Shown here one piece after another: positions 1 through 64,000 of a stretch of DNA of 64,000 nucleotides. The notes below the pieces were generated by a model. That model had not been told where the DNA came from. It was given only the letters and a program-made list of their open reading frames with translations, and made no database searches. The position numbers and the translations under genes were made by a program. Origin of the DNA: Bacteroidales bacterium. GTDB lineage: Bacteria > Bacteroidota > Bacteroidia > Bacteroidales > UBA7960. Position 1 is the stretch's first letter, and each line of letters starts with the position of its first letter. The DNA lies in the NCBI GenBank assembly GCA_003559735.1, contig PWKN01000117.1, positions 20,663-84,662 of the forward strand, in the 5' to 3' direction.

Positions 1-242
1 GACTGTTATACTGCATGTTAAACAAAACACTGCAAGGGTTATCCCACCCTGACAACTAATCGTTTTCACATCAGCAAGTTAGTGATATTAGTTGATAACT
101 TTCGCCTTTTGTTAATAACATCTGGTGCCCCCCCATTGATTTGTTTCTTAACTTCGTGAGAAAATACCACCCATAGGAATCGCATATTTTTTTAGTTAAA
201 ACATTGTTTTACAAACAGTAAAGACTAAACACCTGTTCAAAT

Positions 243-2900
243 ATGGAGAATACAACCAGCAGCGGCAACAAAACGCAAAGCATGGACAGCAAGGAACACG
301 GCAATTTATACAAGGAGGTGCTCGATAAACGAACAGCGGACGAAACTATTCGGACTAATATAGAGTCACCGGGTCTGTCACTGGAAACATACGATTACGA
401 TCAGGTTTTGGCCCTTTCCACTGATTATTTTAAGGGCGACAGTCTTGCAGCCGGTGTATGGCTCAATAAATATGCCCTCAAAGACTCTGAAGGCAACCTG
501 TATGAACGCACGCCCGACGATATGCACCGACGCATAGCCAGCGAGATCTGCCGAATTGAAAAAAAATACCCCAACCCCGTGTCTGAAGACACCATTTTTT
601 CCCTGCTAAAGGACTTCAAATACATCGTCCCACAAGGGAGTCCCATGGCCGGAATTGGCAATCCTTTCCAGATTGGCTCTCTGTCCAATTGCTTTGTCAT
701 TGGCAATAAAAAGGATGCTGATTCTTATGGCGGGATCATGAAGCTTGATGAAGAACAGGTTCAGCTGATGAAACGCCGCGGTGGTGTCGGGCACGATCTC
801 TCACACATCCGCCCGAAAGGGAGTCCGGTTAAGAACAGCGCACTGACCTCTACCGGACTGGTACCCTTTATGGAGCGTTATTCAAACTCCACCAGGGAAG
901 TTGCCCAGGACGGACGGCGTGGGGCCCTGATGCTCACCGTCTCGATCAAACACCCCGATGCCGAAGGATTCATCGATGCAAAACTGGAGCAGGGAAAAGT
1001 CACTGGCGCCAATGTCTCTGTTAAGATCACGGATGAGTTTATGCATGCAGTTGCCAACAACACCGAATTTGTCCAGCAGTACCCCATCGACGCCAAAAAG
1101 CCGAAGTTTGTAAGGAAGATCAAAGCCAGGGACTTGTGGGAAAAGATCATACACAACGCATGGAAGTCGGCCGAACCGGGGATCCTCTTCTGGGATACCA
1201 TTACCAGGGAATCCGTACCCGACAACTATGCCGACCTGGGTTTTTACACCACCAGCACCAACCCCTGCGGCGAAATACCACTTTGTCCGTACGACAGTTG
1301 CCGGCTCCTGGCAATAAACCTGTTCAGATATGTAAATGAGCCATTTACAGAAGCTGCGCATTTCGACTTCCCGCTGTTCAAAAAACATGTCGCCTATGCA
1401 CAAAGGATCATGGATGACATTATTGACCTTGAGCTTGAAAAGATTGACAGCATCCTGAGCAAAGTTGGATCCGATCCTGAAGAGGATGAAGTAAAAAATG
1501 TTGAACGCAGGTTGTGGGAAAAAATCAGGGACAAATGCATAGAGGGACGGCGGACAGGGATCGGGATCACTGCCGAAGGCGATATGCTGGCTGCCCTGGG
1601 CTACCGCTATGGCAGTCCGGAGGCCACCGCTTTTTCAGTGAACATTCACAAAACACTTGCCATTGAGGCATACCGTTCGTCTGTTCATCTGGCCTCAGAA
1701 AGGGGAGCCTTCCCTGTTTACGACAGCCAGAGAGAAACAAACAACCCCTTTATCCTGCGGCTGAAAGAAAATGACCCCGGACTATTTGAGCAGATGCTAA
1801 CCAACGGTCGCCGGAACATTGCCTTGCTCACCATTGCCCCTACCGGAAGCGTTTCGCTGATGACACAAACAACCTCCGGCATCGAGCCGGTATTTATGGT
1901 GGCATATAAACGGCGCAGGAAAGTCAATCCCAACGACAAAAACGTTCGCGTCGACTTTATTGATGAGGTGGGTGACCACTGGGAAGAATACAATGTGTTC
2001 CACCATAAGTTCGTTCAGTGGCTTGAAGCGACAGGATATGATGTCGACGAGGTAAAAGGGATGAAAGAAGATGCCCTCCGGGATGTCATCAGGCGGTCTC
2101 CCTACTATAAAGCCACTGCGAACGATGTCGACTGGCTGGCCAAAGTACAAATGCAGGGTGCAGTACAACAGTGGGTTGATCATTCCATCAGTGTTACCGT
2201 TAACGTGCCGGGAAATGTAACTGAAGAACTTGTGGGCCGCATATATCAGACCGGATGGGAAAGTGGCTGCAAGGGTGTGACCGTGTACCGCGACGGATCA
2301 CGTTCTGGAGTCCTGGTGAAGGACAAGAAAAAAGAGAATAATGAGTTCAGGGAAACAGCAGCACCCAAACGTCCCAAAGTACTGGAAGCCGAAATTGTAC
2401 GGTTTAACAATGAATCTGAAAAATGGCTGGCTGTTGTGGGACTCCTGCACGACAGGCCATATGAAATATTTACCGGTAAAGCAGAGGGCTTTTACCTTCC
2501 CCCCGACATTAACAAAGGATGGGTCATTAAAAACCGTCTGGAAGGGAACGAAAAGCGGTACGACTTCCGTTTTTTGGATAAGGATGGCTATAAAGTGACC
2601 ATAGAAGGGCTGTCCAGGTCTTTTCATAAGGAATACTGGAACTATGCCAAGTTGATCTCAGGCATTCTGCGCCACGGAATGCCCCTGCCTTCGGTAATCG
2701 ACCTGATCGAAAACCTGAACCTGCACTCTGACCGCCTGCACACCTGGAAAAATGGAGTGGCACGGGCACTGAAGAAGTATATCCCTGACGGCACCAAGGC
2801 CAAAGGAAGGATTTGCAGCAATTGTCACCACGAAGACTCCGTCATATACCAGGAGGGGTGCCTTACCTGTACCCACTGCGGCGAAAGCAAGTGCGGGTGA
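243..2900 (+). CDS. nrdJ: Class II (adenosylcobalamin-dependent) ribonucleotide reductase
   Basis: 885-aa ORF with the RNR active-site loop STNPCGEIPL and the TIAPTGSVS motif. It has a C-terminal CxxC...CxxC tail. No class I beta-subunit gene is adjacent. Confidence 0.9.
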   Translation: MENTTSSGNKTQSMDSKEHGNLYKEVLDKRTADETIRTNIESPGLSLETYDYDQVLALSTDYFKGDSLAAGVWLNKYALKDSEGNLYERTPDDMHRRIASEICRIEKKYPNPVSEDTIFSLLKDFKYIVPQGSPMAGIGNPFQIGSLSNCFVIGNKKDADSYGGIMKLDEEQVQLMKRRGGVGHDLSHIRPKGSPVKNSALTSTGLVPFMERYSNSTREVAQDGRRGALMLTVSIKHPDAEGFIDAKLEQGKVTGANVSVKITDEFMHAVANNTEFVQQYPIDAKKPKFVRKIKARDLWEKIIHNAWKSAEPGILFWDTITRESVPDNYADLGFYTTSTNPCGEIPLCPYDSCRLLAINLFRYVNEPFTEAAHFDFPLFKKHVAYAQRIMDDIIDLELEKIDSILSKVGSDPEEDEVKNVERRLWEKIRDKCIEGRRTGIGITAEGDMLAALGYRYGSPEATAFSVNIHKTLAIEAYRSSVHLASERGAFPVYDSQRETNNPFILRLKENDPGLFEQMLTNGRRNIALLTIAPTGSVSLMTQTTSGIEPVFMVAYKRRRKVNPNDKNVRVDFIDEVGDHWEEYNVFHHKFVQWLEATGYDVDEVKGMKEDALRDVIRRSPYYKATANDVDWLAKVQMQGAVQQWVDHSISVTVNVPGNVTEELVGRIYQTGWESGCKGVTVYRDGSRSGVLVKDKKKENNEFRETAAPKRPKVLEAEIVRFNNESEKWLAVVGLLHDRPYEIFTGKAEGFYLPPDINKGWVIKNRLEGNEKRYDFRFLDKDGYKVTIEGLSRSFHKEYWNYAKLISGILRHGMPLPSVIDLIENLNLHSDRLHTWKNGVARALKKYIPDGTKAKGRICSNCHHEDSVIYQEGCLTCTHCGESKCG

Positions 2901-2913
2901 CCGATCAATATCC

Positions 2914-4509
2914 TTACTGCATATAAATGAACTCTCCCACGCCAATGGGCAGGTTCAGTGCAAACCATACAAACAACAGTACCATCCACATGATAAACAG
3001 TATTATTGCATAAGGTATCAACAATGATACGATGGTTCCGATGCCGATGTTCTTGTTGTATTTGTGAATCCATCCCAGCAACAAGGGAAAGTATACATAC
3101 AGGGGCGTGACACAGTTTGTGATGGAGTCGCCAACCCTGTACATCAGCTGTACGAACGCCGGACTATAGTTCAGTTGGGCGAGCATCGGGATGAAAATGG
3201 GGGCAAAAATGGCCCATTTTGCCGATCCGCTTCCCAGGAAAATATTGAGGAAAGCCACAAGTATCATAAAAAGAACAAACAAAACAGGTCCGGTAAGCCC
3301 TGTCCTCTGAAGGAAGTCCGCCCCGGTAATGGCCAGTATGGTATCGAGGTTTGACCAGCTGAAAAGGTTAATGAACTGGGCAACAATAAGCATCAGGACA
3401 ATGTATCCTGACAGTTCTTTCATGCCGTGTTCCATATGTTTCAGCAGATCGTTCGGCTCTTTAATGGTGCCGGTCACCTTTCCATAAAAATACCCTGGTA
3501 TGGCGAAGAAAAAGAACAGAATGGGGATCAGTCCCCTGAGAAACGGCGACGGCACCAGTCCGCCTGTCTCCTGGTCTCTCAGCGGAGCCCACGATGGAAC
3601 CACGAGCACAAGGATCAGCACCGTATATAGCAACAAAGCCAGTCCGGCCTTTTTCAATCCCTTCCGTTCCGCCTCACTTAGCCTTCCATCGGTTATTTGG
3701 TGGTCAAAATCCCCCAGAAGCTCAAACTTCTGGCACCGTGGAATGGTGTATCTCCTGGCAATGAATGCCCCTCCAAAGGCAAGAAGAAATGTGGAGGCGA
3801 TCATAAAATACCAGTTGGCCGTCGGACTCACTTCCTGGCCGCCAGGCATCCCCTGTGTTATCTCCGTGCTGATGCCGGCCAGCAATACATCTGTCCCGGC
3901 AATAAAGAAATTGGCCGTAAACCCCGCCGTTGCACCTGCATACCCCGCCACCAGTCCGGCAATGGGGTGAAGTCCCATCTGCGTAAATATCAGTGCCGCA
4001 ATGGGGGGCACGATCACAATTCCTGCGTCCGACCCGATGTTTCCACAAGCACCTATGATAAAAATGACAGGCAGTACCACTCTTTTTGGGACCGAGAAGG
4101 CTACCGTGCGAAGTGCTACTGCGAGCAGTCCGCTTCGCTCTGCAATGGATACACCCATCAGCATCACCAAAACCAACCCGAACGGTGCAAAATGGGCAAA
4201 GTTTGTTACCACTTCCTGCACAAAACGCCGCAGGCCTTCTCCCGAAATAAGGTTCTCTGCTTCAACAATGCTGCCATCATCAGGATGAACAGCACTGACC
4301 CCCAGATAGGCCGTTATGGCGCTTAAAACGACAATCAGTATGGTGATCCACACAAAAATCCAAAAAGGGTGTGGCAGCTTGTTCCCCATTCTTTCAATCC
4401 ACCGCAAAATGCCACTGGAGTTGTTATCCCCTCCTGCTGCTTTTTTGTTATTATCGAGAGACTGATCCGGCTCAGCCAAACCGTTTTTTTTCTCTGTCAT
4501 GGTTAACAA
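2914..4509 (-). CDS. AbgT-family (p-aminobenzoyl-glutamate type) transporter
   Basis: 531-aa polytopic membrane ORF. The N-terminal RWIERMGNKLPHPFWIF segment and overall length are typical of the AbgT family. Confidence 0.8.
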   Translation of the reverse strand: MLTMTEKKNGLAEPDQSLDNNKKAAGGDNNSSGILRWIERMGNKLPHPFWIFVWITILIVVLSAITAYLGVSAVHPDDGSIVEAENLISGEGLRRFVQEVVTNFAHFAPFGLVLVMLMGVSIAERSGLLAVALRTVAFSVPKRVVLPVIFIIGACGNIGSDAGIVIVPPIAALIFTQMGLHPIAGLVAGYAGATAGFTANFFIAGTDVLLAGISTEITQGMPGGQEVSPTANWYFMIASTFLLAFGGAFIARRYTIPRCQKFELLGDFDHQITDGRLSEAERKGLKKAGLALLLYTVLILVLVVPSWAPLRDQETGGLVPSPFLRGLIPILFFFFAIPGYFYGKVTGTIKEPNDLLKHMEHGMKELSGYIVLMLIVAQFINLFSWSNLDTILAITGADFLQRTGLTGPVLFVLFMILVAFLNIFLGSGSAKWAIFAPIFIPMLAQLNYSPAFVQLMYRVGDSITNCVTPLYVYFPLLLGWIHKYNKNIGIGTIVSLLIPYAIILFIMWMVLLFVWFALNLPIGVGEFIYMQ

Positions 4510-4528
4510 TGGTTGGCCTTGAAAATTA

Positions 4529-6664
4529 TTATTCGTCTTCTTTTTGTTCTTCTTCGTAGGCTTTCAACAGTTGATCCTGTATATCGGCGGGCACCTGCTG
4601 ATACTCGGCGAACCTCATCCCATAAGTCGCACGGCCGCTGGTGAGGGAACTCAGACTGGTTGAATAGCGGTTCATTTCTGCCAGCGGGACCTTTGCCTTG
4701 ATCTTCTGATAGTTCCCTTCACTTTCCATACCCATGATCAGTGCCCTGCGTCCCTGAAGGTCGGTCATCACATCTCCCATTTTTTCTTCCGGAACCATCA
4801 CCTCAACATCATAGATGGGCTCCATGATTTTCGGACCAGCATTTTTGAAGGCCTCTCTGAAGGCATTCCTGCCCGCCAGTTTAAAAGATATCTCGTTCGA
4901 GTCGACCGGGTGCATTTTCCCATCATAGATATTCACTACAATATCGCGTGCATAAGAGCCTGTGAGGGGTCCCTCTTCCATTTTCTCCATAACCCCTTTC
5001 AGTATGGCAGGCATAAAACGGGCATCAATTGAACCACCCACAATGCAACTGTTAAAGACCAGCCTTCCGCCCCAGCTCAGGTCGTGTACATCCTGTTTCC
5101 GTACGGGAAATTCTGTCTGGTTGGGTTTTCCCTCTTCGTATGGCTCGATCATCATATATACTTCACCAAACTGTCCGGCTCCCCCCGACTGTTTTTTGTG
5201 CCGGTAGGTTGATTTGGCAGACTTGGTAATGGTTTCCCTGTAAGGGATCCTTGGTGACAGATATTCCACTTCCACCTTATGGGCTTGTTCCAGCATCCAT
5301 TTCGCCACATTGAGATGCATCTCCCCTTGCCCCTGCAGGATCATTTGTTTAAGCTCCTTGGATTGTTCAAAAAGCAGGGTTGGGTCTATATTGTTCATTT
5401 CACGTAAAACCGTACCAAGTTTCTCCTCGTCACCGGTGTTTTTTGCCTTGACAGCCGTACGGTGTTTTGGTTCGGGAAATACGATCGGCGACACTTTTAC
5501 TCCCTGGTTTTTCGATCCGGTGAGCGTATTGTTGGTATGTGTGTCTTTCAACTTGATTGTTGCCGCAAGGTCGCCGGGCAGTACTTTTTCTACTTTTTGC
5601 CTGTTCTTCCCTGCCACCACGAAGATCTGCGACAGTCGCTCTTTTGTGTCAGTCGTTGAATTGATCAGGTCGGCCGACTCACTGATCTGTCCCTCATACA
5701 ACCTGAAGAACAGCAATTCTCCAAGGTGGGGCTCTACTGCGGTTTTGTATACAAAAGCCACAGGATCCTTTTTCTCGTCAAAGATCAAGGGGTTTCCTTC
5801 GGTATCATTTTCGGGTGTTACCATATCCGGACCGGGAAAGTTTTCGGTGATGCACTCCATGAAACGGGCTACTCCCTGGTTGTTTTTTGCAGATGCACAC
5901 ATGACAGGAAACATGGTACGTGTGGCTATTCCCTGGCTGATGCCTTTTGCCAGCTCTTCATCACTCAGCGTCCCATTTTCAAAAAATGCCTCCATCAACG
6001 CTTCTTCGCTTTCAGCAGCTGCTTCGATGATGGCATTGCGGTAGTCTTCGGCTTTATCCTTTTCTTCGCCAGGCACATCGAGCACCTCGGGTTTCCCTCC
6101 ATCAACGGGGAACTTGTACAGTTTCATCTTCAGCACATCCACCACACTGTCAAAACCATGTCCGGCATTAACAGGATACTGTGCAACAATGGCCTTATCG
6201 CCAAACTGTGCTTTCAGCTGGCGGACACTTTCCTCAAAATTGGCTTTTTCGTGCTCCAGCTGGTTGATCAAAAAAACCACAGGCTTATCCAGCCTGGTAA
6301 TCTGCCGCCATGTGATCTCTGTTCCCACTTCGACGCCATTTTGTGAATTGATCACCATTACAGCGGTATCAACTACCTTCAGTGCAGCGACCACCTCACC
6401 GATAAAATCGTCAAATCCCGGAGTATCAATGATATTAATTTTTTGTCCGCCAAACTCTGCATACATCACCGTAGATGAAACAGATGCCTGACGGTCCAGT
6501 TCTATATCACGATAGTCTGAAACAGTGTTTTTTTCATCTACCGAGCCCCTTCTTTTTATTACACCCCCTTCAAACAACATGGCTTCAGCAAGGGTTGTCT
6601 TCCCTGCTTTTGCCCCACCAACAAGGGCGATGTTTTTCAGTTCTTTTGTCTGATATACTTTCAT
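4529..6664 (-). CDS. Elongation factor G paralogue (translational GTPase)
   Basis: 711 aa. G1 motif GGAKAGKTT, G3 motif DTPGFDDF, and EF-G domain IV/V-like C-terminal half. Confidence 0.85.
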   Translation of the reverse strand: MKVYQTKELKNIALVGGAKAGKTTLAEAMLFEGGVIKRRGSVDEKNTVSDYRDIELDRQASVSSTVMYAEFGGQKINIIDTPGFDDFIGEVVAALKVVDTAVMVINSQNGVEVGTEITWRQITRLDKPVVFLINQLEHEKANFEESVRQLKAQFGDKAIVAQYPVNAGHGFDSVVDVLKMKLYKFPVDGGKPEVLDVPGEEKDKAEDYRNAIIEAAAESEEALMEAFFENGTLSDEELAKGISQGIATRTMFPVMCASAKNNQGVARFMECITENFPGPDMVTPENDTEGNPLIFDEKKDPVAFVYKTAVEPHLGELLFFRLYEGQISESADLINSTTDTKERLSQIFVVAGKNRQKVEKVLPGDLAATIKLKDTHTNNTLTGSKNQGVKVSPIVFPEPKHRTAVKAKNTGDEEKLGTVLREMNNIDPTLLFEQSKELKQMILQGQGEMHLNVAKWMLEQAHKVEVEYLSPRIPYRETITKSAKSTYRHKKQSGGAGQFGEVYMMIEPYEEGKPNQTEFPVRKQDVHDLSWGGRLVFNSCIVGGSIDARFMPAILKGVMEKMEEGPLTGSYARDIVVNIYDGKMHPVDSNEISFKLAGRNAFREAFKNAGPKIMEPIYDVEVMVPEEKMGDVMTDLQGRRALIMGMESEGNYQKIKAKVPLAEMNRYSTSLSSLTSGRATYGMRFAEYQQVPADIQDQLLKAYEEEQKEDE

Positions 6665-6876
6665 AACAACATACCATATTTAAGTGTACACAATGATTGA
6701 TTTTTCACATTCCGTCAGGCAACAAATCCAGCGTTCGGGGCAAATTGCCTGTTTTAACTGACAACCCCCTTTTATACAGATTGTTATCCCAAATGCCATC
6801 CAGAAAAAGTGGCTAAAGTTAAGAAAAAAAGCAAGAAGCGACCGCATAAAAACAAAATTATTGTTTTTCCTGTTGC

Positions 6877-7791
6877 TTATATGGCAAACCGTACGAGTCT
6901 GACAAAGTCACTGACCCTGTCAGCAACATCCTGTTTTGTGATATCCAACAACTTTCCGGTTCCGAATTCTTCTACGGAAAAGCTTGCCAGCGCGGCCCCG
7001 AATATCACTCCATTTTTGATGTTGTCAAAAGACAGATTATCTGTTTCCGCAAGGTACCCCATCAATCCACCGGCAAAAGAGTCGCCCGCTCCGGTCGGAT
7101 CAGCTACTTGCTCCAGGGGCATCGCAGGGGCATGGAACATCTGCTCCTGACAAAAGAGCAATGCACCATATTCCCCTCGTTTGATGATCACGTATTCCGG
7201 CCCCATCGCCTGTATCTTTCTGGCCGCAAGCACCAGCGAATGCTCGCCCGACAGCTGTCGCGCCTCTTCTTCATTTACGGTGAGCATATCTGTCATTGCC
7301 ACAACCGACAAAAGGTCTTCCCACGCAGTATCCATCCAGAAGTTCATGGTATCCATGCATATAAACTTTGGACGCGTTTTCATTTGTCCGATCACCGCAC
7401 GTTGTATGGATGGGGTCAGGTTGCCAAGCATAACGTACTTGCTGTCGCGATAACTTTCAGGCAATACCGGATTGAATCCTGCAAGCACATTCAGCTCTGT
7501 AGTCAGTGTTTCGCGCAGATTCATGTTGTCATGATACCGTCCCGACCAGAAAAATGATTGTTCATTTTCAACTATTTTAATCCCCGAAATATCTATTTTC
7601 CGTTTGGCAAACAACTCCAGATATTCTTCCGGAAAATCACCCCCCACTACTGCCGACATACGGATGTCGGATGTCAGCAAACTGGCTGCCAATGCAACAT
7701 ATGTTGCCGCACCTCCCAAAATCTTTCCTGTCTTGCCATAAGGGGTTTCAATCTGGTCAAAAGCAACGGTTCCAACTACCAATAAACTCAT
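6877..7791 (-). CDS. PfkB-family carbohydrate kinase
   Basis: 304 aa with the C-terminal PfkB signature DPTGAGDSFAGG. Confidence 0.85.
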   Translation of the reverse strand: MSLLVVGTVAFDQIETPYGKTGKILGGAATYVALAASLLTSDIRMSAVVGGDFPEEYLELFAKRKIDISGIKIVENEQSFFWSGRYHDNMNLRETLTTELNVLAGFNPVLPESYRDSKYVMLGNLTPSIQRAVIGQMKTRPKFICMDTMNFWMDTAWEDLLSVVAMTDMLTVNEEEARQLSGEHSLVLAARKIQAMGPEYVIIKRGEYGALLFCQEQMFHAPAMPLEQVADPTGAGDSFAGGLMGYLAETDNLSFDNIKNGVIFGAALASFSVEEFGTGKLLDITKQDVADRVSDFVRLVRFAI

Positions 7792-7897
7792 ATTAATACG
7801 ATTTGCAATGATTGTTTTTTTTGGAATAACTATTCCATCTCCTTGTGTTTGCTGCCCCCAGGTCCAGGCAGTGCGCCGTGCATCACGGGCAAGCTGA

Positions 7898-9736
7898 TTA
7901 TTCCACGGTTACAGACTTCGCAAGGTTTCTTGGCTGGTCCACATTGCACCCCCTCAAAACGGCAATATGATAAGACAATAGCTGGAGTGGAATGGTTGCC
8001 ACCAGCGGAACAAATATTTCATCGGTTTCAGGGATCTCAATAACATGATCGGCCAGCTTTCGCACTACCCTGTCCCCCTCGGTAACTACTGCAATAATCA
8101 CCCCTTTGCGTGCCTTCACCTCCTGAATGTTGCTTACCACCTTATCGTAGTTGCCATTGATGGTAGCGATTACCACTACGGGCATGTCTTCATCTATGAG
8201 GGCAATGGGACCATGTTTCATTTCGGCTGCAGGATAGCCCTCTGCATGGATATACGATATTTCCTTCAGTTTTAACGCCCCTTCGAGTGCCACTGGAAAG
8301 TTAAATCCCCGTCCGAGATACAAAAAATTCCTTACGTTGGTGAACTGTTCTGATATGGCAAGGATCTGTTTATTGGCTTCCAGCGCTTTTTCAACTTTCT
8401 GCGGGATAAGTTCCATTTCGCCCAGCAACTGATGGTAGCGTGACTTTGAGATGCTTCCTTTTTTTTCTGCGATCATAAGGGCCATCAGGCTCAGTATGGT
8501 AACCTGTGCAGTAAATGCTTTGGTTGATGCCACACCAATTTCCGGACCGGCGTGGGTATACGAACCGGCATGGGTTGCCCGTGCAATAGATGACCCCACC
8601 ACGTTGCATATGCCGATGATGGTGGCACCTTTAGACCGGGCCATCTCGACGGCTGCCAGCGTGTCGGCTGTCTCGCCCGACTGGCTAATGGCGATGACAA
8701 TGTCCTGTTCACTGATCACCGGATTCCTGTACCTGAACTCCGAGGCATATTCTACTTCAACGGGCACACGGGCCAGATCCTCAAAAAGATATTCCCCAAC
8801 CAGTCCGGCATGCCAGGATGTCCCGCAAGCCACAATTATGATCCGTTTGCAGTTCATCAGCCGCTGTTCATAGTCGGTGATTCCCCCAAGGGAGATCACC
8901 CCTTTTGCAGCATGCAACCTGCCCCGCATGCTGTCTTTGATGCTCTTTGGTTGTTCATAAATTTCCTTGAGCATAAAATGGGGAAAACCCCCTTTTTCAA
9001 TGGAAGTTAGCTGCATTTCCAAATGATGCACATAGGGGGTTTTTTCCTGGTTCCTGATGGTCTTCACAACCAGACTGCCCCTCCGTGGAATGATGGCCAT
9101 CTCTTCATCTTCGAGATAAACCACATCTTTGGTATATTCTACAATAGGTGAAGGGTCTGATGCGACAAAATATTCCTTATTGCCCACGCCAATAACCAGC
9201 GGACTGCCTTTTTTGGCTGCAATCAGCTGGTCAGGGTGGTCTTCTGAGATCACCACAATGGCATAAGCGCCTATAACCTGGTTCAGGGCAATGCGGACCG
9301 CCTCCTCAAGGGAGGTGTGTTCATTTTGCTGTATGTCCTCAATCAGGTGGACCAGCACTTCTGTGTCGGTGTCGCTGACAAACACGTAGCCCCGGTTGGC
9401 AAGTTCTTCCTTCAGTGCGCTGTAATTTTCAATGATTCCGTTGTGGATCAGCGCCAGTTTGCCCGACTGACTGTAGTGAGGATGGGCGTTTACATCATTG
9501 GGTTCGCCGTGTGTGGCCCACCTTGTATGGGCAATGCCTGTCGTGGAAGCCACATCGTGTTGCCTGACCATCCTGTCGAGGTCGGCTACCTTCCCATGGG
9601 TTTTATACAGTTTCAGCACCCCGTCTGCCAGTGCCACACCGGCACTGTCATATCCCCGGTATTCGAGTCTGTAAAGTCCTTTGATAAGTATCGGATACGC
9701 TTGCTTCGGACCGATATAAGCCACAATTCCACACAT
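7898..9736 (-). CDS. glmS: Glutamine--fructose-6-phosphate aminotransferase
   Basis: 612 aa. N-terminal MCGIVAYIG (Ntn catalytic Cys), two SIS domains, and a C-terminal KSVTVE. Confidence 0.97.
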   Translation of the reverse strand: MCGIVAYIGPKQAYPILIKGLYRLEYRGYDSAGVALADGVLKLYKTHGKVADLDRMVRQHDVASTTGIAHTRWATHGEPNDVNAHPHYSQSGKLALIHNGIIENYSALKEELANRGYVFVSDTDTEVLVHLIEDIQQNEHTSLEEAVRIALNQVIGAYAIVVISEDHPDQLIAAKKGSPLVIGVGNKEYFVASDPSPIVEYTKDVVYLEDEEMAIIPRRGSLVVKTIRNQEKTPYVHHLEMQLTSIEKGGFPHFMLKEIYEQPKSIKDSMRGRLHAAKGVISLGGITDYEQRLMNCKRIIIVACGTSWHAGLVGEYLFEDLARVPVEVEYASEFRYRNPVISEQDIVIAISQSGETADTLAAVEMARSKGATIIGICNVVGSSIARATHAGSYTHAGPEIGVASTKAFTAQVTILSLMALMIAEKKGSISKSRYHQLLGEMELIPQKVEKALEANKQILAISEQFTNVRNFLYLGRGFNFPVALEGALKLKEISYIHAEGYPAAEMKHGPIALIDEDMPVVVIATINGNYDKVVSNIQEVKARKGVIIAVVTEGDRVVRKLADHVIEIPETDEIFVPLVATIPLQLLSYHIAVLRGCNVDQPRNLAKSVTVE

Positions 9737-9855
9737 GCCTGTATTGTTTTAAGAAGACCTCCATTTGCTGCCAGAAAAGCCAATGCAAAGAAAGCAAAAT
9801 TAAAACAAAATGCCGAATACAGGTAAAAACAATTGTGAATAAAGAGAGTGGCTCG

Positions 9856-11226
9856 TTAATCAAATACCGAATAATAAATCTTGAGTCGCACGGGTTCTTT
9901 TGTCCTGCCCGGACCATGAAGGACAACCCGGCTCATGTCGACCGATGCCCCGGCAACCAGCAATGCCAGTCCGTCATTGGGATAGTCCCCCTGAAGTACA
10001 AACTGAAGATATTGTGAGATGTTGAATGTATACTGCATCTTTCCTTCATCGAATCTCCCCCCGAAATAGTCGCTCCCCATCATATAGTCTTCCAGGTAAC
10101 CAAGATTGCCATCGTCACGAATCCTTAGCAACAGCAGGTTTTCCGGAGCCGGAAATTCTTCTGTAATGAATTCTTCATCCACCGGCACCACCAATTCTGC
10201 TTTGTTTATCAACATCCTGGGAATATCAGAAACATCTTCCAGGTGGGGGATATGAATGTTGGCACGCAGGAGTCCGAGTGAGTGCACAAACAACAAGCTG
10301 TCGGTTGCCTCCTGGTCACCCTCTTTTACCTGTGAACGCAAAACTTCGTGGACATGGTCGTAACCGAAATGTTCCACCCGGGTTGACCGCTTGCAGAACT
10401 CATTGATCAGGAATCGTTGTATCCGCTGGTGTTCTTCCCCTTCGTTGTGGTAATAGAGTTCTATGGCAGACATATGTGCCAGCATGTTAATTCTGTATTT
10501 TGAACCCTTCCCGTCCAGTTCATCATCAACAGTGATGTACAAACCCTTGAACTTGTCCAGGTAGTTCGACACATTCTCAAATGTTTCTGTCCCGCTGGCA
10601 TCAACCAGCTTTTGCCCGAAAGCATCCGCGAGGGGGATGCGTATTTGCGGGGGCTGGATGATGGTATCGACCATCACACTGTCTTTTGGAGCGGGTCTGA
10701 AGTAATGACCTGCCGGGTTCCGGGTGATCCCCCCCGGGTGGTGCGGGATGACGAGGTTGCTGTACAATGTGTCCTTATCAGGAAAGTTTTCACTCAGCTC
10801 ATATACCCTGATGGTTTGAAACGTTTCCAGTTGGCCATAATTATGTCCTGTATAGGCAAGCACCAGGTGAACAGAATCGAGTACCGGTGATTCTCCCAGG
10901 GAGAGGTTGTTGGTTGACAACCTTGTTTCTGTATAGATGCTGGCACGGGTTTTCCCAAAAACAGGATCATCGATGATCCCGAGAATGTTTGATGAACCAA
11001 GGTTCATGCCAACACTGTCGTCAAAACTGGTGATCGCCTTAAGAGTCAGGGTGTCCAGCGACTCCATCCGAACCTCATACCGGCCATCCATTTTGTACAG
11101 ATCCATGCCCACTTCATCATGTTCGTCGCACGACTGTATCAGCAGCAACGCTGCAAATGCCAGAAAAAATATTGTTGCCGGGGCGTAAAAAACCCCGTAA
11201 TTACGGGGATTGCCTGTTGTTTTCAA
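9856..11226 (-). CDS. DUF4270-like secreted/lipoprotein of unknown function
   Basis: 456 aa with an N-terminal hydrophobic signal and a Cys (LLIQSC). It sits between glmS and a short glycogen synthase, as I recall for Bacteroidota. The family assignment comes from memory of synteny only. Confidence 0.55.
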   Translation of the reverse strand: MKTTGNPRNYGVFYAPATIFFLAFAALLLIQSCDEHDEVGMDLYKMDGRYEVRMESLDTLTLKAITSFDDSVGMNLGSSNILGIIDDPVFGKTRASIYTETRLSTNNLSLGESPVLDSVHLVLAYTGHNYGQLETFQTIRVYELSENFPDKDTLYSNLVIPHHPGGITRNPAGHYFRPAPKDSVMVDTIIQPPQIRIPLADAFGQKLVDASGTETFENVSNYLDKFKGLYITVDDELDGKGSKYRINMLAHMSAIELYYHNEGEEHQRIQRFLINEFCKRSTRVEHFGYDHVHEVLRSQVKEGDQEATDSLLFVHSLGLLRANIHIPHLEDVSDIPRMLINKAELVVPVDEEFITEEFPAPENLLLLRIRDDGNLGYLEDYMMGSDYFGGRFDEGKMQYTFNISQYLQFVLQGDYPNDGLALLVAGASVDMSRVVLHGPGRTKEPVRLKIYYSVFD

Positions 11227-11296
11227 AGCAATGTGGTTTTAAATGATACGATTATTGACCATCACGGCCAATATGAACGCAAAGTTATCCTGTTTA

Positions 11297-12124
11297 TTAT
11301 TGCTCCAATATCGACTCGCTTACCATTACCTCATCATAAAATTGGTTGTACGCATCAATATAGGTATCCTTGTCCTTATATTCCAACAACGGTTTTCCAC
11401 TGTTTCTGCTATATTTTTCGAGCTCAGCATCGATCTTTTCATCACCAAAAATGATGCCATCGGCATAATCAACAGCTACTTTGCTGATATTGACAAAAGT
11501 GGGGTCGGCATATTTTTCAAACACTTCATTCTTAACCCCTTTTGTCTTCATTTTTTTTGACATGTCCTCGTGGAGGGGGCCGGGAAACGCATCACCATAT
11601 ATGGAATAGATCACCTTCGTGTCAGAAAACATGGGGTTTTCCCTGAACACCTCTTTCAGGAAAAAGGGCATCAGGCTTGTAAACCAACCGTTACAATGTA
11701 CCAGATCGGGGGCCCACCCAAGTTTTTTCACCGTTTCAATCACTCCACGGGCAAAAAATATGGCCCGTTCATCATTGTCCTCAAAATAAGCTCCTGATTT
11801 GTTGGTAAGGGTAAACTTGCGCTGAAAGAAATCTTCGTTGTCAATAAAATAGATCTGCATCCTTGCAGACTGTATGGATGCTACTTTGATTATCAATGGG
11901 TGGTCTGTGTTGTTGATCACCAGATTCATCCCTGACAGACGAATAACTTCATGGAGCTGATTGCGGCGCTCGTTGATACATCCATAACGTGGCATGAAGG
12001 TGCGGATCTCCTTTTTCCTTTCCTGGATCCCCTGGGGGAGATGGCGGCCAATATGGCCCATATGGGATTCTTTCAAATAAGGGGTTATTTCCTGCTGTAC
12101 AAAAAGAACTTTGGGCTTTTCCAT
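11297..12124 (-). CDS. Short glycogen/starch synthase-like protein (GlgA N-terminal domain type)
   Basis: 275 aa. The N-terminal KVLFVQQEITPYL resembles the GlgA start. It is divergent from panC. Confidence 0.65.
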   Translation of the reverse strand: MEKPKVLFVQQEITPYLKESHMGHIGRHLPQGIQERKKEIRTFMPRYGCINERRNQLHEVIRLSGMNLVINNTDHPLIIKVASIQSARMQIYFIDNEDFFQRKFTLTNKSGAYFEDNDERAIFFARGVIETVKKLGWAPDLVHCNGWFTSLMPFFLKEVFRENPMFSDTKVIYSIYGDAFPGPLHEDMSKKMKTKGVKNEVFEKYADPTFVNISKVAVDYADGIIFGDEKIDAELEKYSRNSGKPLLEYKDKDTYIDAYNQFYDEVMVSESILEQ

Positions 12125-12203
12125 TATTTATAATATGATTAAATTGCGGTAAAAATTTGTTGCAAAATTACAGTTTTTTTTGCTATTATTCAAATAATCA
12201 TTA

Positions 12204-12211
12204 TAGCTTTG
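12204..12211 (+). promoter_or_regulatory. Candidate Bacteroidota -7 promoter box (TAGCTTTG) for panC
   Basis: Exact TAnnTTTG match 42 nt upstream of the panC ATG at 12253. Confidence 0.35.
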
Positions 12212-12252
12212 CGGATTTGTTTTTTGGGCAATGGACAGATTGCCGTTTACAT

Positions 12253-13098
12253 ATGCGTATATTCAAAGAAAGAAAATTGCTGACACAGTGGCTCCGGGGT
12301 GAAAGATCCGCCGGAAAAACCATTGGTTTTGTTCCAACCATGGGTGCCCTGCATGCAGGTCACCTTGCACTGGTGCACCGCGCCAGAAGAGAAAATGACC
12401 TGGGTGTCTGCAGCATATTCGTTAACCCCATCCAGTTTGACAAGGCCGATGATCTGGCCACATATCCCCGCATGCCCGCCAAAGACCTGGCGCTTCTTGA
12501 ATCGGCTGAATGTGATGCCGTATTTTGTCCGGATACCGAAGAGATGTACCCGGAAAAGGTACAAAAGAAGTTTGATTTTGGCCACCTCGACAAGGTGATG
12601 GAAGGGAAACACCGCAAAGGGCATTTTAACGGTGTGGCCATTGTTGTGGATAAACTGTTCAACATCGTTACTCCCCACCGGGCCTATTTTGGAGAAAAGG
12701 ATTTCCAGCAGCTGCAAATTATCCGGACCATGGTAAAAATGGAAGGGCATCAAACGGCAGTTGTGGGCTGTCCCACTGTGAGGGAGTCTGACGGACTGGC
12801 AATGAGCAGTCGCAATGCGCGCCTGACCAGTGAGCAAAGAAAGGAGGCGCCACGTATATACAAAGCACTGCTGAAAGCAAAACAACTATTTCCTGCACAA
12901 TCTGCAGAAGCCACGCAGTTGCAGGTGATCTCAGACATCAACGCTTCCCCTTTACTGGAAGTTGAATACTGTGAAATTGTATGTCCAGATACCCTTCTGC
13001 CCATTAAACAATTCCGCAATGGCAAGGTTGCAGTATGCTGTGTCGCTGTCTATGCGGGCACCGTCAGACTTATTGACAATCTGGCCATTAATTCGTAA
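12253..13098 (+). CDS. panC: Pantoate--beta-alanine ligase
   Basis: [17 protein letters not shown] motif. I moved the start to the internal ATG at 12253 because the first 32 codons of ORF 12157 are low-complexity non-homologous sequence. Confidence 0.93.
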
Positions 13099-13205
13099 TT
13101 TTGTCCAGGTTTTATTCAAACAAACAGGCATCATACAGCAAAAACCTGCCCATACCGGGGTTTCATACAACAGATCCTGGCGGCAACAATAAACTGAAAC
13201 GCACC

Positions 13206-13550
13206 ATGTTACTGGAAATGTTAAAGTCCAAAATTCACAGAGCCGTTGTTACAGGGGCAGAGCTGAATTATATTGGCAGCATCACCATTGACCAGGATCT
13301 GATGGATGCATCTGGCATTTTGGAGAATGAAAAGGTGCAGGTGGTCAACGTAAACAATGGCGAACGCCTGGAGACTTATGTCATTAAGGGGGAAAGGGGC
13401 AGTGGGGAGATCTGCATGAACGGACCGGCTGCACGAAAGGTACAACCCGGCGACGTGATCATTATTATTGCATACATGCATATTGAAGCGGAAAAGGCCG
13501 GAAGCTTTGTGCCGAAAATCATTTTCCCCGACGGGAACAACAAAATCTGA
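13206..13550 (+). CDS. panD: Aspartate 1-decarboxylase
   Basis: [25 protein letters not shown] contains the Gly-Ser self-processing site. The start is taken at ATG 13206 inside ORF 13101. Confidence 0.93.
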
Positions 13551-13561
13551 TCTAAAATATT

Positions 13562-14602
13562 TTGAAACCATATATCAGGAGGTATGCCAGGATATCGATA
13601 TCTCTCTTGCTTGGGTTCCTGCTTTTATGGCTGATCACCCGCGGACAGGATATCGAACAGATCATGGGGGAATTTCGCCAGGCACGATACGGGTGGGTCT
13701 TCCTGGCAATGGGATGTGCCATACTCAGCCACTTTGTAAGGGCCTTGCGATGGAACATGCTCATTGGCTCGATGGGCTACCAGACCAAAACCCTCCAGAC
13801 CTTTTATGCGGTAATGACAGGGTACCTCGCCAACCTGGCCATCCCCCGCATGGGCGAAATAACCCGCTGCATTACCCTTGGCAAGGCATCAAAAACTCCA
13901 TTCAGCGTTTTGGCAGGCACCGTACTGGCCGAACGGGTGTTCGACCTCTTAAGCATCATGGCCATTCTCTTTTTTACCATCGTTTTGCAGTTTGGCTTTC
14001 TCAGGAGCTTCCTTCGAAGGGTGTTCCTTGTCCCGCTGATCGAAAAAAGCAGTGCGCACTGGCTCCCGTTTATGATCGTGGCGCTGGCTCTCTTGTTTAT
14101 GGGGGGCGCATTGTTCTTTTATCTGAGGAAAAAAGCCAGGAGGTCTTCAGAAGGCGAATTTTTTTACAAGATGAAAAGGCAATACCGGGGTTTCCTCAAT
14201 GGATTTAAAACGATCATGACCATGCGCGGCAAGGGTTGGTTTGCCGCATACACGTTTGTTATCTGGGGGTTGTACTATATGACGGTATATTTATGCTTTT
14301 TTGCCATCGGCGCAACCGCCCATCTGGGACTGCTTTCCGCACTCACATTACTTGCCGTGGGGAGCCTGGGCATACTGGCACCTGTGCCTGGCGGGATCGG
14401 CACCTATCATTTCCTGACCATCATTACCCTCACTGAGCTTTACGGTATCTCATCCGAGCCTGCAACATCATATGCATACATTACCCATGCCACGCAAATC
14501 GTTGTGAACATCGTGGCCGGTACGGCATCCTGGTTTATATTGTCAATGAAGAAAAAAAGACCGGAAGGGAAAAGCGCGGGAGAGCCGGCCGGTACCCGGT
14601 AA
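13562..14602 (+). CDS. Flippase-like / lysylphosphatidylglycerol-synthase TM-region family membrane protein (UPF0104)
   Basis: 346 aa with about 8 predicted TM segments. The assignment rests on general resemblance only. Confidence 0.55.
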   Translation: MKPYIRRYARISISLLLGFLLLWLITRGQDIEQIMGEFRQARYGWVFLAMGCAILSHFVRALRWNMLIGSMGYQTKTLQTFYAVMTGYLANLAIPRMGEITRCITLGKASKTPFSVLAGTVLAERVFDLLSIMAILFFTIVLQFGFLRSFLRRVFLVPLIEKSSAHWLPFMIVALALLFMGGALFFYLRKKARRSSEGEFFYKMKRQYRGFLNGFKTIMTMRGKGWFAAYTFVIWGLYYMTVYLCFFAIGATAHLGLLSALTLLAVGSLGILAPVPGGIGTYHFLTIITLTELYGISSEPATSYAYITHATQIVVNIVAGTASWFILSMKKKRPEGKSAGEPAGTR

Positions 14603-14660
14603 ACTTGTGAAACCATGCCCATAGCGGGGTGTACCGTTACCAACCAGACAAGAAAAAGAC

Positions 14661-15191
14661 ATGACACACAGCAAACACCGCCACCTGGAAACAAAGATCT
14701 TTGCACCTGACAACCGCCAGGGGCTGAGGCGTATGATCAGGTATCACCAGTTTTTTGACCGGTCCATTGTTTTTACCAATGGGTGCTTCGACGTTCTTCA
14801 CGCCGGGCATGTCGATTTGCTCTCACATGCCGCAGATCTGGGTGATGTGCTGATCGTCGGACTGAACAGTGATGACTCTGTTAGAAGGCTAAAGGGCAGT
14901 CTGAGACCGCTGAATGACCAACACGCCCGGGCAACGATGCTTGCCGCACTGTCTTTTGTGCATGTCATTGCCTTGTTCGAAGATGACACCCCCGAAAACC
15001 TTATCCGGACAATTGTTCCGGATGTGCTGGTGAAAGGGGGAGATTACCGGTCCGACAACATCGTTGGTGCCGGGTTCGTCAGGCAGAATGGCGGACGGGT
15101 GGTTACGCTGCCTTTGCTCCAGGGGTATTCTACGACCGACCTGGTAAACAAAATAACAAACACCAGGAATACAGACGGTTTAAAAGAATGA
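14661..15191 (+). CDS. rfaE2: D-glycero-beta-D-manno-heptose 1-phosphate adenylyltransferase-like cytidylyltransferase (RfaE domain II type)
   Basis: 176 aa with the nucleotidyltransferase signature FTNGCFDVLHAGH. Confidence 0.85.
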   Translation: MTHSKHRHLETKIFAPDNRQGLRRMIRYHQFFDRSIVFTNGCFDVLHAGHVDLLSHAADLGDVLIVGLNSDDSVRRLKGSLRPLNDQHARATMLAALSFVHVIALFEDDTPENLIRTIVPDVLVKGGDYRSDNIVGAGFVRQNGGRVVTLPLLQGYSTTDLVNKITNTRNTDGLKE

Positions 15192-15272
15192 CATGGACGG
15201 GGCGGGACGCATTGCATAAGGCATGTGCAGGAAGCTGAAAAGTTAAGAAGAATGACATGGGGCGGGGCGGAC
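15184..15272 (+). repeat. Imperfect about 25-nt direct repeat duplicating the rfaE2 3' end/stop region
   Basis: AAGAATGACATGGACGGGGCGGGAC (15184-15208, spanning the TGA stop at 15189-15191) and AAGAATGACATGGGGCGGGGCGGAC (15248-15272). The offset is 64 nt. Confidence 0.7.
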
Positions 15273-15400
15273 TGTTTTATAAAAAAATAACACATAAAGC
15301 GGTTATTTATCCCTAATTTTGTAAGTGGTGCATGCAAACACCAAATAATGGCATACTTTTCGCCGCATAGAAACAATTATCCTGCATAGAACAAATAATT

Positions 15401-17059
15401 ATGAGCAAGCAACAAAAAAAACATATTTCACCGCGTGTCTATATGCCAATTTTACTGGCCCTGGTCTTGACGGCGGGCTTTTACCTGGGTTTGCATTTAA
15501 GGATGCCGGGTAAAGCTCCTTCAGAAAGAAGTTTTTTTTCGATCGGATTAGACAGGTACGACAAGATCAACGATGTGATCAACTACATTCATGATGCTTA
15601 TGTTGATAGCGTGTCGAGAGAGCATCTGACCGAGGAAAGCATTCGCAACCTGTTAAAAAACCTTGATCCCCACTCTTCCTACATTCCTGCCTCCGAATTC
15701 CGCCGGTTAAACGACCCGCTGATGGGTAGCTTTGAAGGAATTGGCATTGAGTTCAACATGATAAAAGACACCGTGGTCGTGGTACACCCCATTCCCGGCG
15801 GTCCGAGTGAAGGGGCCGGAATCATGCCTGGCGACAGGATCATTAAAGTGGAAGATTCGGTCATTGCAGGCGTCAACATGTCAACCGCCGATGTGGTGGA
15901 TATGCTGATGGGGAAAAAGGGCACTGTGGTGAATGTCTCCGTTTTGCGCAGTGGCGTCCCTGAAGTCCTTGCGTTCTCACTGACCAGAGACAAGATCCCG
16001 TCTTACAGTCTCGATATTTCCTATATGGTTGATGAGGCCATAGGCTACCTGCGCTTGAATAAATTTTCGGCCACCACGCACCAGGAGTTTGTAAATGGGT
16101 TACAACAGTTGCAGAATGAGGGCATGGAGCAGCTGATCCTGGATCTGCGTGGCAATGGCGGGGGATTCCTCGATGCAGCAATTCATGTGGCAGATGAGTT
16201 GCTCGAGCCCGGAAAGCTCATCGTATATACCGACGGCCGCCGACGGCCGCGGACATATGCGAGGGCACAGCGCGACGGACTGTTTCAGTCGCAGCAACTG
16301 GTAGTACTTATTGATGAATGGTCGGCTTCTGCAAGTGAAATCATCGCCGGTGCGGTCCAGGATAACGACAGGGGTCTGGTAATTGGCAGAAGGTCTTTCG
16401 GGAAAGGACTTGTCCAGGAACAGATCCGGCTGGGCGACGGGTCAGCCATGCGACTTACCGTGGCAAGGTATTACACCCCCACCGGCAGAAGCATACAAAC
16501 ACCTTATGATGATGGAGAAGAAGCCTATGTTGACCGTTTCATCCAGCGCTACCACAATGGAGAAATGATCAGTCCCGACAGCATCCCATTTGATGACAGT
16601 CTGCGCTTTGAAACCCCTGCCGGCAGGATCGTTTATGGTGGAGGGGGGATCATGCCCGACATATTCGTCCCCCTTGGAAACAATGACAACACCATTTTTT
16701 TCAACCGTGCATTCAACAGGGGGCACATCTATACCTTTTCATTCGACTATGCAGACAGAAACAGGGGTACCCTTGAACACTTTGAAGATGCGCGTTCATT
16801 CATTGACGGCTTTGTGATCACGGAAGCAGTTTATGTACAATTCCTGGATTATCTCCGCGACCGCGGAATGTCTGTGCCTCAGCATGTTGACAGAAAAACA
16901 AAAAACCTGATCAAAACCAATCTGAAGGCCTACATTGGCAGGAACATCATAGGGGCAGAGGCGTTTTTTCCCGTTTTGCATACCGAAGACCCGGTTTTCG
17001 ATCAGGCGGTCAAAGCCCTGAAAGAGAACGGCCAGCTCCTAACCGGACAGCCAGGTTAG
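15401..17059 (+). CDS. S41-family C-terminal processing peptidase
   Basis: 552 aa. N-terminal TM segment, PDZ region (GGPSEGAGIMPGDRI), and S41 catalytic-Ser region DEWSASASEIIAGA. Confidence 0.9.
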   Translation: MSKQQKKHISPRVYMPILLALVLTAGFYLGLHLRMPGKAPSERSFFSIGLDRYDKINDVINYIHDAYVDSVSREHLTEESIRNLLKNLDPHSSYIPASEFRRLNDPLMGSFEGIGIEFNMIKDTVVVVHPIPGGPSEGAGIMPGDRIIKVEDSVIAGVNMSTADVVDMLMGKKGTVVNVSVLRSGVPEVLAFSLTRDKIPSYSLDISYMVDEAIGYLRLNKFSATTHQEFVNGLQQLQNEGMEQLILDLRGNGGGFLDAAIHVADELLEPGKLIVYTDGRRRPRTYARAQRDGLFQSQQLVVLIDEWSASASEIIAGAVQDNDRGLVIGRRSFGKGLVQEQIRLGDGSAMRLTVARYYTPTGRSIQTPYDDGEEAYVDRFIQRYHNGEMISPDSIPFDDSLRFETPAGRIVYGGGGIMPDIFVPLGNNDNTIFFNRAFNRGHIYTFSFDYADRNRGTLEHFEDARSFIDGFVITEAVYVQFLDYLRDRGMSVPQHVDRKTKNLIKTNLKAYIGRNIIGAEAFFPVLHTEDPVFDQAVKALKENGQLLTGQPG

Positions 17060-17162
17060 TTTCGCAGTACCCCGAATGACACATCATATCCCTGTAATCA
17101 GAGTCTGTCTCTGAAGTAAAGTGTCTGAACGATAATGTTCGGGTTCAGGGCTTGCGCAGAAA

Positions 17163-17257
17163 CCGGACCGGTTTTCTTCATGGCAACGATGCAATGGCCA
17201 TCACATTTTTATGCGTCTGCGTTACAGTCCGATCTCCGGACCGATTTTCTTCATGGC
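17163..17257 (-). repeat. 22-nt direct repeat (21/22 identical) duplicating the 3' end of the HD-domain gene
   Basis: Plus-strand CCGGACCGGTTTTCTTCATGGC (17163-17184) versus CCGGACCGATTTTCTTCATGGC (17236-17257). The second lies inside the CDS and encodes AMKKIGP. Confidence 0.75.
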
Positions 17258-17779
17258 TCCCAGTGAAATTTCCACAAACTCCTGGAGATCAAGTCCGATT
17301 TTCTCACATTCCCTGATGGTATCCCTGTTTACAGATGCAGCAAACGCTTTTTCTTTCATTCGCTTGGTGATGGACTTTGGTTTTACGCTGGTTACTTTTT
17401 TATCGGGATAGACCAGTGCAGTAGCAGTGATCAGTCCTGTTATGGTTTCACCCGCTGCAAGGGCGTGATGCAACTTTTTGCCACGTTGTTGTCCGTGTGC
17501 TGCCATTTCGTTGTGCAGCTTCACGGCCTCAACAATTTCGGGGTCCACACCCTTTACCTCCAGTATTCTTGCCCCCTCCAGGGCATGCGTATGGGGATCG
17601 GCATTGGTCAGCTCAACATCAATGTCATGCAACAACCCCGTCAGTCCCCAGGTGTCAGGATCCTCCCCAAGGCGCACAGCAAGGTCCCTCAACACAGCTT
17701 CTGAAGCCAGGCAATGAGCAATGAGTCTTTCATTCTTAACATAACTCTTCAACAGTTCAAAGGCATCTTCTCTGTTCAT
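17222..17779 (-). CDS. HD/HDIG-domain phosphohydrolase
   Basis: 185 aa with an HD motif (GLLHDID) and further conserved His residues. Confidence 0.75.
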   Translation of the reverse strand: MNREDAFELLKSYVKNERLIAHCLASEAVLRDLAVRLGEDPDTWGLTGLLHDIDVELTNADPHTHALEGARILEVKGVDPEIVEAVKLHNEMAAHGQQRGKKLHHALAAGETITGLITATALVYPDKKVTSVKPKSITKRMKEKAFAASVNRDTIRECEKIGLDLQEFVEISLGAMKKIGPEIGL

Positions 17780-17860
17780 CCGTTGTTTGATTTTTTAATG
17801 GTTGGCATAGTGAGATGCAAAGTTAAAAGAAAATCCAAATGACCGTTGCCCCATGTCATT

Positions 17861-18892
17861 TTACACTTCATCGATCAGTACCAGTTTTTTCCTGAGTTGA
17901 ACGGTTTCGTTAACCTTCATGATACACCTGCGTGCTTCGGCAAAACTCAGCGACTGCTGTCCGTCAGATATGGCCCGTTCGGGCACCTGATGAATCTCCA
18001 TCAGCAGTCCGTCGGCCCCGGCCATCACCGATGCCAATGCCATCGCCTCCACATAGGACCGGAGTCCGACTCCATGCGACGGGTCAGAAAAAACAGGCAG
18101 GTGGCTTTTCTCTTTCAGATAAGGGATGGCATTCAGGTCCATCGTATTGCGATATGCATTCTCGAATGTCCGTATACCCCGCTCACAAAGAATGATCTTT
18201 TCATTTCCGTTGGAAAACACATATTCGGCTGATGCAAGCAACTCTTCCAGGGTAGACGACATGCCCCGCTTCAAAAGAACCGGTTTGTCTACCCTGCCCA
18301 GTTCATCGAGCAGGTTGTAGTTTTGTGCATTGCGTGTCCCCACCTGGAAAATATCCACAAAATCATGCATTACATCTACCTGCGACACCTGCATCACCTC
18401 ACTGATCACATATATTCCGTTTTCCCTGCAGTGCCTGTATAACATCTTCAACCCCTCAATACCCAGTCCGCGAAAGGAATAGGGAGAGCTGCGCGGCTTG
18501 AACACCCCTCCACGCATCACCCTTACCCCTTCCGCTTTCAGGAACTTCACCATTTCTGCCACCTGTTCTTCATTTTCCACGGAACAGGGTCCCATGATCA
18601 TTGTAAAATCATTCCTGGAAATTGCCAAATCGCCGTTCAGGGGTATTCTGGTTGTCTCCACCTTCCACTGGCGGCTTACCAGCTTGCTGCTGTCCTTAAC
18701 CACGTGTACATCACGTATGCCGGGGAGGTTGCCAATATGCCGTATGTCAAATGGTGCAGATCCCACACAAACAATATACGCACCGTACTGGGTTTTTACA
18801 GTGGCCGGGGCATAGCCCAGGGTTTTTACCTCTTCAAGAATTCTGTTCTTGTTATTGGCCGAACAATCTTTTGTTGTTTGAATGATCATCAT
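17861..18892 (-). CDS. 3-deoxy-7-phosphoheptulosonate (DAHP) synthase, type I-beta, with N-terminal ferredoxin-like regulatory domain
   Basis: 343 aa. KPRSSPYSFRGLG and SDPSHG motifs, plus an N-terminal extra domain of about 75 aa. Its ATG overlaps the trpA stop by 1 nt (TGATG). Confidence 0.9.
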   Translation of the reverse strand: MMIIQTTKDCSANNKNRILEEVKTLGYAPATVKTQYGAYIVCVGSAPFDIRHIGNLPGIRDVHVVKDSSKLVSRQWKVETTRIPLNGDLAISRNDFTMIMGPCSVENEEQVAEMVKFLKAEGVRVMRGGVFKPRSSPYSFRGLGIEGLKMLYRHCRENGIYVISEVMQVSQVDVMHDFVDIFQVGTRNAQNYNLLDELGRVDKPVLLKRGMSSTLEELLASAEYVFSNGNEKIILCERGIRTFENAYRNTMDLNAIPYLKEKSHLPVFSDPSHGVGLRSYVEAMALASVMAGADGLLMEIHQVPERAISDGQQSLSFAEARRCIMKVNETVQLRKKLVLIDEV

Positions 18893-19680
18893 CAGATGGT
18901 TTTTTCTGGTTGTATCCCTAGTTGCTGAAATAATTTATCCAGTGCCTTATGCGGATCATCGTGCATCATTCGCAGCCTGATATATGCTGTGCCTGTAATT
19001 GCTCCACTGGTGTATTTCCAGGCCTGTCCCAGGCTGCTCTGGTCATTGATGCCAAAACCCGTTATCAGTGGTGTTTTAAGCTTCATTTGATACAATCGCC
19101 GAAGAAACACCGCTCTTTCTTCGATGGCTGTCCGGGTACCGGTAGTAGATGACGCACCCACAGCATAAATAAATGCAGTACTGACCGCATCAATTTCCCT
19201 TATGCGGCTTTCGGGCGTTGTAGGGGTTACCAGGAAGACAAAATGCAACCCGTACCGCTGCATCAACTCTTTAAGCAGGCTGTTGTACTCTGAAAAAGGG
19301 ACATCCGGCAATATCAGTCCGGCTACACCCGCCTGCCTGGCATCCCGACAAAACTGTTCAGGTCCGTATTGCAAGACGGGATTCAGGTAGCCCATCAGCA
19401 AAACAGGCAGCGGGAGTGTTCCGTTGAATTGCTTTAATTGTTCAAACAGCCGCTTCAGCCCCATTCCGTTTGCAAGCGCCTGTGTGCTGGCCTGCTGGAT
19501 AACCGGACCATCGGCCAGCGGGTCGGAAAAGGGCATGCCAAGCTCAACAAAGTCTACCCCTTTATCTGCCATCGCTTGCATATCTGAAATGGTATCCTCC
19601 AGCTTTGGGAACCCGGCAGTATAATACACTGACAGGATTTTCCCGGAGGTCCTTTGTACTGTTTTTAATAGTGAATTCAT
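18892..19680 (-). CDS. trpA: Tryptophan synthase alpha chain
   Basis: 262 aa with ELGMPFSDPLADGPVIQ. Confidence 0.95.
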   Translation of the reverse strand: MNSLLKTVQRTSGKILSVYYTAGFPKLEDTISDMQAMADKGVDFVELGMPFSDPLADGPVIQQASTQALANGMGLKRLFEQLKQFNGTLPLPVLLMGYLNPVLQYGPEQFCRDARQAGVAGLILPDVPFSEYNSLLKELMQRYGLHFVFLVTPTTPESRIREIDAVSTAFIYAVGASSTTGTRTAIEERAVFLRRLYQMKLKTPLITGFGINDQSSLGQAWKYTSGAITGTAYIRLRMMHDDPHKALDKLFQQLGIQPEKTI

Positions 19681-20861
19681 AACCGGTCAGCATATTTTTG
19701 ATAGGTGTCCATATCTTTATCTCCCCTGCCAGAAAGGCATATAACCAAAACCTGCTGCTTGTCCGGCCTGATCTTTTCCAATATTGCCAGGGCGTGAGCT
19801 GATTCCAGTGCAGGGATGATCCCTTCCAGACGGGTAAGTCGCAGAGCTGCCTGTAACGCCTCCTTATCGGTAACGGCCATATAGTCAGCCTTCCCTGACT
19901 GGCTCAGCCACGCATGAAGGGGGCCAATCCCAGGATAATCGAGTCCGGCGGAAACAGAGTGTGCCTCACTGATCTGTCCGTCGTCATCCTGCATGATCAG
20001 TGTCCGCGTCCCGTGCAGCACTCCTTCGCTGCCCAATGTAATGGTGGCTGCCGTTTCACCGCTTTGTACACCTTTTCCGGCAGCTTCAGCACCAATGAGC
20101 CGGGTAACGCCATTGCCGATAAAATGGAAAAAAGCGCCGGCTGCATTGCTGCCCCCACCCACACACGCCACCACATAGTCGGGCACTTCTTTGTTTTCCT
20201 TTTCCTGCAGTTGTGTGGTGATCTCCCTGCTGATCACCGACTGCAGGCTTGCCACCAGGTCGGGATAGGGATGTGGCCCGATGGTTGAACCGATCAGGTA
20301 ATAGGTGTTCAGGGGGTGGTTTATCCAGTAACGGATCGCTTCATTGGTGGCATCCTTGAGTGTCTGGCTGCCCGAGGTTACTTCCTGCACCTCCGCTCCC
20401 AGCATCCGCATACGCAGCACGTTCAACTGCTGCCGTTCCATATCCTTCTTTCCCATAAACACTGTACAGGGCAAGCGGAGCAATGCACATACGGTGGCAG
20501 TGGCCACCCCATGCTGTCCGGCACCCGTTTCGGCCACTATATGCTCCTTCCCCATCCGCCTGGCCAGCAGTGCCTGGCCAACAACATTGTTGAGTTTATG
20601 GGCTCCGGTATGGCACAAATCTTCACGTTTCAGGTATATCCGTGTGCCGTAGTGTTCAGAGAGGTTGCCGGCAAAAAACAATGGAGTGGGACGTCCCACA
20701 TAGTCCTTCAGTAAATGCCGGAATTCCTCCTGGAACCCCTTGCTGGCAATAATGCTCCTGTATGACCCTTCCAGTTCTGATACGTTGGCCTGCAGCAACT
20801 CCGGAATCCACGCCCCTCCAAAGGCCCCGTAGTAGCCACGATCATCGGGATGTATGTTCAT
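19677..20861 (-). CDS. trpB: Tryptophan synthase beta chain
   Basis: 394 aa with the PLP-Lys motif HTGAHKLNN. It has ATGA overlaps with both trpF and trpA. Confidence 0.97.
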   Translation of the reverse strand: MNIHPDDRGYYGAFGGAWIPELLQANVSELEGSYRSIIASKGFQEEFRHLLKDYVGRPTPLFFAGNLSEHYGTRIYLKREDLCHTGAHKLNNVVGQALLARRMGKEHIVAETGAGQHGVATATVCALLRLPCTVFMGKKDMERQQLNVLRMRMLGAEVQEVTSGSQTLKDATNEAIRYWINHPLNTYYLIGSTIGPHPYPDLVASLQSVISREITTQLQEKENKEVPDYVVACVGGGSNAAGAFFHFIGNGVTRLIGAEAAGKGVQSGETAATITLGSEGVLHGTRTLIMQDDDGQISEAHSVSAGLDYPGIGPLHAWLSQSGKADYMAVTDKEALQAALRLTRLEGIIPALESAHALAILEKIRPDKQQVLVICLSGRGDKDMDTYQKYADRL

Positions 20862-21475
20862 GTTCTTAACTCCTCTATAAACCGTTGTAAAAGTTGAATG
20901 TTTTTGTAGCCAGGGTGGACTTCAAAACGGGAGTTCACATCTGCACCAGACAAATGCTTCAGCGGCATGTCCCTTATTTTTTCTGCATCTTCCGGTCCAA
21001 TGCCCCCGGCAATAAAAAATGGTGTCGGACCATTGTATGGATTCAGCAGCGAATGATCAAAAGAGATGCTGTTGCCGCCGGGTTTTTCACCGGCGGTGTC
21101 AAACAACAAATAATCGCATGCCCCACAGTAGTCCTCCAGCGAGCCGGGCAAGACACTTCCCACAGAGAATGTCTTTATGACCATGGCGTGTTTCCTGATC
21201 TCAAAACATTGCTCCGGACTTTCCTTGCCATGCAGTTGAATGGCGTCGAAGCCAAACTGCCTGACAAGGCGGATATTCCCTTCCGTCGACCTGTTTACGG
21301 TCAGCGCCACACTGATGACAGACGACGGAAGGTCCTTCAGCGGCAGATGATCCATCCGGCTGCTGACATCCCTTGGCGACGGACGGTAAAAGATAAACCC
21401 CATCATGTCTGGCAATAATTCTCCTACTGCCATCATGTTTTTCTGGTCGGTGATACCACAGACTTTGATTTGCAT
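20858..21475 (-). CDS. trpF: Phosphoribosylanthranilate isomerase
   Basis: MQIKVCGIT start. I chose ATG 21475, 4 nt after the trpC stop, instead of ORF start 21502. Confidence 0.9.
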   Translation of the reverse strand: MQIKVCGITDQKNMMAVGELLPDMMGFIFYRPSPRDVSSRMDHLPLKDLPSSVISVALTVNRSTEGNIRLVRQFGFDAIQLHGKESPEQCFEIRKHAMVIKTFSVGSVLPGSLEDYCGACDYLLFDTAGEKPGGNSISFDHSLLNPYNGPTPFFIAGGIGPEDAEKIRDMPLKHLSGADVNSRFEVHPGYKNIQLLQRFIEELRT

Positions 21476-21479
21476 GTGT

Positions 21480-22286
21480 TTATGATTTGTTTGCTGTTGC
21501 AAGGTTTTTTACCTGTTTGATAAAGCGCCGGCAGGCTTTCCCCGGATCCATTTCCCGCATAAACCGTTCTCCGATCAGGAATCCGTTATATCCGGCCGAC
21601 TTAAGTTCGGGGATTTTTTTCGCATCATCGATCCCGCTTTCAGCCACCCTGACAATATTTTCCGGCAGGAGTGCAGCCATCTCCAGGGTATGCGATTTGT
21701 TAAGGGTAAACGTCTTCAGGTTCCTGTTGTTGACGCCCACTATCGCTGTCTCCGGTGGCAGCTTGCCGATGCCTGCAGCATCGTGTACTTCAAAAAGAAC
21801 TTCCATTTGAAGGTTGTGCGCCAGGTCGCTGAGTTGTTTCATCTCCCCGGCCGACAGTATGGCGGCAATCAGCAATATGGCATCAGCACCAATGCTACGG
21901 GCCTCCAGCACCTGGTATTCATCGATGATAAAGTCTTTGCGCAGGATCGGACAGAAATTGTTTTGCCGCGCCGCCATCAGGTCGTCGTTGCTTCCCCCAA
22001 AATAATGACCATCGGTTATGATTGACAATGCCGATGCACCTGCCTGCATATAAGCCAGGGAAACCCGGGCAGGATCAGCGTATTCGTTGATCATGCCCTT
22101 TGAAGGCGACCTTCGCTTGAACTCGGCAATGATGCCGGTGAGGTCATCCCGCATCAGGTAATGCTTTAATGAAACCGGCCTTGCCCTGTTGTAAATGCTT
22201 TTCTCAAGTCGCCTGACCGGGTTTGTTGCTTTGTTTTCCGCTACTTCCTTTTTCTTGGTTTCGACGATCTGGTCCAATATATTCAT
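21480..22286 (-). CDS. trpC: Indole-3-glycerol phosphate synthase
   Basis: 268 aa with the IAEFKRRSPSKG motif. Confidence 0.95.
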   Translation of the reverse strand: MNILDQIVETKKKEVAENKATNPVRRLEKSIYNRARPVSLKHYLMRDDLTGIIAEFKRRSPSKGMINEYADPARVSLAYMQAGASALSIITDGHYFGGSNDDLMAARQNNFCPILRKDFIIDEYQVLEARSIGADAILLIAAILSAGEMKQLSDLAHNLQMEVLFEVHDAAGIGKLPPETAIVGVNNRNLKTFTLNKSHTLEMAALLPENIVRVAESGIDDAKKIPELKSAGYNGFLIGERFMREMDPGKACRRFIKQVKNLATANKS

Positions 22287-23278
22287 TATTGCAGAGCTAT
22301 TAATTGTTTAAACCGTTTGTGCGCATTTCCCGATCTGATCGATTCATCTGCCAGTGAAACCGCTTCCGGCAGTGTTTTCGCCTTACCGTAACAATATATG
22401 GCCATTGCTGCGTTGGCGATCACTGCGTTATGCTGTTGTATTGTTGCCTTGTTTTCCAGCACATCATGAAACACCCTGGCAGATGCATCCACACTTGTTC
22501 CGCCCACCAGGTCACCGGGGGTATTGCCCGGCAATCCAAAATCCCCGGGTTGCAACAGATCTTCACCCGAACGGCTGAATATTTTAAGAGGTGCTGTAAG
22601 CGATACCTCATCATAACCATCAAGCGAATACACCACCATGAACTGCTTCTTTTCCTGCTGGAGCAGGTAGCTGAAAATTCTGCCCGCCTCAATACTGAAA
22701 ACCCCGTTAAGCTGGTATTTTGGCCAGGCAGGATTTACCAGCGGACCCAGGATGTTAAAAAATGTTTTTACGCCCAGCTGTCTGCGTACTGGTCCGACCG
22801 CTTTTAATGCAGGATGAAACAGCGGGGCGTGCATAAAACATATTCCCGCCTTTTCGATCTCGCGATTCAGCTTGTCTGCATCTGTACTGAAGATATATCC
22901 CATATGTGCCATCAGGTTTGAAGAACCGGAGGACGAAGATATCCCGTAGTTTCCGTGTTTGGCTACAGGTATACCCGCACCTGCCACCACAAAGGCAGAA
23001 AGGGTGCTGATGTTAAACGTGTTTTTGTTATCCCCCCCGGTACCACAAACATCGATGGCATCGCCGCCATTGATCTTTACCTCGTGGGCAAGGTCAAGGA
23101 TGGCATCCCTGAACCCCAGCAACTCATCAATGCTTATGCTGCGCATTACGTACGCTGACAAAACCGCAGCAATGCGTGACTCATTCAATGCCCCCCCGGC
23201 GATGGCATGCATCATTTCCCTGGCCTCCGTACGGGTGAGCAATTGTGATTCAAGCAGTTTATTCAGTAATTGGTTCAT
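22286..23278 (-). CDS. trpD: Anthranilate phosphoribosyltransferase
   Basis: GTGGDNKNTFNIST motif. Homology begins at MNQLLNKLL (ATG 23278). The ORF stays open up to 23380, so the start is ambiguous. If 23278 is right, a 117-nt spacer follows trpG. Confidence 0.9.
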   Translation of the reverse strand: MNQLLNKLLESQLLTRTEAREMMHAIAGGALNESRIAAVLSAYVMRSISIDELLGFRDAILDLAHEVKINGGDAIDVCGTGGDNKNTFNISTLSAFVVAGAGIPVAKHGNYGISSSSGSSNLMAHMGYIFSTDADKLNREIEKAGICFMHAPLFHPALKAVGPVRRQLGVKTFFNILGPLVNPAWPKYQLNGVFSIEAGRIFSYLLQQEKKQFMVVYSLDGYDEVSLTAPLKIFSRSGEDLLQPGDFGLPGNTPGDLVGGTSVDASARVFHDVLENKATIQQHNAVIANAAMAIYCYGKAKTLPEAVSLADESIRSGNAHKRFKQLIALQ

Positions 23279-23395
23279 GTTCCTGTAATTTATCGTTATT
23301 ATTTCTGGTAACTCCAATCCGCCACCTGATGGCAACCATTCGCCTGTGTGGTGAAAGATCCCTGTCCGCCACCGGTTCATCCAAATGTATTGTCA

Positions 23396-24001
23396 TCAAA
23401 CCGTTTGCGTTTTGGCCTCTGTATTGGTAAATCCCGACAACCAGTTTTGAATGATGGTCTTTCCGTCAGGGGTAAGGATCGATTCGGGATGAAACTGTAC
23501 CCCGCAAACATCATATTCCCTGTGGCTTATGGCCATGATCCTTCCCTGCTGATCAACGGCATCTACACGCAACTGTCCGGGAAAACCATTGCTGTCGGCC
23601 ATCCATGAATTATAGCGTCCGGCCATAAAACCTGATGCCAGACCGTTGAACAGGTAGTGCCGTGGTGCGCAGATCTCCACCGGCGTAGCCACGCCATGAT
23701 AGACCTTTTCAATATTTACCAATTGTCCGCCAAACACCTGTGTGATGGCCTGCAATCCCAAACAGACACCAAACATGCGCTTCTTTTTATAATATTGTCC
23801 GATCATCTTCAGCAGCAAACCCGCCTCTTCAGGAATACCAGGTCCGGGCGACAGGATGATGCCATCATAAAGATCTATCGCTTCCAGTGCGATCTGGTCG
23901 TTGCGGGCCACATCCAGACTGTGTTCGCCTGTCTCGCGCACATAATGCACAAGGTTCCACGTAAAAGAATCATAATTGTCGAAAACCAGTATGTTTGCCA
24001 T
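23396..24001 (-). CDS. trpG: Anthranilate synthase component II (glutamine amidotransferase)
   Basis: 201 aa with catalytic GVCLGLQA and GVQFHPES. Confidence 0.95.
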   Translation of the reverse strand: MANILVFDNYDSFTWNLVHYVRETGEHSLDVARNDQIALEAIDLYDGIILSPGPGIPEEAGLLLKMIGQYYKKKRMFGVCLGLQAITQVFGGQLVNIEKVYHGVATPVEICAPRHYLFNGLASGFMAGRYNSWMADSNGFPGQLRVDAVDQQGRIMAISHREYDVCGVQFHPESILTPDGKTIIQNWLSGFTNTEAKTQTV

Positions 24002-24051
24002 AATTGATCATTTTATCTATTTGTCCCTTCCTTCCTGTACCCACAGTCTGT

Positions 24052-25467
24052 TCAAACGGTACCGAACCCTTCGGCCATCTGTATGGCTTTTCGCAGTGCG
24101 CTGATCTTCCCGTTCACTTCATTGAGTTCTCCCTGCGGACTGGATTCGATGACGACTCCGGCGCCGGCCTGATAGATCAGTCTGCCTCTCAGGCTAAGGA
24201 ATGACCGGATCATGATGGCATGGTTCAGTGTACCATTGAGTCCGATAAACCCGATTGCTCCCCCGTAAAAACCCCGTGCACGGTCTTCGTATTGATCTAT
24301 AAGCTGTATCGCTTTGTGCTTGGGGGCGCCCGACAATGTTCCGGCGGGGAAAGTATCTGCAAACAAACGGTATTTTTTCGCTTCCTTGTCCAGCCTGCCG
24401 CTAACCGTTGATACCAGGTGTATCACGTGAGAATAGGTTTGCACCTGGCGAAATGTTTCTACTTTTATTTCTGATGCATGTTTGCTCAGATCGTTGCGTG
24501 CCAGGTCGACGAGCATACAATGTTCGGAGTTTTCCTTTTGATTGGCCAGCAACTCCTCTACAAGCGCAGCATCTTTGAGGGGGTCTTCCTGGCGGATCAC
24601 GGTGCCTGCAATGGGATTGATCAGGGCCATGTTTTGGTTCACCTGCAGCTGTGCCTCAGGCGATGAGCCAAACAGCTTATAGGACAAGTAGTCAAAATAG
24701 AACAAATAGGGCGATGGGTTGATTGAGCGCAGCGCCCGGTACACATTGAACTCGTCGCCGGTAAAATCCTGCTCGAAACGCCGCGACAGTACGATCTGGA
24801 ACACATCGCCACGGGCACAGTGTCCGATGCCCTTGTTTACCATTTCCATATAGCTGTCGTCGGTGGTGGGAGATCTTTCTGTTCCTGTTCTGCAAAAAGG
24901 GAAGCAGGTGGCGTTCCGGTTGGCAAGCAATGAACGTATCGCAGGTACGATCGTTTGACGATCTTTGTCCAGCAACTCACAAATGACAAGGGTGTGGTTG
25001 AAATGGTTGAAAGCAATCACCACCTGGTACAGATCATAACGCAACAGGGGTATACGGTCATTGTCGTTATCCGGCCGGCGAATGTTTACGTTATCGAAGT
25101 AATTTACCGCATCATAGGCGGTATAGCCAAAAACACCCGGCATGTGCCGTTCATCAGGAGCGTTTTCAATGGCAAACGAGGCCAGAAAGTCCTCAACAAT
25201 ATCTGTTACCGGCATACTGCCGTCGATGGTACGGGTTTTTTCTTCTGAGTTGTTGTATCTGACTTTCAGATTGTTCCCCTCCATCTCCACCCCAGCCATT
25301 GGTTGCAGGCATATATATGAATACGCGTCCTGCCTGCTGCTGTAGTCGGCGCACTCCAGCAACTGACACTGAGGAAATGCGTCGCGCAACCGCAGATAGA
25401 TGCCTACCGGGGTGAAGGTATCGGCCTGCAGGAGATGAATGTCTGCTTTGAGTTGAATCTTTTGCAT
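24052..25467 (-). CDS. trpE: Anthranilate synthase component I
   Basis: 471 aa chorismate-binding enzyme with C-terminal GFYGGAIGFIG and AGAGVV motifs. Confidence 0.95.
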   Translation of the reverse strand: MQKIQLKADIHLLQADTFTPVGIYLRLRDAFPQCQLLECADYSSRQDAYSYICLQPMAGVEMEGNNLKVRYNNSEEKTRTIDGSMPVTDIVEDFLASFAIENAPDERHMPGVFGYTAYDAVNYFDNVNIRRPDNDNDRIPLLRYDLYQVVIAFNHFNHTLVICELLDKDRQTIVPAIRSLLANRNATCFPFCRTGTERSPTTDDSYMEMVNKGIGHCARGDVFQIVLSRRFEQDFTGDEFNVYRALRSINPSPYLFYFDYLSYKLFGSSPEAQLQVNQNMALINPIAGTVIRQEDPLKDAALVEELLANQKENSEHCMLVDLARNDLSKHASEIKVETFRQVQTYSHVIHLVSTVSGRLDKEAKKYRLFADTFPAGTLSGAPKHKAIQLIDQYEDRARGFYGGAIGFIGLNGTLNHAIMIRSFLSLRGRLIYQAGAGVVIESSPQGELNEVNGKISALRKAIQMAEGFGTV

Positions 25468-25622
25468 CTTTATTCCTGTTTAATATGGATTATATACTGT
25501 TCCGGGTCTTTGAACCCGCCTTTTACAAACTCGCCGAAGACTCCGTTGCCAGACGATCATCATCTGCCGTCGTCACCCTGAAGGGCATTGCCCCGGTTCA
25601 TGTCCTGAGCGATCAGGCACAC

Positions 25623-25651
25623 AAAAAAGCCCGCTTGCGTGTCAAGCGGGC
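25623..25651 (-). terminator. Intrinsic terminator (attenuator) between the trp leader ORF and trpE
   Basis: On the minus-strand RNA: GCCCGCUUG-ACACG-CAAGCGGGC (9-bp stem) followed by UUUUUU. It lies 40 nt after the leader stop and about 155 nt before the trpE ATG. Confidence 0.8.
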
Positions 25652-25691
25652 TTTTTCACAAAATGATGCCTTGAATAATATCTTAACATCC

Positions 25692-25772
25692 CTATGGCCT
25701 ATAGCACCTGACACAGCAACCGAGGCTGTTGTGCCACCACCAAAAGCAAAAGGTATGTTTCGATCTCTTCAT
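25692..25772 (-). CDS. trpL: trp operon leader peptide (26 aa, three consecutive Trp codons)
   Basis: MKRSKHTFCFWWWHNSLGCCVRCYRP*. TGG TGG TGG lies at 25734-25742 on the minus strand. This is the 3' part of track ORF 25692..25946. Confidence 0.75.
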   Translation of the reverse strand: MKRSKHTFCFWWWHNSLGCCVRCYRP

Positions 25773-25792
25773 CTCTGTTCTGATTTCGCCTG

Positions 25793-25800
25793 CAATATTA
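25793..25800 (-). promoter_or_regulatory. Candidate -7 promoter box TAATATTG for the trp leader
   Basis: Minus strand TAATATTGCAG sits 21 nt upstream of the leader ATG. The identical 11-mer occurs upstream of the Phe/Tyr leader at 29283-29293. Confidence 0.35.
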
Positions 25801-25870
25801 AGGATAATTTTTGAATAAACAACCGTATAAAAAAATTTTTTATATTTGCAATTCATAAAAAAATAATTCA

Positions 25871-25878
25871 TACTTTTG
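25871..25878 (+). promoter_or_regulatory. Candidate -7 promoter box TACTTTTG for the asn leader/asnA
   Basis: Exact TAnnTTTG match 34 nt upstream of the leader ATG at 25912. A TTTG lies at 25845-25848. Confidence 0.4.
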
Positions 25879-25911
25879 TCCAGATTATCATTCAAAAAGC
25901 ATACGGAAGAC

Positions 25912-25962
25912 ATGATTGCCTCATACATCATTAATAATAATAACAATAACTGCCCACCTTAG
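25912..25962 (+). CDS. asnA leader peptide (16 aa, six consecutive Asn codons)
   Basis: MIASYIINNNNNNCPP*. AAT AAT AAT AAC AAT AAC lies at 25933-25950. Confidence 0.7.
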   Translation: MIASYIINNNNNNCPP

Positions 25963-26000
25963 TCAAGGCGGTTGCTTTGTTATGCCTGAAAATCATATGA

Positions 26001-26026
26001 GCCCGCCAATTGGCGGGCTTTTTTTA
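26001..26026 (+). terminator. Intrinsic terminator (attenuator) upstream of asnA
   Basis: GCCCGCC-AATT-GGCGGGC followed by TTTTTTT. It lies 38 nt after the leader stop and 42 nt before the asnA ATG. Confidence 0.8.
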
Positions 26027-26055
26027 TTTATTCACTTTTTATTTATTCACTTTTT
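26026..26055 (+). repeat. Perfect 15-bp tandem duplication ATTTATTCACTTTTT x2
   Basis: 26026-26040 equals 26041-26055, read directly. It sits between the attenuator terminator and the asnA ATG. Confidence 0.9.
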
Positions 26056-26067
26056 AAATTAATTATC

Positions 26068-27078
26068 ATGTCAGCAACAACAGAGATCCTGAAAACCGAG
26101 CGAGCCATTGCTTTTGTCAAAGACCATTTTGAAAAGGCCTTGTCGAATCGTTTGAACCTGATCAAAGTGTCATCCCCCATAGCGGTAATGGAAAATACCG
26201 GGTTGAATGATGAGCTTAACGGGGTGGAGCGTCCGGTCAATTTCATGGTGAAGTCCGCCAACGGCAGTCCTGCCGTTATTGTCCATTCGCTGGCCAAATG
26301 GAAGCGCTTACGGTTGAAACAGCTTGATATAGCGCCGGGCATGGGTGTTCTGACAGATATGAGGGCACTCAGGCCAGAAGAAGACTATACCCCGCTGCAT
26401 TCAATATATGTAGACCAGTGGGACTGGGAGCAAAGCATGCTGCCTGAGGAACGCACACTTTCTTTCCTGAAAGCCACTGTTAAAAGAATCTATGAGGCCC
26501 TGAAAGAGACCGAGAAGCTGTTTTGCGAAGCCTTTACAGCATTTTCTCCAACCCTTGCCGACCAGATCACCTTCTTCCATGCCGAAGAACTGGCACAGCG
26601 CTATCCTGATCTTACTCCAAAACAAAGGGAAACTGAAATTACCAGGGAGTATGGTTCTGTTTTCATTATCGGTATTGGGGCCGAACTGTCCGACGGACTG
26701 GCGCATGATGGCCGTGCACCCGATTACGACGACTGGTCGTCAGAGAATGAAGAGGGGAGCATCGGACTCAATGGCGACATCATTGTGTGGAACCATGTAC
26801 TGGAGGATGCCTTTGAAATATCTTCAATGGGGATCCGTGTTGATCCCGAGGCCCTTCAGCGTCAGCTGGTGTTGCGTCGCTGCCCGGAAAAAGCAAGTTA
26901 TCCTTTTCATCAGATGCTGCTCAGGGGAGAGCTGCCACAGAGTATCGGGGGCGGTATCGGACAATCGAGGGTATGCATGTTCATGCTCAGAAAGTCGCAT
27001 ATAGGCGAAGTGCAGGTTGGCATTTGGCCGGAAGGAGAAAAAGAGCGCCTGGAAGCAGAGGGCATCCGGTTGCTATAG
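26068..27078 (+). CDS. asnA: Aspartate--ammonia ligase (asparagine synthetase A)
   Basis: 336 aa. VHSLAKWKR, YVDQWDWE, LNGDIIVWNHVLEDAFEISSMGIRVD and GGGIGQSR closely match E. coli AsnA as I recall it. Confidence 0.95.
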   Translation: MSATTEILKTERAIAFVKDHFEKALSNRLNLIKVSSPIAVMENTGLNDELNGVERPVNFMVKSANGSPAVIVHSLAKWKRLRLKQLDIAPGMGVLTDMRALRPEEDYTPLHSIYVDQWDWEQSMLPEERTLSFLKATVKRIYEALKETEKLFCEAFTAFSPTLADQITFFHAEELAQRYPDLTPKQRETEITREYGSVFIIGIGAELSDGLAHDGRAPDYDDWSSENEEGSIGLNGDIIVWNHVLEDAFEISSMGIRVDPEALQRQLVLRRCPEKASYPFHQMLLRGELPQSIGGGIGQSRVCMFMLRKSHIGEVQVGIWPEGEKERLEAEGIRLL

Positions 27079-27081
27079 CCA

Positions 27082-28851
27082 TCACAGGGGCCACACCATC
27101 ATGATCAACGGCACCCCGATCAGCACGATGATCACCTCAAGGGGTAGTCCCATTCTCCAATAGTCGGTAAACCTGTATCCTCCCGGACCCATCACCAGGG
27201 TATTCGACTGGTGTCCGACAGGTGTAAGGAAGGCACAGGAGCCTCCGACGGCGACAGCCATCAGAAAGGGGTCGGCAGACAATCCGAGACCGTTTGCCAC
27301 GCTGATGGCAATGGGTGCCATCAGCACCACCGTGGCGGCATTGTTTATAATGTCTGACAAGAACATGGTTACCACCAGAATCAGGGTAAGAATTGCCCAT
27401 GGAGGGAATATTTCTCCTGTAAGCAGTATCCGGGAGGCGATCCACGAGGCACCGCCGCTGGTTTCCAGTGCCGTTCCAACAGGGATCATTGCGGCAAGCA
27501 ATACGATCACAGGCCAGTCAATATTATGGTATACGTTTTTAAGCGGAAGGACCCCCGAGAGGACCATACCAAGGGCAGCCATGGAGAACGCCACCTGCAC
27601 GGGCAACAAGCCGGCCACCACAAGAATGATGGCACCCACAAAAACACCCAGTGCCAGCGGGATCTTTTGCTTGTAGCCAATCCGCAAACCGCGTTGCGCC
27701 AGGGGGAGACATCCGATGGTGGTAATGGCATCATCGAGTACATGCTCCCTGCCCTGCAAAAGCAATACATCGCCGGTACGAAAAACCACGTGGTCGAGCC
27801 GGCGGCGGATCCGCTGCTCCTTGCGTGCAACGGCCAGCAAGTTAATGCCAAAACGGCTGCGCATCCGCAAACCGGCCGCCGACTGTCCAACGACCGGAGA
27901 ATCAGGCATCACGATGGCCTCTGTAATACGGATGTTTTTCGAACCCTCCGCATCCTTCCTGAATTTCTTATCGCCTACAAGCTGCACCCCGGTATCATCA
28001 ATGAACGTTTTCAGCTCTTCTGTGTCTGTTTCGATGATGATGATATCGTTGTTTGCAAATGTTTCCTCCGGATTGGGAGCATGGATGCGTTTGCCGGCGC
28101 GGACAAAACCCAGGACCTGTACCCCGGCACCGGTTACTGTGTCGAGTGTGCCCACGGTAAGTCCCTTAATTTTGGATCTGGACGTTACTTTTACCTCCGT
28201 AATGTATTCATCAATACCAAACAGGTCTGTCTCCGATTTGGCACTGATCCGTTTTGGCAACAACCGCCATCCCAGCAGTGCAATAAAGAGAATTCCCGCT
28301 ATGGCCAGACTGATCCCCACAGGAGAAAAGTCAAACATTCCAAACGCCTGTCCGGCATAGTCTTTCCGAAAAGTGGCTATGATTATGTTTGGCGGAGTGC
28401 CTATCAGCGTTGTCATCCCTCCCAATAGCGAAGCAAAGGCAATAGGCATGAGGATATAGGAAGGCGGGTGTCCACTCTTTCTCGCCATGGCAATTGCCAC
28501 CGGCATCATTATGGCCAGGGCCCCTACGTTGTTCATAAAGGCTGATGCAACAGCAACGATCACAGACAAGGTTGTGATCTGCAGCAATAAGCCCTTCCCT
28601 GCCTTCATCACCCACTTCCCCAAAACATCAATCAGGCCCGAGTGTTCCAGTCCTTTCCCAATCACAAGTACCGCCGCAACAGTGATCACCGCCGGGTGTC
28701 CAAAGCCTTCAAAGGCTTCCTGGGGAGAAACAACACCGGCAACAACCATTATGAACAATGCGATCAGCGCCACCGCATCATGCCTGAACCATCCCCATGC
28801 AAACAAAATCAACACAAGCACCAACGTGCCAAAAACAATACCTTGTTCCAT
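27082..28851 (-). CDS. SLC13/DASS-type anion permease with central TrkA-C domains
   Basis: 589 aa. Two polytopic halves flank a soluble region of about 170 aa with a TrkA-C-like duplicated fold. Confidence 0.75.
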   Translation of the reverse strand: MEQGIVFGTLVLVLILFAWGWFRHDAVALIALFIMVVAGVVSPQEAFEGFGHPAVITVAAVLVIGKGLEHSGLIDVLGKWVMKAGKGLLLQITTLSVIVAVASAFMNNVGALAIMMPVAIAMARKSGHPPSYILMPIAFASLLGGMTTLIGTPPNIIIATFRKDYAGQAFGMFDFSPVGISLAIAGILFIALLGWRLLPKRISAKSETDLFGIDEYITEVKVTSRSKIKGLTVGTLDTVTGAGVQVLGFVRAGKRIHAPNPEETFANNDIIIIETDTEELKTFIDDTGVQLVGDKKFRKDAEGSKNIRITEAIVMPDSPVVGQSAAGLRMRSRFGINLLAVARKEQRIRRRLDHVVFRTGDVLLLQGREHVLDDAITTIGCLPLAQRGLRIGYKQKIPLALGVFVGAIILVVAGLLPVQVAFSMAALGMVLSGVLPLKNVYHNIDWPVIVLLAAMIPVGTALETSGGASWIASRILLTGEIFPPWAILTLILVVTMFLSDIINNAATVVLMAPIAISVANGLGLSADPFLMAVAVGGSCAFLTPVGHQSNTLVMGPGGYRFTDYWRMGLPLEVIIVLIGVPLIMMVWPL

Positions 28852-28908
28852 ACGACAAAAATAATTATTTTCGTAACCTGTATGTATTGTTCATAAACAT
28901 TCATAGCC

Positions 28909-29127
28909 ATGGAAAACATCCCTGAACTTTTTTCGGAACGCTTAACCCTGTTTTTGATCATCATCCTCTTTCTGGCGTTATGGGAAACCGCCTGGAAAAT
29001 GATCTCCATGTGGAAGTCGGCCAGAAGAAAGCAACTTGCGTGGTTTATCTGCCTGGGTATCTTCAACACCCTGGGCATCCTGCCCATCGTATACCTGTTG
29101 CTATACAGGAAGGAACCGGCAGCATAG
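28909..29127 (+). CDS. Small two-TM membrane protein (DUF5652-like)
   Basis: 72 aa. WKSARRKQLAWFICLGIFNTLGILPIVYLL resembles that family as I recall it. Confidence 0.5.
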   Translation: MENIPELFSERLTLFLIIILFLALWETAWKMISMWKSARRKQLAWFICLGIFNTLGILPIVYLLLYRKEPAA

Positions 29128-29259
29128 CCACAAAATCCGCCCTTAATCACATGCGCGTATAATTCCCGGCTGGGTCCACATGAAACAGGTCTGCCACAGG
29201 ATGGCCAGACACATTTTTCTGTTGTTTTTTTCGTTTTTAAGAAAAAAATATAAAAAAAT

Positions 29260-29290
29260 TTTGTTTTTATAAATAAAACACCTAATATTG
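29260..29290 (+). promoter_or_regulatory. Candidate promoter TTTG-N19-TAATATTG for the Phe/Tyr leaders
   Basis: TTTG at 29260-29263 and TAATATTG at 29283-29290. The spacing fits the Bacteroides -33/-7 consensus. It lies 27 nt upstream of the leader-1 ATG. Confidence 0.4.
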
Positions 29291-29316
29291 CAGTCGTCAA
29301 AAAGAAAGAAAAGATC

Positions 29317-29385
29317 ATGAACAGCACATTTGTCACCTATTTTTATTTTTACTTTTACTTCTTTAGCGATAAAGGGGTCTGGTGA
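29317..29385 (+). CDS. Phe/Tyr-rich leader peptide 1 (22 aa)
   Basis: MNSTFVTYFYFYFYFFSDKGVW*. Codons 8-16 comprise 5 Phe and 4 Tyr. Confidence 0.75.
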   Translation: MNSTFVTYFYFYFYFFSDKGVW

Positions 29386-29420
29386 TATTGTGTGCAGAAA
29401 ACCGAATAATTAAGTATCCA

Positions 29421-29447
29421 GACCCCGCAAAAGCGGGGTTTTTTTTT
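29421..29447 (+). terminator. Attenuator terminator 1
   Basis: ACCCCGC-AAAA-GCGGGGT followed by a 9-T run. CCAGACCCC (29418-29426) overlaps its 5' arm and is perfectly complementary to GGGGTCTGG (29374-29382) at the end of leader 1. Confidence 0.85.
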
Positions 29448-29464
29448 GTTACGAACTTAACGAT

Positions 29465-29572
29465 ATGATCCGACAAACATCAAATACAGCGTCTGCCCCG
29501 GCTTGTTTCTCAAGCTATTATTTCTTTTTTTATTTTATTCCCCGCTGGGGCCGGCAAATCTGTACCATTTAA
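29465..29572 (+). CDS. Phe/Tyr-rich leader peptide 2 (35 aa)
   Basis: MIRQTSNTASAPACFSSYYFFFYFIPRWGRQICTI*. The run YYFFFYF lies at 29516-29536. The ATG is 18 nt after the terminator-1 T-run. Confidence 0.6.
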   Translation: MIRQTSNTASAPACFSSYYFFFYFIPRWGRQICTI

Positions 29573-29585
29573 CGAACAGAGAAAA

Positions 29586-29614
29586 GGCCCCCGAAATGGA
29601 GGGCCTTTTTTTTT
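29586..29614 (+). terminator. Attenuator terminator 2
   Basis: GGCCCCC-GAAAT-GG(A)GGGCC (7 bp with one bulge) followed by TTTTTTTTT. It ends 15 nt before the pheA ATG. Confidence 0.8.
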
Positions 29615-29628
29615 AACAACATGCAAAT

Positions 29629-30591
29629 ATGAGTTACAACAGCAACATCCATTCAATAGCAATACAAGGAATAAACGGATCTTTTCACCACGAAGCGGCC
29701 ACGTTGTTTTTCCACGACAAACTGAACCTGATTGAGTGCATGACTTTCAGGGAGCTGGTAGGAAAGGTCACCTCCGGGAAGGCCGCCCACGGCATCATGG
29801 CTGTTGAGAATTCGCTTGCAGGAGGCATGCTCCCCAACCTGTCGCTGATCAGGGAGTCGGATCTTTTTGTGAGTGGTGAGCTGTATATGCGCATCAGCCA
29901 GAACCTGATGGCATTGCCTGGTCAGGATATATACAGCCTTACAGAGGTTCATTCACACCCGCTTGCCATCATGCAGTCGGAAGCCTTCTTTAGCTGCTTT
30001 CCGCACATCCGTCTGATAGAGTCGGCCGACACGGCGCTGAGTGCAAAAGACATTGCCGACAATCAGCGCTGGGGGGTGGGTGCCATTGGCAGTGATGTTG
30101 CGGCGAGGCTCTACGGCCTGGATATTCTGGCACCATCTATTGAGACAAACAAGGAAAACTATACCCGGTTCCTGGTTATTGGAAAACAGCCTTCTGTGGT
30201 GAGAGTCGAAGAGAAGGTCAAAGCCAGTGTGGCCTTTGTCATTCCGCACACTCCCGGAAGTCTGTATGAAGCGATGAAACCGCTTGCAGAAGCTGGCGTA
30301 AACCTGACCATGTTGCAGTCGTTGCCCCTGGTTGGTCAAAAATGGCAATATATTTTTCATGCCGACATGATCTTTCAGAATATGGCAGCGGCTACCTCAG
30401 TTATTGAAGCGTTCCGGACCGTTTTAAAACAATTATGGGTGATGGGCATCTATCCCTTGCAGAACCGCAGTGGCAGCAGTACTGCTCCGCGGCAGACAAG
30501 CTATGAGAAGATCCACGGAACCCGGCCGGCCGTTGCCGTCCACAATATACCGGAAACACAAAGCGTCAAAGAAGACAATACCAACAGGTAA
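29629..30591 (+). CDS. pheA: Prephenate dehydratase (PDT + ACT domains)
   Basis: 320 aa with the TRFLVIG motif and a C-terminal ACT-like region. There is no N-terminal chorismate mutase domain. Confidence 0.9.
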   Translation: MSYNSNIHSIAIQGINGSFHHEAATLFFHDKLNLIECMTFRELVGKVTSGKAAHGIMAVENSLAGGMLPNLSLIRESDLFVSGELYMRISQNLMALPGQDIYSLTEVHSHPLAIMQSEAFFSCFPHIRLIESADTALSAKDIADNQRWGVGAIGSDVAARLYGLDILAPSIETNKENYTRFLVIGKQPSVVRVEEKVKASVAFVIPHTPGSLYEAMKPLAEAGVNLTMLQSLPLVGQKWQYIFHADMIFQNMAAATSVIEAFRTVLKQLWVMGIYPLQNRSGSSTAPRQTSYEKIHGTRPAVAVHNIPETQSVKEDNTNR

Positions 30592-30603
30592 AGGATAACT
30601 GAT

Positions 30604-31461
30604 ATGAATATCTGTATCGCAGGATTAGGACTCATAGGCGGCTCTATGGCAACGGATCTGAAAAAGCGGGGTTTTGCCCGGCATATCACAGGTGTTGACA
30701 GCAATGAAAAACACTGTGATATAGCATTGAAAAAAGGATTTGTGGATGAGGTCGCTGGCTTGCGTCAAGGTGTGACAAAAGCAGACCTGGTCATTCTGGC
30801 CACACCAATTGATGTGATCCAGGACCTGTTGCCCGAAGTGCTCGACCTGGCCGGCAACACCCAAAAAGTCGTGACCGACACCGGTTCAACCAAAAAAGGG
30901 CTGACTGCAATCGCAGAAGGGCATCCCAATGGCAGGCATTACGTAGCCGGACACCCAATGGCAGGAACGGAATATTCCGGTCCATTGGCTGCCATCAGCG
31001 GTCTGTTTGACAAAAAGTGCGTGATCATATGCAACCGTCAGCAAAGCGACATTAACGCGCTCAGCCTGGTTGAAAAAATGTATGATGCATTGAACATGCA
31101 GATCATCCACATGCAGTCGGACGTACATGATGTCAGCGCCGCCTATGTTTCCCATATTTCGCACATCGTATCCTTTGCCTTGTCAAACTGCGTGCAGGAA
31201 AAGGAGCGCAACGAAAAACGCATCTTCAGCCTTGCAGGTGGGGGTTTCACATCCACAGTAAGACTTGCCGCCAGTGCCGCGAGTATGTGGACCCCCATTC
31301 TTCTGGAGAATGCAACGCCCGTACTGGAAGCCCTCGACGCATATATCGCCGGATTGTCAGATTTTCGCAAACACATCGCCAACCACGACAGCGACCGGCT
31401 CAATGAAATGATCACAGAGGCAAACAAGATTCAGCAAATTATCAACCTACCAATAAATTAA
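30604..31461 (+). CDS. tyrA: Prephenate dehydrogenase
   Basis: 285 aa with the Rossmann motif IAGLGLIGGSMA and HPMAGTE. Confidence 0.9.
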   Translation: MNICIAGLGLIGGSMATDLKKRGFARHITGVDSNEKHCDIALKKGFVDEVAGLRQGVTKADLVILATPIDVIQDLLPEVLDLAGNTQKVVTDTGSTKKGLTAIAEGHPNGRHYVAGHPMAGTEYSGPLAAISGLFDKKCVIICNRQQSDINALSLVEKMYDALNMQIIHMQSDVHDVSAAYVSHISHIVSFALSNCVQEKERNEKRIFSLAGGGFTSTVRLAASAASMWTPILLENATPVLEALDAYIAGLSDFRKHIANHDSDRLNEMITEANKIQQIINLPIN

Positions 31462-31468
31462 GTTTGTT

Positions 31469-32587
31469 ATGAAAACAACCCAGGCACGACAACAAAGCGC
31501 ACAAAAAAACGGGCATTCCCGTCCGGTATTGATCGCGGGTCCATGCAGTGCAGAATCGCCCCGGCAACTGATGGAAACGGCCAAAGCACTGGCCCTGACC
31601 AATCGTGTAGACTATTTCCGGGCCGGTGTGTGGAAGCCAAGAACGTCACCTGGTTCTTTTGAGGGAGTGGGAACCGAAGCGCTGAAGTGGCTCCAGGATG
31701 TGAAGGAAGCAACCGGACTGAAGGTTGCTACCGAAGCAGGTAATGTGCAGCATGCCCGTGAAGCCCTCAGGCACAATATCGACATGTTGTGGATCGGTGC
31801 ACGTACCGTAAGCAACCCTTTTGTTGTACAGGAAATTGCCGACACGCTGAAAGGGAGCGATGTCGTGGTAATGGTAAAAAATCCGATGGCTCCTGACGTA
31901 GATCTGTGGGCCGGCAGCATAAAACGTTTCCAAAAGGCAGGGATAAAAAATGTGTGTGCCATACACCGGGGTTTTTCCTATTGGACCCGTTCTGTGTTTC
32001 GCAACCATCCGTGGTGGCATCTTCCCATGGAACTCAAAAAACGTCTGCCCGACGTTCCGGTGATCTGTGATCCAAGTCATATCGCCGGCGACCGGAAACT
32101 GGTGCCAATGCTCTCACAAAGGGCAATGGAGATGGGGTTTAACGGACTCATGATAGAGGTGCATCCCAAACCTGAAAATGCACTCAGCGACGCCAACCAG
32201 CAGCTTACCCCTGCCAGCTTCCTGAAGCTGACCGAACAGCTTTTCGGGAACATACGCGACATAGATGGTCAGTACAATATGCTTGACGAACTCCGTGCAG
32301 AAGTGGATGTGATCGACCAGGTGCTGATCTGGGCACTCACCAACCGCATGAAGCTGGCTGGCGAAATTGCCGGGATAAAGAACAAGAACAACATGGAAAC
32401 GCTCCAGCCCCAACGTTGGAAGCAAGTCATTACAACAGCCGTTTCCCGCGCCAGGGAAAGCGGCCTCAGACCTGGCTTCATAGAAAAGCTTTTTGACGAC
32501 ATCCACCACGAATCATTATCGGTACAACGAAACGACGGAGCTGAAACCAAACAAATATCAGGAATTCGTCCTACCTTTGCAATTTGA
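31469..32587 (+). CDS. Bifunctional DAHP synthase (type I-beta) / chorismate mutase (C-terminal AroQ domain)
   Basis: 372 aa. KPRTSPGSFEGVG and CDPSHIAG motifs, plus a C-terminal helical CM domain of about 90 aa (LRAEVDVIDQVLIWALTNRMKLAGEIAGIK). Confidence 0.9.
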   Translation: MKTTQARQQSAQKNGHSRPVLIAGPCSAESPRQLMETAKALALTNRVDYFRAGVWKPRTSPGSFEGVGTEALKWLQDVKEATGLKVATEAGNVQHAREALRHNIDMLWIGARTVSNPFVVQEIADTLKGSDVVVMVKNPMAPDVDLWAGSIKRFQKAGIKNVCAIHRGFSYWTRSVFRNHPWWHLPMELKKRLPDVPVICDPSHIAGDRKLVPMLSQRAMEMGFNGLMIEVHPKPENALSDANQQLTPASFLKLTEQLFGNIRDIDGQYNMLDELRAEVDVIDQVLIWALTNRMKLAGEIAGIKNKNNMETLQPQRWKQVITTAVSRARESGLRPGFIEKLFDDIHHESLSVQRNDGAETKQISGIRPTFAI

Positions 32588-32803
32588 TACGCACCGGAAC
32601 CTGACCATTTACCGGCATAGTGGTGAATGATCATCGCGTACCCTGGTTGCCTCCGGCCTGCCTGCAAAAGTCTGCTTCAGCAGACCGGTATGTGGATGAT
32701 CCGGCATGAACCGGGCCATGCCAATATCCTGGCATACAATGGAATGATTATGACATGGCGGGTTCCATCTGCCGAAACATAAAAAACACAAACAGATGCT
32801 ACA

Positions 32804-33829
32804 ATGGATACGATCTTTGTAAAGGGGAGTTCGCGCAACAGCCGCATCCTTGTTGGCGAAACGATGGACAAACTGCCGGAATACATGCCCGGAAACCACG
32901 TGTTTATCATTACCGATAAGAACGTATATGACATATATGAAACATCATTCCCCCGCTTTCCCGTCTATACGCTGAAACCCGGAGAAGCGACAAAAACCCC
33001 CGATTCAGCGATCGACATTTGCCGCTGGCTAATGGATAATGGCGGCGGACGAGATGCTTTCATCCTGGGTATCGGCGGCGGCATGGTGTGTGATATGGCC
33101 GGCTTTGTCGCCTCAGTGTTTATGCGCGGAGTGGCATTCGGATTCGTTGCCACCTCACTCCTCGCCCAGGTGGATGCCAGTCTGGGGGGTAAAAACGGGG
33201 TAAACCTCGATGGATACAAAAACATCATTGGCACCTTCAACCAGCCACAATTTGTCCTGTGCGACACAACCATGCTGCACAGTCTGCCGGCTGATGAACT
33301 GAAAAACGGACTGGCAGAAGCAGTTAAGCACACGCTCATTGCCGATAAGCAGATGTTTCAACACATACTGAACCATGCAGGAGAGATCCTGGCCCTGGAT
33401 GAAGCACTGATAAACAAACTGGTGAGACATTCCATAGAGGTCAAATCGGCCATTGTTGGCAGAGATGAAACAGAAGCGGGTGAACGGCGCAAACTGAACC
33501 TCGGACATACCTGGGGACATGCAGTGGAAAAAACCGATGGCATTGCTCACGGACAGGCGGTAAGTATCGGACTCTCCTTTGCAGCAAAGCTTTCAGAAAA
33601 AAAACAAATGCTGAGTGCCGGCGACCGCATCACTATAAACGAACTGCTTCATTCACTCAACCTCCCGACAGAAACGGATACGGACCCAAGACAGATCTTC
33701 CGTGCCCTGGTCAGGGACAAAAAGAAGGAAGGCGATCACATCCATTTTGTGCTGATGAATGGCATTGGCCAGGTAACGGTTGAACCACTGTCCCTGTCCG
33801 AACTGGATGATTTTATTCAGACAATATAA
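32804..33829 (+). CDS. aroB: 3-dehydroquinate synthase
   Basis: 341 aa with GGGMVCDMAGFVA and LNLGHTWGHA. Confidence 0.95.
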   Translation: MDTIFVKGSSRNSRILVGETMDKLPEYMPGNHVFIITDKNVYDIYETSFPRFPVYTLKPGEATKTPDSAIDICRWLMDNGGGRDAFILGIGGGMVCDMAGFVASVFMRGVAFGFVATSLLAQVDASLGGKNGVNLDGYKNIIGTFNQPQFVLCDTTMLHSLPADELKNGLAEAVKHTLIADKQMFQHILNHAGEILALDEALINKLVRHSIEVKSAIVGRDETEAGERRKLNLGHTWGHAVEKTDGIAHGQAVSIGLSFAAKLSEKKQMLSAGDRITINELLHSLNLPTETDTDPRQIFRALVRDKKKEGDHIHFVLMNGIGQVTVEPLSLSELDDFIQTI

Positions 33830-33836
33830 AACAAAC

Positions 33837-34802
33837 ATGACACAGCGTTTCCCCGCTGACACATTAAATACAAACCAAACCCAAATGCACACGTTGTATG
33901 CTGTGTTTGGCAAGCCGGTATTGCACAGCAAAAGTCCGCAAATGTTCTCATCCATTTGGGGTGTGCAGGACAAGGTATGCTACACCCGGATCCTGCCCCG
34001 TTCAGCCGCCGATATCATCCATATCGTAAAAATCCTGAATATCCGCGGAGCAAGCATCACTGCTCCCTTCAAAGAGTCGGTGCTGCCATATGTCGATGAG
34101 GCAACCCCTGCCGTTAAGGCAATTGGCGCTGTCAACTGCCTGCACTACGCAGATGGCCTGGTAAAAGGGCACAATACGGACCATCACGGTGTTACCGGTG
34201 CCTTGAAAGAATCGGGCATCGCGCTCCGTAATGCAAAAATCCTGGTGCTTGGTGCCGGGGGAGCGGCCAGGGCTGCCGTATACGGACTGGTATCAGGGGG
34301 GGCGGAGGTAAGCATCAGCAACCGGACAGCATCAAAAGCAGCGGAACTCGCTGATCATTATGGTTGTGCGGTGGTTCCGTGGACCAGCAATGTGCGCATA
34401 CCCCGCTTTGATGCCATTGTGTCAACCCTGTTACCCGAAGCCCTGCCGCCCTTTATCGGCGTGGCAAAATACGATGTCCTGCTCGACGCCATCTATAAAC
34501 CTTCCAGGATGTCGGACCATGCCAGAAGGCAAGGCATCACTGTCATTGGCGGCGAACAGTGGCTGATCCACCAGGGAATAGAAGCAGCTGCCTTTTATGC
34601 CGGCACCAGGCCGGCACCCGGAACGATGGCCGAAAAGATCAATGCGGTCCCCGACAGGGACAAGCTGCAGATATGTGTGCTCCGGAAAAACAATGCAGGA
34701 CTCTGCGGACAACAATGTCCGGACCTTGTTGTTTCGGCCTTTGACCTCGACCAACATACAATCAATCAACTGATCAATGAAGAGAAAAGTTTGGCCTTCT
34801 GA
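33837..34802 (+). CDS. aroE: Shikimate dehydrogenase with a C-terminal extension of about 55 aa
   Basis: FGKPVLHSKSPQMF and VLGAGGAARA motifs. The start could be ATG 33837 or 33885, not ORF start 33780, which overlaps aroB. The tail overlaps aroA by 26 nt. Confidence 0.85.
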   Translation: MTQRFPADTLNTNQTQMHTLYAVFGKPVLHSKSPQMFSSIWGVQDKVCYTRILPRSAADIIHIVKILNIRGASITAPFKESVLPYVDEATPAVKAIGAVNCLHYADGLVKGHNTDHHGVTGALKESGIALRNAKILVLGAGGAARAAVYGLVSGGAEVSISNRTASKAAELADHYGCAVVPWTSNVRIPRFDAIVSTLLPEALPPFIGVAKYDVLLDAIYKPSRMSDHARRQGITVIGGEQWLIHQGIEAAAFYAGTRPAPGTMAEKINAVPDRDKLQICVLRKNNAGLCGQQCPDLVVSAFDLDQHTINQLINEEKSLAF

Positions 34803-36018
34803 AATTGACGGGGTGTTGCATGCACCCCCCTCAAAGAGCGCAGCCCAGCGAGCCATCCTGATTGCATCGCTGGCAAATGGTGTTTCTGAAATCTTGCGTA
34901 CAGGCACCTGCGATGATGTGATGGCAGCAACCGGTGTTTGCCAGACCCTTGGCGCAACAATAAGCCGGCAGGGAAACAGTCTGCATATTACAGGAGGCAT
35001 CCGCACACCCGGACAGCCGTTGCATTGTGGTGAAGCCGGACTGGCGATCAGGATGTTTTCAGGGGTGGCCGCCACACTTGACGGTAACGTAACCCTTACC
35101 GGTGAGGGGAGCCTGCTCAGGCGACCGATGGACACCATAGAGTCTTCGCTGAAAGCACTAGGGGTAAGCTGCCAGACAACAAACGGGTTTTTGCCCGTTC
35201 ATGTAAGGGGTCCGCTTAAAGGGGGCCATGCGGTCATAGACGGATCGCTGAGTTCGCAAATACTCACCGGGATACTGATCGCCGCCCCGTTTGCAGAAAA
35301 AGACACCCATCTGGCTGTTACCTCTTTAAAAAGCAAACCATATATCGACCTTACCCTGGAAATAATGGCTGCATTTGGTGTGGAAGCACATAACAACAAC
35401 CATACAGATTTCTTTGTGCGGGCTGGACAACGATATGGGGGCAGGCACTATGTGGTTGAAGGCGACTGGAGTGGAGCGGCGTTTTTGTTGGTGGCCGGGG
35501 CCGTTGCCGGACGGGTTATGGTGGGCAACCTGAACCTGAGCTCATTCCAGGCCGACAAGAAAATCCTGCATGCACTGCGAATGGCAGGTGCCCGGGTTAC
35601 AGAAGGAAACAACTGGGTTGAAGTGGCACACCAGCCATTGGGACCCTTTTCTTTTGACGCCACCCATTGTCCCGACCTGTTTCCTCCCCTTGCAGCACTC
35701 GCGTCAAATTGCCGGGGAGAAAGCCGTATTACAGGAGTGGAACGTTTACGGGCAAAAGAGAGCGACAGGGCCAGCACGTTAAAGGACATTTTTCAGCACA
35801 TGGGAATAGAGATCCGGCTGGAGGACAATACCATGTATATTTCAGGAGGCAAAAAACAAGGTGCAACAGTCAGCGCACACGGCGACCACCGCATTGCAAT
35901 GGCTGCTGCAATTGCCGCGCTTAATGCAGACGGACCGGTAACCATAGATGATGCACAGGCTGTTGATAAATCCTATCCTGATTTTTTTGACGACCTGAAA
36001 CACATCATGACAGAATGA
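34777..36018 (+). CDS. aroA: 3-phosphoshikimate 1-carboxyvinyltransferase (EPSP synthase)
   Basis: 413 aa with PPSKSAAQRA and GDHRIAMA. Confidence 0.95.
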   Translation: MKRKVWPSEIDGVLHAPPSKSAAQRAILIASLANGVSEILRTGTCDDVMAATGVCQTLGATISRQGNSLHITGGIRTPGQPLHCGEAGLAIRMFSGVAATLDGNVTLTGEGSLLRRPMDTIESSLKALGVSCQTTNGFLPVHVRGPLKGGHAVIDGSLSSQILTGILIAAPFAEKDTHLAVTSLKSKPYIDLTLEIMAAFGVEAHNNNHTDFFVRAGQRYGGRHYVVEGDWSGAAFLLVAGAVAGRVMVGNLNLSSFQADKKILHALRMAGARVTEGNNWVEVAHQPLGPFSFDATHCPDLFPPLAALASNCRGESRITGVERLRAKESDRASTLKDIFQHMGIEIRLEDNTMYISGGKKQGATVSAHGDHRIAMAAAIAALNADGPVTIDDAQAVDKSYPDFFDDLKHIMTE

Positions 36019-36192
36019 GAACCATACAACAACCTGTTTTTTGCATAACCTGCCCTATAGAAGCGTATCATCCGGGTCAGATGCAAGGCGGCAAAAGCCG
36101 CCGGCACAGGTTAAGCTGAAACCCAGGCAAACTGCTTCACCGGTTTTGCTGCTGCACAGCACCATCCGGGGTGAACAAATAATAATGTACAC

Positions 36193-37197
36193 ATGAATAC
36201 CTTTGGACGATTATTCAAAACACAAGTGTTTGGTGAGTCGCACGGACCATTTATTGGGGTTGTTGTTGACGGATGCTGTCCGGGCATTCCGCTCCTGGAG
36301 GAAGACTTCCTGGCAGACCTCGGCAGGCGCAGGGCGGGGGCAAAAGGGACTACCCCCCGTAAAGAGGAAGACATCCCGCAGATCACCTCAGGTGTATACC
36401 AGGGACATACCACCGGGGCCCCGCTGTGCATCGTGTTTGCAAACAAGAACGTACGTTCAGGGGATTATGCACACCTTGCCAGTACGCCCCGTCCCGGACA
36501 TGCAGACCTGGTAGCAAACAGACGGTTTGGCGGATTTAACGATCCGAGGGGTGGCGGTCATTTCTCCGGCAGACTTACACTGGCGCTGGTGGCCGCCGGG
36601 GTGGTGGCAAAAAAAATGCTCGGCAATGTCCACATCAGGGCACAACTGATCGAAGCCGGGGGGACCACAGATATTGAACGTGCCATTGATGATGCCCTGA
36701 AAGAGGGGGACAGCATCGGGGGGATTGTGGAATGCCGTGCCAATAATGTACCCGTCGGATGGGGAGAACCATTCTTCGATGCTGCAGAGTCGGTGATCAG
36801 CCATCTGGCCTTTGCCGTGCCAGCCATCAAAGGTGTTGAGTTTGGCTCAGGGTTCTCCGCAGCGTCAATGAAAGGCAGCCTGCATAACGATCCCATTGTC
36901 GACAAAACAGGAAAAACCGCTTCCAACAATGCAGGAGGGATAACCGGCGGACTAACCAATGGGAATGAGCTTGTGTTCCGGGTGGCCGTGAAGCCAACGT
37001 CGAGCATCGCCAAAAAACAACGATCCATCAACACGAAAACAAACACCATGGAAACCCTCGAAATAAAAGGCCGACACGATGCCTGTATCGCACTCAGGGT
37101 TCCGGTGGTCATAGAGGCCATCACCGCCATGGCACTGGCCGACCTGATGCTTCTGTTCAATGCACCCAAAGGGACGCACACTCGCCCACGAGGCTGA
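36193..37197 (+). CDS. aroC: Chorismate synthase
   Basis: 334 aa with FGESHGP and GRHDAC motifs. The C-terminus is affected by the 37-bp direct repeat at 37129/37199. Confidence 0.93.
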   Translation: MNTFGRLFKTQVFGESHGPFIGVVVDGCCPGIPLLEEDFLADLGRRRAGAKGTTPRKEEDIPQITSGVYQGHTTGAPLCIVFANKNVRSGDYAHLASTPRPGHADLVANRRFGGFNDPRGGGHFSGRLTLALVAAGVVAKKMLGNVHIRAQLIEAGGTTDIERAIDDALKEGDSIGGIVECRANNVPVGWGEPFFDAAESVISHLAFAVPAIKGVEFGSGFSAASMKGSLHNDPIVDKTGKTASNNAGGITGGLTNGNELVFRVAVKPTSSIAKKQRSINTKTNTMETLEIKGRHDACIALRVPVVIEAITAMALADLMLLFNAPKGTHTRPRG

Positions 37198-37235
37198 AAT
37201 GGCACTGGCCGACCTGATGCTTCTGTTCAATGCAC
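37129..37235 (+). repeat. Perfect 37-bp direct repeat duplicating the aroC 3' end
   Basis: ATGGCACTGGCCGACCTGATGCTTCTGTTCAATGCAC occurs at 37129-37165 and again at 37199-37235. A 33-bp unique spacer between them contains the aroC stop. Confidence 0.9.
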
Positions 37236-37340
37236 ATCGCCTGCGGCAGGAAAAAAAGCACACAACCACCAGGTAAAAAATATTTTTTTGTTGTGAATGA
37301 AAAAAAACCATTACTTTTACACCCGGAAAAAAACCACATC

Positions 37341-37400
37341 ATGAACCCTTTTGTCAACCATCATCAGCATCATCGTCATACAACCCCAACGGGGTGTTGA
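37341..37400 (+). CDS. hisL: his operon leader peptide (19 aa)
   Basis: MNPFVNHHQHHRHTTPTGC*. Five His fall within seven codons (37359-37379). Confidence 0.75.
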   Translation: MNPFVNHHQHHRHTTPTGC

Positions 37401-37435
37401 ACCGAGCTGCTTTTGATAGTATAATACATACCAGG

Positions 37436-37461
37436 CCCCGGGAAACACCCGGGGTTTTTTT
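37436..37461 (+). terminator. his attenuator terminator
   Basis: CCCCGGG-AAACA-CCCGGGG followed by TTTTTTT. It lies 35 nt after the leader stop and 24 nt before the hisG ATG. Confidence 0.85.
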
Positions 37462-37484
37462 ATGCAGGAAACACCAACAAGAAT

Positions 37485-38348
37485 ATGAAAAATGACACAC
37501 TAACACTGGCTGTTCAGAAGAGCGGACGACTAAGCGAAGGATCGATAAATCTTTTAAAGCAATGCGGCATAAGGATACAAAACGGACGAAACCATCTGAA
37601 AGCCAAAGCCACGGGATTCCCCCTCGAGCTTATCTTCCTGAGCGACGATGACATACCACAATATGTTGAAGACGGCGTGGCTGCAGCGGGCATCCTGGGC
37701 CTGAATGAGGTGCTGGAAAAACAACGGAACGTGACTGTCATCAGGAAACTTGGTTTTTCCCGGTGCCGTTTGTCTGTCGCAGTGCCACGCAACACAGACT
37801 ATCCGGGACATGCATACCTTAACAACAAACGCATTGCCACTTCATACCCGGCAATACTGAAACAGTTTCTCGACGACAACAAACTCAGTGCAGAGATACA
37901 CCCCATCAATGGTTCGGTGGAGGTAACACCAGGACTCGGACTGGCAGACGCCATTTTTGAGATCGTGAGCTCCGGGGGTACCCTGCTGAGCAACGGGTTA
38001 AAAGAGGTCGAAACCGTAATGAAAAGCGAAGCGGTGCTGATCGCAAAACCTGATCTGCCCGAAACGATCAGTGCACTGCTCGAAAAACTCCTGTTTCGCA
38101 TCCAGGCGGTACAAAAAGCCGCCAACAATAAATATATTCTGCTCAACGCCCCTGAAGACAAGCTGGACAGGATCTCTGCCCTGATCCCCGGAATAAAAAG
38201 TCCGACAAAAATGCCACTGGCAGAAAAAGGATGGTATTCTCTCCATTCGGTGATCAGTGAAGATGATTTCTGGGAAGTGATCGATAATCTAAAGGAAGCC
38301 GGAGCAGAAGGCATTCTCGTTGTTCCCATCGAAAAGATGGTTACCTGA
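37485..38348 (+). CDS. hisG: ATP phosphoribosyltransferase (long form)
   Basis: 287 aa including the C-terminal regulatory domain. It is the first gene after the His leader. Confidence 0.92.
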   Translation: MKNDTLTLAVQKSGRLSEGSINLLKQCGIRIQNGRNHLKAKATGFPLELIFLSDDDIPQYVEDGVAAAGILGLNEVLEKQRNVTVIRKLGFSRCRLSVAVPRNTDYPGHAYLNNKRIATSYPAILKQFLDDNKLSAEIHPINGSVEVTPGLGLADAIFEIVSSGGTLLSNGLKEVETVMKSEAVLIAKPDLPETISALLEKLLFRIQAVQKAANNKYILLNAPEDKLDRISALIPGIKSPTKMPLAEKGWYSLHSVISEDDFWEVIDNLKEAGAEGILVVPIEKMVT

Positions 38349-38359
38349 CGTGCCATAAT

Positions 38360-39679
38360 ATGAACCAGAAAACCCCATCAATCATGAAAGTAATCAGCCG
38401 GATTGAGCCTGATGAATACCAAACTGTGTTGCGCCGGCCACCCGGATCCCATAGTGACATACAGGAAAAAGTCAGCGAAATCATTTCACGTGTTGATCGT
38501 GATGGCGATGAAGGTCTGCGGGCCTTATGCCTGGAGATCGACAAACAGGTGCCGGAGGCTTTTGAAATACCGCGCAGGCAGTTGCTGCAGGCAGCCAGTG
38601 ATGTGGACGATCATCTGAAAGCAGCACTGCAGCAGGCGGCAGACAACATCCGCACCTTCCATAAAGCCCAGATACCCGCAGATGTCACCACGGAAACCAT
38701 GCCCGGGATACGATGCACCATTAAGTATACCCCCATTGAACGGGTAGGGATATATGTTCCGGGGGGAACCGCTCCACTGTTGTCGACTGTTATGATGACC
38801 GCCATTCCGGCATCCCTGGCCGGTTGCCGTGAGGTCATTGCATGTACCCCGCCGGGGTCGCCGCCTGAGCTGTTATACACCTTCAGCCTGTTTGACATCC
38901 GCGTGTTTTCTGTTGGTGGTGCACAAGCCATTGCTGCAATGGCACTTGGTACCGAAAGCATTCCCAGGGCAGATAAAATATTCGGACCCGGCAATGCATG
39001 GGTTACCGAGGCAAAGATGCAAATGGCCGGTCGCGGTACTGCCATCGACATGCCTGCCGGCCCTTCTGAAGTGATGGTGATCGCCGATAAAACCGCACAA
39101 CCTGCCTTTGTGGCTGCCGACCTGTTGTCGCAAGCCGAACACGGCCCCGACAGTCAGGTGATACTGGTGGCAGACTCAATGGAGTTTATCCGGCAATGCA
39201 TGCGTGAAACACACCAACAGATGGCGTTGCTCCCACGGAAAGAAACCGCTGCCAAAGCCTTGCAGCACGGACTGGCAATTTGTGTACGCAATGTCGGTGA
39301 AGCCATCGGCATAAGCAACTTTTATGGTCCTGAACACCTCATCCTTGCCGTGAAAGATCCAGCCAAAGCGGCCGAACGGATCAGCAATGCAGGTTCTGTG
39401 TTCCTTGGCAACCACACCCCGGAAACAGCCGGCGATTATGCCAGTGGCACCAACCACACCCTTCCCACCGGTGGTGCAACAAAAGCCTGGAGCGGCATTA
39501 CCACGGCCTCTTTCATGAAAAGCATCACCATACAGGAAATATCGAGAGACGGGTTGATGCAACTTGCCCCCACCCTGCTTCAGCTTGCCAGGGCCGAACA
39601 GCTGGAAGCACACGCCAATGCCGTTCTTCAAAGAATACAACAAGATAAACAGCAACACCCGACAACTTCTATGCCATGA
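38360..39679 (+). CDS. hisD: Histidinol dehydrogenase
   Basis: 439 aa with QAEHGPDSQ and the Zn-ligand region. An alternative start exists at 38384 (MKVISR). Confidence 0.95.
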   Translation: MNQKTPSIMKVISRIEPDEYQTVLRRPPGSHSDIQEKVSEIISRVDRDGDEGLRALCLEIDKQVPEAFEIPRRQLLQAASDVDDHLKAALQQAADNIRTFHKAQIPADVTTETMPGIRCTIKYTPIERVGIYVPGGTAPLLSTVMMTAIPASLAGCREVIACTPPGSPPELLYTFSLFDIRVFSVGGAQAIAAMALGTESIPRADKIFGPGNAWVTEAKMQMAGRGTAIDMPAGPSEVMVIADKTAQPAFVAADLLSQAEHGPDSQVILVADSMEFIRQCMRETHQQMALLPRKETAAKALQHGLAICVRNVGEAIGISNFYGPEHLILAVKDPAKAAERISNAGSVFLGNHTPETAGDYASGTNHTLPTGGATKAWSGITTASFMKSITIQEISRDGLMQLAPTLLQLARAEQLEAHANAVLQRIQQDKQQHPTTSMP

Positions 39680-41364
39680 CATTTAATCTTCAATCGCTCG
39701 TTCCCCGGCATATTGCCAGGATGAAGCCATATACTTCTGCACGCGACGACTTTGGTGGCAGCCGTGAAAACAGGGTTTTTCTGGACGCCAATGAACTGCC
39801 TGACCCGCTTGTCGGCATGCCTCCAAACATCAACAGGTATCCGGGCAATGAGCCAGCCATGCTGAAAGAAAAGCTGGCGGCTGTAAAAAACACAGACCCT
39901 GCACAAATCTTCCTGGGCAACGGCAGTGATGAGATCATCGACCTGGTGATGCGCTGTTTTGCCCGGCCCGGGAAAGACCAGGTCATGATCTTTCCACCTA
40001 CCTTTGGCATGTATGCCGTAAGGGCTGAAGCGAATAATCTGGAGGTGCAGGCAGTCGGACTGGATGAGGGGTTTTTCGTCAGCCACGAAAAAACCATGCA
40101 GGCCATCACCCCAAAAACCAGACTGATGTTCATATGTCATCCCAACAACCCAACTGCCAATACACAGCCGGCCGAAGTGATCACCCGGATCCTCGAATCG
40201 TTCAATGGCATCGTGGTGGCAGATGAAGCCTACATCGACTTCTCACCAGAAAAGAGTCTGTTGCCGTTGCTTGCCAGGCATCCGAACCTGATGGTGGTAC
40301 AAACCTTTTCCAAGGCCTTCGGACTGGCGGGTGCCAGGATCGGGGTCGCTTATGCTTCTGAGGAAATCATCGCCACGATGGACAAAATGCGTTGTCCGTA
40401 TAACCTTGGAACACCTTCCATTGAACTGGCAGTAAAAGCCCTTGACAACCATGCAAGCTACCGGCTGTCTGCCTTGCGTATTACCCGAATGCGTGATAAG
40501 ATGGCGCAAGAAATAGCAGATATGCCACTGGTTGAAAAAGTATATCCCTCTGACGCCAACTTTTTGCTCGTCAAAACCAGTGACGCCAACTCCCTGTATC
40601 ACTACCTGGCAAACAAGGGGGTGATCGTTCGAAACCGTAATCATGAGCCGGGTTGTGCGGGTTGTTTGCGAATTACTGTCGGGACAGCCAGTGAGAACCG
40701 GCGCCTGCTTGATGCCTGGAAAAAGTATGGCAGCAGTGGTGGTGAACAGGACAAAACCTGTGATGCTGCGGGTGAAGAACAGCTGAAGGAGCGCAGGGTG
40801 ATGAAAAGGCGCAGCACGAGTGAAACCGACATCTCACTGGAGCTCAACCTTGATGGCACAGGCGATGTCCATATTGAATCAGGCATTGGCTTTTTTGACC
40901 ATATGTTGCATCAGATCGCCAAACATGGCATGATCGATCTTGACATCATTGTGAAGGGCGACCTGGAGACCGACCCCCATCACAGCATAGAAGATACGGC
41001 CATTACATTGGGTATGGCGGTTCTTGAAGCCCTTGGCAACAAAAAGGGAATTGAGCGTTACGGGTTTGCGCTTCCGATGGACGAAAGCAGTGCCCATGTG
41101 TTGCTCGACCTGGGCGGACGTTCATACCTGAAGTGGGATGTGGTATTTGATTCAAGCCATATTGGTGACATCCCTGCTTCCCTGTTCGGCCATTTCTTCC
41201 GGTCTTTTACCGAAGCGGCAAAATGCAACCTCCATGTCACTGCTACCGGCGAGGACGACCATCATAAGGTTGAAGCGATCTTTAAGGCTTTTGCGCGGAC
41301 ATTGAGGATGGCCGCTTCACGAAACAGATCGGGCATCATGCCTTCAACCAAAGGGGTGCTGTAA
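39676..41364 (+). CDS. hisC/hisB: Fusion protein: histidinol-phosphate aminotransferase (N) + imidazoleglycerol-phosphate dehydratase (C)
   Basis: Single uninterrupted 562-codon ORF. The N-terminal part carries FSKAFGLAGARIG (PLP-Lys). The linker is GSSGGEQDKTCDAAGEEQLKERRV. The C-terminal 187 aa carry the IGPD motifs DPHHSIEDTAI and GEDDHHKVEA. An internal ATG lies at 40801. Confidence 0.88.
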   Translation: MTFNLQSLVPRHIARMKPYTSARDDFGGSRENRVFLDANELPDPLVGMPPNINRYPGNEPAMLKEKLAAVKNTDPAQIFLGNGSDEIIDLVMRCFARPGKDQVMIFPPTFGMYAVRAEANNLEVQAVGLDEGFFVSHEKTMQAITPKTRLMFICHPNNPTANTQPAEVITRILESFNGIVVADEAYIDFSPEKSLLPLLARHPNLMVVQTFSKAFGLAGARIGVAYASEEIIATMDKMRCPYNLGTPSIELAVKALDNHASYRLSALRITRMRDKMAQEIADMPLVEKVYPSDANFLLVKTSDANSLYHYLANKGVIVRNRNHEPGCAGCLRITVGTASENRRLLDAWKKYGSSGGEQDKTCDAAGEEQLKERRVMKRRSTSETDISLELNLDGTGDVHIESGIGFFDHMLHQIAKHGMIDLDIIVKGDLETDPHHSIEDTAITLGMAVLEALGNKKGIERYGFALPMDESSAHVLLDLGGRSYLKWDVVFDSSHIGDIPASLFGHFFRSFTEAAKCNLHVTATGEDDHHKVEAIFKAFARTLRMAASRNRSGIMPSTKGVL

Positions 41365-41503
41365 AAAATCCTGCCGCGACGGATCTTGCTGATCACTGGG
41401 AGCGCTGCAAGGAGAGAAAGTTGCCGGAGGTTCGCAGGCGGATAAAAAACAAAGAAAGACCACTGGTTGTGCGCAACCAGTGTAAACGATTAAAAGGAAA
41501 AAG

Positions 41504-42091
41504 ATGAACCAAAACATATACATCGTGCATTACAAGGCAGGCAACATCGCTTCGGTAATGAATGCCTTTGCCCGTTTGGGTGTGCATGCCCGGCTTGCTG
41601 CCCGTCCCACTGAATTGAAAAATGCAGATAAGCTGATCTTTCCGGGAGTAGGTCACGCCAGGCCAGCGATGGAAGTACTGAGGGCCTCAGGGATGGACGA
41701 AGCCATTGCGAACTTTAAGGGTCCGGTATTAGGGATCTGCCTGGGCATGCAACTTATGGCAGCCCGCTCAGAAGAAGGGAACATGGAGGGACTGGGGATC
41801 TTTCCGGCGGCCATCAGGCGGTTCAATGGTCAGCCAAAAATACCACACATGGGGTGGAACAGCCTCCACGACCTCTGCGGACCATTGTTCGGGGGTGTTC
41901 CTGAAGGCAGCCACGCATATTTTGTGCACAGCTACTACATGCCCGATCGCGCAGATGCCATCGCCCGATGCAACTACGACGAGGTATTCACTGCGGCTGT
42001 TGCGCACGACCGGTTTTTCGGACTACAGTTTCATCCGGAGAAAAGCGGACAAACAGGAATGACCATACTTAAAAACTTTATCGCGCTATGA
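41504..42091 (+). CDS. hisH: Imidazole glycerol phosphate synthase, glutamine amidotransferase subunit
   Basis: 195 aa with GICLGMQL and GLQFHPEKS. Confidence 0.95.
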   Translation: MNQNIYIVHYKAGNIASVMNAFARLGVHARLAARPTELKNADKLIFPGVGHARPAMEVLRASGMDEAIANFKGPVLGICLGMQLMAARSEEGNMEGLGIFPAAIRRFNGQPKIPHMGWNSLHDLCGPLFGGVPEGSHAYFVHSYYMPDRADAIARCNYDEVFTAAVAHDRFFGLQFHPEKSGQTGMTILKNFIAL

Positions 42092-42813
42092 TTGCAATCC
42101 CAGCTATTGACATTATGAACGGCACATGCGTACGGCTGGTCAAAGGCCGTTTTGCCGAAAAAACGTCTTACGACGCCAAACCGCTTCTTCTTGCCCGGGA
42201 CATTGAGGCTGCCGGACTTACCCATCTGCACCTGATCGATCTTGACGGAGCACACAAAGGGGAGCCTGCAAACCTCCCGGTACTGGAACAGCTGGCCAAA
42301 GAGACCACACTGACCATCGATTTTGGAGGGGGTATACGTGCCATGGAGACCATCCGGAAGGTACTTGACGCCGGTGCCGCGAAGGCCAACCTGGGCACCT
42401 TCCTCTTCTCTTCGCCCGATATCCCTCTTCAATGCATAGAGTCATTCGGTGCCGATGCCCTCATAGCGGCCGTTGACATAAAGGACGGCCAGGTGGCCGT
42501 AAACGGATGGCAGCAAAACTCCGGAATACGGTCTGCCGACGCCATAGAAAGCTTGCTGGACATCGGATGGAAGTTCTTTTCGGTGACAGACATCAGCCGT
42601 GACGGCACCATGGAGGGTCCTGACCCGGAGTTTTACATGCCACTGGTCGATGCATACCCATCGGCAAAGTTCATAGGTGGAGGGGGTGTTGCAACTGTGG
42701 AACACCTCTATATGCTCAAGTCGTGCGGATTGTATGCGGCGGTGACCGGCAAAGCCATCTTTGAGGGGCAGATCACCCTCGACCAACTCGCCACCCTGAA
42801 TGCCAGAACCTGA
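42088..42813 (+). CDS. hisA: ProFAR isomerase
   Basis: 241 aa. IPAIDIMNGTCVRLVKG at the N-terminus. ATGA overlap with hisH. Confidence 0.95.
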   Translation: MIAIPAIDIMNGTCVRLVKGRFAEKTSYDAKPLLLARDIEAAGLTHLHLIDLDGAHKGEPANLPVLEQLAKETTLTIDFGGGIRAMETIRKVLDAGAAKANLGTFLFSSPDIPLQCIESFGADALIAAVDIKDGQVAVNGWQQNSGIRSADAIESLLDIGWKFFSVTDISRDGTMEGPDPEFYMPLVDAYPSAKFIGGGGVATVEHLYMLKSCGLYAAVTGKAIFEGQITLDQLATLNART

Positions 42814-42854
42814 AAAACCATATGAACTGATAATACGTAAACCCAAAAACAATC

Positions 42855-43613
42855 GTGCACATGCTGACAAAACGGATCATCCCATGTTTGGACATCAAGA
42901 ACGGACGCACCGTAAAAGGGGTAACTTTTGGCAACCTGCAGGATGCCGGCGATCCCGTTGAACTTGCTTCCCGCTACTCTGAAGAAGGTGCCGACGAGCT
43001 GTGCCTGCTTGACATAACAGCAACACTTGAAGGCCGGTCTACATTCCTCAAGGTGGTTGAAGACGTAGCCACAGCTGTATCGATCCCTTTTACCGTAGGG
43101 GGTGGCATATCGAACGAAAAACAGGTCGAGACGCTGCTGTCAAAGGGGGCCGACAAAGTGTCGGTGAACACTTCGGCATTGCTCGATCCCGGATTGATAA
43201 CCAGACTGTCCAACGCATTCGGAAACCAGTGTGTGGTGGTAGCCATAGATGCACGTTATGATGAAGGCAAATGGCAGGTTGTCAGCCATGCCGGTACAAA
43301 ACCAACAGGAATAATGGCGACAAAGTGGGCCATTGAAGCCAGTGACAGGGGTGCCGGGGAGATTTTGCTGACCTCCTTCACGGCCGACGGTACACGAAAT
43401 GGCTTCTCTCTCGACATCACCAGGGAGGTTACGCAAAACATCCCTATTCCCGTCATTGCTTCGGGAGGTGCGGGAAATCCGCAACATTTTCTTGATGTGT
43501 TTACCCAGGCACAAGCCGACGCCGCCCTCGCTGCCGGTATCTTCCATTATGGCATTGTGCGCATTGAAGAAGTAAAAACGTTTTTAAAGGAACATGGCGT
43601 GGCAATAAGGTGA
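42855..43613 (+). CDS. hisF: Imidazole glycerol phosphate synthase, cyclase subunit
   Basis: 252 aa with KRIIPCLDIKNGRTVKG. Confidence 0.97.
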   Translation: MHMLTKRIIPCLDIKNGRTVKGVTFGNLQDAGDPVELASRYSEEGADELCLLDITATLEGRSTFLKVVEDVATAVSIPFTVGGGISNEKQVETLLSKGADKVSVNTSALLDPGLITRLSNAFGNQCVVVAIDARYDEGKWQVVSHAGTKPTGIMATKWAIEASDRGAGEILLTSFTADGTRNGFSLDITREVTQNIPIPVIASGGAGNPQHFLDVFTQAQADAALAAGIFHYGIVRIEEVKTFLKEHGVAIR

Positions 43614-43703
43614 CCAAGTGCACGGACGAAGATGAACAACAATACCATCTGGCGAAGTCGTTCCAAAATACAGTCAACAAACACAAATAAGAGATAACAG
43701 ACA

Positions 43704-44354
43704 ATGAATCCGGACAAATTGAATTTTGCAAAGGGAAACGGCTTGTTGCCCGTGATTGCCCAGGATGCTGAAACAGGCCGTGTGCTGATGCAGGCCTTTA
43801 TGAACAAAGAGGCGCTCGAAAAAACCCAGGCTCTTGGAAAGCTGACGCTGTTCAGCCGGACAAAAAAGAGGTTGTGGACAAAAGGAGAAACGTCGGGGAA
43901 TGTTTTGCGGGTGAAGGAACTGATGGCTGATTGCGACGGGGACTGTCTGCTGGCCAAGGTTGAGTCAGCCGGACCCGCTTGTCATACCGGACAGGATACC
44001 TGTTTCGGAGAAGAAAACCGGTGGACAGTGACGGACAAACAACAGTCGCCCGAAGGTGACCAGGAAGCCACGGTGTCGTTTTTGGCCTCGCTGGAAACAT
44101 TCCTGCGCAAACGGCAGACAGCAGATCCTGCAGAAAGCTATACCGCCAGGTTATTTGCCAAAGGAATCAAACACATTGCAAAAAAATTAGGGGAAGAAGC
44201 GGTTGAACTGGTCCTGGAGTCAGAAACAGGCGAGCGTCAAAGGTTTGTTGAAGAGGCGGCCGATCTTTTGTATCACCTTGATGTATTGCTGATCGCAAAA
44301 GGCCTGGGACTGTCAGACATTGTTGACGAACTCAAATCGAGGCACCGGCAATGA
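43704..44354 (+). CDS. hisIE: Bifunctional phosphoribosyl-AMP cyclohydrolase / phosphoribosyl-ATP pyrophosphatase
   Basis: 216 aa. The N-terminal HisI part has a CxxGxxSCF-like CHTGQDTCF. The C-terminal HisE part is helical (EEAADLLYHL). Confidence 0.9.
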   Translation: MNPDKLNFAKGNGLLPVIAQDAETGRVLMQAFMNKEALEKTQALGKLTLFSRTKKRLWTKGETSGNVLRVKELMADCDGDCLLAKVESAGPACHTGQDTCFGEENRWTVTDKQQSPEGDQEATVSFLASLETFLRKRQTADPAESYTARLFAKGIKHIAKKLGEEAVELVLESETGERQRFVEEAADLLYHLDVLLIAKGLGLSDIVDELKSRHRQ

Positions 44355-44421
44355 AACCCCGGATGTCAGCAATAAGGAACCACGAGGCGTACGAGGACAG
44401 ATTGCCGGTGATGCATTGGCG

Positions 44422-45255
44422 CTACAAACCGCAATAGGTTTTGCTCAGCTCCCAGAGTCTTTCTGCCACCTCCATGTTTTTTGAACGGCGACTTGTTGAG
44501 GCAATGTTCTTTCTGGCAAAATATTCACCACTGACATTGCGCACCTCCGGCGATGTGGCAAGGTAAACGGTTGTTTGGGCTCCATTTTTCGGGGTTATCA
44601 TGAACGGGGCGGCAATGTTCCGGATAAAGGAGGGCATCCTGTCAAACAAATGTGATGCCACCACCCCCGGATGCAAACAGTTTACCGTTACCCCAGTGCC
44701 TTTAAGATCAGCTGCCAGCTTACGCGTAAACAATACGTTTGCCAGTTTGCTCTGGGCGTAAGCGCGCAAACTGCCCCACCCTTTTTTCATTTCCACATCG
44801 TGCAGTTTCATGAATGCCTGTTTGTGCACAGTACTGGCTACATTGATGATTCTCGCCGGGGCACTGGCTTTGATGGTGTCGAGCAACAGGTTGGTCAGAA
44901 GAAAAGGGGCGAGGTGGTTAACAGCAAAGGTAAGCTCAACACCATCTTCCGAAAGCTTTCTTTTTACCTCCCAGATCCCGGCATTGTTGATCAGCAGGTG
45001 AAGCCGGTCATATTTCTTATTAAACTGTTCTGCAAATGCACGTATTGATCGAAAAGAACCAAGATCGGCCTCCATCACATCAACCTGTCCGTTCCCGGTC
45101 TTTTCCTTTATTTCCTCTTTCAGAATTTTTCCTTTCTCCATGCTGCGAACCGGCAACACCAGGTGTATACCCTCCCCGGCCAATGCTATGGCCGTTTCCC
45201 GGCCAATGCCTGAAGTGGCTCCGGTAATAATGGCTACAGTTTTATTTTTGTCCAT
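44422..45255 (-). CDS. SDR-family oxidoreductase
   Basis: TGATSGIGRE cofactor motif and YAQSK catalytic motif. The start is taken at MDKNKTVAIITG (45255) rather than ORF start 45366. Confidence 0.88.
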   Translation of the reverse strand: MDKNKTVAIITGATSGIGRETAIALAGEGIHLVLPVRSMEKGKILKEEIKEKTGNGQVDVMEADLGSFRSIRAFAEQFNKKYDRLHLLINNAGIWEVKRKLSEDGVELTFAVNHLAPFLLTNLLLDTIKASAPARIINVASTVHKQAFMKLHDVEMKKGWGSLRAYAQSKLANVLFTRKLAADLKGTGVTVNCLHPGVVASHLFDRMPSFIRNIAAPFMITPKNGAQTTVYLATSPEVRNVSGEYFARKNIASTSRRSKNMEVAERLWELSKTYCGL

Positions 45256-45445
45256 CGTTCGACTATTTGCACCAAAGTTAACGTTCTTTTTCAGATCTTG
45301 CTCCGGCAGAAAGATTCCTTTGCAACCGTTTTCCGGCATAAAGGCCACAACAGAGATGACCTGCACGCCGTGGTCGGTTCACAACCACTATCACAAAACA
45401 TTTTTCGGCAAAGATTGTTTAACCCATACATCGTTTATAACCGTT

Positions 45446-46612
45446 ATGAAGTCCGCCATGGCCTTTTTCTTGTTTTTCAGCATTGTTCTGCTTGTTTATT
45501 TTTCAGCCAACTACTATGTTTTTTGGCGGGGGTGGCAGGCAATTCCACCTGGAAGCGGCTGGAGGCCTTTATTCGGGATGGTGTTCTGGTTCCTGGCATC
45601 GACCTATATTGCCGGCAGGATACTCGAAAGGGCCTATATAAGCACATTCAGCGATGTGCTTATCTGGACGGGCTCTTTCTGGCTTGGTGCCCTGCTGTAT
45701 TTATTTTTGCTGGTATTGTTTTTTGACCTGTTGCGACTTGTCAATCATTATGTCCCATTTTTTCCCGGCTTTGTTACAGGGAATGCTACGAAGGTGCGCC
45801 TTATTGCATTTGCAGGATCTGTTGTGCTGGTAACGCTCGCGCTGACCGCAGGTTATATCAATGCCCGGCATCCCGTTGTAAGGCAATTTGACGTCGGCAT
45901 TGAAAAAAAGCACAACGGAAAACACACATCGATTCGTGCTGTGTTGTTGTCGGACATCCACCTGGGCACATTGATCGGAAATGGTCATTTGCGAAGAATA
46001 ACAGAAAGAGTGATGATGCTTGAGCCCGACATTGTTTTTCTTGCCGGCGACATTCTTGATGAGGACCTGGAGCCGGTAATCCGTCAGAACAGTGGCAAGG
46101 TGCTGGGTAAATTACAGGCACCGCTGGGTGTTTACGGTGTTATGGGCAACCACGAACACATAGGTGGTTCGGCAGATGCCTTTCGCTACCTGGAAGAGCA
46201 TGGCATTCAAATGATCCGCGACAGTGTGGTAATGGTTGACCAAAGCTTCTGGCTTGTTGGTCGCGATGACCGTGACAAGCGCAGGTTCAGCGGTCGCGAC
46301 CGCAAGTCTTTAGAGTCACTGATGGCCACGACAGACAAAAGGTATCCGGTTATACTGCTTGATCACCAGCCGTTCGACCTGGACAAGGCAGCCGCATTGG
46401 GGGTAGACTTACAGTTATCCGGTCATACCCATCACGGACAGTTATGGCCGCTGAATTATATCACTCAGGCCATCTACACCATCAGCCATGGACCTGGCAA
46501 CATTAACGGTATGCACGTATATGTGTCGAACGGGGTAGGCACGTGGGGCCCGCCTGTCCGCACAGGTAACCGACCGGAGATCGTACTGCTGAACATCCGC
46601 TTCGGACAATGA
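45446..46612 (+). CDS. Membrane-anchored metallophosphoesterase
   Basis: N-terminal TM segments followed by SDIHLG, GDILD, GNHE and GHTH motifs. The start is taken at ATG 45446 inside ORF 45140. Confidence 0.85.
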   Translation: MKSAMAFFLFFSIVLLVYFSANYYVFWRGWQAIPPGSGWRPLFGMVFWFLASTYIAGRILERAYISTFSDVLIWTGSFWLGALLYLFLLVLFFDLLRLVNHYVPFFPGFVTGNATKVRLIAFAGSVVLVTLALTAGYINARHPVVRQFDVGIEKKHNGKHTSIRAVLLSDIHLGTLIGNGHLRRITERVMMLEPDIVFLAGDILDEDLEPVIRQNSGKVLGKLQAPLGVYGVMGNHEHIGGSADAFRYLEEHGIQMIRDSVVMVDQSFWLVGRDDRDKRRFSGRDRKSLESLMATTDKRYPVILLDHQPFDLDKAAALGVDLQLSGHTHHGQLWPLNYITQAIYTISHGPGNINGMHVYVSNGVGTWGPPVRTGNRPEIVLLNIRFGQ

Positions 46613-46703
46613 CCAAATGGAATTCTGTTTAACCATCGGGCATCACGCAGGGATGTCCACCGGACTGCAAACCATTTGCAAGATCAAACCACCACCCACC
46701 AGG

Positions 46704-46994
46704 CTATTCCGTATAAACGGTAGTGTCTTCTCCGGCCGGTGGTTCTTTTTTGGATCTGCCAAACAGCCGGCGGAAAAAATCAGTGATTTTGGTCGCCACT
46801 GCATATGCCTGGTGGAAGCCGGCTGAGAACCGGCGAACAGATGTGACGAGTGAAACAGCCTGCTCCACTGCCCTGAAACTCTCCATCATTTTATTCTCGG
46901 CCAGCAGTGCTTCATAATGCAAACGCGCTTTCTCCACCCTGATGTCGTGGTAACTCCTGATGTGCTTTAACGATTCAAACATATGCTTCATCAA
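46704..46994 (-). CDS. Hypothetical protein (last gene of a YtxH / membrane protein / small protein trio)
   Basis: 96-aa ORF co-directional and tightly spaced with the two upstream genes. I recognised no motif. Confidence 0.4.
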   Translation of the reverse strand: MMKHMFESLKHIRSYHDIRVEKARLHYEALLAENKMMESFRAVEQAVSLVTSVRRFSAGFHQAYAVATKITDFFRRLFGRSKKEPPAGEDTTVYTE

Positions 46995-47037
46995 TGCTAA
47001 TTCCTGAATTGTTTATTGACAACGGCACTGTTTCATG

Positions 47038-47409
47038 TCAGTGCTTTGCCTTGCTTTCTGAATCAGAAAAAAAGATGTTCACCAAGATCCGGATGGCCAG
47101 TCGTCCAAAAATCCTTTTCCGTCCGACAAAAAAGATCAACATCAGAAACAGGTAGAATCCACCCGTAAGGAGCATTCCGAGCCAGTAGGATTCAAGCAAA
47201 ATGCCCAGATAAATGGCTGCAGCACCCGACACAAACAACAACGCCAGGAAACCAACCATCATCAGTAAGGCATTGGCCATAAATAAGCTGAGCACTTTTA
47301 CCGCCTTTTCAAACGCCACAATGCCATAATAGGAGGCACTCGTTTCAAGATATTTTTGCAGGTTATCTTTCAATGCAGCGATACGTGCCAGTAACTCTTT
47401 GGCTTCCAT
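47038..47409 (-). CDS. Small membrane protein (holin-X/phage-holin-like family annotation type)
   Basis: 123 aa with an N-terminal amphipathic helix and two TM segments. Confidence 0.5.
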   Translation of the reverse strand: MEAKELLARIAALKDNLQKYLETSASYYGIVAFEKAVKVLSLFMANALLMMVGFLALLFVSGAAAIYLGILLESYWLGMLLTGGFYLFLMLIFFVGRKRIFGRLAIRILVNIFFSDSESKAKH

Positions 47410-47426
47410 ACAATGGAGGATTGTTA

Positions 47427-47681
47427 TTATTGTTTTTCCTCCGGCATTGCCTTCTTGATCCTCGACTTGGCATCTTCTGTCCGGTCTGAGACATAGTGCT
47501 TAAGCTCGTCGATCTTGGCATCTACCTGTTTGGCCAATTCATCAGAGTATTCTTTCCCTTTTTCATGCAGCCTTTTCCTGGTCTCTTCCCCAGTGGTGGG
47601 GGCAAAAAGCAATCCTGCTGCAACACCAACGGCCGCACCCAATAAGAAACCAAAAAATACTTTTCCGTTTGAACTACTCAT
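47427..47681 (-). CDS. YtxH-domain protein
   Basis: GFLLGAAVGVAAGLLFAPTTGEETRKRL is a typical YtxH N-terminus. The start is taken at ATG 47681. Confidence 0.7.
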   Translation of the reverse strand: MSSSNGKVFFGFLLGAAVGVAAGLLFAPTTGEETRKRLHEKGKEYSDELAKQVDAKIDELKHYVSDRTEDAKSRIKKAMPEEKQ

Positions 47682-47934
47682 GTCACACAAATATTTTAAG
47701 TTAAACAATCGATTAATTTAAGCAAATAACAAAATATCTTTTGTCTTTTAACTACATAACAAAGATAAGAAAAAAATGATCAAACCACAACATTATCCTG
47801 ATTTTGGCAGTCCTGTCCAACATTTTTGGTTGTTTTACGTATGAATAAATACAGACAGGCGACGACCATTCTCTGCTTTTCCCCTTTTTAATGGAAAAAT
47901 CAGATGTACACATAATGAATTAACATATACACTT

Positions 47935-48450
47935 ATGACGAAAAAAGAAGTATCCATGCATTACCGCGAAATTGATGACATTTCCCTTCTGCCGGCCAAT
48001 GAACAGCAGTTGGTTGTCCATGCGCGGGAGATGTGTGACCAGGCCTATGCCCCATATTCTGATTTTTATGTCGGATCAGCCATCTTGCTGGACAACGGAA
48101 CGGTTGTTAAAGGGTCAAACCAGGAAAATGCAGCCTATCCCAGTGGCTTATGTGCAGAACGGGTTGCGGCATTTGCTGCTTCATCCAATTATCCCGAAAC
48201 TGGCATCAAGGCCATTGCCATCAGTGCACGATCAAACCAGGTGGGTGGGGACAGACCCATATCGCCTTGCGGGGCCTGCCGCCAGGTGCTTCTCGAATAC
48301 GAATTGTCGCAGGGAAATCCCATAAAGATTTTGCTCAGTAAGGAAAAGGGAGCAGTCATCATAATAGAAAAAGCAGCAGACCTTTTGCCCTTGTCTTTTT
48401 CCGGCAGCGACATAAAAAAGGGGTGTGCCGGGGGTGAACTGAACAAATGA
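47935..48450 (+). CDS. cdd: Cytidine deaminase
   Basis: 171 aa with the Zn-ligand motifs CAERVA and PCGACRQ. Confidence 0.85.
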   Translation: MTKKEVSMHYREIDDISLLPANEQQLVVHAREMCDQAYAPYSDFYVGSAILLDNGTVVKGSNQENAAYPSGLCAERVAAFAASSNYPETGIKAIAISARSNQVGGDRPISPCGACRQVLLEYELSQGNPIKILLSKEKGAVIIIEKAADLLPLSFSGSDIKKGCAGGELNK

Positions 48451-48588
48451 CACAAACAGGGTGTTTTTTTAATAGTTACACAACAAATTGTGCCCCCCGG
48501 CTGATCATCACTACCATTTCATTCGCAATAAGCGTGTGCACAAAGCCGGAAATACATTCAACCTGGTTCATTATAAAACAAGTAAATT

Positions 48589-49470
48589 ATGATGTATTTG
48601 CGAATTATCACAGCAGCCGTGCTGATGGGCGTCCTTTCTCCTTGTTTGCTTGTTGGACAGGAGAAGCATGCCTACCGGATCTTCGACCGCACCGGTGAAT
48701 TGTCATCCTATCATGAGATGCTGGCAGAGAGTATGTGGACAGACATAGTGCTGTTCGGAGAATTACACAACAATCCGATCGCACACTGGCTGCAGTATGA
48801 ACTCGGCAGGGACCTCTATGCCCTCAAAGGGGACCAATTGGTTCTGGGTGCCGAAATGTTTGAAGCAGATGACCAGATCATCCTGGATGAGTATTTTTCT
48901 GGACAGATCCTTGAGCGGCATTTTAAGGCGGAAGCCAAATTGTGGAACAATTATGATACAGATTACAGGCCGTTGGTTGAGTTTGCAAGGGAAAACGGAC
49001 TGCGTTTTGTTGCCACAAACATTCCGCGCCGGTATGCTGCGCTGGTCCACCGGAAGGGTTTTGAAGCCCTTAAGGAGCTCAGCGAACAGGGAAAGTCTGC
49101 CATAGCACCATTGCCGGTCCCTTACGATGCAGAACTGCCAGGATACAGGGCCATGCTTGAAATGGAAGGCATGCCTGCACACGGCACGGAAAACTTTCCC
49201 AAGGCGCAGGCCATTAAAGACGCAACCATGGCGCACTTCATCATCAGGAACCTTGTTGGGGGTGGCTTGTTTCTTCATCTCAACGGTGCATACCACTCAA
49301 ACAATGACGAGGGAATTGTATGGTACCTGCACCAGTACACAGAAAAACCTTTGTCTGTAATGACAATCAGTACGGTTGAACAGGACAGCGTCAAACAACT
49401 GGATGAGGAGCACGGCGGACTGGCAGATTTCATTATTGTTGTCCCCGCCACCATGACAAAGACCTATTGA
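48589..49470 (+). CDS. ChaN-like (DUF399/haem-binding uptake, Tiki superfamily) secreted protein
   Basis: 293 aa with a signal peptide. DIVLFGELHNNPIAHW is typical of the family as I recall it. Confidence 0.6.
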   Translation: MMYLRIITAAVLMGVLSPCLLVGQEKHAYRIFDRTGELSSYHEMLAESMWTDIVLFGELHNNPIAHWLQYELGRDLYALKGDQLVLGAEMFEADDQIILDEYFSGQILERHFKAEAKLWNNYDTDYRPLVEFARENGLRFVATNIPRRYAALVHRKGFEALKELSEQGKSAIAPLPVPYDAELPGYRAMLEMEGMPAHGTENFPKAQAIKDATMAHFIIRNLVGGGLFLHLNGAYHSNNDEGIVWYLHQYTEKPLSVMTISTVEQDSVKQLDEEHGGLADFIIVVPATMTKTY

Positions 49471-49581
49471 CCGTCCGCCAAAAAGTCCGGCTCACCCGGA
49501 CGCCGGCGGGTCAACCCTGTTACCTGGCACCACCACCGCCCGACGAAACACCCCCACCGCCACCCATCGTACCACCGCTAG

Positions 49582-50691
49582 TCATTGATCCTTATGGCGA
49601 AGTATAAACTTTTTCCCTGGCAATGGTTTCACCACCCCTTTCAGTTCAAGGTTCAGCAGCAGCGATGATGTCTTTGAAAGGTTAAACCCTGTGGATCCCA
49701 CGATCTGGTCGATGCCCGTTCCCGGATGATCCCTTAAAAAGTTTGCCATTTGTTGTTCTTCGTCTGTAAGGGAAACAAACAATGCCGTTTGTCTCCCCGC
49801 CAGTTTCTCCCCCGGCTCCCAGTTCATGATATACTGCAAGTCGGCAACGGTTTCCAGCAGGTGTGCCTTATGGATCCTTATCAGCTTATTGCAACCCTGG
49901 CTGTACTTGTCGGTAACTTTCCCTGGCAATGCAAACACATCGCGGTTATAGGTATTGGCAATATTCGCTGTGATCAGGGCGCCACCCGTAACGGCTGCTT
50001 CTACCACAACAATGGCATCACATAGTCCGGCGATGATGCGGTTCCGTTTGGGAAAATTATCACGGTCGGGCCTGGTGCCGGACATGAAATCGGTTACCAG
50101 TGCACCTGTATCAAGGATTTTTCGTGCCAGCTTATGGTGCATCGGCGGATATATCCGGTCCATCCCATGACCGAGCACCGCTGCGGTCAGCAAATGGTTA
50201 TTCAATGCCGCCTGATGGGCACAACCATCCACCCCATATGCCAGTCCGCTTACGATCAATGGTTCCAACACCGCCATATCATGCACCAACTGTTCACATT
50301 GTTCCCGTCCGTAAGGCGTCATGCTCCGGGTGCCGACAATGGCAACCACCCTGGGGTGGTTCAGGCAGATATTTCCCCTGACATACAGCAATACAGGTCC
50401 ATCCTCGCATTGCCTTAAACGATGCGGATATTCCTTGTCGAGATAGAACAATGCCCTGATGCGGTGTTTTTGTAAAAAGCTGATCTCCTGTTCGGCCCTG
50501 TTTAAAAGATTATGATTCCGGACCGACCGGGCAATATGTTCTCCAATGCCGGGAATTTTTTTCAATGCCTGCATCTTTTCCCTGAACACCTGTTCTGCCC
50601 CGCCACACGAGGATATTAAACGCTTGGCAGTTACACCACCCACGCCGGGGATGTGCACAAGGGCAATTTGATAGATCAATTCATTTTGCAT
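49582..50691 (-). CDS. dprA: DNA-processing protein DprA
   Basis: 369 aa with a Rossmann-like DprA core (VAIVGTRSMTPYG ... ALVTDF) and a C-terminal winged-helix region. Confidence 0.9.
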   Translation of the reverse strand: MQNELIYQIALVHIPGVGGVTAKRLISSCGGAEQVFREKMQALKKIPGIGEHIARSVRNHNLLNRAEQEISFLQKHRIRALFYLDKEYPHRLRQCEDGPVLLYVRGNICLNHPRVVAIVGTRSMTPYGREQCEQLVHDMAVLEPLIVSGLAYGVDGCAHQAALNNHLLTAAVLGHGMDRIYPPMHHKLARKILDTGALVTDFMSGTRPDRDNFPKRNRIIAGLCDAIVVVEAAVTGGALITANIANTYNRDVFALPGKVTDKYSQGCNKLIRIHKAHLLETVADLQYIMNWEPGEKLAGRQTALFVSLTDEEQQMANFLRDHPGTGIDQIVGSTGFNLSKTSSLLLNLELKGVVKPLPGKKFILRHKDQ

Positions 50692-50859
50692 CTGACTTGA
50701 ATGTTTTGTCTTTAATTTTTACAAAATTAACATATTTTATTGTTGTTACAAATAAATTTCAATGTATGGAAGCTGTTTTTTGCATTACCGGAAAGCTGAT
50801 TGACAGGGTGTCCTTTATCCATTTTTTATTAATTTCGCGAAACAATTCAATCTGCAATT

Positions 50860-51741
50860 ATGGCCAGGCAAGAAGACAGGATCATTGGCAGAAGGTTAAG
50901 GTCTTCCTACGTGTCGACAGTGGTGAGCATTACATTGGTGTTGTTTGTTATGGGACTCCTGGGACTGATCATTCTTCATGCCAGCAAGCTTTCCGGGCAC
51001 GTCAGGGAAAGCATTGCGGTATCCGTTTTTCTCGATGACCGGGCCGGTTCTACCGAAATAAGGCGTTTGCAATCGGCCCTCAACAATATGCCTGCAGTGA
51101 ACGAAACCATTTATATTTCGCGTGAAGAAGCGGCAGAGGACCTGATGCAGGAGCTGGGTGAGGATTTTATCTCGTTTCTCGGGTACAATCCGCTACCTCC
51201 CTCTATTGTGATACACCTGAGGTCCGGATATGCAAACCCTGACAGCATAACGGTTTTTGAACAACAGATCAGGCAATATCCGCTGATCACAGATGTCGAC
51301 TACCAGCAATCACTGGTACACCTGGTGCACGAGAACGTTCAGCGCATCGGGATTGGCTTGTTCATTTTCAGCATTTTGCTTCTTACCGTTTCGGTTGCGC
51401 TGATCAACAATACCATTCGCTTAAGTGTGTTTTCAAAACGGTTCCTGATCAAAAGCATGCAACTGGTTGGGGCAACCCAGGGCTTTATCCGCAAACCTTT
51501 TATCAAAAAGGGCATTGTGCAGGGGGTGACTGGCGCACTGATTGCCATTTCGCTACTGGTTGCCGCCCTTTATGCCGGCCAGCGACAAATTCCCGGGCTG
51601 GTTGTCCTGTACGACTTACATATGCTGGTGTTGCTGTTTAGCATGGTCTTGTTTCTTGGGATCATCATCAGCTGGATCTCCACTTATTTTGCGGTAAAGA
51701 AATACCTGAAGATAAAAACAGATTTTTTGTACTACTATTAA
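50860..51741 (+). CDS. ftsX: Cell-division protein FtsX-like permease
   Basis: 293 aa. One N-terminal TM, a periplasmic domain, then three C-terminal TM segments. Confidence 0.8.
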   Translation: MARQEDRIIGRRLRSSYVSTVVSITLVLFVMGLLGLIILHASKLSGHVRESIAVSVFLDDRAGSTEIRRLQSALNNMPAVNETIYISREEAAEDLMQELGEDFISFLGYNPLPPSIVIHLRSGYANPDSITVFEQQIRQYPLITDVDYQQSLVHLVHENVQRIGIGLFIFSILLLTVSVALINNTIRLSVFSKRFLIKSMQLVGATQGFIRKPFIKKGIVQGVTGALIAISLLVAALYAGQRQIPGLVVLYDLHMLVLLFSMVLFLGIIISWISTYFAVKKYLKIKTDFLYYY

Positions 51742-51750
51742 CGAATCCAC

Positions 51751-52014
51751 ATGAAAAAACAACAAGGCAGTGTGCTCCTGTTTGACAGGCACAAATACCA
51801 GTGGCTTATTATCGGATTGATTGTAACCGCTGTGGGTTTTATTCTGATGATCGGTGGCGGCAGTGACGACCCGCAGGTGTTCAGCGAGGACATTTTCAGT
51901 TTCCGGAGGATAACCCTTGCTCCTGTCCTGGTGCTGGCGGGATATGGCATCCAAATATATGCCATTATGAAAAAGCCAACCCACAAGGGTGACAAGGCAC
52001 CGGACAAAAAATAA
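51751..52014 (+). CDS. DUF3098-like small membrane protein
   Basis: 87 aa with two TM segments. It is conserved next to ftsX/uppP in Bacteroidota as I recall. Confidence 0.55.
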   Translation: MKKQQGSVLLFDRHKYQWLIIGLIVTAVGFILMIGGGSDDPQVFSEDIFSFRRITLAPVLVLAGYGIQIYAIMKKPTHKGDKAPDKK

Positions 52015-52034
52015 CAACCAAACAGCTATATGGT

Positions 52035-52829
52035 ATGAGTTGGTTGGAAGCATTGATCCTTGGACTGCTGCAAGGACTTACAGAATTTTTGCCTGTCAGC
52101 AGCAGCGGTCACTTGGAGTTGGGTGGTGCCCTTTTTGGACTGGAAGATCCGCACGACTTTTTCACATTCAACATCATCGTTCATGGGGCAACCTTTTTGA
52201 GTGTTGTGGTGGTGTTCTGGCGCGACATTGTATTGCTGGTATCTAATTTTTTCCGGTTCCGGTGGAACCAGGAAATGAGGTTTGCCGTCCTGCTGCTTGT
52301 TTCGGCAATCCCTACCGCTGTTGTGGGACTACTTTTTGAGGAGCAGATCGAACATGTTTTTGAGGGACGGATTGTTTTTGTGGGATCCATGTTGCTGATA
52401 ACGGCCACCCTGTTGTTCATTACCCGTTTTGTTCCAAAGAACCACAAAGATGTGACTTTAAAAAGTGCGCTGGTTATCGGTATTGCACAGACACTGGCCA
52501 TATTGCCGGGCATCAGCCGAAGTGGTGCCACCATCAGCACAGCGTTGTTTTTTGGCATTGAACGCTCCAGGGCCATCCGTTTTTCCTTTTTGATGGTGCT
52601 GATACCCATATTTGGTGCCAACTTTCTGAAGATTATCAGCGTATCAGAACAGGCCACTGCCGGTTCCATGGATGTCGCACCAATGGTCATTGGCGCTGTA
52701 ACCGCTTTTCTGGCGGGTGTCGTAGCCTGTCGATGGATGCTCAACATTGTCAGAAGAGGGAAAATAGAGTACTTTTCCATATATTGTGTTATTGTGGGCA
52801 TTACGGCCATTATTGCGGGCAGTATGTAA
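52035..52829 (+). CDS. uppP: Undecaprenyl-diphosphate phosphatase
   Basis: 264 aa with GLLQGLTEFLPVSSSGHL and PGISRSGATI. Confidence 0.95.
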   Translation: MSWLEALILGLLQGLTEFLPVSSSGHLELGGALFGLEDPHDFFTFNIIVHGATFLSVVVVFWRDIVLLVSNFFRFRWNQEMRFAVLLLVSAIPTAVVGLLFEEQIEHVFEGRIVFVGSMLLITATLLFITRFVPKNHKDVTLKSALVIGIAQTLAILPGISRSGATISTALFFGIERSRAIRFSFLMVLIPIFGANFLKIISVSEQATAGSMDVAPMVIGAVTAFLAGVVACRWMLNIVRRGKIEYFSIYCVIVGITAIIAGSM

Positions 52830-52834
52830 AAAAC

Positions 52835-53548
52835 ATGGACAAAAGCAACGAAGTTAGGGAGTCGTTCATTTCAGGAAGGGTATTGCTGATAGACAAACCC
52901 GTTTTGTGGACTTCCTTTGATGTGGTAAACAAAGTCAAATCGTTGCTTCGCTACCGTCTGGACATAAAAAAGATCAGGGTGGGCCATGCCGGCACGCTCG
53001 ACCCCCTTGCCTCCGGATTACTTATCGTCTGTACCGGTAAAGCCACAAAACAAATTGAGCAATACCAGGGACTGGAAAAAAGGTATACGGGTACGATCGT
53101 TCTTGGAAAAACCACTCCATCCTGCGACCTTGAAACCATTCCCGAAAACCAAAGGTCCATTGACCACATCACCCCTGAACTCCTCCAAGCGACGGTGAAA
53201 GAGTTTACCGGGGTACAGGAACAGATCCCGCCCTTATATTCAGCAAAAAAAATTGAAGGGGAGCGGGCTTATACTCATGCCCGCCAGGGGATGCAAATCC
53301 GGCTGAAACCAAACCGGGTCACCATACATTCTTTTGAGGTTACCGGAATCCAATTGCCTGAGGTGATGTTTGCCGTAACATGCAGCAAGGGGACTTATAT
53401 TCGGGCCCTTGCCAGAGATTTCGGTGAACGCCTGGGCACCGGCGCTTACCTGGGTGCCCTGAGGAGAACCCATATCGGCAACCATTCTGTCGCCGATGCC
53501 ATGGAGCCCCATGAGCTGGAAGCAACATGGCAGCGTCCTGATAATTAG
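52835..53548 (+). CDS. truB: tRNA pseudouridine(55) synthase
   Basis: LIDKPVLWTSFDVV and GHAGTLDPLASG motifs. The start is taken at ATG 52835 rather than 52733, which overlaps uppP. Confidence 0.93.
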   Translation: MDKSNEVRESFISGRVLLIDKPVLWTSFDVVNKVKSLLRYRLDIKKIRVGHAGTLDPLASGLLIVCTGKATKQIEQYQGLEKRYTGTIVLGKTTPSCDLETIPENQRSIDHITPELLQATVKEFTGVQEQIPPLYSAKKIEGERAYTHARQGMQIRLKPNRVTIHSFEVTGIQLPEVMFAVTCSKGTYIRALARDFGERLGTGAYLGALRRTHIGNHSVADAMEPHELEATWQRPDN

Positions 53549-53665
53549 GGGGCCGGGGACGGTTTGTCTGTGGTCAGCATTGCTTTCCCACACTCTTTCC
53601 GGTCAAAATGCTGAAAAACACGAATAAAATTCAGCAAAAGTATTGACAAGGCCTTCATAATGTAT

Positions 53666-53673
53666 TATCTTTG
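53666..53673 (+). promoter_or_regulatory. Candidate -7 promoter box TATCTTTG for queA
   Basis: Exact TAnnTTTG match 63 nt upstream of the queA ATG. Confidence 0.3.
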
Positions 53674-53735
53674 CATCCCTTTCCCAGGGTTGAGAACAGA
53701 GAAACCGCATCTTCTTTTTTCCTAAAGCATAATAA

Positions 53736-54791
53736 ATGAAACTGTCGCATTTCAAATTTAACCTGCCAGTAGACCTGATCGCAGAAAGGCCGCCGCACAA
53801 CAGGGATGAATCACGGCTGATGGTCGTTAACAAAAAAACCGGAAAGATTGAACATAAGGTGTTCAAGGACATTTTGGGGTATTTCGATGATGGTGATGTG
53901 ATGGTGGTTAACAACACCAAGGTGTTTCCTGCCCGATTATACGGGACCAAGGAGAAAACCGGTGCCCGCATAGAGGTGTTCCTGCTGCGCGAGCTGAACA
54001 GGGAGGCCCGTTTGTGGGACGTACTTGTTGATCCGGCCCGTAAGATCCGCATTGGCAACAAACTGTATTTTGGAGATGATGAAACCCTTGTTGCAGAAGT
54101 AATTGACAATACCACCTCACGCGGACGAACCCTTCGTTTTTTGTTTGACGGCACCTACGACGAATTCAAAAAAACCATTGAGTTACTTGGCGAAACCCCG
54201 CTGCCAAAGCTGATCAAAAGGCCTGTAGACCATGAAGACAAGGAGCGGTATCAAACCGTATTTGCCAAGCGCGAAGGGGCTGTGGCGGCTCCGACCGCAG
54301 GCATGCACTTCAGCAGGGAACTTGTGAAGCGACTGGAGATCAAGGGTATTGATTTTACTGAAATCACCCTGCACGCGGGATTGGGCAACTTCCGGAACGT
54401 TGATGTGGAAGACCTCAGCAAACACAAAATGGACAGCGAAGAGTTCATCATTGAAGAAAAAACCGCCTCCACCGTTAACAAAGCCAAAGAAAACAACAAG
54501 CGGGTGTGTGCCGTCGGCACCACGGTAATGCGGGCACTGGAGTCGTCGGTCTCCATTACCGGTCAACTGAAACCATTTGAGGGCTGGACCAACAGGTTTA
54601 TTTACCCACCCTTTCGGTTCAATGTAGCCAACAGCATGGTTTCAAACTTTCACCTTCCCCAGTCCACATTGATGATGATGGTTGCCGCATATACGGGGTT
54701 TGACCTCCTGATGAAAGCTTACAAGGTAGCCGTAACCGAGAAATACAAATTTTTTACATACGGCGACGCCATGCTGATTGTAGACGAATGA
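53736..54791 (+). CDS. queA: S-adenosylmethionine:tRNA ribosyltransferase-isomerase
   Basis: 351 aa. [19 protein letters not shown] at the N-terminus and [10 protein letters not shown]. Confidence 0.95.
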
Positions 54792-54839
54792 TTGTACCAT
54801 CGTGCGTCGTGTGTCACCCTGCTTCAACCTTATCCGGAC

Positions 54840-55514
54840 ATGAAAAAACATGTATTGATCACCGCCGGTGGTTCAGGTTCCCGTATTGTATCGGCTGTAC
54901 CCAAACAGTTTTTGCCCCTTGGCAACCGGCCGGTGTTAATGCATGTCTTTGATGCATTCATGCGGTTTTCGCCCGACCTGCATTTCGTGCTTGTCCTGCA
55001 GGAACCGTTTCACAGCGAATGGAAGGCTTTGTGCAGGAACCATCAATTCAGGCTTCAGCACACATTGGTAAGTGCGGGTCCGACCCGTTTTCATTCGGTG
55101 AAGAACGGACTCCACCACATACCCGACAATGCCCTGGTTGCCGTGCATGATGGGGTGCGGCCCCTGCTGTCGCCAGCACTCATTGCCAGGGTGTTTTATT
55201 TTGCTGAAAAATTCGGCAGTGCCATTCCCGTTGTTCACGCAGCCGAGTCGGTCCGTTTGACCGACAAAGCGCTCAACACCTCTTTGCCCCGCGACCGCAT
55301 CCGGCTGGTGCAAACACCCCAGTGTTTCCAGTCAACCGCCATCAGAAAGGCCTATAACAAAAACTACCACGAAAGCTTTACCGACGAAGCCACTGTGTTT
55401 GAAGCTGAGGGACACAGGCTGTTCCTTGTTGACGGAGAGAAGACCAACATCAAGATCACCACCGGCAGCGACCTGGTTGTTGCAGAAGCACTGCTGAACC
55501 GCAGTGAGTATTAA
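54840..55514 (+). CDS. ispD: 2-C-methyl-D-erythritol 4-phosphate cytidylyltransferase
   Basis: ITAGGSGSRI motif. The start is taken at ATG 54840 inside ORF 54792. Confidence 0.9.
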   Translation: MKKHVLITAGGSGSRIVSAVPKQFLPLGNRPVLMHVFDAFMRFSPDLHFVLVLQEPFHSEWKALCRNHQFRLQHTLVSAGPTRFHSVKNGLHHIPDNALVAVHDGVRPLLSPALIARVFYFAEKFGSAIPVVHAAESVRLTDKALNTSLPRDRIRLVQTPQCFQSTAIRKAYNKNYHESFTDEATVFEAEGHRLFLVDGEKTNIKITTGSDLVVAEALLNRSEY

Positions 55515-56866
55515 GGTTGGTCAACGATCGTACCCATAAGCGTGGCAGACGTGCACCCGGTGATCTTCACCCACACATAGTCGCCAGGTTTGCTGTCCTT
55601 TCCCTGAAACACAACAACCTTATTCCGCGAATTCCGTCCCATCATCTTGTCTTCAGAGCGTTTTGACCTGCCCTCAACCAACACCTCACAGGTGCTGCCT
55701 TCATCACGCCTGTTGCTCAGGAGCGAAATTTCCTGCTGAAGGTCTATGATCTCCTTAAGACGTCTTGTTTTTACATCATCAGGCACATCATCATCGAACA
55801 ATTTTGCCGCAATGGTGCCCGGACGTTCCGAATACTTGAACATATAGGCAAAATCGAAGGCCACTTCTTTCATGAGTGAACGTGTTTCCCTGTGTTCGTC
55901 TTCCGTTTCACCACAGTAGCCGGCAATCACATCGGTCGACAAAGCACAGTCAGGCAACAGCTTTTTCACAGCCTGTATCCTGCTGAGATACTGTGCGCGT
56001 GTATACTTTCTTTTCATCCTTTTTAGGACTTCCGTACTGCCCGACTGGACCGGAAGGTGGATCGAGCGGCATATGTTCGGGTGTTTTGCGATCGTGTGGA
56101 TCAGCTTGTCAGAAATGTCTTTGGGGTGAGACGTGGCAAAACGTACGCGCAAACGGCTGTTTATCCCGGCAACCATCTCCAGCAGGTCGCTGAAATCGAG
56201 TATGCTCCCCGCATGCTCATCCTGCCAGCGATAAGAATTCACATTTTGTCCGAGCAGGGTAACCTCCCTGTACCCTTCGTCAAACAACTGCCTGGCTTCA
56301 GAAAGTACAGAATCCGGATTACGGCTTCTTTCCTTTCCCCTTGTAAAGGGCACCACACAGTAGGCACAGAAATTTTCGCAACCCCGCATGATGGAAATGA
56401 ATGCCGAGACCCCGCCGGCCCCGTATCGTACAGGTCCGATATCGGCATATGTCTCCTCGGCCGACAGGATGACATCGATGGCCTTTCCCCCGGTTTCGGC
56501 ATCTTTCAGCAACCGGGGCAATTGACGGTAGGCATCGGGTCCGACCACCATGTCAATGCGCATACCCAGTTTCTCATCTTCAAGCAGGGCCTCTTTAAGA
56601 CGACCCGCCATACACCCAAGCACACCCATCAGCAAACCCGGCTTTTTCGCACGCAAATGCTGCAGTTCGCGCAACCTGTTGATGACCCGTTTTTCGGCGT
56701 GTTCACGAATGGAACAGGTGTTCAGGAAAATTACATCGGCCTCCTGCGGACTGCCGGCAATGGTAAAGTTGTTTGACGTCACGACCGAAGCCACAATTTC
56801 GCTGTCAGAAAAATTCATCTGACAACCATAGGTTTCGATGTATACCTTCTTATTTTTTTTGTCCAA
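55511..56866 (-). CDS. miaB: tRNA-2-methylthio-N6-dimethylallyladenosine synthase
   Basis: 451 aa. UPF0004 N-terminal domain (ETYGCQMN), radical-SAM motif CENFCAYCVVP, and a TRAM C-terminus. Confidence 0.95.
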   Translation of the reverse strand: MDKKNKKVYIETYGCQMNFSDSEIVASVVTSNNFTIAGSPQEADVIFLNTCSIREHAEKRVINRLRELQHLRAKKPGLLMGVLGCMAGRLKEALLEDEKLGMRIDMVVGPDAYRQLPRLLKDAETGGKAIDVILSAEETYADIGPVRYGAGGVSAFISIMRGCENFCAYCVVPFTRGKERSRNPDSVLSEARQLFDEGYREVTLLGQNVNSYRWQDEHAGSILDFSDLLEMVAGINSRLRVRFATSHPKDISDKLIHTIAKHPNICRSIHLPVQSGSTEVLKRMKRKYTRAQYLSRIQAVKKLLPDCALSTDVIAGYCGETEDEHRETRSLMKEVAFDFAYMFKYSERPGTIAAKLFDDDVPDDVKTRRLKEIIDLQQEISLLSNRRDEGSTCEVLVEGRSKRSEDKMMGRNSRNKVVVFQGKDSKPGDYVWVKITGCTSATLMGTIVDQP

Positions 56867-56994
56867 TCTCTTATGCTGTTTATTATCAGCTGTTTATGTT
56901 GTTTTAACACCTGTTATTACCTGGTGGTAAATTTGGTGACAATTGCTGTTTTTTTTTGATGTCCCCGGTATTTTGTTTCATGCATAATGCGTCC

Positions 56995-59766
56995 TTAACC
57001 CAGTTCAATCTCAAGAACATTACTGTCCCCGAATACAGAACCGAACTGCTCCATGCTGAAAAAAGCCGATTTCCGGTCGACGGAAACAACCCCGGAGACT
57101 TCCTGGTTGTTGAGTCTCACCCCAATTATGGTGTACGCTCCGTACTCTTTCTGCTGGCCATTATGATACACCACCCTGAGTTTTTTATTCCTGAAGTTAC
57201 AATTCATCACCGCTTTGCTGCCGTTCTTAAATTGTTCCTTTACGAGTTTGGGTTCAATGAACAGGTTTCCGTATTCGCCCCTTATGCCAAACATTTGCGT
57301 TACCAATACCAGCATCAGCCAGGTAGCCGCACCGGTAAGGTAATGATAGGCTCCATGTCCGTCCAGCTCAAAATAACTGGGAATGCCCGGAAAGATCCGG
57401 GCAGTGGCCGAATCATTGCATAATTTGAATACGTCACTGTATACTTCGTAACCCTCCTTTACAAATCCCCTCTTATACAGGCCATACATGTACATCACGT
57501 TTTGCTGCATCCATTTGCCGCCGTGTTCCTTGTGTCCATAAATAAAACCTGTAAGACGGCCAAAATAGAGTTTGTTTTCATTGAAGTTGCTGCACAGCCG
57601 CAATCCACCGGTGTGTTCATCCCTGAGGTAACGGCGCACGGATCTGTATATTTCGGGTATTTGTTCATCGGCAGCTGTTCCAAAAATAGTGGGGAGCACC
57701 TGTGATGTAAGATCCATTCTTACTCCCTTCTGATGATCGCCATGCACGCGGTTTTCCTGATTGTCATAATGTCCGTTGTAAAAAGAGTATCCCTCCTTTG
57801 TTGTAAGCCACTCTTTTTCACGAATGTGTTGAACCACCTCTTCTGCCTTTACAGTAAGATCCCGAATAACATCATCAACATCCACCTGAACTTTTTCGCC
57901 GCTTACAGTGTGTTTTACTTTTTCGTAATAGCTGAGAAGGTGATCTTTTCGCTTCTGCGGTGAACCATAGTCAACTTTTTCGTTCCCGGGCAGGGTATCC
58001 ATCAACACCAGCATTTCTTTGAGCAGGGGTATGGATTGTAACCCTTTTTCCTTAAGATGGCCAAGCAGGGAAGCCAGCGTTTTCATATTGCTGCCATACC
58101 AATTGTAAAAACACACCGATTCTCCCTTTTCGCCGGCCATATCATAGGTGTCGTTCCAGTCGGCTCCTTCGAGAAGAATGTTGTTGTGTTTGCCCACATT
58201 GAAAAACGAACACAAATGCTGCAGCAGGATGTGTTCAAGAATGGACCCTTTGTAAACAGTACCATTTACCGTTTTTTGCTTAAACCCATATGCTTCATTC
58301 CAATCTTCATCCTTTTTTTTGCTGCGGAATACGTGCATGTCTTTCCAGAAAGAAACCTCCTGAAACAGCACATCGAAATCGCCCGTTTGGTGCATGTAAA
58401 AGTTCAGCACAAAAAAAGGCCAGGTACCATGGTCGCTCCAGGTGCGGGGCACATTGTTCCGGTCGGCAACGAATTCGCCGGGTTTTGTGCCCACAATGGT
58501 AGCATTTGTGCCATCAACGCGTATGCCATTGAAATTGTTGATGATCTCCTGTTTTGCGTTTTCAGGGTCGATCAGGAAGATGGACAACAAATCTGAGAAC
58601 AGATCCCGCCAACCTCGTCCACCCCTGCCATAACCAAAGTCGGGCAGGTATGAATTTCCGTAAACCTGCCGGCAAATTAACTGGTAATTTACCCATTTGG
58701 TCCAGTTGTCAAATCCTGGATCGCCGGTTTCAAAGCTGACCTCATTTACTATTTTCTGCCAGTATTTGCGGGTTTGGTCAGCATCGGCTTCTGCCTTTTC
58801 AAGGGTTCCAAACTCAGTTTTCCACTCATTTTGGTCATTGGCATTATCGGTTATCCCGTTAATGACAATAAACGCCTGCTCCTCGCCGGACTGAAGGTTG
58901 GTGTCACTGAACCTCAATCCCCCTAAGGCTTCAAATCCATCAATTTGCCGGTTTTTGAACTCTTTTTCCGGTAAGTTTTCAATCACGGCCAATGGTTTAT
59001 CCAGACTGCCCCCTTCACCGGCAAAATCACGTACCGTCCTGAAAATATCGGTCGGTGCATTGCCCTGTTCATCGTATCCCAGTACCAGGTAGCTGGTGTT
59101 GTTGTCCGAATGTCCAAATTCATTGAAATTGATCCTTGGTCTTATGCTCACCCCATGCTCCTGGCGGAAGTTTTCAATAAACATGGTGGTAACATTCCTA
59201 TGGTCACGCAGATTGTCGGCCGAACGGCCATATAGCGGTACCGCTGCCCAGGGGGTAAACCTGATGGGATCAGACCCATTGTTTTTAACCTTTACAACCA
59301 TGATTTCAACAAAAGCATCCACCGGCGGCACAAAAATGCTGATGGTTGATTCGAGCTTTAAATCGTGGTTGGTTTTTTTAAGATGAAAAACACCTATTTC
59401 ACCTTTTGCAAGGGTGTCGATATTGTAATGCGCGGTTTTATCCCAGGCACTTACACCGGTCAGTGACCAGGGGACTTGCCCTTCTGTTCTTAGCCAGAAA
59501 TTCCGGCTGTTCACGATATGGTGAAAGTCTTCTGTAACCGCGGGGATGGAATGATAGTTGTGAAAAGAACTGCATATGTCTCCCTTTAATTGCGGGGTAA
59601 CCGAACATTTCATCCCATACCGGTTCATTACAGGGAAAAACAAACGGGATATTTCCTGTGGCTCCGGACAAACAAATGAACCGTCTGTTTGCCCTGTAAA
59701 CGCCCACAATTTCCCTTTGCCTGCTTTTACCGCCTTGCCTCCGGTTGAAGATTTATCGACCTGCAT
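56995..59766 (-). CDS. GH94-superfamily (cellobiose/chitobiose/beta-glucan phosphorylase-like) protein
   Basis: 923 aa. GRGGRGWRD, EGADWNDTYD and GEKGESV motifs resemble the GH94/COG3459 catalytic region. The substrate is unknown. Confidence 0.7.
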   Translation of the reverse strand: MQVDKSSTGGKAVKAGKGKLWAFTGQTDGSFVCPEPQEISRLFFPVMNRYGMKCSVTPQLKGDICSSFHNYHSIPAVTEDFHHIVNSRNFWLRTEGQVPWSLTGVSAWDKTAHYNIDTLAKGEIGVFHLKKTNHDLKLESTISIFVPPVDAFVEIMVVKVKNNGSDPIRFTPWAAVPLYGRSADNLRDHRNVTTMFIENFRQEHGVSIRPRINFNEFGHSDNNTSYLVLGYDEQGNAPTDIFRTVRDFAGEGGSLDKPLAVIENLPEKEFKNRQIDGFEALGGLRFSDTNLQSGEEQAFIVINGITDNANDQNEWKTEFGTLEKAEADADQTRKYWQKIVNEVSFETGDPGFDNWTKWVNYQLICRQVYGNSYLPDFGYGRGGRGWRDLFSDLLSIFLIDPENAKQEIINNFNGIRVDGTNATIVGTKPGEFVADRNNVPRTWSDHGTWPFFVLNFYMHQTGDFDVLFQEVSFWKDMHVFRSKKKDEDWNEAYGFKQKTVNGTVYKGSILEHILLQHLCSFFNVGKHNNILLEGADWNDTYDMAGEKGESVCFYNWYGSNMKTLASLLGHLKEKGLQSIPLLKEMLVLMDTLPGNEKVDYGSPQKRKDHLLSYYEKVKHTVSGEKVQVDVDDVIRDLTVKAEEVVQHIREKEWLTTKEGYSFYNGHYDNQENRVHGDHQKGVRMDLTSQVLPTIFGTAADEQIPEIYRSVRRYLRDEHTGGLRLCSNFNENKLYFGRLTGFIYGHKEHGGKWMQQNVMYMYGLYKRGFVKEGYEVYSDVFKLCNDSATARIFPGIPSYFELDGHGAYHYLTGAATWLMLVLVTQMFGIRGEYGNLFIEPKLVKEQFKNGSKAVMNCNFRNKKLRVVYHNGQQKEYGAYTIIGVRLNNQEVSGVVSVDRKSAFFSMEQFGSVFGDSNVLEIELG

Positions 59767-59780
59767 TTTACGATCCCGTT

Positions 59781-61319
59781 TTATAATTTAACAATTGATT
59801 TTTCGATCTCTTCCAGGGACTTTCCTTTGGTTTCGGGGATGAAAAGTTTCACAAATACAAATGTGCCGATCATGAACCCCGAGAACATAAAGAACGTATT
59901 TGCCTCTCCGATGGAGTCGAGCAGCCAGGGAAAGAGAAATGTTACCAGGAAACTGATGCTTCCGTTGAAAAAGCCTGCCAGTGAAATGGCCATACCCCTG
60001 ACATGGTTGGGAAAAATTTCTGAAAGCAGCACCCACATCACCGGTCCTATTGAAACAGCGAAAGATGCTACAAAGATGATGATGGCGATCAGTACGATCA
60101 GTCCGGGCAGGACTACTGATTTTTTAAGGATGTCCAGTTTGTACGATTGGAGCTCTTCCTGGGTTAACGCACCCTCCAATCCGGCAATGAACTCTTTTCT
60201 TGATTCATAAACCGTTCCCTTCAATGAAGATAGTTTTTGTGCAGAACCCGGGTCAAAGCTTTCTTCAAAGAAAACCATTGTTTCATCAGATATTGTGTAT
60301 TCGGCTGTTTTAAACGTAGTGCCAATGGTAAGATGGGCCAGGGCCATCCCTATGGCACCCACCAGGAGCAGCTTGCGACGGCCGAACTTATCGATCATGT
60401 TCATGGCCACGATTGTAAAGACCAGGTTTGTCAATCCGATAATAATGGCCTGCATCAATGCTGAATCACGCGCACTACCTGCTTTCTCAAATATTTCGGG
60501 CGAATAGTAAAAAATGGAGTTTATTCCCGTAAACTGCTGCAGCATACCCAATGTGATCCCGATAAGGAGAAAGTACTTAATTTTTCCTGCAAAGAGCGAA
60601 CCAATGACTTTTGTAAGGGGCATTCTTTCCTTGTCCTTTAACGACTCCCTGATTTCATCCATCCCAACACGGGCAAACTCTTCTCCTCCCACTTTCCGCA
60701 TAATTGCCTCAGCCTCCGGGATGCGTCCTTGTTGTACAAGCCATCGCGGACTCTCTGGGATGATCCAGAGTAAAATAAAATACATTAATGCGGGGAGGGT
60801 TTCAACACCAAGCATCCAGCGCCATACTGTATCGGTATCAATCAGTTCATAAAGCAGTCTGTTGGAGAAAAAAGAGAGGCTGATCCCAATGACAATGTTC
60901 AGCTGGTTGATAGACACCAGCCTGCCCCTTTTGGCTGGTGGTGCAATCTCTGCAATATAAACGGGGGCCACAAGAATGGCAATGCCAATTCCAAAACCTC
61001 CGAGCATCCTTGCGATAATAAAGAACCAGAATTCCTGGGCTGTTGCCGATGTTAATGCTGAGATGGCAAAAAGAACCGCTGTGATCAGTAGTGATTTTTT
61101 CCGGCCAATCTGGTTGCTTAAGGGTCCGGCCAACAGGTTTCCAATCATCGCGCCCAGCAGCACAGCACTTACCGACCACCCCAGGGCAATTTCGGTCAGC
61201 TGGAAATAATCGCGGATAAAGGGGATAACCCCTGAAATAAGGGCGCTGTCGAAACCCAGGAGAAAACCACCCAGGGCCACAATCGCAGAGATCATCAACG
61301 TGTAGGAACTTTTTTGCAT
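59781..61319 (-). CDS. MFS sugar-porter family transporter with an insertion of about 60 aa
   Basis: 512 aa with GRKKSLL, PESPRWL and PETKGKSLEEIE signatures. An extra soluble segment (TAEYTISDETMVFF...LDILKKSV) sits between late TM helices. Confidence 0.88.
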   Translation of the reverse strand: MQKSSYTLMISAIVALGGFLLGFDSALISGVIPFIRDYFQLTEIALGWSVSAVLLGAMIGNLLAGPLSNQIGRKKSLLITAVLFAISALTSATAQEFWFFIIARMLGGFGIGIAILVAPVYIAEIAPPAKRGRLVSINQLNIVIGISLSFFSNRLLYELIDTDTVWRWMLGVETLPALMYFILLWIIPESPRWLVQQGRIPEAEAIMRKVGGEEFARVGMDEIRESLKDKERMPLTKVIGSLFAGKIKYFLLIGITLGMLQQFTGINSIFYYSPEIFEKAGSARDSALMQAIIIGLTNLVFTIVAMNMIDKFGRRKLLLVGAIGMALAHLTIGTTFKTAEYTISDETMVFFEESFDPGSAQKLSSLKGTVYESRKEFIAGLEGALTQEELQSYKLDILKKSVVLPGLIVLIAIIIFVASFAVSIGPVMWVLLSEIFPNHVRGMAISLAGFFNGSISFLVTFLFPWLLDSIGEANTFFMFSGFMIGTFVFVKLFIPETKGKSLEEIEKSIVKL

Positions 61320-61501
61320 GGTCGAGTAGTGTTTGGTGAAACTTGAATTTTGAGAAAGACCTTATTAGATATGAGCGTCAGCACAACACATGCTAAACAA
61401 CAACCTGCTTTGTGGCACCGCTGTATTGCCTTTCGCACGTACAAAATTACACAAAAAAAAAGCAGCCCTTTTCAAAGTGGAATCATTCATTTGTTTTTTG
61501 T

Positions 61502-61509
61502 TACTTTTG
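61502..61509 (+). promoter_or_regulatory. Candidate -7 promoter box TACTTTTG for topA
   Basis: Exact TAnnTTTG match 20 nt upstream of ATG 61530. Confidence 0.35.
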
Positions 61510-61529
61510 CCCTTCCAAAAAAATGTCAT

Positions 61530-63854
61530 ATGACAAAGAACCTTGTAATAGTAGAGTCGCCCGCAAAAGCAAAAACCATCGAGGGTTTCCTGGGAAAAGA
61601 CTACACGGTGAAATCGAGTTTCGGTCATGTTCGTGATCTTCCTACCAACACGCTGGGCGTTCAGATAGAAAAAGGCTTTATGCCAGAATACGAGATTCCT
61701 GGCGACAAAAAGGCTGTGGTCAGGGATTTGAAAAAAATGGCAAAAAAGGTCGAAACGGTTTGGCTGGCAACGGATGAAGACAGGGAGGGAGAGGCCATTT
61801 CCTGGCATCTTGCAGAGAGCCTGCAGTTAAAGGAGGCTGATTACAAACGGATTGTCTTTCATGAGATCACCAAAAAAGCCATCACAGAGGCCATAAAAAA
61901 GCCCCGCGTAATTGACCGCAACCTGGTTGATGCACAGCAAGCCCGGCGTGTGCTGGACCGGCTGGTGGGGTTCGAGTTGTCTCCTTTGTTATGGAAAAAG
62001 GTCAAGCCCGCTTTATCGGCCGGCAGGGTTCAGTCGGTCGCTGTTCGTTTAATTGTTGAAAGAGAGAAAGAGATCCAGGGGTTCAAATCGGCCGGCAGTT
62101 ACCGGGTTACTGCTGTTTTTGAGACAGATCAGAAAGGCAGTAAAGTCAATATCCAGGCAGACCTGTCGGAGCGATTCAAAAAAAAGGAAGACGCGATGGC
62201 ATTTCTGGAAAAATGCAAAGATGCTGTCTTCACCATTAAAAAAGTGGAAACCAAACCTGCAAAGAAGTCGCCATCTCCACCCTTTACCACCTCCACCCTT
62301 CAGCAGGAAGCCGCCAGAAAACTGGGATTCTCCGTGTCGCGAACCATGTTGCTGGCCCAGAAGCTTTACGAAGCAGGGAAGATCACCTACATGCGTACCG
62401 ACTCTGTAAACTTGTCGGGCGCTGCCATGGCCATGGCCCGGGAAGAAGTGGAAGCCGCTTATGGAGAAGAATATGTCAGGCTGCGCAAATATGCCACCCG
62501 GAGCAAGGGGGCGCAGGAAGCACACGAGGCCATCAGGCCAACATATATGAATGCCAGAAAAGCAAGTGGGAACGCTTCCGAGCAGAAACTTTATGAGCTG
62601 ATCCGGAAGCGGACCCTGGCTTCCCAGATGAGTGATGCAAAGCTGGAAAAAACCACCATCACCATCGACATTTCGGGTGTCAGTCATTATTTCATTGCCA
62701 CTGGCGAAGTATTGAAGTTCGACGGTTTTTTAAAGGTTTACTTTGAGTCGACAGACGAAGAAGAGGAAGAAACACCGGCAGGGATACTGCCCCCCGTAAA
62801 AGAGAAACAGCAATTAACACTGAATGAGATCAACGCCACAGAGCGGTTTACGAAGCACCCACCAAGATATACCGAAGCGAGCCTGGTAAAAAAGCTCGAA
62901 GATCTTGGCATTGGCCGGCCCTCTACATATGCACCCACAATCAGCACCATACAAAAACGTACCTATGTCGTCAAGGAAAACCGTGAAGGGGTAAAGCGCA
63001 ATTACCAGGTGCTGACCCTGAAAAAAGGGAAGATATCCGCTGCGACCAAAGAAGAAATGACCGGTGCGGAAAAAAACAAATTGTTCCCCACCGATATCGG
63101 CATCGTTGTCAACAATTTTTTGATGCAGTATTTCGGCGAGATCATGGATTACCATTTCACTGCACGCGTGGAGCAGGAGTTTGATGAGGTTGCGGAAGGG
63201 AAAAAGCAGTGGAACAAGGTGATCAACGAGTTTTACCACCCTTTTCACAAGCAGGTTGAAGACACCCTGAAGAATTCTACCAGGCAAAAGGGACAACGTC
63301 TGCTGGGTCAGGACCCGAAGAGCGGTCAGAATGTATACGCAAGGATTGGACGTTTTGGTTCCATGATACAGATCGGAGAAGCAGGTGAGGAGGAAAAACC
63401 CCGTTTTGCAAGTCTGCGCAAGGACCAGGGACTGGAAACCATCACCCTGGAAGAAGCGCTCGAATTGTTCAAGCTGCCCCGCAAAACCGGCGAATATGAA
63501 GGCAAGGAAATGGTGGCGGCGGTGGGACGATACGGACCATATATCAGGCACGACGGACAGTTTTACTCAATTCCCGCCGATGAAGATCCGTTGACCATCT
63601 CTTCAGAAAAAGCCATTGAGGTCATTGAACAAAAAAGAGCGTATATGCGCAAGCGGATCATCAAATCTTTTGATGAAGCCCCGGATATTCGCATCATGAC
63701 CGGACGTTATGGTCCGTATGTGGCCGACGGCAAAAAAAATTACAAACTCCCCAAAACAAAGTCGCCCGAAGAGTTTACGCTCGAAGATGTAAAAAAAATC
63801 ATCAGCGACGGAACATCCGGTAAAAAAATCCGTAAAACAAAAAAACCGGATTGA
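61530..63854 (+). CDS. topA: DNA topoisomerase I
   Basis: MTKNLVIVESPAKAKTIEGFLG (TOPRIM) and WLATDEDREGE motifs. The start is taken at ATG 61530 inside ORF 61350. Confidence 0.96.
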   Translation: MTKNLVIVESPAKAKTIEGFLGKDYTVKSSFGHVRDLPTNTLGVQIEKGFMPEYEIPGDKKAVVRDLKKMAKKVETVWLATDEDREGEAISWHLAESLQLKEADYKRIVFHEITKKAITEAIKKPRVIDRNLVDAQQARRVLDRLVGFELSPLLWKKVKPALSAGRVQSVAVRLIVEREKEIQGFKSAGSYRVTAVFETDQKGSKVNIQADLSERFKKKEDAMAFLEKCKDAVFTIKKVETKPAKKSPSPPFTTSTLQQEAARKLGFSVSRTMLLAQKLYEAGKITYMRTDSVNLSGAAMAMAREEVEAAYGEEYVRLRKYATRSKGAQEAHEAIRPTYMNARKASGNASEQKLYELIRKRTLASQMSDAKLEKTTITIDISGVSHYFIATGEVLKFDGFLKVYFESTDEEEEETPAGILPPVKEKQQLTLNEINATERFTKHPPRYTEASLVKKLEDLGIGRPSTYAPTISTIQKRTYVVKENREGVKRNYQVLTLKKGKISAATKEEMTGAEKNKLFPTDIGIVVNNFLMQYFGEIMDYHFTARVEQEFDEVAEGKKQWNKVINEFYHPFHKQVEDTLKNSTRQKGQRLLGQDPKSGQNVYARIGRFGSMIQIGEAGEEEKPRFASLRKDQGLETITLEEALELFKLPRKTGEYEGKEMVAAVGRYGPYIRHDGQFYSIPADEDPLTISSEKAIEVIEQKRAYMRKRIIKSFDEAPDIRIMTGRYGPYVADGKKNYKLPKTKSPEEFTLEDVKKIISDGTSGKKIRKTKKPD

Positions 63855-63862
63855 CATACCAG

Positions 63863-64000
63863 ATGAATATCGCTGATTTTTTTGAGCCAGTTGACCAGAA
63901 CAAGCTGCACCTTGCACAGCAAAACCATCCCCTGCTGCTGGGGAGGTGCATCAGGGCGTTCACTGAAAGGAACAGTTTTCCCGAGCTTGCAGATATTGAC
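63863..64000 (+). CDS. 5' end of an unidentified CDS running off the window
   Basis: An open frame from ATG 63863 (MNIADFFEPVDQNKLHLAQQNHPLLLGRC...) has no stop before the window end. The product is not assignable from 46 codons. Confidence 0.4.
   Translation, partial: MNIADFFEPVDQNKLHLAQQNHPLLLGRCIRAFTERNSFPELADID

Follow-up and report, generated by a model that had tools for sequence, protein, structure and literature searches.

The window, the whole 64-kb (64,000-nucleotide) stretch of DNA that was analyzed, derives from a soda-lake Bacteroidales bacterium and carries a Phe/Tyr/shikimate operon preceded by two units in series, each composed of a leader peptide and a terminator. Pfam assigned the genes of the operon as follows:

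29629-30591, + strand, prephenate dehydratase (PDT, pheA)
30604-31461, + strand, prephenate dehydrogenase
31469-32587, + strand, DAHP synthase and chorismate mutase fusion
32804-33829, + strand, 3-dehydroquinate synthase
33780-34802, + strand, shikimate dehydrogenase
34777-36018, + strand, EPSP synthase
36193-37197, + strand, chorismate synthase

Judging from their strand and spacing, the seven genes (29629..37197) probably form one transcript that includes the gaps at 32588-32803 and 36019-36192. The leaders consist of two short Phe/Tyr (F/Y)-rich ORFs, at 29317-29385 and 29465-29572, each followed on its 3' side by an intrinsic terminator and each provided with an antiterminator that competes for the 5' arm of that terminator. 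An earlier note on this DNA had placed leader 1 and leader 2 at these positions, and their coordinates and sequences were reproduced here. The codons of the leaders fit the products of the operon, as genes for Phe and Tyr and for the DAHP synthase/chorismate mutase lie downstream.

On both strands of the window, leaders 1 and 2 are the only ATG-initiated ORFs with at least seven F/Y per nine residues. A looser screen of the whole window, for at least three consecutive F/Y/W residues and a terminator no more than 90 nt away, returned only these two leaders, the true Trp leader and a pair of weak, overlapping matches next to the His leader. Folds of the region are more stable than those of shuffled sequences, with z = -3.7 for unit 1, z = -2.2 for unit 2 and z = -4.0 for the whole leader. 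Because the window holds no other F/Y-rich ORF and the leader folds better than its shuffles, the occurrence of two F/Y ORFs by chance can be excluded. The leader is also not an assembly artefact, since the 400 nt 5' of pheA are 100% identical between two assemblies and two shorter assemblies agree over the ~260 nt that they cover, with leader 1 lying outside that stretch. In the same window, the trp operon is preceded by a Trp leader (WWW) and the his operon by a His leader (HHQHHRH), and each of these leaders has its own terminator; thus, leader-peptide attenuation appears to be a habit of this organism.

The first unit consists of these elements:

29317-29385, + strand, leader ORF 1, encoding MNSTFVTYFYFYFYFFSDKGVW followed by a stop codon (ORF translation), with the regulatory F/Y codons 8-16 at 29338-29364
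29324-29395, + strand, unit 1 protector (1:2), 29324-29337 paired with 29381-29395, plus an inner hairpin at 29357-29378 (MFE and centroid folds)
29374-29382, + strand, unit 1 antiterminator 5' strand (region 2), GGGGUCUGG (DNA GGGGTCTGG), the exact reverse complement of CCAGACCCC at 29418-29426
29418-29447, + strand, unit 1 terminator, GACCCCGC-AAAA-GCGGGGTT, with the hairpin at 29421-29440 and a T9 run ending at 29447 (-14.6 kcal/mol)

Ten of the 22 codons of leader 1 specify F or Y, and F/Y leaders orthologous to it are present at the loci L001, L002, L003, L004, L005 and L036. Region 2 is formed by the last sense codons of the leader and stops one base short of the UGA at 29383-29385. The perfect complementarity between 29374-29382 and 29418-29426, to which the earlier note had drawn attention, was recovered exactly and gives a 9-bp duplex of -20.0 kcal/mol (z = -4.65). 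The protector duplex has a predicted energy of -19.2 kcal/mol (z = -2.5) and, together with the inner hairpin, would sequester the antiterminator strand as long as no ribosome stalls. The 5' arm of the terminator (29420-29428; 3' arm, 29433-29441) overlaps the 3' strand of the antiterminator at 29418-29426. The hairpin and the end of the T-run at 29447 are as previously described, except that ACCCCGC begins at 29422 and not at 29421, which is a G. In seven orthologues, 92% of the alignment cells in the antiterminator are paired, with two compensatory pairs, and pairing in the terminator reaches 100%, with three compensatory pairs; both pairings collapse when the partner strand is slid by 1-3 columns. 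RNAalifold recovered the terminator alone from the unit-1 alignment because the MAFFT alignment leaves the 5' helices out of register. When a ribosome footprint was simulated on the F/Y codons of leader 1, the MFE structure was the antiterminator (29374-82:29418-26), and when the footprint was moved to the stop codon or removed, the fold was the terminator. In the simulated folding, region 2 is masked when the ribosome sits on the stop codon and free when it sits on the F/Y codons.

The second unit has the same composition:

29465-29572, + strand, leader ORF 2, encoding MIRQTSNTASAPACFSSYYFFFYFIPRWGRQICTI followed by a stop codon (ORF translation), with the regulatory F/Y codons 18-24 at 29516-29536
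29485-29564, + strand, unit 2 protector (1:2), 29485-29502 paired with 29544-29564, with the F/Y codons in the loop (MFE fold)
29547-29552, + strand, unit 2 antiterminator 5' strand (region 2), GGGGCC, which pairs with GGCCCC at 29586-29591
29583-29614, + strand, unit 2 terminator, AAAGGCCCCC-GAAAU-GGAGGGCCUUU, with the core at 29583-29608 and a T-run ending at 29614 (-15.3 kcal/mol)

Leader 2 has eight F/Y among its 35 codons, seven of them in a row. The protector duplex (-25.0 kcal/mol, z = -2.5) includes GCCCCGGC (29495-29502) and GCTGGGGC (29544-29551), and the antiterminator duplex (-15.0 kcal/mol, z = -2.45) encloses a small hairpin at ~29559-29580. All four segments that had been proposed to pair in leader 2 (29495-29502, 29544-29551, 29547-29552 and 29586-29591) lie where they were said to be, as does the second terminator just before pheA. 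Its T-run ends 14 nt 5' of the pheA ATG (29629), and the equivalent terminators of L001-L003 lie 15-39 nt upstream of pheA. The same three relatives have the same antiterminator topology with different inner-hairpin sequences.

The position of the stop codon sets the second leader of the window apart from those of L001-L003. The latter end in GGGGCC-TGA, so that region 2 would be masked by a ribosome on the stop codon, whereas the stop codon in the window lies 18 nt further downstream; thus, a terminating ribosome would not sit directly on GGGGCC. This shift provides a concrete cause for what the earlier note had found less clear in the ribosome-position logic of leader 2. Masking of region 2 in the window would be indirect, through steric bridging or a re-formed 1:2 helix. 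We simulated the stall in unit 2 by folding the downstream RNA alone, because a fold with a masked footprint still joined regions 1 and 2 over the ribosome, a steric impossibility, and was therefore discarded. With the RNA downstream of the stalled ribosome present and the terminator 3' arm not yet included, the antiterminator forms (-19.0 kcal/mol). For the full-length transcript, a forced antiterminator fold (-22.9 kcal/mol) is less stable than the terminator fold (-26.7 kcal/mol), and antitermination in unit 2 would therefore depend on co-transcriptional kinetics and not on thermodynamics. The unit-2 antiterminators of the closest relatives are invariant and show no covariation. Per-sequence duplex tests were used for this unit in place of alignment pair counts, since the unit-2 alignment places GGGGCC one column out of line.

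Comparison with other Bacteroidota identified 51 units over 34 non-redundant pheA loci. Whether one or two units is the norm, a comparison that the earlier note had called for, can be answered for these loci: 17 are tandem and 17 single, in a sample that is biased, since the loci were retrieved with peptide words from the PDT of the window, and that includes many related loci. Both units are conserved, with the same layout in L001-L003, the closest relatives, and in two or more further Bacteroidota clades. On the PDT tree, the tandem loci are clade-consistent, comprising 9/9 loci of the Saprospiraceae clade, 4/6 in the clade of the window plus L036, and L013, L047 and L016. A metagenome scan added one close relative that covers the upstream region, L032, which matches L002. 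Among the Flavobacteriales loci examined, L015 and L018 have one unit and those of the Chryseobacterium group have none.

The pairing that defines the antiterminator is better than in shuffled sequences in 45 of the 51 units (mean z = -2.9), with the pairing strand located from about -33 to +22 nt relative to the leader stop codon. Cognate combinations of strand and terminator arm pair better than noncognate combinations taken from other loci (Wilcoxon p = 7e-9, a value that overstates independence because many of the loci are related), and at tandem loci each unit usually favors its own terminator arm. The protector helix is strong in the window. As a universal feature of the units it was rejected, as it is significant in only 15 of the 51. 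The N-termini of the second leaders in Bacteroidales and Saprospiraceae are vaguely alike (MIRQTSNTAS vs. MNRRTSTIAA), and these sequences are too short and divergent to tell one origin from several; a common origin of the second units of the two groups is therefore not claimed.

These comparisons bear on the function of the second unit. It is conceivable that only unit 1 works in this organism, and that unit 2 is a decaying duplicate, now a leaky constitutive terminator or inert. The displaced stop codon would fit such decay, as would the greater stability of the terminator fold over the antiterminator fold, and relatives indicate that loss can happen: L004 has a single unit only, and L005 has kept one leader together with a second terminator that lacks one. 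However, unit 2 of the window retains an intact ATG-initiated ORF with its seven consecutive F/Y codons and a good terminator, its protector is strong at -25 kcal/mol, and its antiterminator stands out from shuffles at z = -2.45. Its sequence is identical among independent assemblies where they overlap, and second units are kept across whole clades with antiterminators matched to their own terminators. We therefore consider decay of unit 2 unlikely and two functional units the better reading.

The 51 units also speak to the relevance of the ORFs themselves. If these were incidental, the region would be a pyrBI- or PyrR-like attenuator that senses a nucleotide or binds a protein, or a set of chance structures in an AT-rich spacer; in its favor, the F/Y run is U-rich and weak, sub-threshold Rfam matches to PyrR and several small RNAs were obtained. 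Such a reading is nonetheless scarcely credible, as strict in-frame T-[T/A]-[T/C] periodicity, an ATG and a stop codon beside region 2 are found in 51/51 units, Phe and Tyr are the products of the genes downstream, the rest of the window has no comparable ORF, and the trp and his operons of the same window have W-rich and H-rich leaders. Translated leaders thus remain the favored explanation.

A motif scan located one candidate promoter for the region:

29260-29290, + strand, predicted Bacteroidota-type promoter (motif scan score 9/10)
29260-29263, + strand, its -33 element, TTTG, followed by a 19-nt spacer (motif scan)
29283-29290, + strand, its -7 box, TAATATTG (motif scan)

The consensus used for the scan is one that we take to represent Bacteroides and Flavobacterium promoters. 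Transcription would start at ~29297-29300, and the promoter is conserved in the alignment with L001-L003. Among the 17 tandem loci, a motif scoring at least 9/10 lies 5' of unit 1 in 15 and 5' of unit 2 in none. The distance between the first T-run and the ATG of leader 2 is about 17-18 nt in the window and 11-61 nt across the tandem loci. Based on the motif scores and this spacing, a second promoter before unit 2 was rejected. A single promoter is therefore predicted to serve both units within a ~330-nt leader.

Those data weigh against the alternative that the units are on separate transcripts, with unit 2 transcribed from its own promoter in or after terminator 1 and unit 1 serving as a gene for a trans-acting small RNA or peptide. 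Precedent for trans action exists in the rnTrpL/peTrpL of Sinorhizobium, an attenuator-derived RNA and peptide that act in trans (PMC7298713), and the first T-run with its following G (TTTTTTTG, ending at 29448) agrees with a -7 box in 5/6 positions. Yet this T-run has no partnering -33 element, the best score before unit 2 of the window is 7/10, the 0/17 tandem loci with a promoter before unit 2 contrast with the 15/17 before unit 1, and only 17-18 nt (11-61 nt elsewhere) lie between T-run 1 and ATG 2. Any trans role of the terminated unit-1 RNA would moreover supplement, and not replace, a role in cis. Separate transcripts are thus very improbable, and we return to a single transcript that bears both units.

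The two units do not divide the labor between the two amino acids. Summed over the tandem loci, unit 1 contains 74 F and 57 Y codons and unit 2 contains 80 F and 70 Y codons; with the same F/Y content in both units, the assignment of one to Phe and the other to Tyr was rejected. The earlier note had observed that both leaders mix Phe and Tyr codons, and the counts bear this out with equal mixing in each. Its suggestion of an AND-type response is retained insofar as read-through is required at each of two identical sensors, but not as a Phe-AND-Tyr gate, because equal mixing of F and Y makes each unit an identical sensor of "Phe-or-Tyr starvation."

We assign a probability of roughly 0.8 to the reading that the locus comprises one promoter and, in series on a ~330-nt leader, two classical ribosome-mediated transcription attenuators, each complete and independent of the other. 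The proposal of serial leader-peptide attenuators on a Phe/Tyr operon had been made in the earlier note, and the conservation in relatives, the covarying antiterminators and the single predicted promoter agree with it. We infer that both ORFs are translated, that transcription terminates at both T-runs, that the outcome depends on amino-acid supply and that the two units behave multiplicatively. In each unit, a ribosome would translate a short ORF in which Phe and Tyr codons are interleaved. With charged tRNA-Phe and tRNA-Tyr plentiful, it would reach the stop codon, and region 2, a G-rich strand where the ORF ends, would be covered or re-captured by the protector, allowing the terminator hairpin to form and RNA polymerase to stop at 29447 (unit 1) or 29614 (unit 2). 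When Phe or Tyr is scarce, the ribosome would stall on the F/Y codons, the protector would be blocked, and region 2 would pair with the terminator 5' arm, leading to read-through. A polymerase that has passed unit 1 would meet the same test at unit 2, for which a second ribosome would load about 17-18 nt beyond T-run 1. Expression of the operon would then be the product of two read-through probabilities, and compared with a single unit, the basal level would be lower, the dynamic range larger and the response to Phe/Tyr starvation steeper. That a multiplicative, steeper response is the benefit of doubling is pure conjecture on our part.

Both units display the attributes of classical leader-peptide attenuators, namely an ORF with cognate codons, an intrinsic terminator and a mutually exclusive antiterminator on the terminator 5' arm, and classical ribosome-mediated attenuation is in all probability the mechanism. 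As in E. coli pheL-pheA and the trp, his, leu and thr attenuators, each has a short ORF enriched for codons of the amino acid that the operon makes, with ribosome position expected to select among a 1:2 protector, a 2:3 antiterminator and a 3:4 intrinsic terminator. The location directly upstream of prephenate dehydratase is also that of E. coli pheL. In contrast to pheL, which is one unit with Phe codons only, two complete serial units are present here and their codons are mixed Phe and Tyr, fitting the prephenate dehydrogenase and DAHP synthase of the operon; the promoter is of the Bacteroidota -33/-7 type and the start context is A-rich and lacks a Shine-Dalgarno sequence. The Rfam model Phe_leader (RF01859) matched at 28.6 bits (29511-29613) and 25.8 bits (29327-29448), below its gathering score of 55. 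No family reached threshold in the Rfam scan of the window, and a permissive scan returned the sub-threshold Phe_leader matches and noise. The units appear to work like the Phe leader yet are not members of the RF01859 family, with which they have no detectable sequence homology.

Tandem riboswitches and T-boxes resemble the arrangement in having at least two complete sensor-plus-terminator units per 5' leader that respond to the same signal. Examples of tandem same-ligand sensors are the two complete TPP riboswitches in Bacillus anthracis and the thrZ T-boxes, and such tandems are considered to make the response more digital and to raise its dynamic range. They differ in the nature of the sensor, which is an RNA aptamer or a tRNA-binding RNA in those cases and would here be the translating ribosome; two translation initiations, each synchronized with the polymerase, would therefore be needed. 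Tandems of two signals are also known, as in the SAM and B12 riboswitches of metE (cited in PMC3641672). The closest leader-peptide counterpart is Salmonella mgtCBR (mgtM, mgtP; Lee & Groisman 2012, PMC3641672), in which one mRNA leader contains two translated short ORFs, each governing its own alternative stem-loop pair with an independent effect on elongation into the operon. In contrast to the present units, however, those of mgtCBR sense ATP and proline rather than the same amino-acid pair, their stem-loops are unlike intrinsic terminators whereas each unit here has a hairpin and a T-run, their effect is reported as additive, and their operon does not make the amino acid that is sensed (PMC3641672). 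An mgtCBR-type leader would respond to different signals and lack canonical intrinsic terminators; both units here have the same F/Y content and canonical terminators.

Biosynthetic operons normally have just one attenuator, and the two-signal leader of mgtCBR has been called singular (Lee & Groisman, PMC3641672). The earlier note had not seen serial leader-peptide attenuators described; tandems of two leader ORFs as such do have a precedent in mgtCBR (PMC3641672). In the openly searchable full-text literature, we found no same-signal tandem leader-peptide attenuators for amino-acid biosynthesis; an earlier mention is possible, as subscription-only papers lie outside that literature. Vitreschak et al. 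reportedly published a paper on attenuators in 2004. A transcriptome study of Flavobacterium psychrophilum noted, for this species and other Flavobacteriaceae, that pheA is preceded by a structured 5' element that is conserved and has no Rfam hit, and it also found "strong clues" for leader-peptide attenuation before amino-acid biosynthesis operons (Guerin et al. 2021, PMC9723704). A tandem arrangement, in contrast to the present locus, is absent from the main text of that paper (PMC9723704).

The doubled layout recurs across Bacteroidota lineages and so looks like a selected two-stage form of a textbook mechanism. Leader-peptide attenuation is nearly always depicted with a single sensor for each operon, and almost all studies of it concern Proteobacteria. 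We lean, by a small measure, toward the broader view that the doubling is a selected same-signal, two-stage design and not a local duplication, present in at least three Bacteroidota clades at family-level divergence, which would yield an ultrasensitive, low-leak response to Phe/Tyr-tRNA charging, would represent the first natural stacked classical attenuators and would imply tight transcription-translation coupling without Shine-Dalgarno sequences. A double attenuator that is conserved and reads one signal would parallel tandem riboswitches and tandem T-boxes, with the ribosome as sensor, and would offer a natural system in which to ask how stacking alters gain, leakiness and noise. If this reading is true, coupling of transcription and translation in Bacteroidota would have to be tight, as two ribosomes would load on a 330-nt leader by Shine-Dalgarno-independent initiation. 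Practical value would be modest, in that synthetic biology in Bacteroidota would gain a compact and portable part that responds to amino acids. Genome annotation is also affected, as public MAGs are annotated at this locus with a spurious antisense ORF of 169 aa that lies across the leader and takes its place.

The region upstream of pheA was recomputed from the window sequence, and the coordinates and sequences that an earlier, sequence-only note had listed for leaders, terminators and antiterminator strands were reproduced. Two units, each a Phe/Tyr-rich leader ORF with its own terminator, lie in series behind a Bacteroidota-type promoter motif:

29260-29290, plus strand: promoter motif, TTTG (29260-29263), 19-nt spacer and TAATATTG (29283-29290)
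29317-29385, plus strand: leader 1, encoding MNSTFVTYFYFYFYFFSDKGVW
29421-29440: terminator 1, GACCCCGC/AAAA/GCGGGGTT, -14.6 kcal/mol, T-run ending at 29447
29465-29572, plus strand: leader 2, encoding MIRQTSNTASAPACFSSYYFFFYFIPRWGRQICTI
29583-29608: terminator 2, AAAGGCCCCC/GAAAU/GGAGGGCCUUU, -15.3 kcal/mol, T-run ending at 29614
29629: pheA ATG, with the end of the second T-run 14 nt upstream

In unit 1, the antiterminator 5' strand (region 2) is GGGGTCTGG (29374-29382), and its exact reverse complement, CCAGACCCC, lies at 29418-29426. Among ATG-ORFs on both strands of the 64-kb window, only leaders 1 and 2 contain at least 7 Phe or Tyr per 9 residues, and 29290-29630 folds much better than shuffled sequence (z = -4.0). 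Assemblies of this organism, a soda-lake Bacteroidales MAG, were compared (GCA_003567405.1, GCA_003563955.1 and two Logan assemblies): two independent public assemblies agree at every base over the 400 nt upstream of pheA, and two further assemblies match across the ~260 nt that they reach, a stretch that leaves leader 1 outside. Public annotations of the organism lack both leader ORFs. Public gene calls place a 169-aa ORF antisense over the promoter and the beginning of leader 1 (28809-29336, minus strand; L060:681-1190 in our locus set); it has no Pfam match, overlaps a plus-strand DUF5652 gene at 28909-29127 and was probably called in error.

Matched antiterminators, covariation and clade-wide tandem loci support the earlier interpretation of two Phe/Tyr leader-peptide attenuators in series, and from sequence we place the probability that both units are working attenuators at roughly 0.8. 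In folding models, unit 1 switches cleanly. In the absence of a ribosome, a helix of 29324-29337 with 29381-29395 and a hairpin at 29357-29378 together lock up region 2, and the terminator is present. A footprint on the Phe/Tyr codons makes the 9-bp antiterminator the MFE structure and the terminator disappears; a footprint on the stop codon brings it back.

Unit 2 is less tidy in the same models. Its protector, the 1:2 structure that sequesters region 2, is strong (29485-29502 pairs with 29544-29564, -25 kcal/mol), and the Phe/Tyr codons lie inside its loop, so a stalled ribosome would have to open it. In the RNA 3' of such a ribosome, an antiterminator of GGGGCC (29547-29552) with GGCCCC forms while the terminator 3' arm is still to be transcribed (-19.0 kcal/mol). 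With the hairpin fully transcribed, the terminator fold (-26.7 kcal/mol) is more stable than the antiterminator (-22.9 kcal/mol), and unit 2 would thus depend on kinetic trapping. Leader 2 of the closest relatives (L001-L003) ends GGGGCC-TGA, whereas the window stop is displaced to 18 nt past region 2: 29544-29572 reads GGGGCCGGCAAATC..., then six more codons to TAA (29570-29572), as in 4/4 assemblies of the organism. This displacement explains the earlier doubt about the ribosome-position logic of leader 2, and it is the main ground for a rival explanation that we keep alive, namely that unit 2 is weakened in this genome.

The reading of two working attenuators draws on relatives. Loci were fetched by prephenate dehydratase (PDT, the pheA product), 31 from genomes and 28 from metagenomes. 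Within 650 nt upstream of pheA, a unit was counted wherever an ATG-ORF with a Phe/Tyr/Trp run preceded a hairpin and T-run. In this sample, which is biased toward the window's protein because retrieval used peptide words from its PDT, 34 non-redundant loci hold 51 units, two in series in 17 loci and one in the other 17; about a dozen loci, the Chryseobacterium group among them, are unit-less. The tandem loci are the window, L001-L003, L006-L009, L013, L014, L016, L021, L035, L036, L041, L043 and L047. On a PDT neighbor-joining tree the tandem state is clade-consistent: it occurs in 9/9 loci of a Saprospiraceae clade, in 4/6 loci of the window's Bacteroidales clade plus L036, and in a third clade (L013, L047 and L016), with single units in Lentimicrobiaceae, Cytophagales and Flavobacteriales. 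As to which state is the norm, a comparison the earlier note had proposed, both are common and two units are the rule in the closest relatives. The doubling recurs and is apparently a selected version of a textbook switch. L005:2018-2075 (MAG Bacteroidales CSSed162cmA_488) carries one Phe/Tyr leader and terminator, a 7-nt spacer and then another terminator that has no leader (GGGGCCCCAUAAAAGGGCCCU and T7, ~40 nt upstream of pheA); this resembles what would remain after loss of a second unit, or else a tandem terminator that acts constitutively.

For every unit, the best duplex between the terminator 5' arm and the segment from the end of the Phe/Tyr run to the terminator was compared with mononucleotide shuffles. 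The duplex was better in 45 of 51 units (mean z = -2.9), and its upstream strand lies about -33 to +22 nt relative to the leader stop codon, the placement required by the classical model. Terminator arms vary by lineage (GACCCCG, GGGCCCUG, AGUCCCG, AAGCUCCG, GGUCCUGC and others), with matching changes in the upstream strands; cognate duplexes are stronger than non-cognate ones from other loci (Wilcoxon p = 7e-9, inflated by related loci), and the units of a tandem locus usually each favor their own arm. In a seven-sequence alignment, the unit-1 antiterminator shows 92% pairing and two compensatory pairs (C-G to U-A), the terminator 100% pairing and three; sliding the 3' partner by 1-3 columns collapses both signals. 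The unit-2 antiterminator GGGGCC/GGCCCC is invariant in L001-L003, and the small hairpin it encloses differs in sequence in each genome. By these comparisons, both units look functional.

The promoter motif lies 26 nt upstream of the leader-1 ATG and is kept in relatives. Matches of at least 9/10 precede unit 1 in 15/17 tandem loci and unit 2 in 0/17, and 11-61 nt separate the first T-run from the second ATG (17 nt in the window); the units are predicted to belong to one transcript. Codon counts and Pfam agree with the earlier claim that both leaders mix Phe and Tyr codons before an operon making both amino acids. Summed over tandem loci, the mixing is equal (74 Phe/57 Tyr in unit 1, 80 Phe/70 Tyr in unit 2), so each unit would sense that Phe or Tyr is short. 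The proposed AND-type response thus holds as an AND of two identical sensors, for which the read-through probabilities would multiply, but not as separate Phe and Tyr signals. Any benefit of the doubling is hypothetical.

The units share their mechanism with the classical E. coli pheL-pheA, trp and his attenuators; in function, tandem riboswitches for a single ligand and tandem T-boxes come closest to them. No Rfam family reached threshold anywhere in the window; each unit matches Phe_leader weakly (28.6 and 25.8 bits versus a gathering score of 55) and so falls outside that family. The feature is a doubled form of a known switch in a phylum, Bacteroidota, where to our knowledge attenuation has barely been studied. 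A transcriptome study of Flavobacterium psychrophilum noted that a conserved, structured 5' element precedes pheA, and reported clues to leader-peptide attenuation ahead of operons for amino-acid biosynthesis; it describes no doubling (PMC9723704). The only two-leader-ORF "tandem attenuators" found in the literature are those of Salmonella mgtCBR, which sense ATP and proline, lack intrinsic terminators and were called singular by their authors, who regard a single attenuator as the normal state of biosynthetic operons (PMC3641672); the window units, in contrast, share one Phe/Tyr signal and have a terminator each. Full-text searches of the openly accessible literature turned up no account of stacked amino-acid leader-peptide attenuators. 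The earlier remark that leader-peptide attenuators in series had not been seen described holds, within these searches, for amino-acid biosynthesis operons; for two leader ORFs in one leader, mgtCBR is a precedent.

Two single leader-peptide attenuators lie in the same window, before the trp operon (one unit, unlike pheA) and the his genes:

25800-25793, minus strand: Trp attenuator -7 box, TAATATTG
25772-25692, minus strand: Trp leader, MKRSKHTFCFWWWHNSLGCCVRCYRP and stop
25656-25623, minus strand: Trp terminator, AAAAAGCCCGCUUG-ACACG-CAAGCGGGCUUUUUU
37341-37400, plus strand: His leader, MNPFVNHHQHHRHTTPTGC and stop
37436-37461, plus strand: His terminator, CCCCGGG-AAACA-CCCGGGG plus T7
37485-38348, 38360-39679 and 39676-41364: hisG, hisD and a 562-aa hisC-hisB fusion

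The Trp attenuator (25800-25623) scores 27 bits for Rfam Trp_leader (threshold 41) and folds with z = -4.8; the His attenuator (37341-37461) matches no Rfam family at gathering threshold. Attenuation thus appears commonplace in this organism, with doubling confined to the Phe/Tyr operon.

Downstream of the Phe/Tyr leaders, Pfam assigns seven plus-strand genes: prephenate dehydratase, prephenate dehydrogenase, a DAHP synthase/chorismate mutase fusion, dehydroquinate synthase, shikimate dehydrogenase, EPSP synthase and chorismate synthase. This putative aromatic operon has gaps before dehydroquinate synthase (32588-32803, 216 nt) and chorismate synthase (36019-36192, 174 nt) that could house internal promoters or terminators, which bears on control of the common-pathway genes by the Phe/Tyr attenuators. 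A second DAHP synthase, without the chorismate mutase domain, lies at the trp cluster's distal end (17861-18892, minus strand), so the pathway's first step seems to be divided among isoenzymes. If this gene belongs to the trp operon, it would be under the Trp leader and the fusion gene under the Phe/Tyr leaders, which would parallel, at the level of transcription, the three E. coli isoenzymes AroF, AroG and AroH. In most other Bacteroidota loci (L006-L031), a gene of ~1.2 kb, presumably an aminotransferase, separates prephenate dehydratase from prephenate dehydrogenase (e.g., L007:3799-5113); the operon of the window's clade lacks it.
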